64,000 nt of DNA from Microbotryum violaceum (lineage: Eukaryota). Made by a program: the position numbers and the translations under genes. The notes beneath the pieces were generated by a model. It saw only the letters and a list, made by a program, of their open reading frames with translations, did not search any database and was not told the DNA's origin. The DNA lies in contig CDLV01000019.1 of NCBI GenBank assembly GCA_001244265.2, positions 124,001 through 188,000 of the forward strand, in the 5' to 3' direction. Shown here piece after piece: positions 1-64,000 of the stretch (position 1 is its first letter; every line of letters begins with the position of its first letter).

Positions 1-1077
<1,077 letters not shown>

Positions 1078-1081
<4 letters not shown>

Positions 1082-3425
1082 GATTGGGTAGACGATGTAG
1101 ACGTGCTCTTGGCGGTAGTGTCGTCCTCAAAGAGTGGGAATTTGGGGAGAATGTCATCCTCGGGCTCGTGGTCGGACCAGCGCTTCTCCTCCTCCACCCC
1201 TTTACCCTTCTCCGCTTTCGCCTTGGCCCCCTCGACCTGCATCGCCACCGCTGCCGACATCGACCTCGTCACCCTCTTTCCCTGACCCGTTACCTCCTTT
1301 CCTGCTCGACCTTTGACCCTGTTCAGAACGCGCTTGACATCGACCGGGTCGTCGCTCGGATCGCTGAGATCGGCCACCGTTTGCAACCTCTTCATCTTCT
1401 TGTTCAACCGGGAGCCGGTGCCATGAATGTTGATGTATTGCAGTTGTCCACCTTCCTGACCCCACTCTGCAAATTGGTGGCGAACGAGCGGTTCCTCCGC
1501 GTTGAGTTGGGCGTTGATGATTGCCTCCTTTTCTGCTTGGACACGTGCAGCAGCTTCGGCATTAGCTCGGTCCCACACCGCACCCTCGCGCAGCGACTTT
1601 GCCAACGTCTCCGGAGATAGTGGAGGCCACAAGGGATTCCAAGGAGTCGACTTGCGGGAAACCGTGGTGATCGACGTTTGGCCGTCGTCAATGATCATGA
1701 TGCTGTCGTCCTGTACTCCCTGTTCCTGTTCGACCTCTTCTTCCACCTCCGTCTCCATCCCTTTGTCCTCCTCCTCTGCTCCATCTTTCATCACGTCATC
1801 CCCCCTTCGTTCGCTTCCCTCCGAGCTGTCGTCCTGTTCGTCCTTGTCGTCGTCCTCGTTGTTGTCCTTGTCGTCGTCCTTGCCGTCGCCTCCCGCCTTG
1901 TCAATGCCTGCTCCAGCGTTCCCATCCGAGTCCGAATCCTCGTCGTCCGCCTTGGCGCCCGTATCCTCGTCTCCTTCTTCGACCTGCTCCTTTTCCTCGC
2001 CCTTCCTTCCTGCAACCTCCTCCTCGATGTCATCCTCCTGTCCTCCTTCGACCTCGAGCCCTGCAAATTGGTTCCACAATTCGAGTTGGTTGGTTCCGAG
2101 GGTGCGGCTAGGGGCCACCACCTCAGAAGTGTCGTTGTTGGTGTTGTTGGTGTTGGTGGTGTTGTTGTTGTTGGTAGTTGTGTTGGTTGGGTTGTTGTGG
2201 TGCTTGTTGTGCCTTCCGGTGTTCTTGTTCGCTTCCTTCTGCCTCCTCTCCTGTTCCAGCGTGCAGGTCTCCACATGCCCCACAAAGTGGCACCAAGCAC
2301 AGGCCACTTCTCGTTCGTAGTCGTGACGAACCACGGTATGCATGTTGCCTCTTGTGGCTAGAGAGACCTTCGACGGTAGGAGCTCCTTCAGCGTGTTGTT
2401 GGGGGCTTTGAAAAGGGTGTCGTTGTCGAAGCAGATAAAGGCCAAAAACTCGCCGGCCAAGTGCGCATAGGCCGAGTCGTTATCGACATGGATCACGCGC
2501 AAGACTTGTACCAGCTTGCAACGGTGTCCCTTGGCTGTGATTTTGGTAACAATTGATTTAAAAGAGTCAACAATGGCATCCCTGGATGGGACCGCTGCAA
2601 CACCGACGTTAATACGCAGCTCGACCATGTTGTGGTAGAAGTGGTGGGCCTTTGCGAAGTGAGCCTTTGCAGAGTGCCAAGTAAGCGCCAGTGGGGCCGT
2701 AAGCGCCGAGTCACGTGCCTTCGCCGAAACAAATCCCACGGAGATACAGTGGTTGACCACACCGGCCCTGACGAAAGACGAGTGTTGGATACCCCTAATC
2801 TGGGGCGCAAACGCCGCAAGGTGCTCGGGAAGGGTGACCTCGGTGTCGAAGCACAGGAGCAATTGCGGGGAGAGCAGTCTCGTCATGCAACCAAGCAGAT
2901 CGGCCTTGTCCGCGGGAGAGGCCTTCGAGGCGCCTTGGACGGTCAAAGTGATGTTGAGAGCAAAGTCGAAGATGTTTCAAATGGATCAATTGGCGTTGAG
3001 AGCCAAATACTTGAGCGATGTAGCGGTAGCAACAGGGTACTCGTCCGTGGCAAAGGTGGCTTGCAACCGGTTGGTGTAATTGCCCGGTACAGCACCCATG
3101 ACTTTGAACATTTGGGTCAAAGCCTTGGCACGGTGTTGTTGTTGGGTCTACTGTTTGGGAGTTTGCTTGGTCTTTTGAATCGCAGCGGTGGCGTAGGTCG
3201 CAGCGGCGATAGGGACTTGCATCTCCTTTGTCCCAATCGGGACTCTCGTCGCCGCGGACGCGATGGTGGGGGTGGGCCGGTGTCGCCGGTCTCCATGTTA
3301 ATGTAGGCTGATGTATCACTTGTAGCTTTAAAGGTGGTGGGTGGCGCGATTTCGAAAGTGAAAGTGAAAGTGATTTGTGTGGTAGAACCACCGCCAGTGT
3401 GACTTGGGTGCACCGTCATATTCAT
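1078..3425 (-). pseudogene. LINE ORF1 (gag-like) with Cys/His knuckle and long acidic/Asn-Thr low-complexity tract; 5' part interrupted by stops
   Basis: 622-aa ORF 1078..2946 containing [13 protein letters not shown] lies directly upstream of the endonuclease ORF. Its stop overlaps the ORF2 start (ATGA at 1081-1078). Confidence 0.75.
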
Positions 3426-3436
3426 CTATTCCCACT

Positions 3437-3508
3437 GGTTGAGTAGCTCAGCGGTCAGAGCAACTCTGATTAATAGAGTGGACCTGAGTTCAATTCTCAG
3501 TTCAGCCA
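3437..3508 (+). tRNA. tRNA-like cloverleaf (tRNA pseudogene, SINE head or atypical tRNA), nominal anticodon TTA
   Basis: GGTTGAG TA GCTC AGCGGTCA GAGC A ACTCT GATTAAT AGAGT GGAC CTGAG TTCAATT CTCAG TTCAGCC A. All four stems pair (acceptor with two G:U pairs), A/B-box-like motifs are present and a T-rich tract follows. The anticodon loop lacks U33. Confidence 0.65.
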
Positions 3509-3531
3509 AACTTTCTTTTGTTTTCCAATTA

Positions 3532-5371
3532 CTAGCAACATTTGCAATCAAATCTCAGGATCTCACCCATGACTTGCCCGCACCCATTGCCAGCATAGAC
3601 AAGAACGATTTGGACGTTGGTGTGTTCGAGGAGATGGCCGAGATGGAGGTTGACGAGGAGACATGGTCCGAGATATGCTTCAGCTCAGATTCCAAGACGG
3701 ACAACAATTGCACCACAGATGACAAAACTCTGAAGCCAGGGGAATCAATCACAGCACAACGAGCCAGACTAGCCAAGGAGCATCTTAAAGACATTGAATA
3801 CTCAAAGGCTTCCCCGCAGCATTTGCTGAATTCGAGGCAAAGGTCAAGCAGCTCTGCCCAGGTTCGGACGTGAAGATTGCGAATCCCAGGATGGTACAGT
3901 GCAATCGCTGTTGTACCTATCACAAGATGAAGACACGGCACGGCGTCACTCGCTTCATGAGGCATATCAATCAAAACCCGCCGTGCACGAACATGCGCAA
4001 GATCGACCACTACTTTGCTGTCCGACCGCCCTCGGAAACGGCTGTTCGGTCGCAAGGCAAAACCCTGGAAGATTCTCCCCCGTGTCCCGGCCTGACAGGC
4101 AAGCGGGTAGAGCGATACCTCTCAAAGAGCTCTGCTCGAGGCGGAGGTGCACATCTCGGTTAAAGCTCATCAAGAGAAGGTTCCCAAGACTTGGCAAACA
4201 TGTGCTGACTCCCTCCAAACACTGTGAGATCAATAACCTGGAAGCGAACAAGTGGATGTGGGTGAACGATCATTCAGCACCTCGAGTGAACAGTATTGAC
4301 TGTACCAAGATTGGAGTAAGTTGCTTGAGCAGGAGAGAGAGAAGCGCGGAGCCAGTTGGCTCGGGTGAGCGCGCGGCTGGGCCTGCCACCTTTGTCAGGT
4401 GGACGGACCCAGCCCAGAAAAGGGAGAGAGCTGAGGTGTGGGAGGCAGGCCAAAAGGAGGTAAGGTGAGAATAAGAAAAGAAGACATGATGCAAGAAGGA
4501 AACATAAGAGGTTGTCAATCTCACACAATTGGCTTCTGTTGAGGCTCTGATGTCAAAGGTTTTCAAGGAACACCAAGGTCTGGAGGAACTCTTGGGGACC
4601 AAGGATGGCAAGATCTATCTTTGTTACGCCCAAGGCTTAGTTGTTGGCAAGCTTGCTGGAGCAAATATTCTGAAAGGTATGGCAAAAGTTGCCGTGATCA
4701 AGCATGGCAAAACGCACAAGGCAAGGACATGAGAGGCTATGTGCGAGACAAAGCTTTGCTCAACTTTGAACACGCGCTGGCTCTGGCATCTCCCACGGCC
4801 TTGCGCGTGGTGCAAAAAACAATTGGAGGAATCTTGATGCGCATACTTCAGTAAGTTTCAGACCTGAGCTATCCGTCACTCCTTCAAGCTACTGACAATT
4901 ACAAACCTCTCAGACAACACCGAGCGACATTTGAAAGGCCCAGGTTTGGCTTAGATGAGCCCCACATGCAGCGCGTTGTCCAAAAGATCCTTTTGGATGG
5001 AAAGATCTTCAACCTGCATGTTGACGACACGAAACTGCGACAAGTAATCAGGACAACACGGATTTATTTGAAGGACAAGGAGGCGGAAGCTCGCCTGCGC
5101 GGCCAGAAAATCTTTTGTCACAAGCTCATTGGCATGGTTGGCCCGCCAATCGTGTATGAAACCGGCACCAAGGTTGGTGACTATGTCTGCGCGGCACTTT
5201 GATTGGTTGCTCATTTGCTGGTGCTTCTGTGAATAGGTTCGCGTGTACATACTTGCACCAAACAATGTCTCTTGCCCAGCCCAATACCTTGCTGCATTTG
5301 TGATTAGCGACATGATGAGCTCATCCGAGGCTGCGGATGAATTGGAATCAGTTATTCAATTCCTTGTCAAC
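3532..5371 (+). mobile_element. Degenerate copy 1 (5'/central part) of the AGG-TIR P-like transposon
   Basis: Colinear with 42901-44607 of the long copy (EEMAE...WS.ICF, GKRVE.YLSKSSARGGGA, NLHVDDTKL), with many stops. Confidence 0.9.
4317..4525 (-). mobile_element. Putative solo LTR replacing ~125 bp of the P-like copy
   Basis: ~210-bp block absent from the long copy. On the minus strand it starts TGTGAG and ends TTA like the other LTR families here. No TSD seen. Confidence 0.4.
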
Positions 5372-7112
5372 GCGAGCTCTTCAAGGCGCTGCCAACCTAC
5401 TTTGCTCCCAAACTGTTGGACTTGTTCAACTCAATTTGGGAGGGCGGCAAAATGATGGCGTCCTTGGCAGAGGGGCTGGTGCGGCTCTTGCCCAAGAACA
5501 AACCGGGGGCCAATCTGAAATCACTGGGGGCATATCGACCGATCACACTGCGCGAGACAACCTACAAGGTCCTCAGCAAGGTCTTGGTGGCGCGACTCAA
5601 TGGGGTGCTTGGCAAGCTTTTGCCGCTGGCGCAACACGGGTTCATGCCATCAAGGATTGGCGACATTGTTCATTTGGTGGCGCTTCGATTTTGGGATGCT
5701 GTGGCGGGCTCAAACGAGGCAATCTGGGCGCCCCTAGCTTGTGAGAGCTGGAGGTCCCTCGTCGCTGCGACCCGCGATTTCAGTCCGTGGGGGTTCCTCA
5801 GCAGCACAGCTCAGCTCGAAAAGCTGTATTGCGACTCGACGCGCTGGGGGGCAGTCGTTGCAGCGGCCAGCGTCACCTTACCAACCATCAAGTCTGAACT
5901 CCTTACGCTCCCCAAATTACTCTCGCTTCCGCCTCGCCTTCCTTCACTATATGCCAAAGATGTCAAGTACACGTATTATAAGACGATCACCACTACTGTC
6001 AGGAGGGGTTGATAGTCGAACAGAAGTGATCTATTTCAGCGTACCTATAAAACAATCACCACTACTGTCAGGAGGGGTTGATAGTTGAACAGAAGTGATG
6101 AGGAGGAAGCTAAGAACAGACAGGAGGCCCGCGCTGAGATAGGCCCAGTCGCGGGTGAAATTGCTAGCGCCCTAAGACAGTCGCGCGCGTCTAAGTCCCC
6201 AGCGCCGGGGGGCGGGCTAGCGGGCTCGCGTAATGACCGAGGCGCCTCTGCCGAGCTGAGAGTGGACTCATCACACGTATGACTATGCGGATGCAGTGGC
6301 AAAGTTTGGCAGATCGCGGACCTGTACTGGAGGGACAAAGGGAAGGGCTGGGCTCTGGTTGGTCATCAACACGGGTTCTGGCAGCACTCTAAGGAACCCG
6401 CCCTACAGCACGAGCACATGTGGTCGCGCGTGGGTCAGTTGCTCAAGGCGAAAGCCTTGCTGCCCAAGACCGCGTTGCGACCTGCTTGGATACCTCTCAA
6501 GGAGGCTCCCCGTCCTCAGTGCTTCAACTTCTTTGGGCTCACCCAACCGTTCACTATTCGCAAGCTTTGTCAGCTTGTGAACATGGTTTGGTTCCCAGGG
6601 AGGGAGGATCGTGTCAAGTGTTTCCCTGATGGGACTTCTCAGAGCAATAGGAAGCGCTTCTGGAGATAGCTTCATGACCAGTTTGCGTCTGCTGTGGAGC
6701 AGGACACCCACTGGCGGCTCATGTACGACGTGACGCCGACGCTCAAGAGGCAGCATACTCAGGGTCATGCCTCTTTGCCGACGTGTCTGTTCTGCGGCAA
6801 CGATGCAGCGGTCATCGAGACAGTCTTGCACTACTTTTTTGAGTGCGCGTACTCGACCAGCTTCTGGGGCAGGGTGCTTTGCATTCTGTTTGACAAGCTC
6901 GGCATCGAGGATACCAATGTCGATCCGTCGACGTTCACTCCGGAGCAGCTGACTATGGGGCTCCTCCTTTTGCGGGGTTGTGGGAGAACGACCTCAAAAT
7001 GGATGTGGGTTTGGCTGGCTTGCGCGATCGGCTTCCAGCAGCTACACCTGCTCCGCTGGCGCGTTTATCAGCGGTTCGAGCTGGACAAGGTGCTGTGCCT
7101 TCCCTTGAGGTG
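5372..7112 (+). pseudogene. LINE ORF2 fragment: RT N-terminal part plus C-terminal Cys-rich (zf-RVT-like) region
   Basis: YRPITLRETTYKVLSKVLVARL...QHGFMPSR (RT domains 1-2) and CLFCG...ETVLHYFFEC...FW. Interrupted by a solo LTR. Confidence 0.85.
5977..6275 (-). mobile_element. Solo LTR family A with 5-bp TSD CGTAT
   Basis: CGTAT at 5972-5976 and 6276-6280. Reverse complement matches 8253-8565 and 20578-20944. Confidence 0.9.
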
Positions 7113-7719
7113 GGCACATTGATGGGCCCGACAGTGCTCAATCAAGCTTTTCAGATCAAGCGCAAGCTGACAAGTGTCGTGACGCAGAAGGGATGGGAGC
7201 CGAATGATTTGAGCCTGTGAAAGAATGCTGGTTCCGTTCAGTGTTGCTACACAAGAACAACTGCTGCTTAAATGAACCTACACGACCTGGCAAGCTTTCA
7301 TTTGCTGTCTCAATGGTGTCGAGTAGAAAGTGTTCCTCTGCTTGAGCATCGGCCTCATCATAGGCCTACTGAATGGCAAGCCTAGAAGTGAAAGAGATGT
7401 ACCATCAGCTTGGATGAGGCTGGTACAGGTCTCAAGCACTCAACTTACAGTGCAGCATCATTGTCAAGGCCAAGAGCAGCTAAAGAGCGAACAGCATTTT
7501 CAACTGACTTTCGCTCTTTCGGGTCCAGCACGAAGAGACCTTGGCACGTTTTGGTTTGGATCCCATTGAGGGTCCGATCTAGGTCAGCAAGGTACGAAAC
7601 CGGCTCAGTGTCCTTGGGCTCGAAATGCCAAGGTTCACTAGCTGTAAGGGGTGGCATCAATTAGCTTTGCTCAAAACGAAGCCACAAGCTTACAACACCC
7701 ACCATTGACTGGTATCTCT

Positions 7720-8813
7720 TGTCAGAGTGTAAATTGCTGTTTCATCCCACTTCTATTACCGATCATGATTAGTTACTAGTTGTTGATATTAGTCACCTTG
7801 CGCGCTCCTACTCTGCACTTCTCTTCTTTCTCCAACTGTCTTTACTATCATCCTTGGCTCTCGTACTAAACATATCTCGTGCCTTGGCTTTAGGTTAGTT
7901 ACTTTGCAATACCTGCAACTGTCTTTACTATCATCCTTGGCTCTCGTACTAAACATATCTTGTGCCTCGGCTTTAGGTTCTAATAGGTTATGAGCCAACC
8001 TGCTCGGGGCAACTCCAACAATATCGGTGGCATGGCATCCACACCTCCTCCTCCACCATCGTCATCAACGTCGAACCAGCCCTTCGATGTCGCCCCCCGC
8101 CACCGTTGTCACACTCACCAAGGAGCAATACGACGCTCTCGTAAAGAACCAATGCCCCGCACAAGCGCAGGAAGACGATGCAATCTCCATGCGTCACCTT
8201 CTCCCCCCCGTCAACCCTCCCACCTTCCCCCATGACTCAAAGCTCACCAAGGTGTGATGAGTCCACTCTCAGCTCGGCAGAGGCGCCTAGGTCATTACGC
8301 GAGCCCGCTAGCCCGCCCCCCGGCGCTGGGGACTTAGACGCGCGCGACTGACTCAGCGCGCCAGCACCGGGTGGATCCGTGCGCGTGCCCGCTAGGCCGC
8401 CCCCTGCGGTGGGGACTTAGACGCGCGCGACTGTCTTAGCGCGCTAGCAATTTCACCCACAACTGGGCCTATCTCAGCGCGGGCCTCCTGTCGGTTCTTA
8501 GCTTCCTCCTCATCACTTCTGTTCAACTATCAACCCCTCCTGACAGTAGTTGTGATCGTCTTATACAAATTTGGGCTTACAAGGTGCAGTGGTATGACAG
8601 CACGGGGGGGTGTCAGAGTGTATATTGCTGTTTCATCCCACTTCTATTACCAATCATGATTAGTTACTAGTTGTTGATATTAGTTGCCTCGCGCGGCTAT
8701 TGCTTGCCTTGCACGCTCCTACTCTGCGCTTCTCTTCTGTCTCCAACTGTCTTTACTATCCTCCTCGGCTCTCGTACTAAATGTATCTTGTGCCTTGGCT
8801 TTAGGTTCTAATA
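7720..8813 (+). mobile_element. Internally deleted Copia-type LTR element with both LTRs, PBS, PPT and TSD
   Basis: LTRs at 7720-7985 and 8611-8813 (TGTCAGAGTG...GGTTCTAATA), TSD TCTCT (7715-7719 and 8814-8818), PBS GGTTATGAGCC at 7986, G-run PPT before 8611, short gag start. Confidence 0.9.
8253..8565 (+). mobile_element. Solo LTR family A nested inside the deleted Copia
   Basis: TGTGATGAGTCCACTCTCAGC...GATCGTCTTATA. Flanks CAAGG and CAAAT do not form a clean TSD. Confidence 0.85.
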
Positions 8814-9244
8814 TCTCTTTCTCTACCTGGTTGGACTTCTGATAATGTATGGTATCCCACATTTGAAGACCAAGAAGGAGCTCTTTTGCAAGTCCTGCAG
8901 CAACCAAGCTTGTGGATCGAATCTCTTCATCGTTTGGATAAGTCGGCATTGCGACAAGGTCGAGCTTGTCGAGCTTGTCATACATGTGATGTAGCCTTGC
9001 CGCAAGCCTGCGGTCTCTGTTTTGAGCTTTCGCATCAATCCTAGGAGTGCAGTAACTTTGCTTGCCAACTAAAAGCCCAAAAATATAAGCTTTACAAGCA
9101 GTAGCTCACGTGAAACCATGAAACAAAGATGACTTACCTGCAGGAATTCTAAAGCATCAAATTCTGCGCAAACCGCCAAAAAAATGCTCGACCATCTCCG
9201 TACCATGTTGCCAAGGTATGGGTTGAACACTTCTTCCGGCCAAA

Positions 9245-10490
9245 AGTTGCGGTCAAGCGCCACTCTCGCTTGACAAGGCAGCCGACGACGGAACGTAGGG
9301 TCCGAGCGGTCGTCATTGTAGCATTTCGCTGCGCAAATAGGGTCGAGCAGGGATTGATGTGCGTTTGTTGGGTCGCCACAAGCTGGGTCCGGCGTGAAGA
9401 GTGACTGCGCATGCCGTGAAGCAATACCCAGTGCCTCCTGCATGTCAACGGTCTCGGTGCCATCCACATCTTCTAGCGGGATGATGCTCGTCTGGCGACT
9501 CTGGCGGTTGAGACGTGTGTGAATGCTTGCCAATTGACCTTCCCTCAAGTCAACTGACGGCACATGCGCACAAATGCGCAGCCACTGAGCCTCCTTTACC
9601 GCCAACTGGTCCAACCGCGACTTGGCAAGAGCATACACATCGCACTCGGCCTCATTCATGTGCTCACCGCGTGCCTCCAAAGCCTCCATGACGGAGTGGC
9701 TCTTGGCCCGCAGTCGGCGCATGTTGGCACGAGTCAAGCGGTATCGTGCATGGCCAGTGACTGCAACCGCCCGCAGAGCGGCGTCATAGACGTCGCCGAG
9801 CGGAGCGGTCCCCTCGAGCCTTCGATAGACCTCGTCGACGACCCTGGGAATCGATGCAACAAAGTCTTGATCATCAAAGACCGTTGGGTTGAGCCTCGAA
9901 ATAAAATCGCTCGCAGAGGGAAGAGAAAGGGGGGGTTTGGCATCAGCGTTCGATGAAGGCAATGCGAAGGTCGCAACTACAAGTCTGTGGTCCGAACAGG
10001 GCGCGTCAAAGAGCATAGAAGCGCTCAACAACCGGTTTGCCCAACTGCATTGACAAGAATACAGTCGATCCGCGACCATGAGCAATCTTTCGCTCCTCCC
10101 CTCTACCACGGTAGTGAGGACAAGTGAATGCGGGGGTGCAAGAATGGACATGTCGGACCGTGTCAAGTGCCTTGAACGCAATCTTTGACAGCAAGGTCTG
10201 CCAGTGCAATACAGGAGTCCAAGCGCAATCGGTGATGGACACTCGGTCGACCAATACATCCAAACAATCATTGAGATTGCCGGCCAAGATCCAAAGAGTC
10301 CTGGGTCTCGGGGTGTTGAAATGCAGGAGCCCAAAAAAGTCGCGACAATTGTCCTCCTGACAATTGTCCTGCTGTAGCGGCGCGTACATGTTGATGATCT
10401 CAACATCGAGCTCCTCAAGACGAAACACCGAGCGCAGAATCCGACCGTCGAAACGAGGAGCTCCTGCAAAGACGACCGACCTTGACTGCC
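9245..10490 (-). pseudogene. Second LINE family ORF2 fragment (AP endonuclease plus linker)
   Basis: IINMYAP, WILAGNLNDCLD and PCSDHRLVVATF motifs across ORFs 10006..10614 and 9069..10493 (frameshifted). Confidence 0.85.
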
Positions 10491-11710
10491 CAAGATTTCG
10501 ATCCCACATCAAAAGCGCAATTGTCTGAGCACGGTGAAGTGCACTCCAGTGTCCTCCGAGGCTTAGTGCAATCAATGAGTGCAGCCCATCTCGAAGCTGT
10601 GTCAGGAGTTGCAAGATCCATTTGTTGGACAGGACAAGGGACCTTCAGTCGCTTTTTGACCGCAAACAAGACAGACAACATAGGATACATCGAAGACGGA
10701 CATAAAGAAGTGAGCTACAATTGTGTGCTGTGCACATATCGCCCGGAGAGTGCTCATCAATGATGTTCATTCTTGCCCAGGTACGGATGCAATTGCGAGC
10801 AAGGCAATACACGGTATTCGCCAAGATCCCACCGTTTGGGTCGATTGACAGAAACGTCACGTCAGCCATGCCTTTGAAAATCGGCTCTCTTGTCTGCTTC
10901 GGATTGAAACAAGGCATCCTACCTGTCAGTTGTGACGCCAGCAACATAGGAGAAGAACAATTGTCCATTGGACTTGGTTTGTGCATCTCACTGTAGCTAG
11001 CTTACTGCTTTGCAGAGTGACTGACATCGATTTTACCTCTTGTAGTACGTTACATGGATGCCAAGGCCACGTCAAATCATTGTGACAGAGCGGAGACCGA
11101 CTCCCTCACATTACTCTCAAATGTCGTCCTCCAAGAATTACGAGTTGTGAGCAAGGGCCGTTATTCAACGCATATGATTGACGGCACGACTCGGTTCTTT
11201 GGACTCGATGCTCGACAAATCATTCAATCCTTGGAATCATCCTCGATGCCCGCGCTCACTCTCGCAACACTGGATTCAGTTGCATACCTCGGGGAGCGTG
11301 TCTTCGACTTGAGCCAGCAGGCTGAGGCAAGATTTTGTTTTCTTCGACGCTGCAACGGATTACGGGACCCTTCTGTGTCCTTGAGTAATCAAATGAAGGG
11401 CGTGAAAGATGTAGGGTCAAAAAGGAAGGCAGCAAGTGCAGGTGAGGAGCCCTTGGCCAAGCAGAACCGAACCAGCTGACACGGGCGCGGGCTCCGCCGA
11501 TTTGTCCGGACGGCGTTTTCACGATTTTTAGAGATGTTTTAGAGCATTTGAAGCAATTCTAGAGCTATTTTTTGAGGCGCGTAGATAGACTGGACATTTT
11601 GGAGACTTTTTTGGGCGAAAATCCCAAAAAATAGTGGACAAATGAGGTCCAAAATCGGCGATTTTCCCGGATTTTACCTACGCGCCTCAGGCTGGGCTTT
11701 CATGGGTCCT
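10490..11710 (+). mobile_element. 3' part and right TIR of P-like copy 1
   Basis: Matches ~46426-47669 and ends CCTACGCGCCTCAGGCTGGGCTTTCATGGGTCCT. Confidence 0.92.
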
Positions 11711-12231
11711 GCGCAAAGGATCTACTGCAAATTGGGCGGGCTTGCTGCAAAGCTTCAAAGCCAAACTCCAAGCGGACCATCTAGGAGGAGTCATGTTGGA
11801 CGACGGGCACAAGGGAAACATATCCACATGTCGAGTGTTGGTAAGCGAGGGAGTCCGTAGTGACGAGTGCAGGTTGCGAATGGCGGGCGTCGTGCCTGGG
11901 CAATACTCCGGATGGCCGATGGAACACGAGGACGGCGGCGGCAAGTTGGAGGTGACTAGGCAGAGGCATTGGCTTGGCAAGACTGGAGGGCGGATAAACT
12001 GAGTCCTGATGTGGAGGCGGCGGCGCGCGAGCGTGAGTTGAACAGGCTGGCGCGGAGGCGGCAAACAAGGGGGTGGCTTGGCTGCAAAGGCGAAGGCACC
12101 GAGGCAAAAGACTGGGGGGCGGCTTGGCCGCGGAGGGGAAAGGTGGGCAAGTCCGTCAAACGGCGGTCCGAGTTGGAGTGTTTGAAGGATAGGCAGAATG
12201 CAATTCAACAGACAAGATCCCCACCGCCAAC

Positions 12232-13420
12232 TTAGCAGCGCCCAAAATCTATTTGACACTGAAATTGTGGTACACCCCTGATGACGCCACTTGCACGCTC
12301 GAGCTCCTCTCGCGACTCTGGGGTTTCCGTCCCATGCCCGGCACCGTTGGCAAATTTGACGGTTGGATCATGGAATTCAAAGCCATTGTGCAAGAGATCA
12401 TTGATACGAAGACGAATATCAATGATGTTCTTGCCACACTCCTCCTCGCCATTGCACACCCGTCCCTCGAGAGTTTCAAGGCCTCATTCACCACAAACAG
12501 CGCACGCAACGAACTCTCCCCGACATGCGAGTTCAACTCCGATCGATCTACGAACATCCCCGGCACGCAATTGGCCCTTCTTGCCTCATTGTCATCACGT
12601 TCTACCCGTCCCAAGTGTCTCGCCTGTTGCAGCCCTTCGCACCGTGTGGCGGAGTGCCCTACGAGGGCGCAACACCCGCCGCCAGGACCCTGTCGTACCT
12701 GCAAGAAGAAGGATCACTGGTCTCTTGACTGCGAGAAGGCTCTCGAGGACGGCAAAAAGCCCAACACCGCCGACTCGACCGTTGACTTGCCACACCATGT
12801 CGGATGTCTTGCCACCGGTCTTCTCGCTTGTTGTTGCCAGCTTTGCACCAACTCTTTTGTCGTTGACTTAGGCACCACCTTGCACATGGTCTCGGACAAG
12901 TCGCTGTTCACGACCTATCGCCACATCACTCCTACGAAGATTGGTAGTATTGCAGGAGGTATCAACGCCATGGGAACGAGAAACATCGCCTTCGTTGCCG
13001 CCTTGGGTCATCCAATCATGCTTACCGGCGTGCTGCACACTCCGGGCCTGCCTGTCAACCTTCTCTCGGTCTCACATCTCTGTGACAACGACAACGTCTG
13101 CGTCGCTTTCACCAAACACGGCATACACATTGACAAAGACGGCAACAACATTGCTGAAGGCGCTAGGCTCAACAAAGGGCTCTATTTGCTGGATGCTGAT
13201 CATTCCAAATGTCAGCACCTTGCTCTCCTTTCTCGCTCACAGACTTCCGTGCCCCAGCTGACTCTTCATTGCTACCTTGGCCATCTCGCACCGTCGTCCA
13301 TACAGAAGATGGTTGCCACCGGTTTGCTGGAGGGTCTCGGGGCCGGATATAGTGACGAAGAGGTAGAGAAGTTTGTCTGCAATGCTTGCCTCAGTGCCAA
13401 GGGCCATCGCTTGAAGCTTA
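12232..13420 (+). mobile_element. Copia gag-protease-preintegrase fragment
   Basis: Two CCHC knuckles ([28 protein letters not shown]), degenerate protease [17 protein letters not shown], and H.YLGH...CNAC. Confidence 0.9.
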
Positions 13421-13421
13421 C

Positions 13422-14384
13422 TTAGCCTCTAAGACCCAGGTTGTCACTATGAACCTTGAACACCAAGGGTCCAAGTGCCTTGGTGAAGATGTCGGCGACC
13501 ATGCTTTTGGTGTCCACATAGTCAACTTGAATGGTGCCCAGCCTGACCTGGTCGCATACAAAGTGCTCACAAATGCGAATGTGATGGGACCGGTGGTGAA
13601 GGGTGGGGTTCTTGGCGAGAGCAATGGCGCCTTGTTTGTCGCCGTACAGCTGGACAGGAGCTTGTGTGTCAATGCCCAGCTCCATAAGCAGTTCTTGGAG
13701 GTGACCGGCTTCCTTTGAGGCATGTGAGAGGGCAAGGTACTCAGTGTCTGTGGTGGAGTCGGCCACACGGTTTTGCACTTTGGAGGACCATGAGATGACA
13801 GATCCAGCCAGATGGAAGCTGTACCCTATGGTTGACCATGATGATGTGGTGCAGGTTCCCCAGTCTGCGTCAGAGTAGCCGGTAAATCCTGAGAACTTGC
13901 CTTGTTCGGAGCTGTAGTGCAGGCCTAGACTTGCAGTTCCATGTAAGTACCGGAAGATGGTCTTGATTTCCGTCCAGTGTTTGGGTGTTGGACTGGCAGA
14001 GAAGCGTGCAAGGTATCCAACAGCGTAGGAAATGTCCGGGCGAGTACCAGTGGCAGCGTACAGGATGCACCCAATGGCCTGCATGTACCTTGTTCTAGCA
14101 ATTTTCGATGGTTCCGCAAGCAATGTTTGAGCTGGTGGTTCGGAGCCATGGGTGTGGAGGCAGGGCTGCTGTTGGACATGCCAAATCTGCGGAGGGTGCT
14201 GGTTATGTAGGCCTCCTGTGACAGGATGATGGACTTGTCGGCCTGTCGTTTGATCTGGATCCCCAAGATGTACTGTGCTGGGCCAAGTCGCTTGATGCCC
14301 TACTTTTGCTCCAGGCCGTTGAGGATGTTCAATCTCGTCAACGTAAAGGGCAATGTAGTGATGGCGGTCGCCGTCACGTCGCAC
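13422..14384 (-). mobile_element. Copia RT C-terminus/RNase H fragment, tail-to-tail with the preceding fragment
   Basis: [40 protein letters not shown]. Confidence 0.95.
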
Positions 14385-14427
14385 ATATATGCAGTGGTCC
14401 TTTGCTGTGGCGCGGTAGTTGAGACTT

Positions 14428-15585
14428 CACTACCTCTTTTACCCTAACTAGTAAAAAAAATGTGTCAATCCGCGACCATGTACCTAGAATCACTGTTTTT
14501 GACTGTGTTGTGGCCCTCTGGGCCGCCTATAGTGAATGTTCCAGTACAGTATTGCGTCTGCCGCACCTGCCTGTCATATTGGCGTCCCAACCAGAAGTCA
14601 TGTACGACCCTTTTCGCATTTTCTGCACTATAAAAGTCGAGCTACAGCCCGAGGAAATTTTTTGTTGATTTTTGGCGGGGTGCCCAACTATTGAGCAGTT
14701 TGTGTGGGATTTAATGTATAGCAAGCGCGTGGGGGTTTGCATGACGCTTCTTCTACAGAGCTCAGGTGTGGTCCCGCTGTCTGTGCGGGCGCGGCTTACG
14801 CTGCCCGATGCGCCGTCAATCACGTGATGTACTGTTTACAATGCGACACGCTTTAGGGGCTGAACAACAACATGATCTTCCAGGGGTTGTAAATAGTCCC
14901 GCGATACTCTCTCTAATTATTTCCTTTCCCTCCCACTCATCGAATTTTTGTGACAACCGCGCCGAGTCTCTGGCGCAAGGATAGCGTACTGCTGTACCAT
15001 GGGAGACCATGGGCCTGCTCGAGCTTGCTCGAGCGCCTGCCGCTGAGCTGGCTGCTCAACTCTCCTCTTTGTCCCACTCCGATCAACAGAATCAGCTCCC
15101 CGCGCGTGATGACAACCACTTGACCGATCTTGGTATTACGACCCGTATAGCGTCCGCCGTACAGCTTTGTAGAACAAACAGCATGGTCAGCGCGAGGACC
15201 CGATGGCCGATCCGACGCTGAGCTCACCCCACCACCACCTGTTCCTGCGCAGAGGCAAGTGCGCAGGCCTTGAATCGAGCTCAAACCACTCAAGCCCCAC
15301 GTTCCCATCCGCGACTACCTCGGCCCCAGATGGCCTTGTGCCAATTATACAACAACGTGTTGTCATTTACTTCGCTCACTGCCCACTGGGACCAAACTCA
15401 TCTGGGCACGCTAGGAGCCCCCGTGTTTCACATGTTTGGTTGCCTCTACCATCGACTTGGTGCCCTGATCCCTGCCGTGAATCAACGCCCAGCCTTTGTT
15501 CAAACATGCCTGATCGACCCAGCCAAGGCCACCAACACTCGACTTGGACCCGACGGCGCAGACAGTTGCATGCAACAATCTACTT
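14428..15585 (+). mobile_element. Helitron 5' region and Rep N-terminal fragment
   Basis: YNNVLSFTSL...VFHMFGCLYHRLGALIP...PAFVQTCLIDP resembles the Helitron RepHel N-terminus. Homologous to 19020-20308, 30140-31649 and 47670-48287. Confidence 0.8.
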
Positions 15586-18500
15586 TGTCTAGAATCTTGG
15601 CGTCTGAATCGAGGCAGTTCAATATGTTAGAACGCTCAGTTAACTATTGCAATGATACCATGAATACTACTGACCTGATTTGAGGCGGTTCAATACATTA
15701 GAGCGCTCGAATCAGAAGGAAGCTAAGAGAAAGCCCGCACGCACGCGCTCATGTAGCCTGCAGAGTGTACTCCTCAAGTGTCAACTCAACACCCCCCCTC
15801 GCTCTAAGGCCTACATGATTCCCATCCCTATGGCCGCCCTGTGCTGCTCTAGTGCCGGGCTCCGGCAACGCATTTGTAAACATGTCGGCGAGCATCTTGG
15901 CGGTTGGAAGATATTTAACGACAATGTCACCTTCTTGTACCCGTTCTCAAACGAAATGCTCCGTCAGGCGTAGGTGCTTAGTTCAATTGTGGAACACCGG
16001 GTTCTTTGTAAGAGCTATTGCGCCTTGATTGTTGCCTTTCAGCTTGATCAGCCCACAAATTGTGATTCCCAATTCCGCGAGCAGATTTCTCAAGAACTGA
16101 CACTCTCAAGACGCATGAGTAAGGCCGATATATTCCGCTTCCGTTAATGATGTCGCCACTTGGCTCTGGACCCGAGAACTCCAAGAATTGGCCCGTCAGC
16201 CAGCTTGAAGGCATGCCCCATTGTAGATTGGGATGTGTTGATGCAGGAACCCCAGTCTGAATCCGAGTATCCCACATATCCAACCAACAAATCACGTTTC
16301 GCCTTGTAGACACTGCCGAGTTTGAGAGTTCCCTTGATGTAGCGTAGGATCTTCAGAACTGCCGCCCAATGGTTGCTGCCCGCCTTGTTCATGAATCTTG
16401 CCAAGTACAACACCAAGTATGCAAGATCAGGCCAAGTTGCAACGACGGCGTACATCAACAATCCAGTCGCCAACCTGTACTGCGTCTGTAACAATGGATC
16501 CGGCGTGTCGCAGGGTTTGAGCTGAAGACCCGGTTGCATTGGTATTACACCTTTGTTAGCATCTGCCATGCCAAACCTTGCAAGTACATCGAGCAAATAC
16601 TGTTGTTGCGACAACGCAATCCCGTCCACTTGATGAATTAGCTGGACGCTAAGGATGTACTCTGCATTGCAGAGACGTTTGACCCCGTACAATTGATCTA
16701 ATTCATTGAGCACGCAATCAATTTCGGATAAGTCGGGACCGATGAACAGCAAGTCGTCAACGTAAACCGCAATGTAATAATTGTCTTTGCCGAGTGTTCA
16801 ACGATAGACACACTCTTCGCTCCAAAGACAATTGTAACCAAGCTTGACGAGGGTCTTATGGATTGTCTTGTTCCATACCCGGCCGGCCTGCTTGAGACCG
16901 TAAATTGAGCGGTGTAACTTGAGACAGACATTGTTGGGCAGTCAGATTCCCTCCGGTACACGCATGTACAATTCCTCTTCAAGTTCGCCATGCAAATAGG
17001 CCTTGTCAATGTCCGCTTGGATGATATGGTAACCCCGGGCTGCCGCCAATGCGATGAGAGTACAAATTGAGACAAACTTTGCTGTTGGTGCAAACATCTC
17101 TTTGAAGTCAATTCCCGTTGTGTGAAGCCTCGTGCAACAAGTCAAGCTTTGTACAAAGTCGGCCGACCATCCTTGTCACGTTTTGTTGGGAAAACAAACT
17201 TCAACCCGAGAACCTTGGCGCCGGCGGGAAGCTCATCTCGTTTCATAATCGTAAAGACTGAGTAATCATCATGCAATGACTCGAACTCATTGATTGCACC
17301 TTGCGCCCATTTGTGAGACTTGTGGTGGGCCATGGCTGCCTTCCAAGTCGTGGGATCACTAGTTGGCAGAACAAACGGACCGTCCTCCTTGTTGGAATTG
17401 GCAATGGCTGCGAAGGCCTCCGGTTCAAAACGCTCGGGTGCCCTACGATCCCGCTTTCCAACCGGTGCTGCCCAAGCAGGTCTGGGAGCTTCAAAACGCA
17501 GCTCCTTTGGTACATCTTCCACAACTGGTCCGCGTTGCTTGGCGGGGTCAACGTCGTCAACCAAATTTTCCTCCCGGGCGTGTACCTCGACCTCCGGGGC
17601 CGCGGCAATCAGCTGTTGCTCAGCTTCATGGCAATTTGTCGCGACTGGTCGAGGTACGACTACTTTGATCGCCTCACGTGTTGGTGTCCTCGGTGCTGGC
17701 ACGCCTTCACAGGCCGGGAACTTGTCCTCGAAGAATGTCGCACTTCGCAATAACGTTAACCGCGCCCTCACCGGGTCCCATAGGCGTTAGGCTTTGGATT
17801 CTAGGTCGTATCCGAGGAAGATCATTGGAAGGCCCCGTGGCTGGAGCTTCATACGTTGTTTGGTATTCGCCGTGTGCCAAGCTCGACATCCGAAGACCCG
17901 TAAGTGATGAACGTGAGCAGGTTTCCCGGTCCATTCCCAAAATGGCACCTTGCCACCAAGGGCAGAGTGTGGGGAACAATTCTTCACATACTTGTATGTA
18001 GCCACGGCTTTGGCCCAAAACACCATGGGCAGACCGGATTCATACAGCATCGTTCGAGCTGTTTCCGAAATTGAGTGGTTGGCCCTTTCGGCGACACCGT
18101 TTTGCTTGGGCGTGCTGGAGATTGTGAGTTGTTGCAACAAACCCGTGTCGTCCAACCATTGCTTGAACTCCGTCGAAAGGAACTCGCCACCGCGGTCCGA
18201 ACGGACAACTTTCAAAGTGTGCCCTGACGACAGCTCGACCCCTAGTTTCCACGTTTTGAACCTTTCAGAGGAGTCCAACTTCCGCGGCATTGTCAAGACT
18301 CACATGTACCGCGTACAATCGTTGACAATAACTAGCGCGTAGCGATGGTTTGCAAGTGACAGCTCGCCGTCAAAGGACAGAAGATCAATGTGGATAAGAT
18401 CGAGGGGTTTTCCGGCTCGCGATTCGGAGTTTGGGAACAGGTTGTGTGTAGCTTTGCCAGCCAGACACGATTTGCATTTGAAGTCACTGCGAGACTTCAT

Positions 18501-19020
18501 GTTCAACCTATCACAGCGTCAGACTTGGACAGATGGTGAAGGGAACGGCAGTGCAGATGAGCAAAATGTCCGTGCCAGATGTGAAGAGGCACTGCTGTCA
18601 GAGCTGTGGCTGACGCACAGTCAAGGGGTGCACTTTGACCTCGAACCAACTTAAGTTCCAGACCGTACAACCCTGAATTGAGCTTCTGTCCCGTGAGTAG
18701 GATGTCGCCATTTCCCGCCACCATGAATTGCCCGTTTTGAATGGTGATCTTGCGCCTATCACAATTGGCTCAATGCCCGGCAAAGAGGTTGACGGGGGCA
18801 CTAGGGACAAAGATGCTGTTGACCAAATTGTACCTCTTGCTATTTTTGTCTTCAACGCAGGCCATGCCTACTCCCATAATGGTCTTTCCCTCACCATTGA
18901 TGCCCTTTAACAAAGACGGAGCTGTTGCCTTCAGGTCAGCAAACGCGGCAGGATCATTGATGACATGATGAGTCACTGCCGTGTTGTAGAGGATCATTTC
19001 TTGAGAGTGTCCCTTTGGTA
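15586..19020 (-). mobile_element. Copia element, 5'-truncated: protease, integrase, RT, RNase H, PPT and 3' LTR (~15586-15791)
   Basis: VRSDRGGEF...QNGVAERAN (integrase), [10 protein letters not shown] (RT), GYSDSDW (RNase H). Purine run immediately before TGTTGAG at 15791. Integrase precedes RT, the Copia order. Confidence 0.93.
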
Positions 19021-20308
19021 ATTGCGTGAAGAATGCGCGAACGGAGTCTCGGCCTGGTGGTAGGCAGAGGTGCAGGACCCACTCTTTGGCCGTATCCCAA
19101 CCCGCGCGGGCTTTGGCCGATGCAAACTCCCTCGCAAAGCAATTGCCGGTGCGCAACATGGACTGGAGCTTGGTCAGCGTTGATCTTTGTATGTGAGTCT
19201 CTGCGCTGTTGGGTCCTTGAAGTCATGTGTTGGTGGCCTCGGCCGGGTCGATCAGCCATGTCTGGACAAAGGCTGGGTGTTGATTCACGGCAGGGATCAG
19301 GGCACCGAGTCAATGATAGAGGCGACCAAACACGCAAAACACGGGAGGTCCTATAGTGTCCACTTGAGTTTGGTCCCAGCAGTGGGCAGCGAGCGAAGTA
19401 AAGGACAGTGCGTTATTGTAAGACCGAGCATTCTGGCGAAATGCTTTAGCGTCTGTGTAGGTGCATTGCACAGTTCAGCATGTGGGCCATACTGCAGAGA
19501 GATGTGTAAGGCGCCGCTCCGCTTACGCCTCACGATGACCTCAAGTTGACCTCTGCGGCCTCACGCTTGCCCTCGCATGCGGCGCCGCCGCGTCTCTTGA
19601 CCTTAGTCCTTTTAGTAGTCTTTCTTCGCTTGCAAATTACACCATTTGATCCTCTCAGTTTGGACTCAGAACCAGTGAGGCTCGAGAGCAATCTCGTGCC
19701 TTTCAAGATGTTGTTGGACGGAGCAACTGACCACTATCCGAGCCTTCAAGAAGCTGCCAATACTCGAGATTGGGCTAGGGAGGGGGAGGTAGCCGCACCT
19801 TGCCCTGCGAGCAGCACGCGCTGAAGTGTCTGGTTGACTTGGACCTTTCGCACTCCCAGTGCCGAGCCTTGCAGTGGGTGCACACGGCCGTGCGGGCCGA
19901 GGTTGTCGCATATTGAAACGTGGGGCTTGAGGGGTTTGAGCGCAATTCGAGCCCGGCGCACCCGCCTTTGCGGAGGAGGTGGTGGTGGGGCGAGCCCAGC
20001 GTCAAGTTGGCCATTGCGCTGACCACGCTGCACGGCAGGTTCGTATATGTGTCACAATGGCAAGATCGATTGCATTGTTGTCATGACGCGCGGGGGGCGG
20101 TTTCTGTTGATCGGCGCGGGACGAAGAGGAGGGTCGAGCCGCGGGGCGCCCATGGATGCCACAGGCAGGTGCGGCAGACACAACAGTATGCTGGTACATC
20201 CACCACAGGCGGCCCTTCCACAGGCGGCCCGAAGGGCCGCAACCGACTCAAAAATAGTGATCTTAGGTGCATTCCTTAACTCACCTTTTATTTGTAAAGA
20301 GGTAGTAA
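19020..20308 (-). mobile_element. Helitron 5'/N-terminal fragment
   Basis: VCTHCKARHWECE...FSACCSQGKVRLPPP is the typical Helitron N-terminal Cys motif. Confidence 0.85.
19505..19705 (+). mobile_element. Solo LTR family C, TG..CA, TSD AGATG
   Basis: AGATG at 19500-19504 and 19706-19710. Absent from the homologous Helitron at ~30555. Second copy at 51559-51756. Confidence 0.9.
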
Positions 20309-20577
20309 CTTCTGGCGCGCGTACCACAAGCTGATGGGCACTCAGCTCGCCATGTCTACATCATTCCACCGAGCGCACCAATAAGACCACCATTCAGGCC
20401 TTGCGAGCCGTGGTCAACCACCAGCAGAATGATTGGGTCCGACATCTGGGTAACATCAAATTTGCAATCAACGCCAGTGTCAATGCCTCGACAAAGAAGT
20501 TGCCGTTTGAAGTGGTGCTAGGCTTGTTGCCAACATCTCTCAATTGACCCAACCTGCCCGAAGTGCCTGCAGCAAAA

Positions 20578-20944
20578 TGTGAAGAGTCCACTCTCAGCTC
20601 GACAGGGGCGCCTCGGGCGTTGCACGCGCCCGCTAGCCCGCCCCCCTGCGGTGAGGACTTAGACGCGCGCCGGCGCCGGCGGATTCGGGTGCGCGCCCGC
20701 TAGCGCGCCCCCCTGCGGTGGGGACTTAGACGCGAGCGACTGCCTCGGCGCGCCAGCGATTTGACCTGCGGCTGGGCCTATCCCAGCGCGGGCCCCCTTT
20801 CTGTTTCTTAGCTTCCTTCTCATCACTTCTGTTCGACTCTCAACTTCTCCTGACAGTAGTGGTGATCGTCTCATAGGTACGCTGGAATAGATCACTTCTG
20901 TTTGACTCTCAACTTCTCCTGACAGTAGTAGTGATCATCTCATA
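20578..20944 (+). mobile_element. Solo LTR family A with TSD CAAAA
   Basis: CAAAA at 20573-20577 and 20945-20949. Interrupts the Gypsy integrase tail. Confidence 0.9.
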
Positions 20945-21706
20945 CAAAAGACCTGATAGCAGAGCGGAAGGCAGTACTGGTGGAGGTGCAGGATGCGTTG
21001 GCTGCGGCCAAGGTACGACAAGTGGAGCAGGTTAATCGGCATCGCCAGCCAGAACCGGAAATTGCGGTGGAAGATCTTGTTATGGTGGATACCCGTGGCC
21101 ATCGACTTCAATCTAAGACGGAACAACGCAAATCCGCCAAGCTTTTTGATCGCTTTGAAGGACCCTACAAGGTTCTTGCCACCAATGTTGCCACCTCCAA
21201 TTACACGCTCCAGCTAAATGAGGGTGACCGATCACATCCTCCATTCCACGTGAGCAAACTTTGATCTTACCGAGCCAACGACCCAAGTGTAAGGCCCGTG
21301 CGCCTGACCCTTAGGAGAAGAGACGCGCGCCTGGGCACTCTTAGTCTCTCCTCAGCGACTAACGTAGAGTGTCCAGGTGAGCCCAAGTGTATCAGAAGGC
21401 ATTGTCATTGACCTGCTTGAACTATTGTCCCAGCCGCGCGCCACGTCGCCCGTGGCCGCCATCGCGCCCGTCAACGAAGACGAACAACTCCGCCTTGCCG
21501 CGCTCGACCGGCGCCTGCGCGCCGCTTACACTGATCGCTTCCCTGACAAAATTCCACCGGTTGCCACCTACCAATCCCCGGTGCAACACCATATCAAGCT
21601 TGACACCCGCGTACTGTGATCAACCTGCGCGGCTATCCGGTCGCCAAATGCCACCGCCAGGCATGGTACCTGCTGCTTCAAAAGCACCTCGCAACATCAG
21701 CAAAAT

Positions 21707-21980
21707 GGCCACGCGCGCGAACCCGCTTAAGGATTCGCCCGAGATTATGCGCGCTTAACGGTGCATAAGGACGCATACGCGCATAAGAGGGCTTACGGAC
21801 TGCTTTGTGTATGCAAACAAAGCGCGACTTAAGTGCGCCGTAAGAGTCCCTTATCTAGGGTACGCTTAAGCAACACTTAACGCGCACGCGGCTTAACGAG
21901 TGGTTAAGGGCGCTTAACAGCAGCTCTAGGCCACTTAATGACTGCTTTACAAGGTTTCGCGCACTTACGCGCGTTTGGCC
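21707..21980. mobile_element. MITE with GGCCA..CGCGCG TIRs, apparent 2-bp AT TSD and many CTTAA/TTAAG subrepeats
   Basis: AT|GGCCACGCGCG ... CGCGCGTTTGGCC|AT interrupts the Gypsy pre-RT reading frame just before RPSRSPY. Confidence 0.65.
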
Positions 21981-24379
21981 ATCTTCGCCCCTCACGTTCG
22001 CCATACGTGTTGCCAGCGTTTGTCATAGTCAAGATTCCAACTTGAAGCTTGGACCTTTCCATTTCCAACTGCCTTGTTTCACTCTATCATCAACTCCTCT
22101 TTAACTGTTGTCTTCCATCAGACGGTCTTTGCCAAGATCTCCAAACAACTCCTTTCCGCTGTGTCCCATCCGTCCATGACGGACAGGGAAACCCGGCACT
22201 TCGGATATCTTTTCTGCCTTTGTATCAAGTCACTCTTGGTAGCTCTTCCTCCTTCTTCTTCTTCAGTTGCAATATTCTCGTTACTCTGTGCTCCATCACA
22301 CTCGATCAGATCATCACCACCCATCCTCGTACTCCATCATCCAACTCCGTAGTCAACAAAGTGCTATCTGCATTGCCTCTCTTCATAGGGGTTTGTAAGA
22401 TAAACTTCCAACGGTTTCCCTTCCTCTTCATCCTCATCCCCCATCTGGTCTTGACTCTGACAGCATTCATCATACCCAAGAAGGGCTCGAATGTGGACCC
22501 CACCATTGCACCGCAATGGGTGAATGACTGCCCCCACCTCAATTGGCACACCACCAAGGACCGCACACCCTTGCCCCTGGCTGATGACATCCTGTCGACG
22601 TGCTCCAAAGCGCAGTTCTGGGCCAAGATTGACATGACTAACTCCTTCTTTCAGACCAAGATGGCGGAAGAGGATATAGCAAAGACCGCTGTTGCGACAC
22701 ATTGGGGGTTGTACAAATGGACGGCCATGCCCATGGGACTCTGCAATGCGCCCGCCACCCCGGGCCACCAGCGCCGTGTCAACGATGCCCTGCACGGATT
22801 GATCGGCACCATCTGTTTTGTCTACCTTGACGACAGCAGCGCATGGTCATCTCGCGATGCCAGGGGCCGTGGCTTGACACCTTGACCAAATTCAATTACG
22901 ACCTCCAGTATCTCCCAGGCAGGGAGAACATCGTAGCCGATGCAATGAGTAGGTACTCCTTTCCCGAGCCACTTCCCGTCATTGTGGCCAACATTTCGCA
23001 ACTCTCGCTCTCGGATGTCGTCAAGCAGCAAATTGTCGACGCGTACAAAACCGACGCATTCTGCCAGCAAGCTCTAAAAAACATCGCGTCGGTTGCATCG
23101 GAGTTCAAGAATATTGACGCATTGCTGTATTTACGGGGCCGGCTTGTCATCCCACTACTAGCCCCGCTCCGTGAGTCCATCCTTCACGATGCTCAGGACG
23201 CGCTGGGGCACCTAGGTGATGTAAAAACGTACCAGACTGTTATACAGACGTACTTTTGGCCAAATATGTCCCGTCACGTCAAGCAATACGTGCAACAATG
23301 CGACTCATGTCAACAAACAAAGGCCCGTACCACTCGCGTCGCGGGCAAGCTTCACACCCTTCCCGTTCCAGTGCGCCCCATGGCGGACATCGCCGTGGAC
23401 TTTGTGGACTGTTGCCAACAAACAAGGGGTTTGACCGGGTTTTGACGATCACCAATCAACTGTCAGGATATGTCCGCCTCCTTCCTGCGCGCGAAGCCGA
23501 CACAGCGGCAGATGTTGCCAACCGCTTTCATGAGGGGTGGCATCGTTTTTTTGGCCTGCCCCAACGCATTGTCTTGGATCGTAACAACTTGTTCACGAGC
23601 AAATTCTGGTCCGCCCTGCACAAGCATCTGAACATCAACCTGCAACTTTCCTCAGCGATCCACCCCGAGACTGACGGGCGCAGCGAGAAGACGAACAAAA
23701 TCGCATTCCAGATCCTCCGCTCGCTTGTCAACAGGAAACAATCCAATTGGGTTGAATGTCTCACCGCTTGTGGGTATGCCATCAGCTCGTCGGTCAACGT
23801 TTCGACGGGGAAGACCCCATTTGAGCTTGTCCTGGGGTACACACCCACCCTCACCCCGCTTGCCCCTATTGATGGCGACAAGGAGCTCCCATCGGTTGAG
23901 GAGCTGCTCGCACTTTGCTTCCAGTCATGCGAGGAGGCACGAGACCAACTCGCTGTGTCCAAAGTTTGTCAAGCCGCCCAAGCCAACAAGGACCGCGCAG
24001 ACGAACCTTCACGGGGAAGACTCAATATTTGGTCTCGTGGGTTTCATGGCCGTCGGATAGCGATTCATGGGAGCCTGCCGAGGCACTGGAGGCCACGGAG
24101 GCATTGGACCGCTGGGAACATCGGAACGAGGAATGAGACTTTTTTTTCTTTCAGAGGGAAGCCTTGTGTCAAGGAGGGGAGAGTGTAAGGCAAGACCTTA
24201 CGATGGGCCACAGGCATTAGAAATAGAGATTGCGCGCGCCTAGCTTCTCAGTCAGCTCTCTCTTCATCGAGCTGACACCAGGAGCTAGGTGAGTACTGAT
24301 GTTCCCTATCTCATCGAGCTCCCACCAGAAGCTAGTTGTAATCCATATAACTTGCACCTGTCATCTTTGGTCACCAGTG

Positions 24380-24600
24380 AGGCTCCGCTGTCCGAGACAG
24401 CGTGCCTTTCAGGCGTTGCACGCTGCAAAATTCAAAGTGGGATGTCCCGTCATGCTCCTCAGAAACTTGGACCCCGCCAGGGGGTTGTGCAACGGCACAA
24501 GACTGTTGTTAACTCGGTTACACCCGCTTGCTCGAAGCCATCATTCTCACAGGGGATCATGCTGGACAGCCCATTTTGTTGCCACAGATCACACTGAAGA
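24380..24600 (+). mobile_element. Helitron PIF1-helicase fragment
   Basis: [26 protein letters not shown]. Confidence 0.85.
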
Positions 24601-25164
24601 CAAGGCCATCAGCCAGTACCACAGCTGTTGCAACAGCGTACATCACATTGCAGCGGGTCAACGGATTCCGCGCACCACCGAATTTAGTCTATCTTCAAAC
24701 GACTAAATGAATCTGTCGAGCCAGACAAAGAACGTCAAAGTACGGGAGATTGGTTTGAGATTTCCCTATGGGAAATCCGCGCAACCGCGGGCACGCAGAT
24801 CCAACTTTGGCTACAATCAAGCCAAAGTTGACCGCAATGTAATTGCGGTTGCGCGGATTTACCAAACGCGAGTGGCAAAATTGCTGATGAAGTTGGAAGG
24901 AGTGGCAGGCAGCCGAGGAGGTCTGTGCGGTGTTGGTGCGAGCGCAAGAGCGTACAAATGGAATTTGAGTGGCCTGGTCCCGGAAGCCCAAACTTAGGTT
25001 TCTTCCTCATGTTTGGCTCTGCATTGGATCAGGTGTGTACCCGCATTTTCATGACTCACAGTGTCTGATCTATCCTGCCATTTGGCTCTGCATTGGATCA
25101 GTCTATTGTTCAACTAACAGTACAATCAAACATGCTCAATACTTGATGATCACAGGAAAGTAAG

Positions 25165-26849
25165 TTATTGAACTAGGCCAGTGATCATTTCCTCACAGCG
25201 AAGAGCGATAGCTTCAGCAAGCTGTAAGGTACTACGAATTTGAAGATTCCACCGCTTTGTTGCCATGTCATCAAGCAGGAGTTCGCTTTCCTCGGGCGCA
25301 GGACTTGCAGTGGCGGCGGCTGCAACATTCGACATGACACCATCACCTGCTTTGCCATCTCCAATGAAGTTCACCAGTCCAAGCACCTGATTGATTGAGG
25401 CGCAAAGCCTGCCTTGTTGGATCATTGTGCGGACCATTGATTCCCCGGATGAGGGACGGATGCCCAGCAAATGTCCAAGTCCAGTGAAGGTTATGTTGTT
25501 GTAGACTTTTGATGTAGCAAGAATGTTGTGCTCCATCACAGCACGGTCCAGAAGTGTTTCGGGACCTCTCTTGCCCATTTCCATAGTGGTGTCATCTTCA
25601 ATGACGGTGACAGCAGCTGGCGGCAAGCGAGCAAGCTGGTGAGGCGAAAGGCTTGCAGCAAATTCGGCGATCTCGGTCGGCTGAAAGGTCTGATCAAGGA
25701 ACATCTTGGCCAGGACGGTCTGATGGGGGGTTTCGCTCGACCGTTCGTCGCGGAATAGTGCAGAGAGAATGCGTGATCGTCTCGGTCCCGCCGGCGCCAA
25801 GATGGCACAGGTAATGGCTGCAGCACTGTAGCAAAACAAGCGCAAGAATATGTCAGCTTGGGCCGTTTGCTGCGCTTAGTGGAAGGTGGCACAAAGACGA
25901 ACAGACACCGCAAACGATCTGCTTCCTCAAGTGCGGCAATGTAGCTGATCTCGTGATACCTCGAAGCGGCCTCGACGAATTTGCGGTTGAAGTCTAGCAT
26001 ACGAGCCTGGCAGAGTTTGAACTGGAGTTGCGTCTCCAGGTCGTCTGTGCTATGGCTGATCAAGGATGCGCGATTGAAATAGGTCTCGGCCGACGTCGAA
26101 TCCTCTTCTTCCAAATAGAGACGCACGATGCGAATATAGATCTTGAGCTTGTACTCGACAGGTCTGGAAGTGACCCGAAAATAAGCTTTTCTTAGCTTCT
26201 AGCCAGATGTCCCTCATGCAAGTGCCACAGGTGTCCCAGGCTTACCGGTCAGAAGCGTCGGTGACTACGCCAACCAGTACTTGCGCCGCTGAGATCCACT
26301 CCTCGTCTTCCTCCAGCAGCGTTGCATAGTGCTCACGCAACGTAGTGATCTATATATCCTCGCGGTCAGTGATCGTGATATTTGGCGATCTTGTTCCGCC
26401 ACAGCATCAGCTCAGAGGTGGCAGCGCCCCTTGCCATGGGCTCGCGAGAGGGGCGGGTGGGGGTGAAGGGTTCTTACCTGCTCCTCATAAGTCGTGGTAC
26501 GCGACTGAAGCTTTTGAAGACTTTCACCCATCGCATGTTTCTTGACATCACGATTGACAATATTACACAGCGTTTCGATGTACGTGGACAGCGTTGGGCG
26601 AGCGACGATAGGGGGAAAATCTGAAGCCAGAGTCGCATCGAGGAAGCGAATGAGGTCGAGTGGCAGCGATGAGGATGCGGAGACCACCTCATTGAGGAGC
26701 TGCATACATGCTGGGGCCTGCAGTGGAGCCCAATATGCAGTGCATAGTCACGTCAGTGTGGACTCATTTGTTTGTGAGGCAGATCGTGCACTCGCCCTGT
26801 CTCTCTGAGGCATCGACGCGATCGCCTCGACACGTTGATCAACCTCCAT
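25165..26849 (-). CDS. CSN4: COP9 signalosome subunit 4 (PCI domain), multi-exon
   Basis: RLYLEEEDSTSAETYFNRA, FKLCQARMLDFNRKF, CAILAPAGPRRSRIL, LDRAVMEHNIL..SKVYNNITF. Inferred first exon MEVDQRVEAIASMPQRDR. Confidence 0.93.
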
Positions 26850-27072
26850 CTCCGTCTGTCGAGTGTTCCCGCGCTACCTTTACCACGGTCGTTCTCGCTG
26901 CTACTACTGTTGTTGCTGTTGTCGATGAATCAGTTGCGCGCTATCGCCGACGAGCACTGGTCGCGGTCGGCGGGGCGTGTGGGGTGAACTGGAACCGACA
27001 GCGCTCAGGCTCACGCGCCGGAAACTGCAAGCTCTTGCAAGCGAGCCAAGCAGTAGCGAGGCCAAGCGAAGC

Positions 27073-29327
27073 AGGACCCCCGAAAGCCCAGCCTGAGGCG
27101 CGTAGGTAAAATTCGCCAACCGGATTTTGGACATCATTTGTCCACCATTTTTTGGATTTTTCGGCCAAAAAGGTCCCCAACATGACCAGGCCATCTACGC
27201 ACGTCCAAAAATAGCTCTAGAATTGCTTCAAATGCTCTAAAACATCTTCAAAAATCGCGAAAACGCCGTCCGGACGTTTCTCGCCCGGACCGAATCGCCG
27301 GAGCCCGCGCGCGCATCAGCCGTTTCGGTTCTGCTTCGCCGAGGGCTGCTCACCTGCACTTACTGCCTACCTCTTTGGCTATGATTTAAAGTGGTCATGG
27401 TATACATGTAACGTACCACGAGAGGTAAGATCGATTGCAGTCACTCTGCGAAGCAGTAAGCTAGCTACGGTGAGATGTACGAACCAAGTCCAATCGACAG
27501 TTGTTCTTCTCCTATGTTGCTGGCGTCACAACTGACAGGTATCATGCCTCGTTTCAATACAGAGCAGACAAGAGAGCCGATTTTCAAAGGCGTAGCTGAC
27601 GTGACGTTTCCGTCGATCGACCCAAACGGTGGGATCTTGGGCGGATGCCGTGTATTGCCTTGCTCGCAATTGCATCCGTACCTGGGCAAGAATGAACATT
27701 ATTGATGAGCACTCTCTGGGCCATATGTGCGGAGCCCACAATTGCAGCTCACTTCTTTATGTCCGTCTTCGATGTATCCTATGTTTTCTGTCTTGTTTGC
27801 GGTCGAAAAGCGACTGAAGGTCCCTTGTCCTGTCCAACGAAAGGACCTCGCAACTCCTGACATGGCTTCGAGACGGGCTGCACCCATTGAATGCACGAAG
27901 CCTCGGAGGACACTGGAGTGCATTTCACCGTGCTCGGACAATTTTGCTTTTGATGTGGGATCGGATACTTGGGAAGTCGAGGTGGTGGCGCCGTGCCTTC
28001 CCTTGAGTAGGACAACTCTGAGATGGAAGCATTGATGTGCCCGACGGTGCTGGATCAAGCTTTTCAGATCAAGCGCAAGCTGACGAGATTCGTGACGCAG
28101 AAGGGATGGGAGCCGAATAGTTTGGCCTGTGAAAGAATGCTGGATCCATTTAGTGTTGCTAAACGAAACCAGTTGCTTAAATGAACCTACACGACCCGGC
28201 AAGCTTTCATTTGCTGTCACAATGGCGTCAAGCAGGCAGTGTTCCTCTGCTTGAGCATCGGCCTTGTCATAGGCCTGCTGAACGGCAAGCCTAGAATTGG
28301 AAGAGACGTATCATCAGCTCGGAGGAGGCTGGTACAGGTCTCAAGCACTCAAATTACAGTGCAGCATCATTGTCAAGGCCAAGAGCAGCTAAAGAGCGAA
28401 CAGCGTTTTCAACTGACTTCCACTCTTTCGGATCGTTTCGGGAGGTTGCGAGGCAGGACGGCGAAGCAAAGTGCCCCCGGTTGAGAAGTCGCGAGGCGGT
28501 GACGCGGCCTGGAGGAACGGCCGCGACGCAGCCGAGCGATCTGTTCTCTACGGAATCTCAGCAGTCTGATTGGTGAGATGAAACGATGATGCGATTGCAA
28601 CGGACCTGTTCTCTAACGAATCTCAGCAGTCTGAATGGTGAGGTGAAACGATAGAGAAGAGGGAGAGAGGCGCGAGAGCGCGCGAGTCTGACAAGGTTCT
28701 AGCAAGGGCGCGCGCTGGCGAGTCCGTCAAACGGCGGTCCGAGTCGAAGTGTTCGAAGGATAGGCAGAATGCAATTCAACAAAGAGACGGCGCACTCAGA
28801 CGAGACGCCTCGTTCAACCAACCAAGAGTATTATAATTGCAAAATCGAACCATTAGAGCCCTTGTTGTGAATTCGGTACCGGCCAGGGTGCTTCGCGCGC
28901 GCTCCGCACGTTCTTGCAAACTCTGGCGTACCAAGCCGAATGTGGCTGAAATGGGCCCAGATTTGTCCACTGGCACCGACCTACGGGCCTGGGACCTCAC
29001 CCGCACCGGCGCACCTGATTTGTCCACCATCTGAGGCCCACAATCATAGCAAAACCCCCCCCCCCTGAAATGGTACGATCCCGGGATGATACCCCCCCTG
29101 AAATGGTACGATCCCGGGATGAGGGTATCCCTGAAATGGTACGATCCCGGGATGAGGGTATGATCCCGGGATCGTACCATTTCAGGGGGGGATACCGGAT
29201 CATCCCGGGATCGTACCATTTCAGGAGGGGATACCGGATCATCCCGGGATCGTACCATTTCAGGGGGGGTTGCTATGATTTGTCCAGTCGGGCACTAAGC
29301 GCCTCAGGCCGGGCTTTCGGGGGTCCT
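27073..29327 (-). mobile_element. Non-autonomous deletion derivative of the AGG-TIR P-like transposon, both TIRs present
   Basis: Right TIR at 27073, left TIR ending at 29327. Internal parts match 45960-47669 and 41299-41660 in reverse. Confidence 0.92.
29045..29277. mobile_element. Foldback MITE, CATAGC termini, AT TSD, three ~30-bp repeats per arm
   Basis: AT|CATAGCAA...TTGCTATG|AT. Unit CCCTGAAATGGTACGATCCCGGGATGA occurs 3 times and its reverse complement 3 times. The empty site is visible at ~41340-41365. Confidence 0.88.
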
Positions 29328-30139
29328 TGTTCACCCCGCACTCGCCTTTCGACCCGCTCGGCGCGCCCGTTGCCATCACCTTTGGCAACCTGCCAGCTGC
29401 TAGATCTCGCGAGATGCACGCCTTCTCACGCCTTTACTCGTCTTCATTCACTGGCAGCTGCTTGCTTTCCGCCCATAGTCTCCACTACTCGCTCGCCCCT
29501 CACTCACAAGGCAACTTGCCCCGCCCACATCCAGTCTACACGGTCATCTTCCGTCATCAAATCCCATTTCCGAACGCCAGAGGACATAGTATTCGACCAC
29601 AAAGCTTCCTAATCTTGGGAGATCGCACGATTGGTCATAGTTGCCGAGTCACGATTGAGCCTCCTTGCGGTGGGGCAACAAGGGCACGAGTAGGTTGAAG
29701 GCGTCGATTATCCCGGACATTCTTTGTTGTAAACCAGTGGGAACCCGTTAAATTAACGGGAGGATGAAATTTAAAAAAATAGGAGGATAATCGAACAGTC
29801 TACATGAGTTCAGCGCAGAGGTTATGGGGTTAGGCGATGAGCAGCCCAGCTTAGCAAAACCCGCAAGAGAAATGTTGGGGTGGAAGCCATCTTCCCCTGC
29901 AGAAAATAGTAGTGGCTACCGGAGAGGCAACGCAGACGGATGGAGCGAGCTGATGACTTAGTACTTGGGCCGACCATCGGGACATCGATCACTGTTCACC
30001 TGGGGAATAAGGTCTTGCAGACCACGATCTCCCATGATGGTGTCGGAATCACAGATAAGCATCGCCATTTCCGTGCTTGACGTAGGAAGGTTGTGGGTGT
30101 GTTGGCCTCGGCCTACTGGTATACAGAGGGGCAGGATCC

Positions 30140-31649
30140 ACTATTTGGCTTAGGCCATATCCCAACCTGCGCGAGCTTTGGTCAATGCAAACAGCCTCAC
30201 AAAGCGATTGTTGATACGCAACTTGGACTCGAGCTTGGTCAAGTAGATCTTTGTATGCGACTGTCTGCGCCTTCGGGTCCAAGTCGACTGTCGGTGGCCT
30301 CGGCCGGGTCGATGAGCCATGTTTGGGCAAAGGCTAGGCGTTGATTCACGGCAGGGATCAGTGCGCAAGTCGATGATAGAGGCGACCGAACACGCGAAAA
30401 ACAGGGAGTCCTAGAGTGCCCAGTCGTGTCTGCTCGAAGCGAGCAGCGAGCGAAGTGAAAGACAGCGCGTTGTTGTACGACTGGGCGTTTTCGCGGATTG
30501 CTTTAAATTATGTGTGCGTGGGAAGCACAGTTCAGCATGTGGGCCTACTGCAGACGAATGTTGGATGGAGCAACTGACCGCTATCCGAGCCTTCAAGAAG
30601 CTGCCGATACTCGAGATTGGGCTGGGGAGGGGGAGGTAGCCGCACCTTGCCCTGCGAGCAGCACGCGCTGGAGTGTCCGGTCGACTTCGACCTTTCGAAC
30701 TCCCAGTGCAAAGCCTTTCAATGGGTGCACACGTCCGTCTGGGGCCGAGGTCGTCGCGGATCGAAACGTGGGGTCAGCGTCGGGTCGGCCATCGCGCTGA
30801 CCTCGCTGCCCGTTTTGCACAGCTGCACGGCGGGCTCGTATACGTGTCGCAATGCCAAGATTGGTTGAATTGTTGTCATGACGCGCGGAGGGCTGTTTCT
30901 GTTGATCGGAGCGGGACCGTGAAGAGGAGTGTCGAGGCGCGGGGCGCCCAGCAGCGGGCGCTCGAGCAGGCCCATGGTACGGCGCTATCCTCGCGCCCAA
31001 GACTTGGCGAGGTTGCGATGGCCCTCCCTGGCGACCTTGGGACCGGGGCACAGTAGCGAAGGTTTGTTCTTGAATGAGTGTCACTAAAATTGGATGAGAG
31101 TGGGAGGGAGAAAGGAAAGGTTCGAGGGAGTGGCGCAGGATTATTTACGTGGTTTGATTTGTTGTTCAGCCCCTAATGCCGCTGGTCGAATGCCATACGG
31201 GCAAATTGGTTGTTCAGCCCCTAATGCCGCTGGTCGACTGCCGGAATGACACTCCACCGCCGGCGCACCGCATCACGTGACAAACGCCAGCCCTCGCCTC
31301 GCACGTCAGGCAGAGCTCTGCTGTAGAAGCAATAACATGCAAAGCCACGCGCTTGCGGTTCATTAAATGCAATATGAGTGGAAGCATTGTTTTATGTGAG
31401 CGAAAAAAAGAAGGAAAATACTGGGAGCGCTGTAGCTTCGTTGGAACGGCGCGGAAAATACAAAAGTCACCACAGCGTTTGTACATGATTTCTGATCGGA
31501 ACATGGACACCACAGGCAGGTGCGGCAGACACAACAGTATGCTGGTACATCCACCACAGGCGGCCCGGAGGGCCGCAACCTAGTTAAAAACAGCGATTTT
31601 AGGTACATTCCTTAACTCACACTTTTTTTTTACTGGTTAGGGTAATAGA
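30140..31649 (-). mobile_element. Helitron 5'/N-terminal fragment
   Basis: Homologous to the other Helitron fragments (VCTH.KALHWEFE, ACCSQGKVRLPPP). Confidence 0.85.
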
Positions 31650-31770
31650 CGAGTGCGGTGGCGCGCTTCGCGCGCCATGATGTCACGCCACGTGGTTTCT
31701 CTCGTTCTAGAACGTTCTTTGTCTCGACGGCCTATTTTATTATATAATAATAATAAATAATAAAATAATA

Positions 31771-33486
31771 CTAGGTTCGGCGGCGCGCTCCGCGCGCCAC
31801 CTCACAGACGTCGATGTTGATGCGGTAGAGGCAGGGTTCGGCGAAGAACTGTGTGGGACCGGACCGGAACGCTCTCGCTCGAGCCTTTCAGACCTCCGAG
31901 ACGTCGTGCAACTATCAGTATTTTTGTTGTTGTCCATCTGTAGCAATGGCAGTAAAGACTCACATTTAGTGTGCCAATGACCCGGATTCTCAACTATACG
32001 AAGTCAAGCAGCACCTCAACTTCCCCCAGAAGTCAGCATTCCATCAAGCAAGCGTCGATGATTTGTGCAGGCGATGACTTGGGAATAACGGGAAGGGATC
32101 TTGAGAAGACTTGTCCCTTGATGTTACAGTCCAACCGGTCAGTCAGTCATGCTGCCCTGCGCTTTGCTTTTGAAACATTGGCACATACCTGTCAGCACGA
32201 CGGTCACTCCACCGAACCGAGCCATTGAGGATCTGCCACGGGATGGTGAGCCGCAATTCAAGGACCTATTTTTCTTGCGTGATTCGTTACAACTATTAGT
32301 ATTCTTGCTGTTGTCCATCTGTAGCTATGGCAGTGAAGACTCACATTTAGTGTTCCAATGACCCGGATTCTCAGCCGTACAAAGTCAAGCAGCACCTCAA
32401 CTTCAACCCAGAAGTCAGCATTCATGATGCAAGCGTCGACGATTTGTATAGGCGATGACTTGAGAACAACGGGAAGGCACTGCTTCGGATCTCCTGTCAT
32501 GTTACAGCCCAAACGGTCAGTTAGTCATGCTGCCCTGCGCTTTGCTTTTGAAAGATTGGCACACACCTGCCAACACGACGGTCACTCCACTGAACCGAGC
32601 CGTGGAATAACGGGAAGGCATTGCTTCGGATTTTCTGTGATGTTACAGTCCAACCGGTTGGTTAGTCATGCTGCCCTGCGCTTTGCTTTTGAAAGATTGG
32701 CACATACCTGCCAACACGACGGTCACTCCACCGAACCAAGCCGTTGAGGGTGACGGGAAGGCATTGCTTCGGATCCCCTGTGATGTTACAGTCCAACCGG
32801 TCAGTTAAGCATGCTGCCCTGCGTTTTGCTTCTGAAAGATTGGCACACACCTGCCATCGCGACGGTCACTCCACCGAACCGAGCCGTCGAGGATTTGCCA
32901 CGGGATCTGTACTGCATGCTGCACAGAAAACTTGTTCCGTATTCGTTGCAGAGCTTCCACGACGACCGCTTCGGATGTCGCGAGCTCGAGGTGGCGATGG
33001 GATGAGGTGCGATGGGCGAGGTGTGAAGAGCAGGAGGGAGAAAGATGGGGAAGCCTGCGCCTCAGTTTGAACCGGACTCATAGAATGTCGTGGAAGGCCG
33101 CGGAACGTCGTGGAGTGAAGCCCGAAGCAGAAGGTCATGTGCCAGGCTGCTTTGATGGGAAATGGAACCTCGGCGAACGTGGACGGAATGGTCTGTCGCC
33201 ACGTGATTTGTCTCCCGTTCTCTGACGTTCTTTGACGTCGACGTGGTAGACACGCAAAACAGTCTGCTTCGGGACACAGAGAGTCACGTGCTATTCAATG
33301 GAACCTCGGCGAACGTAGGCGAAACGGTCTGAAACAGCGCTAGCTAGCTGGGACGCGTTGGACCGAGAGCTGCTGATGACGTCACGCCACGTGGTTTGTC
33401 TTCTGTTCTAGAAGATTCTTTGTCTCGACGTATCCATTTAGTAGAATAGAAGATAGTTTTAAGGATATATAGATAGAGGTAGTAAA
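31771..33486 (-). mobile_element. Non-autonomous Helitron with canonical 3' end and repeated PIF1 fragments
   Basis: Minus strand ends with hairpin GGCGCGCGGAGCGCGCC then GCCGAACCTAG|T. GDPKQCLPV (helicase motif III) is repeated. Confidence 0.8.
32085..32890. repeat. Four ~140-bp direct repeats (last three tandem) inside the Helitron
   Basis: Unit ...ACGGGAAGG...CATGCTGCCCTGCG...GACGGTCACTCCACCGAACC at ~32085, 32468, 32605 and 32750. Confidence 0.85.
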
Positions 33487-35029
33487 CTCTTGACGGCGCC
33501 ACGCCTGCGCCCCGCCTCGCACGCTGACCCAGCCGCAACCCGCCGCTTTCCCCACATGAGACGGCTTGCCAGCTGCGACACGGCGCGGCAGTACAGGCGA
33601 TGACTGCCTTGCAGACTTACCCTGGCCAGCAGTGGTCTTCCTTCCTTTTCAAACTCTCCGAGTTCAGAGTTGAAATATGGCTAGGCCTCACCCTCGTGGT
33701 GTACGTCATCGTCTCATACCTGGGTCGCCGAGCCAATACGTGTAAGTAATAGTGACTTTCGCGGCTCACCAACCAGAAGGGCTCCGAATGGATTTAAGAG
33801 GCATTGATGAGCACCCCCTTCCTCTTTCCTCTTCACATCGATCTAGATGTGGCGCGAAACGTCATGCTGGCTGTTGCACCAGCCCTGCGAGAGGAATTTG
33901 CCGGCGTGGGCTTCAATGACCATCTCTTCGTCCTCGATGGCGGGGATTCGGTCAAATCATATGCGACAGGGCGTCGCGCCTTCGATTGGGCATGGATACA
34001 GGTCAAACTGCCGTCGAGGCAAGACCCACTGTTTTACCTCAACCACCTGCGGGCAATTTTCGATCATAAGTCAGTTTTCTGAAGTCGCGGAGCCATGGTT
34101 TGCCGTGCTAAAAGGTTAAACACTGGTCGCTCAGTTATCAACTGAAGACGGACCGCTTCACACTCGAATGCGAACTATCGGAACCATCCGGATTCTTTTG
34201 TTTGGCGATTCTGGACCGAAGGGTTCTCCGGACCACTCGCGAGCGCTGGGACATGGTGAGAACTGCTAGATCAGAACGGCGGCTGAAGCCAGTCAGCGGG
34301 ACTGATTTACACTCTGTCTTGTACAGCTTACTTTCACCTGTGTCTCCGAACACACTAATGTGGACCCGTCTTTGATCATCTTGACGGAATCAGGCGACAT
34401 CAACTCTGCGCTGCTACGTGATCCCGCAAATAATATCTTCGGCGACGTCTTCGCGCCAGGTTCTCAGTGCCTGCGGTATTTCGAATCCCTTGTCATAACG
34501 GACAGTGGAGGGAGTGCACCTGGCGATATGTAAGTTCCAATGACCTCGGTGCCATTCCAAAACATCCGCCACGGGAGTTGAATCACCATGCTGGTGCCTT
34601 GCTCATAGCGCATTCCGACTCCCTGACAAGAATCTCCGAATCGAGCTAGCTCTGCGGCTTCCTCCAACCTCTCACCTTCAAGAACTTGCTCCGTGGGTCA
34701 ATCTTGTATGCGACTTAGGGGACCTATTACATTCTAAGCAGAACCTGGTCCCGAAAATGGCGGTTACCAAGGGGGCAAGTCACCATCTTCCTAAATGCCT
34801 ATAGGCGGTGGCTGTTTGACCCCAAAGCTGACAGCAACGGTATTTCCCTTTTACCTAGAAAGCACGCCGTGCTGCAGTGATCAAGCAGATACACGACTTG
34901 GCTCGACAAGAAACCATGAATGATTCGCGTAAGCAAAAAGACGAGCTTGCTGCGCAAAAGCGCCGCCTCGAGCAGACTAAAACAGAAACAAAACTGTAAG
35001 TTATCAGGTGCCAAGTCACTGGTTTTCAA

Positions 35030-37600
35030 AAATACCAGCAGAGACTCAGAAGACTACTTGTAGGTGCGGGTCTCATATTGTTGTGACGAGTGCCAAGATC
35101 TGGGTCAAGGCTGGATGTATGCTGGCCTGAATTTCGTGCGCTGTTGCGTATTGCTTATCTCGCAGCAATTTGATTGCTGCGTCCTGCAGCTCGAGGCGCT
35201 CCTGCATCCCTTCAAGGCGAAGGGTGAAGCTCTTGCGGTGCTCGGTCAGGGTGGACTCCAGCCTTTCCAGCCGCGGCTTGTCTACGTGGGTCTCAACCTC
35301 CGCCAGCCGAGTGACGAAAGTTTGATAATCCGATGCAGTCCTCGCCAATTCGACCAGTTGACGCCCGTGATTGTAGATGATCGCGCGCATATTCTCGATC
35401 CCATCGACTCCGTCGTTTGCTGGGTTGTTCAGCTGCATATGGAGGTCTTTGATCGCGATCGCTGTGTCATCTGTTGCCTTCGACATCTCACCCAATATTC
35501 GTTCGTGCTGAGCTATCTTGGTCGTCTGGCCTTGTATGATGACATCGTTAGCACTTGTGTCTTCCGATTGCGTGTCGCTCAGCCTCAAGTGATCTTGCTG
35601 TAATCGTTCGAGGCTATCCTTCAACCCTTTGAAGCTGTTTTGAAGTTCTTCGACGCAATCAACAATTCCAGAAGACTCGAGCGCGCTTTCGATCATCTGC
35701 TCGAGCTTTTCGTCAAGCTTTCGTCCGTAAAGAACCTGGGGTGAGGATATACAGCATAAGAGCTAGCACTCGCTCAGAGTGGACCACACACCCTGCGCGC
35801 TCACCGCATCTTGACGCTGCACAAACCCGGACACCGCACATCGGGATCAACCCAGATCAGGCAGCAAGAATGCAGTGCGGATTTACTCACTGAGTTGCAT
35901 TCGGCACGTAAAGACGAATGCTCTCTGTTCAGCCAGCTTCGCAGGTTGTGTTCGATTTGGTGAAGCTGGTTCCACCCTCCGAACAAGCCAGAAAACCCGA
36001 AAGGAAGGGGGGAAGAGGGGGGGGGGGGGGTCAGACTCTGACCTAGCCTCGGCAGCAGAGAATAAGCTGGCCATACCCCTTCTTGGTGGCCATCATCACT
36101 GGAGCCAAGATGCTGCCTCGCATCTGCTCCATCGTTTTTGATGCTGTCCTCTAGAGCATTGATGCGTTTTTCAACCTCGTCTTGACCGTCCATCACATTG
36201 ATTATCGAAGGTCGAGGATAGAGACCTGGCGCGAGCTGGTGGGACACCTCGGTGACGACTTGCTCTTGAACACGGTCAGCAGAAGAATCTGCCAATAGGT
36301 CAACGTAATCACCCCGCGGACCAGATCTTGCTCCCTTAGCGATAGGGTGATCTCGGACGAGTTTGGTAGTCGTCTCTTCGGGCGGTGTCGGCAAGAACGC
36401 AGCCTCCAGAGCCTGAACCCGCGCCTCAAGCTTCATGTACTGCTTCTTGTACCATTTCGAGTGTGCGCTGAAATAACCGGCCGAAATTGGATCGGTAGGC
36501 ACCGATGAGATGGTATATCTGAGTTCTTCATCTTTGCCGGCCCACCGTGCCGAGTTGTGAAAAATCCGATTGGTGTCTGCTTCGCCTGCTAAGGAAGACA
36601 TAAGACGAGAGCATAGCTCAGTTGCCGAGGGCGGGTGAAACCAGACAGGTAATCGTGAGTCAACGCCATGCTCACTGTTCCTCCCAGCTTCAAACGCCAA
36701 ACGCAGCTGCTCAGTGCATAATTGTGGGAGCCAGCTTGCAAGTTCTTCCCTCATTGCTGAGCCCGCTCGACCCGTCCATGCCAGAGGGATAGGAGTATGT
36801 TGTTCTTGTGTCGATCTCTGCAGTGAAGTTGGCTCGACAACACGACGAGCTTTTTCGATTCCCTGGATGGCTGCGTGCTGTCGTAGTCGATCTTCATAAT
36901 TCGGGATCGTCGGCGAAGTCGTGCTGGCGACGAGCTGCAAAAGGGCCTGACCCGTTCTATCACGCTGCCTGGCAAGAGTCGCAATAGCTTCCTGAGGGAG
37001 AGAGGTGAAGAATCATTCTCTGAACCTTACTTTGCCTTGAGCTTAGCCCGATTGACGTGCACGACTCTCGACGAACCTCTTCGAGAGTGTCTTCTGATGG
37101 CCGCAACGCCTTACCGAGATCGGCAAGATGACTGTAGGCGTGAGAAACAGAGACCCTTTTCTGTGTCAGTAATCGAGACTGACATGACTTTTCGTGTCCG
37201 AGGTGAGTGTTTTCATTGTTGCTCTGTTCCCGGCTTCAGCGATGGTGACGTACATCGCTAACTGAGTTGTCAGTCGCCGAACCTCGCTATCGGCGAAGGG
37301 CGCCGAATCGGGCGGCATTATGAGGGAGAACCCAGGTCCGCTCCCCTGACAATCCTGGGGGTCATTTGGGGTGTTCTTGGGGGCCTGAAGACGGCTGTTG
37401 CTCTGCCCCTCATCTCTGACGGTAGCTGGCGGCGCTAGTCGAGGAGGCGCACTTCCAGACGCTTGTGGGGGCGGGCGGGCGTCACGGTGAAGCCCAGCTC
37501 GAGCTGGGAACGAAACGAAACAAACAGTCGTACAACCGAGTGTCAGCTTGAAGAGTGTACCTCTTCTGCTGTTGAGTCCGCTACTGTTCTCCATGTTGCC
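35030..37600 (-). CDS. Hypothetical multi-exon protein with coiled-coil C-terminal exon
   Basis: Long co-oriented ORFs 35073..35696 (heptad-like) and 35801..36940 with plausible GT..AG introns. No recognisable family. Confidence 0.5.
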
Positions 37601-39104
37601 GCCAAACGTACGACGGCACACGACCCGTAAAGCGACTTACCGACGTTCGTTGGCCCGAGTTGACACAAGGACACCGAATTGGGTCGAATGAGGTGCGTAT
37701 CACTCATAGTCCGAGCCTAGCTGAGGTGGAACGTTCTAAAGTAGTAGAGCAATGTCCTGCATCCGAGACTAAAAAGAGCCAGAGTCAGGCCCTGCGTTGT
37801 CTGGGAGTGAGTGCTGGACTAAGAGGTCAACTTGAGAGCGAGAGAGTGAGGGAGTAGGGCACGAGGAACTTGGATGCCAGACAGGTGCCCGTGGCAGCCC
37901 GTGGCCGGTTGCCAAGGGCGACCAACGGGCGCGCAGAGCGAGTCGAAAGGCGAGTGCGGTGTGAATCACTCCCTCTTACTAGAACCAACTATGCTCGCTC
38001 GCAACATCGCCTGTTGCTCGCTCGAAACTCCAAAAATTTTGCTTTCCCGCCCACCCCCCCGGTTTGCCTCCCCTTGCTTGCGCTGCCCCGCCGGTTTCTT
38101 CGCGGGGCCGTGTCGTGAGGGAATTCGCCCCCAAGCCCAAACCAAAGCCATTTATTATATATTATTTATGTTCATCAATAGAGATCGGCACAAACGTCGT
38201 TCAGTCGGAGACTGTTCGTCGTATTACTTGGCCGACACGAGACGCTCGACGAGCACCAAGCGCCAAGCGCCTGGCAGCCGTGGCGCATGGCCGGTTGCCA
38301 AAGGCGACCAACGGGCGCGCCGAGCGAGACGAAAGGCGAGTGCGGTGAGTCACTCCCTCTCGCTAGAACCAGCTGTTCTCGCTCGCAACATCGCCTGTTG
38401 CTCGCTCGAAACTTCAGAAATTTTTACTTTCCACACCTTTCCGTACCAACAAACCTCTTTCTCCCCTCATTCTCGTTCCAACTCGAGCAGATGTCTCACT
38501 CGCGGCGATCTCCATACCCAGTGTCGGAGATCAAGCTCGGAGACGGCGAGACCGTCGCCCCACCCCCGGTGGTGCTGGCCGAGCTGGCCGACCTGTGGGG
38601 CCTGGCGGACTTGTTGGTGCTGGTACTGGCGGGCCTGGTGCCAGTGCTAGTGCTCTTGGTGCCGCTGATGCGTGTGCGAATGCATCTGGTGGTGGAGCGG
38701 GTCCGCACGACCTAGTGCTAGCCTCTTTCGGTCACGAACTCTACATGAGTTTCCAGGCGGGAGCATCGGACTCCCACAAGAAGTCTTTCAGTTCCTACAA
38801 CGTCACCACGTCCCACAACCGTGCCAGTTAATTTCGGCTTACACGGACTCGCCGGTCACCGTCTCGTCGGAGTTGTTTGACATCGCGCCCAACGCGGCGA
38901 CCAGAAGCGATACCATTGGGTCTGTTCACACCTGGAGCCAGCATCAAGTCTCGGCATCGTTTGCGGATCGACGTTCTTGGACCACGCACCCATTCGTCCC
39001 CGCGACGAATTCAACTCGGATGCCTTCACTCGTTCCTCGTCTGACGCCTTGTATCACAAATCTTCCAATCGCCGATGAGTTTATTCGCAATTCGCGCACC
39101 TTTC

Positions 39105-39390
39105 ATACGGCCATGTTCGGCTTTAGTTCCATCACACAGCCATGTTCGGCTGTACTTCTTATGGCCATGTTTGGCTTTACTGCTTATGGCCATTTTCGGC
39201 TTTATTTCGTATGGCCCCGTCCGGCTTTACTTCTTATGGCCATGTTCGGCTTCACCTCGGCTTCACCTCTATGATATAGCCATGTTCGGCTGTATTTCAT
39301 ATGGCCACGTTTGGCTTTATTTCATATGGCCACGTTCGACTTTATTTCATATGGCCACGTTCAACTTTGTTTCATATGGCCAAATTAGGC
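39105..39390. repeat. Tandem array of ~25-bp units (ATGGCCATGTTCGGCTTTA.TTC..), about 11 copies
   Basis: ATGGCC recurs at 25-bp spacing (39161, 39186, 39211, 39236 and onward). Confidence 0.85.
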
Positions 39391-39762
39391 AATTTCATGT
39401 CTCAGATCAGATCCAGATCAGATCAATCAAGGCAGAATCAGAAAAATTCAGATCTGTCTAATCTGATCTGGCGGTGATCTGATCTAATGCGGACCCTTGC
39501 CCGGGGGGGGGGGGGGGGGGGGGGGGGGGGCTGTCCCTGGGGACTGGGGCAGCGTCAGTGGCTGCAGGCGTCGATTGGCCGTCATTGGAAGCATATGATC
39601 CTAGTCAACAGCAGCACGCATGACCTGAGAGAGCACGCTTCGGTCCATGAAGTATATCGGTTTGCTCGGCCTTCCGACTCTAGCATTGCTAGAAAAGATT
39701 ATTGCTGTGGTCTACTACTACTCGCGCCAAAGCACTGACCGGCAGACCAGTACTATAAGTAA

Positions 39763-41040
39763 TCATGAAGCTAAGCAAGGACCTCCACGGTCACCGCTCC
39801 AGATGTAACTACCCAAGACGAATACGAGAATAGCTTGTCCCAGCGTCCAGCTCAGAAAGAAATAACGGTACGCGTCGGCACGTCGAAGACTGTGCAGCTC
39901 GACCATCAAGGTGGAAACAGTGCTGAGACTGCCACAAAATCCATCTTCGAGCCCCTGCAGGGCGCTACAAGTGATAGAGGAGCTTGTTCCACCCCTTCGC
40001 TGAAGTATGGAGACGAGTGCGAACACGAGATCACTTAGGGCGTTCGCCGACAGAGTGCCGAGAGGAAGGTCCGGGGATCGCGCATTTAGATGTTTTCCCA
40101 ATTTGAAGCGCAGCAAGGTGCCCGGGGGGCCGAGCACGATTGCAAAGGTGGCGCGGTGACGCCATTGGCGAGGGCCGAGTACAAGAAGCAGAATGGCGCC
40201 GATGTAAGACCCTATGCCTAGGACGATGGCGAAGCAATGCCGCCGCATGAGCTTTTGTTGAGCACGTTCGGATCGCCGTGTGAGCTGGAGTTGCGGTAAA
40301 GCTTGGGCAATGTGGTGACCGACAACCAGTGACATGAAAGACGCAGAGAGGGTGATAACGGTGTTGGCGAAACCCGATAGAAACTAGAATACAAGCAATG
40401 TACGAGAAGCGGAGGGGCGTGGGGCAGGCGTGTCGGTCAGATGACGCCCGGGTCAAACAAGATTTGGCAGAATGGAGAACTCACGCCATGAAATCGCCCT
40501 GACGACGGGTTGTTTAGATTAGAAAATTCGGCAAAGACGTAGAACATCCATGAAGAGAACGTCGTCAACGAACCGCAAAATCCAGCCCCCACAGCACTGA
40601 ACCAGGGCATGTAACTGAAGGGAGTCGAAGAAGCTGTGGTCAGGTCATGCGTCCGCGGTTTTGGGTGTGTGCCACCGAGAAAAGAGTCGATCTACTCACA
40701 CATGCTCTACTTCCGACTTCCGACTGACGGCTACTCCCATGACCAGACAGCCCGCCATCTGCGCCCATATCAGAGGGAAGACTTGGCTCTGGGCCGCTCG
40801 GCCGATCAAGAGGAGGCCTAGCCGCGCCAGCACGCCCCAGATCGTCGCGAAGACAAGCAGCGCGTAGGTGGCGAGCCTGAACATGACGACATGGTACACC
40901 TTCGATTCCACCTCAACGACCGTTTCGAACTCGAGAGGAGTTGCTATTCGCCGCTCGGCCGACGCTACCGATCTCGACGACTCGGGAGAAGTGCCCGGGC
41001 CGTCGCTGCTTTGATCCAAGAAACGATGCTGCTGAACCAT
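39763..41040 (-). CDS. FEX1: Fluoride exporter (FEX/CrcB double-domain membrane protein), multi-exon
   Basis: Two CrcB signatures, GFCGSLTTFSSW (~40590-40550) and GFCGSLSTVST; also IWGVLARLGL and LPLGTLSAN. Confidence 0.9.
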
Positions 41041-42344
41041 CCGAGCGAATGGATGTGGGGATTGCGAGTAAGCTTGCTCCGTCAGTCTCTCGCTCAGACC
41101 GTTTCAAGGTCTGTCCCGAACTATGCGCGTGGGCAGTTGCTACGGCCCCAAGTGCCGGACGTGTGTAACCATATGTTGAAGGAGTGAAGAACTGCAGCCG
41201 GCGAGCTCAGCCGAGTCTTCGGCCTGATCGGGAATCCGAATAGTATGCGAACCTATCCGAATCCATCCGAATGACCACTTCTAGCAGGCAGCCAGGACAG
41301 GACCCCAGAAAGCCCAGCCTGAGGCGCGTAGTGCCCGACTGGACAAATTTGGGGCCTCAGATGGCCAAAATCGCGAAGGCGCGTAGTCGGGGGTGGACAA
41401 ATCAGGGCGCGCCGGTGGGGTCTAGGCCCGTAGGTGCCTGTGGACAAATCGGGGACCCATTTCAGCCACATTCGGCTTGGTACGCCAAAGTTTGCCGACC
41501 CTCAAAAACGTGCGGAGCGCGTGGGAAACACTCTGGGCTGTACCGAAGTAACAGCAAGGGCTCTAATTGTTCGATTTTGCAATTATAGCCTCTTGGCTGG
41601 TTAAACGATTTTGCAATTATAGCCACTTGGCTGGATGAACGAAAAGTCTGAGCCTTGCGCGCGTCTCTTGCCTTCCCCGCCGCGTTGCGTCGTCTGTGCC
41701 AACATCGTCATTATCCTACGTTCTCGCTTCAGTCAGCTTCGACGAAATGTATCTGGACGATCCGGATATCGAGCTCCTTGACGATGATTTTGAGCGAATG
41801 GCACCCCTTTTGGACGTCAGGGTGTCTGAGCTTCTCACCTTCCGCTTCGACAACCCAGACACGCAAATACAGCTTTCGTGGTCGACAGACGAGCCTCTCG
41901 AGTTTGATACTCTTCCTAGGCCGCTCCGCGCTTGGAGGGACAAGTTCAAGGATCGTGAAGCAATCACTGCGGCACGTAAACAAGGTTACCGGTCTATCGC
42001 TATCACCGGGCACCGGCTGCCTTTCGGTGTCGAAAGGATCTGGCGGCATATAGATTACGCCGAGCGCATGCGTTCGGTCGTTATCAATAGCTAAGAGTGG
42101 ATGAAAAGTTATCTGGGTGTCGATATCGAAAATCAGCCTCTCATCGTTAAGGCTCTGGAGGTGCTGCCGTCACTGCTCGTTGAGGACCAATATACCCTCA
42201 ATGATCCTCGGGTGTAGCGCGTCCTTGCGCACGCTGCTCGATTTCGTCGGTAAGCAGCCAATTTGTTCATTTGTTCGATCGCGTGATTGATTGGGATTAT
42301 TTTTCGTGCTTTTTCTAGGGACAACGTGACTTGGAGAAGCCGCG

Positions 42345-42965
42345 ATGGACGTTGCCATCACAAGCGTACTAGCTTCATCGCGTGTACAAGCGTCAACAGC
42401 ACCCGACAAAGTATACGGGGCATTCCCATCCGATCTCATGGCGATTTTGGTCGCTTCAAGAAAACATCAATCTGACTCCCCTCAACGTGAAGTCTTGGAC
42501 AAGTACATCTTCGCATCTCCTCTTGTCCCATATCGAACTCTCGCCGACCTTCGATCTTTCGTTAGAGCTCGCCCTCAATCGGTCTGGTTTCTCCCGCTCT
42601 GCTTTCGCGATCATTGGGCAATGGCACGTGTTGATGTTGGGCAAAGGACATGGATGCTCTTCAACTCGCTCTCGCATATTCGGATCGACAAGATTACTCG
42701 CAACTCGGCACTGGCCTTGTTTGACTACCTCGAGCTGCATATTCTCAACACTGAACCGAAGCAAGGCCGCATGGCTCAACAGGCTGACGGCTCCTCGTGC
42801 GGACCAGCGGCTATCAATGTCGTCGAAACCGAGCTTCTTTTGGTTCCACCTTTTTCGGCCGGTCGCGCTCATATCGCTCGCATTCGCCAGTTTCACCGAC
42901 TAGCAACATTCGCAACCAAATCTCAACATCTCACTCATGACTTTCCCGCGCCATTGCCGGCATAG
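42345..42965 (+). CDS. Ulp1/peptidase C48-like domain exon of the transposon protein
   Basis: FLPLCFRDHWAMARVD...LFNSL...QQADGSSCG: His-Trp, Asn in the Asp position, and Gln-x-Asp-x3-Cys-Gly as in C48 proteases. Confidence 0.8.
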   Translation: MDVAITSVLASSRVQASTAPDKVYGAFPSDLMAILVASRKHQSDSPQREVLDKYIFASPLVPYRTLADLRSFVRARPQSVWFLPLCFRDHWAMARVDVGQRTWMLFNSLSHIRIDKITRNSALALFDYLELHILNTEPKQGRMAQQADGSSCGPAAINVVETELLLVPPFSAGRAHIARIRQFHRLATFATKSQHLTHDFPAPLPA

Positions 42966-42976
42966 ACAGGAACGAG

Positions 42977-45900
42977 TTGGACGTCGAGGAGATGGCCGAG
43001 ATCGATAATGACGAGCAGACATGGTCCGGGATATGCTTCTGCTCAGATTCCGAGACGGACGACGATTGCACCACGGACGATGATTGCACCACGGACGATG
43101 ATTGCACCACGGACGACGAAACTCCGAAGTCGGGGGAATCAATCACAGCACGACGAGTCAGACTAGCCAAGGAGCATCTTAAAGACGTCGAATACTCGAA
43201 ACGGCACGGCTTCACTCGCTTCATGAAGCATCTCAACAAAAAGCCTCCGTGCACGAACATGCGCAAGATCGACCACGACTTTGCTGTTCGATCGCCCGCC
43301 GAAACAGCTGTCCAGTCGCAAGGCAAAAGCCTTGCCGATCCTCCCGCATGTCCCGGCTTAACAGGCAAGCGTGTAGAGATGTACCTCTCAAAGAGCTCTG
43401 CTCGAGGCGGAGGCGCACCATCTCGGCTAAAGCTCATCAAGAGAAGGTTCCCAAGAATTGGCAAACGTGTATTGACTCGTTCTGAACGCCGTGAGATCAA
43501 TTATCTGGAAGCGAACGAGTGGACGTGGGTGAACGATCATTCAGCACCCGAGTGAACAGTGTCAACTGTACCAGGATCGGAATGGAGTCGCAATGTGGAA
43601 CGAAATTGGAGTCTTGCGCCAAATGCAAGGCACTGCTTCGCACGAAAGCCTTCTCACAGGCGTTACATCGTCCTCGGGCTGTCGGACCCACAATCAAGTT
43701 CACGAATAAACGATTGGCTTCCGTCGAGGCTTTGATGTCAAAGGTTTTCAAGGAACACCAAGGTCTGGAGGAACTTTTGGGGACCAAGGATGGCAAGGTC
43801 TATCTTCGTTTCGCTCAAGGTTTAGTTTCCGGCGAGCTGGCTGGAGCCAACATTCTGAAAGGTATGGCAAAAGTCGCCGTGATCAAGCATAGGCGGGACG
43901 CACAAGGCAAGGACATGAGAGGCTATGTGCGAGACGAAGCTTTGCTCGACTTTGAACACGCGCTGGCTCTGGCATCTCCCACGGCGTTGCGCGTGGTGCA
44001 AAAAACTGTCGGCGGAGTCTCGATGCGCACACTTCAGCAAGTTTCAGACCTGAGCTATCCGTCATTCCTTCAGGCTACTGACGATTCTAAACCTCTCAGA
44101 CAACATCGAGCAACATTCGAAAAGCCCAAGTTCGGCTTAGATGAGCCCCACATGCAGCGCATTATCCTAAAGATCCTTTCGGATGGGAAGACCTTTAACC
44201 TCCACGTCGACGACACGAAACTGCGCCAAGTAATCAGGACAACACGGTTTTATTCGAAGGACAAGGAAGCGGAAGCTCGCCTGGGCGGGCAGAAAATCTT
44301 CCGTCACGAGCTCGTTGGCATGGTTGGCCCGCCAATCGTGTATGAAACCACGCAGGAGCTCGAGGGTATCTTTCGGGGACCGAACCCTCCAATCGCTGGC
44401 ACCAAGGTCGGTGACTATATCTGCGCAGCGCTTTGATTGATTGCTCATTTGCTGGCGCTTGTGTGGATAGGTTCGAGTGTGCATGCTTGCACCAAACGAT
44501 GTCTCTTGCCCAGCCCAATACCTTGCCGCATTCGTGATTGGCGACTCGACGAGCTCATCCGAGGCTGCGGATGAATTGGAATCAGTTATTCAATTCCTTG
44601 TCAACGCTGGGCTAGGTCATCTTCTTGCCTCCATCTCGGCGGATGGGGCGGCAAGCGAAGGCGTCTTGCAGCGCGTCATGGCAGGGCGACTTGGCGGCGA
44701 TGAGGGGTATACCGGAGAGGGGAACCGTCGGCGAGAGCTCGCACATGTCATTCCATCTCCAGGTCCCGACAAAGTCTTCCCAGCCATTCGACTGGCATCC
44801 GTTCAAGTGGGCAACACTCCAACGTGCTTCAATCGGGACGAAAAGCACTTGAGCAAAAATCTCCGCAGCGCGTGCGATTCAGGCGCCAGGGCAATATACG
44901 GCGGCACCGGATGTATCGGATATCGTGACCTGTTGACGCTGCTCAACGTCGAAGAGTCGGCGAGGACCTTGTATCTACGTGATGTAATTGGACGTGATCG
45001 TCAAGATGACAATGCGACGCATCGAGCGTTCTCCGAAGCTACTCTCGCGCTTGCTTGCCGACTTTACGAGGACGGCAAATTCGATGCCGATGCCATCGTC
45101 TTCCTCTTTCTCTGCGGCGAGCTTCACGACGCGATACATAACAGGTCCTTGCAGCCGATTGAACGTATTAAGATGCTATTGACGGTTTGTTAAACATTTG
45201 AGGGATGGTTGACCTTCGTGCGCAATCGTCCCGGGTACAACGCGCAGGCCTTTATTGCCAAGGAGACCCTGGATGGTATGCGAAAGGTCGTCAATGCAAA
45301 CATCGCCCTTATTCGGAACTACCGCGACTTTTGGCCGGAAGAAGCGTTCATACCATGGCGACATGGTACGGAGATGGTCGAGCATTTTTTTGGCGGTTTG
45401 CGCAAAGTCGTGCAAGAATTTGATGCTCTAGAATTCCTGCAGGTAAGTCATCTTTTGTTTCATGGTTTCACGTGAGCTACTGCTTGTAAAGCTTATATTT
45501 CGGGTTTTTAGTCGGCAAGCAAAGTTACTGCGCTTCTAGGACTGATGCGAAAGCTCAAGACAGAGACCGCAGACTCGCGTCAAGGCTACCATCACATGTA
45601 TGACAGGCTCGACGATCTCGACCTCGTCGCAATGCAGACTTATCCAAGCGATGAAGAGATTCGGTCCACAAGCTTGGTTGCTGCAGGACTTGCAAAAGAG
45701 CTTCTTCTTGGTCTTCGAATGTGGGATACCATACAATATCAGAAGTCCAACCAGCTAGAGGAAGATATACCGGTCAATGGTGGGTGTCGCCCAAGCTTGT
45801 GGCTTCGTTTTGAGCAAAGCTGATTGATGTCGCCCCTTCCAGCTAGTGAACCTTGGCATGTCGAGCCCGAGGACGCTGAGCCGCTTTCGTACCTCGCTGA

Positions 45901-46039
45901 CCTAGATCGGACCCTCGATGGGATCGGCACCAAAATGTGCCAAGGTCTCGTCGTGCTGGACCCGAAAGAGCGAAAGTCAGTTGAAAATGCTGTTCGCTCT
46001 TTAGCTGCTCTTGGCCTTGACAATGATGCTGCACTGTAA
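42977..46039 (+). pseudogene. P-element-type DDE transposase, intron-containing, frameshifted
   Basis: NLHVDDTKL (D1), ISADGAASE (D2), RDEKHLSKNLR (DxxH motif), TEMVEHFFGGLR (E). Single-base losses relative to copy 1 near 42950 and 43548. Confidence 0.75.
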
Positions 46040-47669
46040 GTTGAGTGCTTGAGACCTGTACCAGCCTCGTCCGAGCTGATGATACGTCTTTTTCAATTCT
46101 AGGCTTGCCGTTCAGCAGGCCTATGATGAGGCCGATGCTCAAGCAGAGGAACGCTTTCTACTCGACACCCATTGTGACAGCAAATGAAAGCTTGCCAGGT
46201 CGTGTAGGTTCATTTAAGCAGCAGTTGTTCTTGTGTAGCAACACTGAACGGAACCAGCATTCTTTCACAGGCCAAACTATTCGGCTCCCATCCCTTCTGC
46301 GTCACGAATCTCGTCAGCTTGCGCTTGATCTGAAAAGCTTGATCCAGCACCGTCGGGCACATCAATGCTTCCATCTCAGAGTTGTCCTACTCAAGGGAAG
46401 GCACGGCGCCACCACCTCGACTTCCCAAGTATCCGATCCCACATCAAAAGCAAAATTGTCCGAGCACGGTGAAATGCACTCCAGTGTCCTCCGAGGCTTC
46501 GTGCATTCAATGGGTGCAGCCCGTCTCGAAGCCATGTCAGGAGTTGCGAGGTCCTTTCGTTGGACAGGACAAGGGACCTTCAGTCGCTTTTCGACCGCAA
46601 ACAAGACAGAAAACATAGGATACATCGAAGACGGACATAAAGAAGTGAGCTGCAATTGTGGGCTCCGCACATATGGCCCAGAGAGTGCTCATCAATAATG
46701 TTCATTCTTGCCCAGGTACGGATGCAATTGCGAGCAAGGCAATACACGGCATCCGCCCAAGATCCCACCGTTTGGGTCGATTGACGGAAACGTCACGTCA
46801 GCCATGCCTTTGAAAATCGGCTCTCTTGTCTGTTTCAGATTGAAACGAGGCATCATACCTGTCAGTTGTGACGCCAGCAACATAGGAGAAGAACAATTGT
46901 CCATTGGACTTGGTTTGTGCATCTCACTGTAGCTAGCTTACTGCTTTGCAGAGTGACTGACATCGATCTTGCCTCTGGTAGTACGTTACATGTATGCCAA
47001 GGCTACGTCAAATCATTGTGACAGAGTGGAAACCAACTCCCTAGCATTACTATCGAATGTCGTCCTCCAAGAATTGCGAGTTGTCAGCAAGGGCCGTTAT
47101 TCAACGCATATGATTGACGGCACGACTCGGTTCTTTGGACTCGATGCTCGACAAATCATTCAATCCTTGGAATCATCCTCGATGCCCGCGCTCACTCTCG
47201 CACCACTGGATTCAGTTGCATACCTCGGGAGCGTGTCTTCGACTTGAGCCAGCAGGCTGAGGCAAGATTTTGTTTTCTTCGACGCTGCAACGGATTACGG
47301 GACCCTTCTGTGTCCTTGAGTAATTAAATGAAGGGCGTGAAAGATGTAGGGTCAAAAAGGAAGGCAGCAAGTGCAGGTGAGGAGCCCTCGGCGAAGCAGA
47401 ACCGAACCGGCTGACACGCGCGCGGGCTCGGGCGGGCTCCGCTGGTTCGGCTCGGGCGAAAAACGTCCGGACGGCGTTTTCGCGATTTTTGGAGATGTTT
47501 TAGAGCATTTGAAGCAATTTTAGAGCTATTTTTGAGGCGCGTAGATGGACTGGACATTCGGGCACCTTTTTGGCCGAAAAATCCAAAAATTGGTGGACAA
47601 ATAAGGTCCAAAATCCCGGATTTTCGCGGATCTTACCTACGCGCCTCAGGCTGGGCTTTCGGGGGTCCT

Positions 47670-48287
47670 CCCATGGTACGGCGCTACCCTTGCGCCCAAG
47701 ACTTGGCGAGGTTGCGATGGCCCTCCCTGGCGACCTTGGGACCGGGGCATAGTAGCGAGGGTTTGTTCTTGAATGAGTGTCACTGAAATTGGATGAGAAT
47801 GGGATGGAGAAAGGAGAGGTTCGAAGGAGTGGCGCAGGATTATTTACGTGGTTTGTTTTGTTGTTCAGCCCCTAACGCCGCTGGTCGACTGGGCAATGAC
47901 ACGGCAGGCGCGCCGCATCACGTGACAGATATTAGCCCTCGCCCCGCGCGTCAGCCGCCAGGCGGAGCTGTGCTGTAGAAGCAATGTCATGCAAAGCCAC
48001 GCGCTTGCCGTCCATTAAATGCAATATAAGTGCAAGCATTGCTTGACGTCAATTAAAAAAAGAAAGAAAATACTGGGAACGCTGTAGCTTCGTTCGATCG
48101 GCACGAAAAATAGGAAAGTCGGCACAGCGCTGGTACATGACTTCTGATCGGACCATGGACACCCCAGACAGGTGCGGCAGACACAACAGTATGCTGGTAC
48201 AGCCACCACAGGGGCCGCAACCGACTCAAAAACAGCGATTTTAGGTACATTCCTTAACTCAACTTTTTTTTTATAAAGAGGTAGTAA
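47670..48287 (-). mobile_element. Helitron 5' fragment, the target of the P-like right end
   Basis: Matches 30971-31625 from CCCATGGTAC onward. Confidence 0.85.
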
Positions 48288-49520
48288 AAGGACAAAAATG
48301 CCCTCGAAAGATAGCGAAAGGACGAAAATGCCCTCGCTTCTTTTCATGAGGACAGAAATGCCCTTCTCTAAAGGACCAAAATGCCCTCGGATTCTCGACT
48401 TCTGTAGTACCTGATATATCAGCTCATAACCAAGAGGGTAGCTTCTCGTAGTCGTTGTGATCAGCGCCGTATACTCAGAATCCCCAGAGATGCCGTGAGA
48501 ATTCATATATCACGGTTGCAAAGTCAGGGCCCTATCGTGACTGAAGCGAGTCAAGTCGAAAGCGAGCGATGAGTATATACCAAGTGAATTACATATGAAA
48601 AAGGCCAGCAGTAGTAGCATTGACAGTCTTGACGCCTTATGCTCACATTCATGATCTATCTATCTATCGCATGTAACTCGGTTGTGTCCGGGGCCTTTGC
48701 AGAGACCACAGATCGTGTCGCGCTTGGACCTCTCGTCCGCACCCCGGAGCCTGCGTTTGATCGGACGTCGTATGTGCTTGGAGAGATGTGACGGAATGAT
48801 AATGACACCCTCTTCTTCGCCATGACCTCATGACGCTCACGAGGAAGACGATGCAGTTTCCATTCGGCCCGAGATGGAACAGGTTAAAGCGGTGTCGCGT
48901 AAGTCTGCTCTTACTGTCGCCGGTGTGCAGCAGCGATCGGTGACTGTGGGCTTCATTCAAGACAATGATGGTCCAAACGCTGCATTCTCCTTTGGAGATA
49001 GCAGTGGCAGAGTAGGAGCACGGAGGATCTTGGACACTCTTGCTCACGACACGTGTCAGACTTGCGAATGTTGAGCTGAAACTGGTGATCAAGCGCATAT
49101 TGATGGCCCGCATCTGTGAGCTCCTTCTTTTCGTAGAGACTTTCCCCCTCCCTGAAAAAATGTTCCATTGTCGAAAGTCGGTGGTGACTTCGATGTCGAG
49201 GCGATAAAGCGGAAGGTGGCCAACCTCGATTTGCGAACTCGCGCGCCTCGACGCGTCGACGATCGACGAGGACCCCTGACTTTGCGACCGTGATATATGA
49301 ATTCTCACAGCATCTCTGGGTATTCTGAGTATACGGCGCTGATCACAACGACTACAAGAAGCTACCCTCTTGGTTATGAGCTGATATATCAGGTACTACA
49401 GAAGTCGAGAATCCGAGGACATTTTGGTCCTTTAGAGAAGGGCATTTCTGTCCTCATGAAAAGAAGCGAGGGCATTTTCGTCCTTTCGCTATCTTTCGAG
49501 GGCATTTTGGTACTTTTCTC
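48286..49520 (-). mobile_element. Internally deleted MULE/MuDR element with ~240-bp TIRs
   Basis: 48286-48530 is the reverse complement of ~49272-49520; terminus GAGAAAAG. FREGESLYEKKEL...YALDHQFQLNIRKSD (MuDR N-terminal domain) and CGLCKGPGHNRVTC (C-terminal knuckle). DDE core is missing. Confidence 0.85.
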
Positions 49521-51558
49521 TTTTTTTTATAAAGAGGTAGTAAGATTAGGTAGAAGAATGCGTCGCTTCGGCTAGTGTCGCGCGTCATAGCAGAAAACCG
49601 GGGTATTTCGGGTATGGCTTTGGGAGTGCGCGCTCTGCCAAGACGATCCCAGCATCATCCCAGGATCGGGAAGGAATTTCAGGATGGTCTCAGAATCGAA
49701 AGTCGGACACTGGAATGATCTCGGGACGGTCCCGGCGGCGCTAGGTTGCCAGTCCGGGTATGGTTCTGGAACTCTGGTGTAATCGTCCATGGTACTGGGA
49801 GTAGGAGGTGTCATTATATGGTTGCATCGTCCTTCAGTCTACGTATAGTACCTGTTATGGTACTTCATCTTGAGCCTCTAGCGACTTCATGAATCCCTTC
49901 AGCACCTCATTTGTCTTACCCTTTTTTAGTCACTATTAGCTCTTTATTATCTCCGCTTATCATCCCTTCCTAGTCCTTCTGGAGTTTGTTCCTTAGCCTT
50001 TGGCCACTCTGTTCTCGTCCCGTTCCATTGGACTGAGTCGTGGTCTTCATCAGGTATGCATTCTCTGGAATCCTACTCACTCTGTTCTCGTCCCGTTCCA
50101 TTGGACTGAGTCGTGGTCTTCATCAGTTACCACATGAGAACATTTTTACAATAGGAGGTATGGCTGACAGTGTACCAGGATACATAGGCTTCCGGCTGGT
50201 CAGAGGCATGATGTAGGGCTTGTACAGCATGTGTAGAAATTCTACCGCTCGGGTCCAAAGGACGGCTTGGTATGCACGCGCAGTACAGATGAAAGATAGG
50301 GATTGGAATTGCCGTGAATTACGACAGCCGCAGTTGAGGCGGGGTTGGGTCCAGCATGAGCAGGGGCAAGCCGAGAAAGGGGGAGAAAGGCCGAGACACG
50401 ACAAGACAGCCGACGAGAGTCGGTCTTAACGGTCCTTGCCTCTGCTCCACTCACGCGCTCGCTCACCCAGTCGCAAGAGTCATCATCGGCAAGGCGACGT
50501 CCGCTGACCCTTACTCACCGGTTAGCCTCGACTCATGATGAAAAACTAATCTTGCCTTCGTACTCTATTGCCTATGGGCATGTTTGGTGCGGGCGATTTG
50601 ATGGTGCGATCTGTCATCGTGTACACTACATTGCAGGGGCGCTCTCAACTCCAGCATACGGAGATTGGGGGATGGGAACTCGGGCGCGCTCGGACCTTTT
50701 TAGATTCTGACTTAGATTACCCGAGGCAGCGACTAGCGCGACTCTCCCTCTCTTTTCCCTTAACGTTCCCTATCCTCTTCTACCCGGCATCTTCGTTTGC
50801 TCACTGCGCTGCTCCTCATACGACCGATGGGCCACGTTCATGGTCGAACTGACTCGACTTGACCTCGCCTGCATGCTGCTACTACCCTCACTTGGTTATC
50901 CACCACTCGTCAAACCCACCGGCACGGGTTGAACAAGCGAGTCATCAGGTGAGTAGCAAACAACAAGGTCCTTACGGGCTCCCCGACCCACCGTCCGGAG
51001 CGTCGTCACCCTTGTTGTGCACGGTTGTCCTGTCTCAACGGGCGGGACTTCTCCTGTCTACGCACTCCCGCCCGTTGCCATTACACTTTAAACTGTACAG
51101 TGTGATATGCTTCACTCTCTACTTATTAAATCTTCGTTCCATGACCGCCATACTTTGCCTAGCTGACTTGCTCTCTGGTGGGCTTTACGTTCCTTCCCCA
51201 GATGGGCTGACTGGCTAGCCCCTGTGCCAATTTTGGTTAGTCTCTCCCTCTCGTCCCACACCTCCGACCTTGTTTGAAGCTCTTCTTCCCTCTTTTTGTC
51301 GCTTCCAAATTTGCTGATGATTGTGCTGAGGTTTGTCATGTCTCCATCTCTGTCGTAGGTAGATTTGTTCGGACACTATAATGAGCCTCCTACGCCTCCG
51401 CCAGGCTGTTGACGGCTCAAGGCCATACACTGACCATCAACTAGTTTTGTACAGAACACCAATCATACAAATGCATTTCATAGCCCAACGTGAGTCACCG
51501 CCGGTTCATCTTCGAGCCGCTCGGTCGCTTTTCGGCATCAGAGCCTTGAAGTCAGGGG

Positions 51559-51756
51559 TGAAAGGCACGAGATTGCTCTCAAGCCTCACTGATTCCGAAT
51601 CCAAACAGAAAGGATCAACCGGTGTATTCACAGGCAAAGAAAGACTACCAAAAGGACTAAGGTCAAGAGGCGCCCGTGGCGCCGCGCGCAAGTAAAGCTT
51701 AGGCCGCTGAGGTTGGCTTGAGTTGTTGTGAGGCGTAAGCGGAGCGGCACCTTACA
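51559..51756 (-). mobile_element. Solo LTR family C with TSD AGGGG
   Basis: AGGGG at 51554-51558 and 51757-51761. Reverse complement of 19505-19705. Confidence 0.9.
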
Positions 51757-52159
51757 AGGGGCTCAGCTGACTTGCTCGCGGTTTACTGACAATGTCCCCA
51801 ACAGCTTCCCATTGCAGCAGGTCTGGGTCAATTGCTCTCTCTTGGCTACTTGCCAGCTATCAGTACTAAAGTCTCAAACATAGAGCAGGCCGTTGACATG
51901 CTCTGTTGGCCCCCGACAGAATGAAGCGTTGGCCGTCATCGGGCGCAGCCACCACGTCCGGTAGGTGCCTTGTATGCGCGTCTAGAGCAGCTTTGAGTAG
52001 CAGATGACATATTGTGTTTTTTGTTTAGGCTTGTACTGTATTGCATGTGAAAACCGCACCCGATTACAGCGAGAGAACGACCGCAAAAGTGATTACAAAT
52101 GAATCAAGCATTACGAGTATGCATAAGTAACATTTAAATTGTCTACTAATCGATACCAC

Positions 52160-52490
52160 AACTATCCTGGCACCATCTCGGGATCATCCTGGGACCCAGG
52201 ACTATCCCGCGCCGTCCCAGCACCGTGCCCAGACCGCCGTCAATTCCTGGACCATCCCAGGATTATCCCAGGATCGGCGCGGGTCCCGGGATGGTCCCCG
52301 GACGGTCCCAGCATTGGTGCGCCTGTCGCTGGGACGGTCCCGAGACGGTCCCGGGATGGTCGCAGAGTTAAGGCGCCCAACTCTGGTAGTGCGCCGTGAT
52401 CGCGTGATCGCGTGATCGTCAACGGTCATCCCAGGATGGCAACCATCCCTCGGCCATCCCACGGCCGTCCCGGCCCCGTCCCAAAGCCAT
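52160..52490. repeat. GGGAT/ATCCC-rich palindromic repeat block, probably a TE subterminal remnant
   Basis: Dense inverted CCGGGAT/ATCCCGG motifs and TGATCGCG repeated about 3 times. A related block lies at ~49640-49760. Confidence 0.45.
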
Positions 52491-52515
52491 CCTCAAAATA
52501 TCCACCTTTTTTGCT

Positions 52516-53371
52516 ATGTTGCCCAGGTACGGATGCAATTGCAATACACGGCATTCGCCAAGATCCCACCGTTTGGGTCGATCGACGGAAACGTCACGTC
52601 AGCTACGCCTTTGAAAATCGGCTCTCTTGTCTGCTCTGTATTGAAACGAGGCATGATACCTGTCAGTTGTGACGCCAGCAACATAGGAGAAGAACAACTG
52701 TCGATTGGACTTGGTTCGTACATCTCACCGTAGCTAGCTTACTGCTTCGCAGAGTGACTGCAATCGATCTTACCTCTCTTGGTACGTTACATGTATACCA
52801 TGGCCACGTTAAATCATAGTCAAAGAGGTAGGTAGTAAGTGCAGGTGAGCAGCCCTCGGCGAAGCAGAACCGAAACGGCTGACGCGCGTGCGGGCTCCAG
52901 CGATTTGGTCCGGGCGAACAACGTCCGGACGGCGTTTTCACGATGTTTGAAGATGTTTTAGAGCATTTGAAGCAATTCTAGAGCTATCTTTGGACGCCCG
53001 TACTACGTTGCGCACGATGATTCATGCAGCCAGGACTTGGGCTACTTCGGACCACTCGCTCTTTAGCTGCTCTTGGCCTTAACAGTGATACTGCACCGTA
53101 AGTTGAGTGCCATGAGACCTGTACCAGCCTCCTCTGAGCTGATAACTCATCTCTTCCAATTCTAGGCTTGCCGTTCAGCAAGCCTATGACGAGGCCGATG
53201 CTCAAACAGAGGAACGCTTCCTGCTCGGCGTGTAGATGGACTGGACATTTTGGGGACCTTTTTGGCCGAAAAATCCAAAGATTGGTGGACAAATGAGGTC
53301 CAAAATTCCGGATTTTGGCGGATTTTACCTACGCGCCTCAGGCTGGGCAGGGCTGGGCTTTCGGGGGTCCT
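52516..53371 (+). mobile_element. Right-end fragment of a non-autonomous P-like element
   Basis: Matches 27073-27690 in reverse. Ends GGGCTTTCGGGGGTCCT with a ~10-bp duplication inside the TIR. Confidence 0.9.
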
Positions 53372-53527
53372 AGGCTGGCGCGAAGAGGCACCACGTCCGT
53401 GCCGTATAGCCGGTTGACGAGTGGTCGACGCGTCGTGGTGCCTCGTCTCGTAAATCGAGCCCTGCACATTCGCCTGTTCATGCTCGCGCTCTTACTCTTC
53501 TGACACCACGTCGTTTCAGATTCGGCC

Positions 53528-56500
53528 ATGGTCAGATGTAAGGTCGTCGAGATACGATGGCATGACATGACGTAGGTCGACCCTTCCCCTCTCTTCGCTC
53601 ATGCCGCGTGCCGAGTGATCCTGACATCTGCCTCGAGCACTTATCTTCCCCGCCCACTAGCCCCATCTTCTCGGCAGACTTTCATCAGTTGCCGCCAGAT
53701 CAACACCGCAAGCCGACGCACGGGTATGCACACACGATCTCATCCTCAAATGAGGCTTTTAAGGTTGCGCAAGGGGACGTCGACTCAGCGGGGAATCCAG
53801 AGCAGACCCGAGCATCGGTCGGCCAGAAGATGTGGAGACTGGCTACCTGCGGCGGCGACAAGCATGTCAGGGTCAGTCCACTCTTGCTAAGGGGTTCTTT
53901 TCCGCTTTGTCTTGGGGCGGTCGTATGCCAAGATCGCTCGGTCCGGTCTGGAACACAGCGGCACGCGTAGCTGCTCGACGGCTGGCAAATTGCGGGTCCC
54001 ACCCCTCCTCGGTCTTGACTAAACGTAGCTGAAGCTGACTACGATGTGCATTAATATGGGGTAACCAGCTCTGGCTCGTCAAGCCACACCCAGCCGCTCC
54101 CCCGCCACCAATCTCGTTTGTTGCGTCAAGTCCCAGGCCTAGTGTAGTTGCATCGACGGCAGCACCGGAACCGAGCGTTGAATACTTGGCGACGCTACGA
54201 AGGCATACTGCCGCGGTGAATGTGGTCCGTTTCAATCCAAAAGGTCAGTGAACACGAATCGTGGGCCGCTATGGAGGCGTGTTGTTTTGGAGGAAGTTTG
54301 AGCACTGAATAGTCGATGCGGGCCGCACAGGCGAAATGTTAGCATCTGCGTCGGATGGTACGTCCCCCGACAAAACGTAAAATATTGGTACCGAGCTGAG
54401 CCCCCTCCCTTTATTACTGGCTTGAATGCAGACGGAAACATCATATTCTGGGTACCTGGGGCGCCGACCAAAATGATCGGGGATACTGAAGAGGATACGG
54501 TGTTCGAACGCGAGCAGTGGCGTGCGGCGTCCTACGGTCGGTGAGTTCGTCTGTCCCTATTTCTCGCTCGGAGACTTCCTACGCATTGTGCCATCCATGG
54601 TTTACTGAGATACCACCTTTCGGCACATTGCTCGACTTCCTCCATATCCTCGCACCCTGCCAGTACACCCACCGGGCAGGAAATCTACGATCTGTGCTTC
54701 TCCCCTAATGGCGCCTACGTTGCGGTGGGAAGCATCGATCACACAGTCTATTTCTTCGACGTGGCCCAGGGAAATCTGCTGCACAAGATTGCCGAACACT
54801 CCGGATTTGTGCAAGGCGTCGCATGGGACCCGCGAAACCAGTTCATCGCAACGCAAAGCAGCGACCGCTCGATGCACGTCTACTCGGTAGCGAAGGCCGG
54901 TGATCGCCTGAGTGTTCATCCTGTCAGCAAGAACACAAGGATGGGGATGCAGTATCCTCACAGCACGTCATGGACGCCTGAACCCTGTCCTTCGAGCTCT
55001 GGAATGGAGAAGTATCGAATGACAGGGACGTACGAGACTGCCGGCGAGCCAAGCGATGAAGCCAGTAATGGCGCCCACGAGTCAAGGTCCCTCCACTCCC
55101 GAAGACATTCACATGCGCCCTCGGACCTCTCCGATGTGATGCCAGGCATGCCAGCACATTCACCAGCGGCATCAAGATCCCACCAGGGGCCACCTAGCTC
55201 GGCCACGTCTTCACACGAGCAGGACCAACCGGGGGAACGGTCCTTCTCGGCAATGGATCCTCCGCACGTACCTACTGGACGTCCCCGGTCGCGCCGCTCG
55301 TCCACTTCCAGCCATCCGATTCGATCGCCAAGCCCGGCGCCTTTACCAGCGACCCGCGTTCCGTCGTCCCCTACCATGTCTACAGCGACTCTTCAATCAC
55401 CTGCTTCTGCCTTCGTTCCGTCAACGATCCGGAGCGTCGGCGGAAGCGGAGGACGCGTGGAAACTTTGAGGCTATATACAGACTCCAATGCCACGTTCTA
55501 CTTTAGACGGCTTGCTTGGAGTCCTGACGGAAGCTTGTTGCTAACCCCTGCGGGCATATTCGAGCCACCAAATGAGTCGACATCAACTCAGGACCAGCCG
55601 ATGCGCCATTCCATCCCTTCCACTTCCTCGACTAAGCGAAAAGCGAACGAGGACGAGATCCCGTCCGCGAACGCGTCGGGTCCACGACCGACTGTGTATC
55701 TCTACAGCCGTGCGAACATCACGAGGCCACCCATCGCCCATTTGCCCGGTCATCGCACCACGAGCATCGCTGTTCGATTTTGCCCAGTGCTGTGGAGGCT
55801 ACGCGACCTTAACGAATCCGGTGTTCGTCACGGTGAAGGTCTGGGTGAAGGTCTGCAGAGCCAACACGAGGTCAACGAGCCCTGCGTGATGATCGATCTC
55901 AGGCGCGGCGAGACCGTATGTGCGGATCTTGGCAGACCCTCTGCCGCCTCTACTTCGAAAGCCGAGGACTGGGACGGAGACGGGGACGGGGACGGGGACG
56001 GGGACGGGGACGAGGACAATGACGACTGCGTAGTGATCGAGCCACGACTTTCAGGCGGTTCAGAAGGTCTAAGAGGGCCAAAGCAAGCCTCTATCTCCGA
56101 CGTCTTGCCGTCGCCCGTCGTTCTCTTCGATTTACCCTACCGCATGATCTACGCCGTCGCCACGATGGATTGCGTCTACCTTTACGATACTCAACAAGCC
56201 AGTCCCATCGCGATGTTTGCCAACTTGCATTACGCTCCTTTCACTGATCTTGCGTGGTCACCCGATGGTCAAACCCTCGTCCTGTCCGCAGAGGATGGGT
56301 ACTGTACGGTCGTGGCCTTTGACGAACACGAGCTCGGAATACCACACGACCTGGACGGTGCGCACGAGCTTCCAGCCCTGCCGGCGACGATGGCTGCTTT
56401 CGACGGTCCGATCGCTGTCCAGCCACCTTCTGAATTTGCAACAGTCACAACTCCAGCACATGCGGCGCTGCCTGCGTTATTTGCTTCAATGACCGGGGGC

Positions 56501-56641
56501 ACAGCGCTTTTGGAGGTCCCTGGCGACAAGCGAGCTGCAACAAACGAAGCAGGTCATGCACCTACAAACGAACCGCCCAAGAAGAAGAAGAAGGCGGTCC
56601 TCGTGCATCATGGGCCCCTTGGTAGCTCGATGACCGGATAG
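53528..56641 (+). CDS. CAC2: Chromatin assembly factor 1 subunit B (WD40), multi-exon
   Basis: MVRCKVVEIRWHD, RLATCGGD, HTAAVNVVRF, EHSGFVQGVAWDP..QFIATQSSDRS, YFRRLAWSPDGSLLLTPAG, LPYRMIYAVAT, NLHYAPFTDLAWS. Confidence 0.93.
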
Positions 56642-56799
56642 TGCCCTCGTTGACGAAGCAAGTATCACCTCTCCGAGGTCGAGTGCCGCATCGCTGGCCT
56701 GGCGCAGAGTAAAGAGATCCAAGCGCGTGCTGGCTTCAGCTTGAGATGTTCTTCAGAATATTGGTTTTCTGCAATTGCAACCCCGAGGCTACTCGAGTC

Positions 56800-58155
56800 T
56801 CAAAAGTGCAGAGCCTCGATGGCCATTTTCATGGCGCCTTCCTTTGATTGATTACCTGTGGAGAATTAAGCATTCCTCCACAAGAGGTTTAGCCCATCAT
56901 TCGGTGCATAAGACACTGCTGCACTCACCTCCGATGAAGCCGGCCGCATGAACGAAAATGCAGCCGTCGATGCCAGTCAACTTGGAGAGAGCATCATCCC
57001 GAACGCCGCGCCATCTGAAAGCGAGCCAACGTGTTTTGATTAAAGACGCTCAGCATGCCATCAAGCAGTTGTGGAACATTTCTTCCAGCCCTCGCTGCAA
57101 AACTCACGCCTCAGGCAGAGGATGGCGTAACTCGAATGACTCTTGTGTCATCGGTACGGCCTGAACTCGCCATTTTTCAGACATGTCGCTGCCTTCGGGG
57201 TAAAGCACGTACCACGGACGCTCGCTTTCTGGGATGCAAAGCTCCTGCTCAAGCAGGTGTAGATGTTCCTACAATGATGAATGACAGCGGGGAAGAATCG
57301 GCGCTGATTAACAAGCTCGAGCCGGGGCGACAGTAAGTTGAAACGACGAACCTTCCAAGGCGCAAACATCGGAAAGAGCAAGATTCGTCCAGAGCCGTGT
57401 ACCTCCTTGCGAGATTGCAATGCCTCGAGCACAATCTCGCGTGCTGGCAGCCATGCCTTGGCGGTGTAGTCGACACGCTCGAGCAATTCAGTGCCGGCCA
57501 AGTGACTGGCCTTGAGGAAGCGCTCATCAAGGATCGCATCCGAGTACGGCTCGTTCCAGCGCGGATTGAGATGACCGATTCGCGACGAAATATCAGTGCG
57601 TGACTTATAGAGAGAAGGCCCTGACTGTGCAGCGATGCCGTTGTCGATTCCATCGAACGCTTCGACGAAGTCGGCGTAGAGCTTGAGGTAAAGCGTATCG
57701 ATCGACGGCGAGTGCTGTGGTAGGTCTAGTACGTGAGAAAGGATAGCTCGACCAAAGTGCTTGTACACGAGCCCGGCGGAGCTAAGTTTGGTCACGAAGC
57801 CATGTCCAAAAGTCTCGTTGAAGCCGCGCTGGTGATGGTCGAAGCGCAGTCGCTCGGGCTCGTAGGTTCCGCCTACGTCGACGACAACGGTACATTCATC
57901 AAGCACAGTGGGATCACGCGATCGCACAATCTCCGCTTGACCATATTCGGGAAGCAGGCGCAGAAGAAACACAGCCAGCGCCTCGTCGGCGTGGAAGGTA
58001 CCCGAGTGAGTGCCGATCAATGGGGTCGTTCGAGGCTTCTTCGTTACAGATGCGGTCGACATGGGGATGCAGGGAGGCGAGCGCGTGCAAGAGCGAGGAC
58101 GAGGTATCGCGTGATGGATGTAGGATCGAAGGGTTGAGGTGGGGCGACAGAGCAT
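56800..58155 (-). CDS. MYG1: MYG1 family exonuclease/metal-dependent hydrolase, multi-exon
   Basis: IGTHSGTFHADEALA, VVDVGG.Y....RFDHHQRGF, TKLSSAGLVYKHFG, DGIDNGI, GCIFVHAAGFIG. Confidence 0.95.
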
Positions 58156-58250
58156 TCACGTGGACGAAGTGAAACAAGAAGCCGCGAGCTTAAGTTGCGA
58201 CGCTACCGTCGGCGGTACGCCTGTCACCTCCTGTCACTGGCAGCTGGCAG

Positions 58251-58875
58251 CAAGGGTTATCATAGGATCAGATCACCGGACGATCGGATCACGGTTTTTT
58301 CCCCCATCTCGCGTTGATCAATCCGTTCTTGATCCTATCCAAAAAGATCAATTTGATCTGAGACATTCAGCTGCCTTATATGGCAACAGATGACCACATC
58401 TCATTACAGTTGTCGCTATCGGTGTTGGGCGCATCATTGTCACTACTACCACCACTAGTGTTGTGCCCATCATAACTATCCTCCTCATCCTTGTCGGTAC
58501 CATCATCATCATCATCGGAAATGATCACCTCACTGATTCGCCTTTTTTATGAGCTCCGATTGCGTGCGTTGCCCTCGCCGGTTTAGGTGGGTTTCGCATG
58601 ACATCTACAGAATGCGAGCATAATTTTATAGTCAGTTCAGACTTGTGTAACAAAGGTCATGTCGGAAAGTGGTATACACCCTGTAGAACCCTCTTGTGAA
58701 CGGCAGGTATCAATTAAAGGACTATCTACCAATTGCAAGGTATCGACGCTACCTTTCTTTTTCTTTCTTTGCTCTCCCGAGGCATGATCTTTGTTATGTT
58801 GATCCTGCCCAGCTAAGATCAGGATCGATCTGATCCTCCTTTTGAGGATCAAGATCAAATCTGATCTGATGTAGC
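58251..58875. mobile_element. GATC-rich TIR-element remnant (hAT-like end CAAGGG) between MYG1 and LDB17
   Basis: 58251-58390 resembles the reverse complement of 39380-39499 (CAAGGGT...AGATCAGATC...TGATCTGAGACAT). A second GATC cluster lies at 58790-58870. Confidence 0.5.
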
Positions 58876-59464
58876 GGCAGGCCCAGGGTCTCCCAGGAGC
58901 CAGGGTCTCCCCAGACAGCGCAAGACACTCCCAAGACAGCGCATGACCCGCCTGATGGCTACTTCTGGCCTGAGCCTGTGACGCCTTCCATCCCTGGCGC
59001 ACTCAGGAGTCCATCCGTGGCCGAGCAGACCTAGGCACAGTAGGAGCATCTGCCCCTGTGCCCCTTCGCTGGTCAATCGAGCTCAACAACTATCAAAAGC
59101 AGATTGGCGAAGGTTGGCCGTCGACGCGCCGGGTGAGCGAACGGATCGTCTTTGTCGATTGCTCCTCGGTCAGCAGCTGCATCGCCATCACACATCACTG
59201 GCGCAGGGGAAGGGGTCATCTGGTGCACATCCTGCAGCATTGATCTTCAGGGTCGGTCGATCGTAGTCCGGGCGGCACTCTGGAATCACCGGCCATTACC
59301 AGCCCCCGCGTTTGTCGGCCGATTACCCCCCCCCCCTTCACCAAATTCGGACCCAAGTCGCGACGACACCAACTACCTGCTGTGCGTGCTCACGTGCGTG
59401 CGTGCCTGTGTGCGTGGTCCGTGCTGTGGGCGGTCGGTGGGCTTCAAATCCGTAGACCGGAGAA

Positions 59465-61785
59465 ATGGAATTTGGAGCAGAGTACCACTTCGCAACCTCG
59501 AGCCAGTTCTGGACTGGTCAGTATCTCACAGGCCTCCCGTCCCACCACCGGCCCATCAGCGGTGGATCATGAGGTCTTGCTGATGTCTTCGGACGCACCC
59601 CTTGTGACTGTTCCACTCGACACTCAACCACGTCTCGCGATTGCGCAGAGTTACAAGATTTGTTGGCATGCTCGCCGATGTCGTCCTTGTCCGAGCTGGA
59701 TTCGTCCCTGCGCAACTATATCGCGTTGGTGACCAAGTACATCGGTGAGTGCACGATTGGCCAGCGCTGGGGTGGCGGGGTGGCGCGGATCAGCAGTGCG
59801 TAGCATGTAGCTGATCATCGAATGCATGTGCTGAACCAACTTGTTTAGATGAATACCTCGCCAGCCCCGGCCTCTTCGATAACGCCATTTTTTGCTTGCT
59901 TGAGGCCCCCTTCTTCAGCTCGCACCTCGATCGCATGACGGCCAACGTGATTTCAACTATCTCGCCCGACGCGTCGTACTCGTCTTTGTTCATATCCCTC
60001 ATGATCATCCTGCATCTCGGACTCGCCGATCCTCTGGCCTCGTCCACGATGATCCTGCGAGCCGACCCGACGCGCTCGGGTACGTCAAGGGTGTTTCGGG
60101 CGATGCGAGCGCGATGGCAGGGAGTCGTTCCGATCCTCCTCAAGGCCGTCTGGGAAGCGGGAGTTGTAGAGCATGATCATGCTGTGAGCAAGCCCTACGG
60201 TGCGGAAGTCCAAAGCTCCCTCGGAAGCCACCAACGGTGGGAGGTGCGCGTCGGGACCGCCGCTACAGCCGTCCTCTACGAGATCTGCCGAGTACAAAAA
60301 CTCGAAGCCTTCGAACTGAGTGCGTACCACACCTTTCTCAAAAGCATGTCTGCATGTGCGTCCCAACTGAAGACGCTTGGTCATGCAGCGGTATTCTCTT
60401 ACGACTTCATTGATCATCTTTTCGCCCTCGTTGAGCGGACCAGGGACGTCGAGGACGAAACGTTCAACTACACCTTGATCAAACTCATCATCGCACTCAA
60501 CGAGCAATTTATGGTCGCTTCAATTTCTTCTCAAGCGCAGTCAAATGGAGGCAATGGGGCACTCCCGCCTCCGATACTGCCGCAAGTTGTGGGCGACCGC
60601 AAGCCCGAGCGCGGTCCGAACTTGGTGCTTGAGGCGCTCAAGGATAGGACAAGCGAGAGCAAAACATTTGGGGAAAATGTCATATTCATCCTCAACCGTT
60701 CGAGTCAGTATTGCACGCTTTGCCAGTGGCCCGGTTCATACGCGCACACGAAGAAAAACAACTCGAAACATTTTGCTGCTCGCTGATCCTCGTGCAGATG
60801 GCTCTCCCGACTCACTGTGCGTGTCTCTGCTCATCCTCAAGCTGCTCTACCTCCTCTTCACCACAACCGGCATGCAAGAATACTTCTACACGAACGATTT
60901 ATGCGTATTAGTTGACGTCTTCATTCGCGAATTGTGCGATCTTGACGAGGAGAGCGAAGGGGTAAGTGACCCCTAAAGCCTCGCCTCATGTTACCGAACT
61001 AATATATTCCGCGTCATGGATGATCGTAGCTTAAACACACCTACTTGAGGGTGTTGCATCCATTACTCAGCAACACCCAGCTTCGCCATCACCCGTACAA
61101 AAGGCCTCAGCTGCTGAGAGTCCTCCTGTCTCTAATTTCAAGCTCGTCGTATCGCGAAATCGACCCGACCACCCGACGGCTCGTCGAGCGCAATCTCCGG
61201 GGTAGCTGGTGTGACGGGCTCGAACTAGACCGGGATCGCCTTGGCTTGGAGGCCTCGCATAGCCCGCATGGGCGTGCGACGCGGATCGCACGTTTTCACC
61301 AACTGGACGATGCTCGCAGTGGCCTATCGACCGCCAATAGCAGCTCGATTAGCGTTGACGCGATCGCTCGAGCAGAGCAAGCAGGTGGTACTTCTAAGAA
61401 TCATTTCTCCAGTCATCGCATATTCAACGTAACAAGTACGGCGCTATTATATCCTGCAGAGCTCGTCGCCGATGCCCCAATTCCACCGGAAGCGCCCCCG
61501 TCCATGCCGCCCGCTTTACCAGAGATTGTGACCCAGCCAACATCTCAGGATCATCTTCGTTCGGTGCCCTCCGTTCGGTCCGACTCGCTTGAGAGTTTGA
61601 CGTTGCACCGGAGGAGGAAAGCACCGCCTCCGCCATCGGAACGATCGAATGCGGTGATCCTCGATGTCTGCATGTCCCCTACCACACCCACCAGCCAGCG
61701 TCGCCCCGCGCCGGACCCCCCGGTGAAATCAAAGACCCCAACGGCCCTGCATGTCGGTCCAGCTTCGCGTCATCAGAAGCACTGA
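59465..61785 (+). CDS. LDB17: Ldb17/SPIN90-like (DUF2013) endocytosis/Arp2/3 regulator, multi-exon
   Basis: LYEICRVQKL, IALNEQFMV, KTFGENVIFILNR, EYFYTNDLCVLVDVFIREL, YLRVLHPLL.NTQL, proline-rich tail. Confidence 0.88.
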
Positions 61786-62024
61786 TGTTACAGCTTGGCG
61801 GGGCTCGGCGTCGGTCCACTCCACTACAGCAGTGCAATACATGTAAAAATTCATCGCATTTCAAATTCCCTCCTCCCTCTTCTCAAAACTGTGCAGCGAG
61901 TGATGAGAGCTTGGCTGTGAAGCCGATTGCGCTGATCTGGGAAAGACGGTGCCCGCACTCATGGCTGAGGTATGCATGGGCTCCAGTCAATGACACAGCA
62001 TTGGCAATCCACACGCTCCATACA

Positions 62025-63489
62025 CTAACTAGAGCCCAGTTGCATCGTGCGCGCACTCAAGACTCTCTTGGCCTCCGCTCGAACCTCGCTGTCGGGGGAT
62101 AACATGCGCCAGATTGGAAGGGCGATCTACAGCAAATTAGTCGAAGACAAAGGAATGCCCGATCAGCTTTTCGATTATCTGCTGCGGCCAATTGATACAA
62201 GCCTACCGTGCCGGCAATACCCCACAGCGTATCAATTAGTGCATTGTTCCGCGGGGTGATGCCCCGACTATTTCGCAGCATGTGCCCCACAGGCTCATAC
62301 GTGATGTAAAAGTCGTTTCGTTCCAAGCCTGATCATATGAGAGAGCAGGCGGTAAGAGATCACTAACAGATGGAGAGCCGGGCAGCTATAATCCCGGCGC
62401 GTTGCTTACCTCGAACCATGTGCGCCGCTACCACCTCGGGAGTCTGGCCCTCGTCAGGTCCCTCGATGAGGCGGGTGATGGCGGGTTTGAGTTTCTGCTC
62501 CTCGACAAAGCCGGGTGACAGGATCGTTGCAGGCAGGAACAGATGTACTGAAATGCCATAAATCTGAAGTTCGTTCCGAAGGCTCTCCGCCAGTCCTGAA
62601 CGCAAGACGGATCAACAACACATGAACGACGGCGGTGGAATCTGGCAAAAAGTAGCGCGGGGGTCGTACCCCTAATTGCGTACTTGCTTGGCGTGTAAGA
62701 CGAGTAGCCTGCAAACCCCATCATAGCCAAGATACTGGCTGTCAATACGATTTGTCCCGGTCTCCCTTCTTGTTGCATACGTCGCGTGGCCTCATGAATC
62801 GTGCAAAGTGCGGTCTTGAAGTTCCACTGCAAGCATTGCCAGTGTCGCTCGGCATCGAGGTCGGCAAAGAGCCCGGGGACCGCCCCGCCAGCGCAAGCAA
62901 AGACAAAGTCTGGCGCCGATCCAAACGTTCCACACGCCAGATTGAGGGCCGCTGCGGCATCGTCGGCCAAAGTGAGGTCGCACGCGTAAGAGGCGATGTG
63001 CTGGCTCGGTGATTGGCGGTGGGTCTGGGTTGATTGGTGGTGCATACCAATGAACTCAGCACTCGCGGCGGCAAAAGCTACAAGCCGGGCCATACGCTCA
63101 GCAACCAGCCCATTGTCTGAAAACCCACCTCTATGCGTGGAATGGCCGCATCTAACTTTGCTTTGCTTCTCGAGACGATCGAGACGTGGGCGCCGCGCTC
63201 CACAAGCAAGCAGGCGAGCGCAAGTCCGAGTCCTTCGGAGCCTCCGCCAATGTAGCAGTGCTAGATGCGTGGGGGACACCAGTGGAAATGCATCAGTTTC
63301 CTACATGTCACTCTGGCCCCCTTTGTGCTCGCTCGCACAGCCTCAAAGGCGACGCACCTTGCCGGAGAAGTCAATCCGACGACGCCAGAGGAAGCTCATG
63401 AGCGCCACGATCGAGACGAGCAGGGCAAATGTGGCGGTGATGTAAGGGATGGCGTTTGAGCTGGGGATCCAAGTATACGCCGATGACAT
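62025..63489 (-). CDS. TSC10: 3-ketodihydrosphingosine reductase (SDR), multi-exon
   Basis: N-terminal TM segment, TGGSEGLG, FACAGGA.PGLF, GFAGYSSYTPSKYAIRGLAESLRNEL, PATILSPGF..EQKLKP.IT..IEG. Confidence 0.9.
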
Positions 63490-63613
63490 CACTATCCGAT
63501 GATGCAGCGGTGGAGAACAACCGATGACTGAAGGTTGAACAAGGCTTGGGATTAGCTTGATCCACGAGTGTACTCGAGGGGTCAGACACGTTGGAGGGCC
63601 ATTGCCCCAAAGG

Positions 63614-63646
63614 AGGACCCCAAAAGCCCAGCCTGAGGCGCGTAGG
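63614..63646 (-). mobile_element. Isolated right-type TIR of the P-like family
   Basis: AGGACCCCAAAAGCCCAGCCTGAGGCGCGTAGGT with no further homology beyond it. Confidence 0.85.
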
Positions 63647-64000
63647 TGCACATGCAAGAGACGGGGCACCGATCACTATCATGACGGACCATCTGGGAAC
63701 GGCGCGCCTCATCAAGGAGTGGCAGACGCACCCAGAGCGGGAGATATCGAGGAAAATACCCAGTCTCTCGTATCACTCGTGGCTCCGAAGGTTGGTGTTG
63801 GCCACGTCAATGCTTACTGTACACCAAGATAGTGGAGAAAAGGCTGACACAGGTACAATTTGGAAAATTAGCCGACACAACATGGAAGAAAATTCGCCTA
63901 TTACAGTTAACAGGGATGAAACTGGCAATCTACCCCTACAGAAAAGCGAGATCGTCGTATGCTGCACTGGTGCAATGGCAACTTCGAAGCTCATCACTGC

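What the first reader, a model, noticed from the sequence alone, without database searches (positions are those of the whole stretch)
41299..47669. Fungal P-element-like transposon carrying a Ulp1/SUMO-protease-like domain, with non-canonical AGG termini
Seen: a 6.37-kb unit bounded by ~33-bp TIRs. It contains, in order, a C48-like protease exon (HW...NS...QxDxxxCG), an acidic linker, Cys motifs, and a DDE core with D/D/DxxH/E spacing (VDDTKL, SADGA, DEKHLSKNLR, EHFFGGLR). Known: this motif layout is that of P-element/THAP9 transposases, which usually have an N-terminal THAP finger and CA termini. Ulp1-like domains are known from Mutator, CACTA and Zisupton-type elements. Inference: a distinct P-like lineage with no visible THAP and a fused protease that might counter SUMO-dependent host silencing. 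Copy 1 reads in frame across the end of the protease exon and the linker, which supports a single fusion protein.
Basis: partly seen in the sequence, partly recalled or inferred. Interest (0 to 1): 0.85.

Follow-up and report, generated by a model that had tools for sequence, protein, structure and literature searches.

The report
Fungal P-type transposon with Ulp1 protease
This is a decayed copy of a jumping gene of basidiomycete fungi whose cut-and-paste enzyme resembles the fruit-fly P element transposase and carries a SUMO-type protease at its front end, a pairing I did not find described.

Summary
Window 41299-47669 is a 6,371-bp element with 33-bp terminal inverted repeats (32/33). More ends and fragments lie elsewhere in the window.

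The + strand encodes an N-terminal Ulp1/C48-like domain, an acidic linker, a Cys-rich region and a DDE core.

The P-like reading is supported. A model of the 94%-identical relative P0002 matches Drosophila P transposase at Z 27.1; the next best is Transib at 12.0. All named ESM Atlas neighbours are TNP-like. The P-type HTH model PF12017 hits 5 of 49 relatives. In metagenome relatives, 8 of 14 complete elements have perfect 8-bp target duplications and the same AGGACCCC termini.

The protease is real at family level: Ulp1 E 8e-16, catalytic His and Cys in 34 of 37. No THAP domain was found.

The focal copy is dead, with two private 1-nt deletions, two in-frame stops and a 125-nt deletion. P elements are already catalogued in rust fungi. 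I found no paper on a Ulp1 fusion in P, and Repbase could not be searched. Verdict: a new variant of a known kind, of moderate interest.

The parts
41299..47669 (+). Whole element, 6,371 bp: a decayed autonomous-type copy
   Evidence: It is bounded by the TIR pair. The flanks differ in every copy right up to AGG. Summed contig depth inside is roughly 5-40 times that of the left flank in three DNA runs. This is a rough multicopy signal, not a copy number.
41299..41331 (+). Left terminal inverted repeat, 33 nt, starting AGGACCCC
47637..47669 (-). Right terminal inverted repeat, 33 nt, 32/33 identical to the left one
41323..41449 (+). Subterminal short repeats: candidate transposase binding sites (inference)
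   Evidence: GGCGCGTAG lies at 41323 and 41378. TGGACAAAT lies at 41340, 41394 and 41441. Both motifs recur in the right end.
41747..42103 (+). N-terminal coding segment. ATG at 41747 is the candidate start.
   Evidence: tblastn of P0006 residues 30-161 maps to 41723-42103; translation. The exon structure between 42103 and 42330 is unresolved.
42330..42911 (+). Ulp1/C48-like protease domain: His codon 42612-42614, Asn (in place of the triad Asp) 42663-42665, Gln 42780-42782, Cys 42798-42800
   Evidence: Pfam PF02902 gives E 7.9e-4, 19.8 bits. P0006 residues 202-392 map here. Fold of the relative P0005, residues 148-379: NEDP1 Z 19.0, Ulp1 Z 17.2.
42327..42329 (+). Private nonsense codon TGA, where relatives have Trp
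   Evidence: Sequence. Most contigs of other copies read G at 42329 (table 3). P0006 has W here.
42950..42950 (+). Frameshift between the protease exon and the linker (1 nt missing)
   Evidence: Other copies carry an extra C behind 42950: depth 1433 of 2192, 179 of 388 and 131 of 196 in X10, X1 and X3 (table 4). Copy 1 is in frame here.
42941..43200 (+). Acidic linker (DDDCTTDDD repeats)
43217..43630 (+). Cys/His-rich region upstream of the HTH. It holds ACPGLTGK at 43346 and CGTKLESCAKC at 43594, and is a putative zinc-binding DNA-binding module. Its first CxxC...H...C finger is half deleted in this copy.
   Evidence: Conserved columns in A1, A4 and A5. Copy 1 keeps 125 nt (3807-3931) that are missing here. 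No Pfam family, no THAP.
43546..43546 (+). Second frameshift (1 nt missing)
   Evidence: Other copies carry an extra C behind 43546: 1433 of 2432, 137 of 302 and 108 of 343. Copy 1 reads WVNDHSAPRVNSIDC in frame.
43735..45442 (+). P-like transposase core (HTH, RNase H fold, helical insertion domain), interrupted by three introns. DD 44209-44214, D of SADG 44642-44644, DxxH 44837-44848, DRQDD 44996-45010, E codons 45371-45373 and 45380-45382.
   Evidence: Motif coordinates are; conservation. P0002 model against 6p5a/6pe2: Z 27.1, model residues 15/41-538 against chain residues 123/138-565.
44037..44099 (+). Inferred intron, 63 nt, GC-AG in this copy
   Evidence: P0002, P0005 and P0006 all lack these 21 codons. 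Copy 1 has a stop inside. Sequence.
44407..44470 (+). Inferred intron, 64 nt, GT-AG
   Evidence: Sequence. P0002 reads ...AGTK|VRV... across it.
45191..45193 (+). In-frame TAA, where relatives have Tyr
   Evidence: P0002 and P0003 read TVRYTFEGW.
45443..45511 (+). Inferred intron, 69 nt, GTAAGT...AG
   Evidence: Sequence. P0003 reads EFLQ|SASKV across it.
45512..46635 (+). C-terminal part of the transposase gene, with further stops and frame changes
   Evidence: tblastn of P0006 residues 1194-1485
27073..29327 (-). 2.25-kb internal-deletion derivative of the same family, with both TIRs
3531..11710 (+). 'Copy 1': a rearranged copy. The left part 3531-5407 is direct, 7106-9253 is inverted, and the right end 10479-11710 carries a TIR.
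52519..53371 (+). Right-end fragment of another copy, with a TIR ending at 53371

Best explanation
The stretch is a dead copy of a multicopy cut-and-paste DNA transposon of a basidiomycete. The host is probably a Microbotryum anther-smut fungus, judging from a 94%-identical protein of M. lychnidis-dioicae.

In intact form the element encodes one protein of about 1,500 aa. In order it holds an N-terminal region, a Ulp1/SENP-type (C48) cysteine protease domain, an acidic linker, a Cys/His-rich putative zinc-binding DNA-binding region, a helix-turn-helix and an RNase H-fold DDE core. The core has a D(2)H motif and a large helical insertion domain, and is built like Drosophila P element transposase.

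Shown here:
- the TIRs and the multicopy state
- the fold match to P transposase
- the C48 fold, and conservation of its active-site residues across the family
- the 8-bp target duplication and AGGACCCC termini in relatives
- near-identical relatives sitting at different sites, which indicates recent mobility

Inferred:
- The transposase binds the TIR and the subterminal GGCGCGTAG/TGGACAAAT repeats through the Cys-rich and HTH regions. It then excises and reinserts the element by DDE chemistry with an 8-bp staggered target cut, as P elements do.
- The protease is needed for the element's spread, because its catalytic residues are kept. It most likely removes SUMO or NEDD8-like modifiers from host chromatin or repair factors, or from the transposase itself.
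For: Element:
- 33-nt TIRs; 5 TIR matches in the window against 0 expected.
- Fragments and a 2.25-kb deletion derivative lie in the same window.
- Summed depth in the element is far above the left flank in three DNA runs, and other runs show deletion-derivative joints.

Family:
- 500 proteins at E<=1e-3 and 315 at E<=1e-10.
- 22 of the 30 proteins looked up carry an organism name, and all 22 are basidiomycete genera (the phylum assignment is from my own knowledge).

P-like core:
- The AF2 model of P0002 has pLDDT mostly above 85 for residues 40-540.
- Foldseek puts 6p5a_A first at E 1.7e-13; the next hit, RAG1, is at 3e-4.
- VIA gives Z 27.1 with 395-406 aligned residues. Next are 12.0 (Transib), 11.9 (Tn5), 10.7 (RAG1) and 9.8 (Hermes).
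- All named Atlas neighbours carry PF21787/PF21788/PF21789, with scores 0.90-0.95 and TM by query 0.65-0.80.
- PF12017 hits 5 of 49 relatives, 3 above cut-off.
- Catalytic columns are conserved: D139 38/40, D261 94/98, D326 108/110, H329 110/110, E507 112/119.
- 8 of 14 complete relatives have a perfect 8-bp TSD.

Protease:
- PF02902 hits 29 of 49 relatives, 24 above cut-off.
- The family profile hits Ulp1 at E 8e-16.
- Active-site columns: His 34/37, Asp 32/37, Gln 34/37, Cys 34/37.
- The P0005 model matches NEDP1 (Z 19.0), SENPs, and Ulp1 (Z 17.2).

Fusion:
- Copy 1 is in frame at both junctions.
- Most other genomic copies carry the two missing bases.
- In L001 one open frame of 572 codons overlaps a single-frame tblastn match to P0048 residues 322-995. 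That stretch runs from the C48 active site into the Cys-rich region.

Recent mobility of relatives: L037 and L039 are 99.86% identical over 6,280 bp and have different TSDs.
Against: - No sequence-level match links the core to Drosophila P transposase: profiles A1 and A3 against PDB sequences find nothing at E<=1 and E<=10. Nor does the core reach Pfam's TNP-like RNase H/GBD models. There is no hit at the listing thresholds, and the only one is P0084 at E 0.14.
- Several other superfamilies (Kolobok, MuDR, KDZ, Dada and others) have no solved structure, so the fold search cannot rank them.
- Neither complete pair in the window shows a TSD: 4/8 and 3/8 matches.
- 6 of 14 metagenome elements also lack a TSD.
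- The window's lineage has Asn in place of the protease's triad Asp, so activity in this lineage is uncertain.
- There is no RNA evidence for a single transcript.
- The fused gene models in other genomes are predictions.
- GTP use, protease substrate and DNA binding are all untested.
Confidence: 0.85

Rival explanations
1. The family is not a member of the P superfamily. It is a separate, sister-level superfamily that shares only the general architecture (HTH, RNase H, helical insertion) with P/THAP9. It has its own DNA-binding module in place of THAP, and its own termini.
For: - HMMER profiles of 37 and 119 members find no P transposase in the PDB.
- PF21787-PF21789 do not hit at the listing thresholds. 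In one search the only such hit is at E 0.14.
- The spacing differs from Drosophila. D139-D261-D326-E507 in P0002 compares with D230-D303-D339-E531 (PMC8230255, passages read).
- No THAP was found.
- The AGGACCCC termini are conserved.
Against: - Z 27 with about 400 aligned residues is far above all other transposase folds.
- PF12017 passes Pfam's own cut-off in 3 relatives.
- All named Atlas neighbours are TNP-like.
- The 8-bp TSD and TIRs of about 33 bp agree with P.
Confidence: 0.25
2. It belongs to KDZ/Zisupton, a superfamily already known to carry a SUMO protease and to make 8-bp TSDs.
For: - Zisupton makes 8-bp TSDs and occurs in Pucciniomycotina and Agaricomycetes (PMC12730594, passages read).
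- From my own knowledge, not checked here, Zisupton carries a SUMO-protease domain.
- Cys-rich regions lie upstream of the core, as in KDZ.
Against: - No Pfam family other than PF02902, PF12017 and scattered weak hits appears in the 49 relatives or the 7. In particular there is no KDZ (PF18758) or CxC family, although Pfam models for KDZ transposases and their CxC domains exist (recalled).
- The best fold match is P transposase, and all named Atlas neighbours are TNP-like.
- No KDZ structure is solved, so fold evidence cannot exclude a deep relationship.
Confidence: 0.05
3. The Ulp1-like part is a captured, non-functional host gene fragment (as in some plant Mutator-like elements), or a separate neighbouring gene joined to the transposase by gene predictors.
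For: - The window's own C48 match is marginal, at 19.8 bits.
- The triad Asp is Asn in the Microbotryum/Phenoliferia lineage.
- There is no RNA evidence.
- 20 of 49 relatives scanned show no C48 hit. Many of these are short or partial gene models.
Against: - His, Gln and Cys are each kept in 34 of 37 long relatives that share about 20% identity.
- The domain keeps the same N-terminal position in species from at least three basidiomycete classes (class assignment recalled).
- It lies inside the TIRs.
- Frames are continuous across the protease-linker junction in copy 1 and in most genomic copies. In L001 the protease and the Cys-rich region lie in a single open frame.
Confidence: 0.08

Closest known systems
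P superfamily: Drosophila P element transposase and THAP9 (PDB 6p5a/6pe2; Pfam PF12017, PF21787-PF21789)
   Same: - The order of HTH, RNase H-fold DDE core with D(2)H, and a large helical insertion domain between beta5 and alpha4.
- Fold match of Z 27.1 over about 400 residues.
- TIRs of about 33 bp.
- 8-bp TSD in relatives.
   Different: - No THAP domain; a different Cys/His-rich region takes its place.
- An N-terminal Ulp1 protease of about 200 aa plus an acidic linker.
- The protein is about twice as long.
- The core is too diverged for HMMER to link it to Drosophila P or to Pfam's RNase H/GBD models.
- The termini are AGGACCCC.
- GTP dependence is unknown.
P elements of rust fungi in Repbase (P-1_PSt, P-1_MLP, P-2_MLP; PMC3164196, passage read)
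   Same: - The host subphylum is Pucciniomycotina.
- They are classed as P.
- They make 8-bp TSDs.
   Different: I could not see the Repbase entries, so I cannot say whether they are the same lineage or carry Ulp1. The passage read mentions no protease. None of the 22 relatives with an organism name came from a rust.
Transposases fused to Ulp1: Ginger1 and Mutator-like elements (PMC2836005, passages read); Zisupton (recalled)
   Same: A C48 domain with catalytic residues is carried inside a DNA transposon, in Ginger1 as part of the transposase protein.
   Different: - In Ginger1 the protease is C-terminal; here it is N-terminal.
- The transposase is of a different superfamily (retroviral-integrase-like, MuDR or KDZ).
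Ulp1/SENP/NEDP1 proteases (1euv, 2bkq, SENP1-7)
   Same: - The fold matches at Z 17-19 with rmsd 2.6-3.6 over 176-212 residues.
- His, Gln and Cys sit in the canonical motifs.
   Different: - In the window's lineage Asn replaces the triad Asp.
- The domain is part of a transposase.
- The substrate is unknown, and the top hits include both SUMO and NEDD8 proteases.

Membership tests
P superfamily (P element/THAP9-type transposons) | RNase H-fold DDE core with the D(2)H motif after beta5 | tested here: met
   Motifs lie at 44203, 44636, 44837 and 45368. Columns are conserved: 38/40, 94/98, 108/110, 110/110 and 112/119. The motif alone is also shared by hAT, MuDR, Kolobok and Dada (PMC9587614).
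P superfamily (P element/THAP9-type transposons) | Overall fold like P transposase, including the helical insertion (GTP-binding) domain | tested here: met
   6pe2_A/6p5a_A score Z 27.1 with 395-406 aligned residues. Model residues 15/41-538 align to chain residues 123/138-565, a range that includes the insertion domain 339-528 (domain limits from PMC8230255). The model is of P0002, which is 94% identical to the window, not of the broken window copy itself.
P superfamily (P element/THAP9-type transposons) | GTP binding as cofactor | not testable with these tools
   No residue-level structural alignment was available. The conserved RDVxxxDRQDD block lies in the insertion domain, but I could not map it onto DmTNP D444.
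P superfamily (P element/THAP9-type transposons) | Sequence match to Pfam TNP-like models (PF12017 HTH; PF21787, PF21788, PF21789) | tested here: inconclusive
   PF12017 hits 5 of 49 relatives, 3 above cut-off. PF21787 appears once, at E 0.14. PF21788 and PF21789 never appear. The window's own ORFs have no hit.
P superfamily (P element/THAP9-type transposons) | N-terminal THAP zinc finger | tested here: not met
   No THAP hit in the 9 window ORFs, one copy-1 fragment or the 50 relatives scanned. A different conserved Cys/His region is present instead, and its fold was not determined.
P superfamily (P element/THAP9-type transposons) | 8-bp target site duplication | tested here: met
   8 of 14 complete metagenome relatives have a perfect 8/8 TSD. 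The two complete pairs in the window show none, at 4/8 and 3/8. An 8-bp TSD is also made by hAT and Zisupton.
Peptidase C48 (Ulp1/SENP) | Sequence match to PF02902 / Ulp1 | tested here: met
   The window ORF scores 19.8 bits, just under the 20.7 cut-off. 24 of 49 relatives are above the cut-off. The family profile hits 1euv at E 8e-16.
Peptidase C48 (Ulp1/SENP) | Catalytic His-Asp-Cys triad plus the oxyanion Gln | tested here: inconclusive
   His, Gln and Cys are present in the window. The Asp is Asn in the window, P0005, P0006 and P0011. The wider family keeps Asp in 32/37.
Peptidase C48 (Ulp1/SENP) | C48 fold | tested here: met
   P0005 model residues 148-379: NEDP1 2bkq Z 19.0, SENP2/3/5 Z 18, Ulp1 1euv Z 17.2. 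The model is of a relative that is 52% identical in the transposase core.
Peptidase C48 (Ulp1/SENP) | Isopeptidase or processing activity on SUMO or NEDD8 | not testable with these tools
   This needs an enzyme assay.
KDZ / Zisupton | KDZ transposase domain and CxC cysteine clusters (Pfam models; accession PF18758 recalled) | tested here: not met
   No such family is listed for any of the 50 relatives or the window ORFs.
hAT | hAT-type fold and C-terminal dimerisation domain | tested here: not met
   Hermes scores Z 9.2-9.8, against 27.1 for P. No hAT Pfam family is listed.
Kolobok | TTAA-specific 4-bp TSD | tested here: not met
   The TSDs are 8 bp and varied (GGCCAATC, GGGGAAAT, GTGCCCCT and others). 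The Kolobok rule is from PMC9587614 (passage read).

The most novel reading that the evidence does not exclude
A basidiomycete-wide lineage of P/THAP9-type transposons has swapped THAP for another zinc-binding module. It has also made an active Ulp1-type protease an obligatory N-terminal part of the transposase. The protease is required for transposition. It could strip SUMO or NEDD8 from chromatin-silencing or DNA-repair factors at the element. It could instead process the polyprotein at the nearly invariant Gly-Gly-Gly that follows it. If so, these fungi have a P-type transposon with built-in counter-silencing or self-maturation. P-type elements would then be common in Basidiomycota, not the 'single occurrences' found in a Pfam-based survey.
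Probability: 0.3. Interest if true: 0.7.

Novelty: new variant of a known kind. Interest (0 to 1): 0.45.

Why it matters
P elements are a classic model, yet they are regarded as rare in fungi. A survey of 1,730 fungal genomes found 11 P elements, described as 'single occurrences' (PMC5751038, passages read).

This family gave 315 representative proteins at E<=1e-10. Every member that carries an organism name comes from a basidiomycete genus. Relatives also fill many metagenome contigs. Its core escapes the Pfam P models, so Pfam-based surveys probably miss or misfile it.

The family adds P-type elements to the list of transposon superfamilies that have independently taken up a Ulp1 protease: Mutator, Ginger1, Zisupton, and a pogo-like case noted elsewhere in this scan. 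That strengthens the view that SUMO or ubiquitin-like pathways matter for DNA transposition.

The near-identical copies at different sites (L037 and L039) point to natural, probably active elements in which the role of the protease could be tested directly.

Tried and rejected
- Whole genome: none is held, so copy number and TSDs could not be surveyed in the host.
- RNA: no RNA holder is listed. Run X20 was only guessed to be RNA, and its contig runs unspliced across the 45443-45511 intron. This gives no evidence either way on expression or splicing.
- Sequence links to solved transposases: single ORFs and profiles A1 and A3 against PDB sequences found no transposase.
- The search for homologous proteins with A1 returned only 4 Microbotryum proteins, too few to describe the family.
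- TSD of the window copies: none was found. I tested whether the focal copy sits inside the high-copy repeat that starts at 47670 (a second copy lies at 30971-31632). The left flank does not continue that repeat, so no empty site could be rebuilt. No contig joined the two flanks.
- Exon structure between 42103 and 42330 and downstream of 45820: not resolved in this decayed copy.
- GTP-site mapping: the Ghanim et al. 2019 paper is not held, and no residue-level structural alignment is given by the tools.
- Literature: no paper was found holding Ulp1 together with P element/THAP9 in a relevant sense. Microbotryum and rust TE papers do not mention it. Repbase itself and the papers' supplements were not searched.
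- Earlier notes of this scan: nothing at this place or for this sequence.

Full report
**The observation**

The element is real and its coordinates are exact. The repeat finder gives arms at 41292-41331 and 47637-47676. Comparing all ends shows that similarity begins at AGG (41299 and 47669) and that the flanks differ in every copy. The 33-nt TIR occurs 5 times in the window at up to 3 mismatches, against 0 expected in 100 shuffles.

BLAST of the element against the window finds:
- a rearranged copy at 3531-11710
- a 2.25-kb internal-deletion derivative at 27073-29327 with both TIRs
- a right-end fragment at 52519-53371
- a solo TIR at 63614

In three DNA runs, summed contig depth inside the element is roughly 5-40 times that of the left flank. 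Other runs hold deletion forms that join 41364 to 47483 and 42337 to 45942. Summed depth is not a copy number, but the element is clearly multicopy.

**What the focal copy encodes**

Mapping the 1,517-aa Microbotryum silenes-dioicae protein P0006 onto the window covers its residues 30-1485 between 41723 and 46635 on the + strand.

Three introns can be inferred from relatives' proteins and splice signals:
- 44037-44099, GC-AG in this copy
- 44407-44470
- 45443-45511

The copy is dead:
- The frame changes at about 42950 and about 43546.
- There are stops at 42327-42329 and 45191-45193.
- 125 nt present in copy 1 (3807-3931) are missing. They encode half of a CxxC...H...C finger.

The two frameshifts are private to this copy. 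Contigs from other genomic copies mostly carry an extra C behind 42950 and behind 43546, and read G at 42329 (TGA becomes TGG). Copy 1 reads in frame across both junctions. With those bases present, the protease, linker, Cys-rich region, HTH and first catalytic Asp lie in one frame.

**The family**

A read-through of 44471-45442 (P0001) found 500 proteins at E<=1e-3, 315 at E<=1e-10 and 17 at E<=1e-30 among 1.84 billion representatives.

The best hit is a hypothetical protein of Microbotryum lychnidis-dioicae, 94% identical. The window therefore probably comes from that genus.

Of 30 hits looked up, 22 carry an organism name. All 22 are basidiomycete genera: Microbotryum, Phenoliferia, Naganishia, Schizophyllum, Mycena, Steccherinum, Ceratobasidium, Cylindrobasidium, Agrocybe, Trametes, Galerina, Artomyces, Ephemerocybe, Marasmius, Bondarzewia, Hohenbuehelia and Pleurotus. 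The phylum assignment is from my own knowledge. All are annotated as hypothetical or by automatic names, and one is misnamed as a tRNA ligase.

**Protease**

- The window's own ORF scores 19.8 bits against PF02902, with a cut-off of 20.7.
- Among 49 relatives scanned, 29 have a Peptidase_C48 hit, 24 of them above the cut-off. In the long proteins the hit always lies N-terminal to the core.
- A profile of 37 long relatives hits yeast Ulp1 at E 8e-16 and SENP1 at about 3e-13.
- In that alignment His is kept in 34/37, Asp in 32/37, Gln in 34/37 and Cys in 34/37, at about 20% overall identity. This argues for selection on catalysis.
- The Microbotryum and Phenoliferia sequences and the window have Asn instead of Asp. 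This is a lineage trait, not damage. Whether His-Asn-Cys is active is unknown.
- An AF2 model of P0005 places residues 148-379 on NEDP1 (Z 19.0, rmsd 2.8, 193 residues), SENP2/3/5 (Z about 18) and Ulp1 (Z 17.2).

**Transposase**

Pfam finds nothing in the window's core ORFs. Profiles do not reach any solved transposase by sequence. The link to P comes from four other lines.

1. Fold. The AF2 model of P0002 (119-sequence alignment, pLDDT mostly above 85 for residues 40-540) has Drosophila P transposase as its top Foldseek hit (E 1.7e-13, TM 0.71 by target); the next is RAG1 at 3e-4. VIA gives Z 27.1 with 395-406 aligned residues spanning chain residues 123/138-565. That range covers the HTH, both RNase H halves and the insertion domain. 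The next best scores are 12.0 (Transib), 11.9 (Tn5), 10.7 (RAG1) and 9.8 (Hermes).
2. ESM Atlas. All named neighbours of P0002 residues 100-545 carry TNP-like RNaseH_N/GBD/RNaseH_C. The first Atlas call had already pointed the same way.
3. Pfam. The P-type HTH model PF12017 hits 5 of 49 relatives, 3 above cut-off. P0144 carries both PF12017 and PF02902.
4. Target duplication. A metagenome scan returned 80 loci. In 15 of them a complete element is bounded by AGGACCCC termini, and 14 have both flanks. Of those 14, 8 have a perfect 8-bp TSD; the other 6 match at 1-3 of 8 positions. Chimeric assembly of repeats is one possible cause of the misses, but I did not test it.

The terminal AGGACCCC is thus a conserved hallmark of the lineage, shared by elements whose DNA is otherwise barely alignable. 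L037 and L039 are 99.86% identical over 6,280 bp at different sites with different TSDs. L001 and L002 are 99.79% identical with different flanks. So some relatives moved recently.

**Against the rivals**

- Kolobok makes TTAA 4-bp TSDs (same paper), which does not fit.
- hAT and Zisupton also make 8-bp TSDs (Zisupton: PMC12730594, passages read). However, Hermes scores only Z 9.8, and no KDZ, CxC, hAT, MULE or CACTA Pfam family appears in any scan.
- No structure exists for KDZ, Kolobok or MuDR, so a deep relationship cannot be ranked by fold.
- I keep 'a separate sister superfamily of P' as a live rival at 0.25, because the catalytic core is beyond HMMER's reach and THAP is absent.

**What is known**

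- P elements were reported in rust fungi (P-1_PSt; P-1_MLP and P-2_MLP with 8-bp TSDs) as 'previously unknown in any Dikarya' (PMC3164196, passage read).
- Repbase held 17 fungal P entries from Pucciniales and Allomyces. A Pfam-based survey found only 11 P elements in 1,730 genomes (PMC5751038, passages read).
- Ulp1 domains are documented in Mutator and Ginger1 elements (PMC2836005, passages read).
- Earlier notes of this scan describe a pogo-Ulp1 fusion in Naegleria.
- My searches for Ulp1 together with P element, THAP9 or Tnp_P_element found nothing relevant.
- I could not see Repbase or any supplements, so the rust entries may already show this architecture.

**Mechanism, with its basis**

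Shown:
- TIR-bounded multicopy element
- P-like fold with conserved D, D, D(2)H and E
- conserved C48 active site
- 8-bp TSD in relatives
- recent mobility of relatives

Inferred:
- The Cys-rich region and the HTH bind the TIR and the subterminal GGCGCGTAG/TGGACAAAT repeats.
- DDE chemistry with an 8-bp staggered target cut moves the element.
- The insertion domain may bind GTP, as in Drosophila.
- The protease acts on SUMO or NEDD8-type conjugates of host factors or of the transposase itself. It might instead process the protein.

**Verdict**

The focal copy itself is an ordinary dead transposon. The family is a widespread, uncharacterised, THAP-less, Ulp1-bearing P-type lineage of Basidiomycota: a new variant of a known kind, of moderate interest.

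Noticed in passing
window 47670-48273 and 30971-31632: A different high-copy repeat starts exactly at the element's right boundary. It has a second copy in the window at 81% identity. In three DNA runs its summed contig depth is about 50-200 times that of the single-copy left flank. In other genomic copies it extends further left.
   Followed up: partly
window 43370-43420; P0005 about residue 572; columns G782-G784 of A5: A nearly invariant Gly-Gly-Gly (YLxRTxxxGGGxxS) lies downstream of the protease, in the Cys-rich region. Ulp1-type proteases cut after Gly-Gly, so self-processing is conceivable. The motif sits in a confidently folded stretch and may be only structural.
   Followed up: no
window 1-64000: The window holds at least five copies or fragments of this one family, plus several other repeat families (for example 14435-15585, 19048-20308 and 30241-31650) and tandem repeats at 31909-32906. 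It is a transposon-rich region.
   Followed up: no
window 44037-44042: The first core intron begins GCAAGT in this copy, a GC-AG intron. It may instead be a T-to-C change in a decayed copy.
   Followed up: no
P0144: One full-length family member in a public Marasmius genome is named 'Methionine--tRNA ligase, mitochondrial'. This looks like an annotation error, since it carries the C48 and P-type HTH hits.
   Followed up: no
window 41294-41303: The left flank ends in AGGAC and the element begins with AGGAC, giving a 5-nt tandem at the junction. Its significance is unknown.
   Followed up: no
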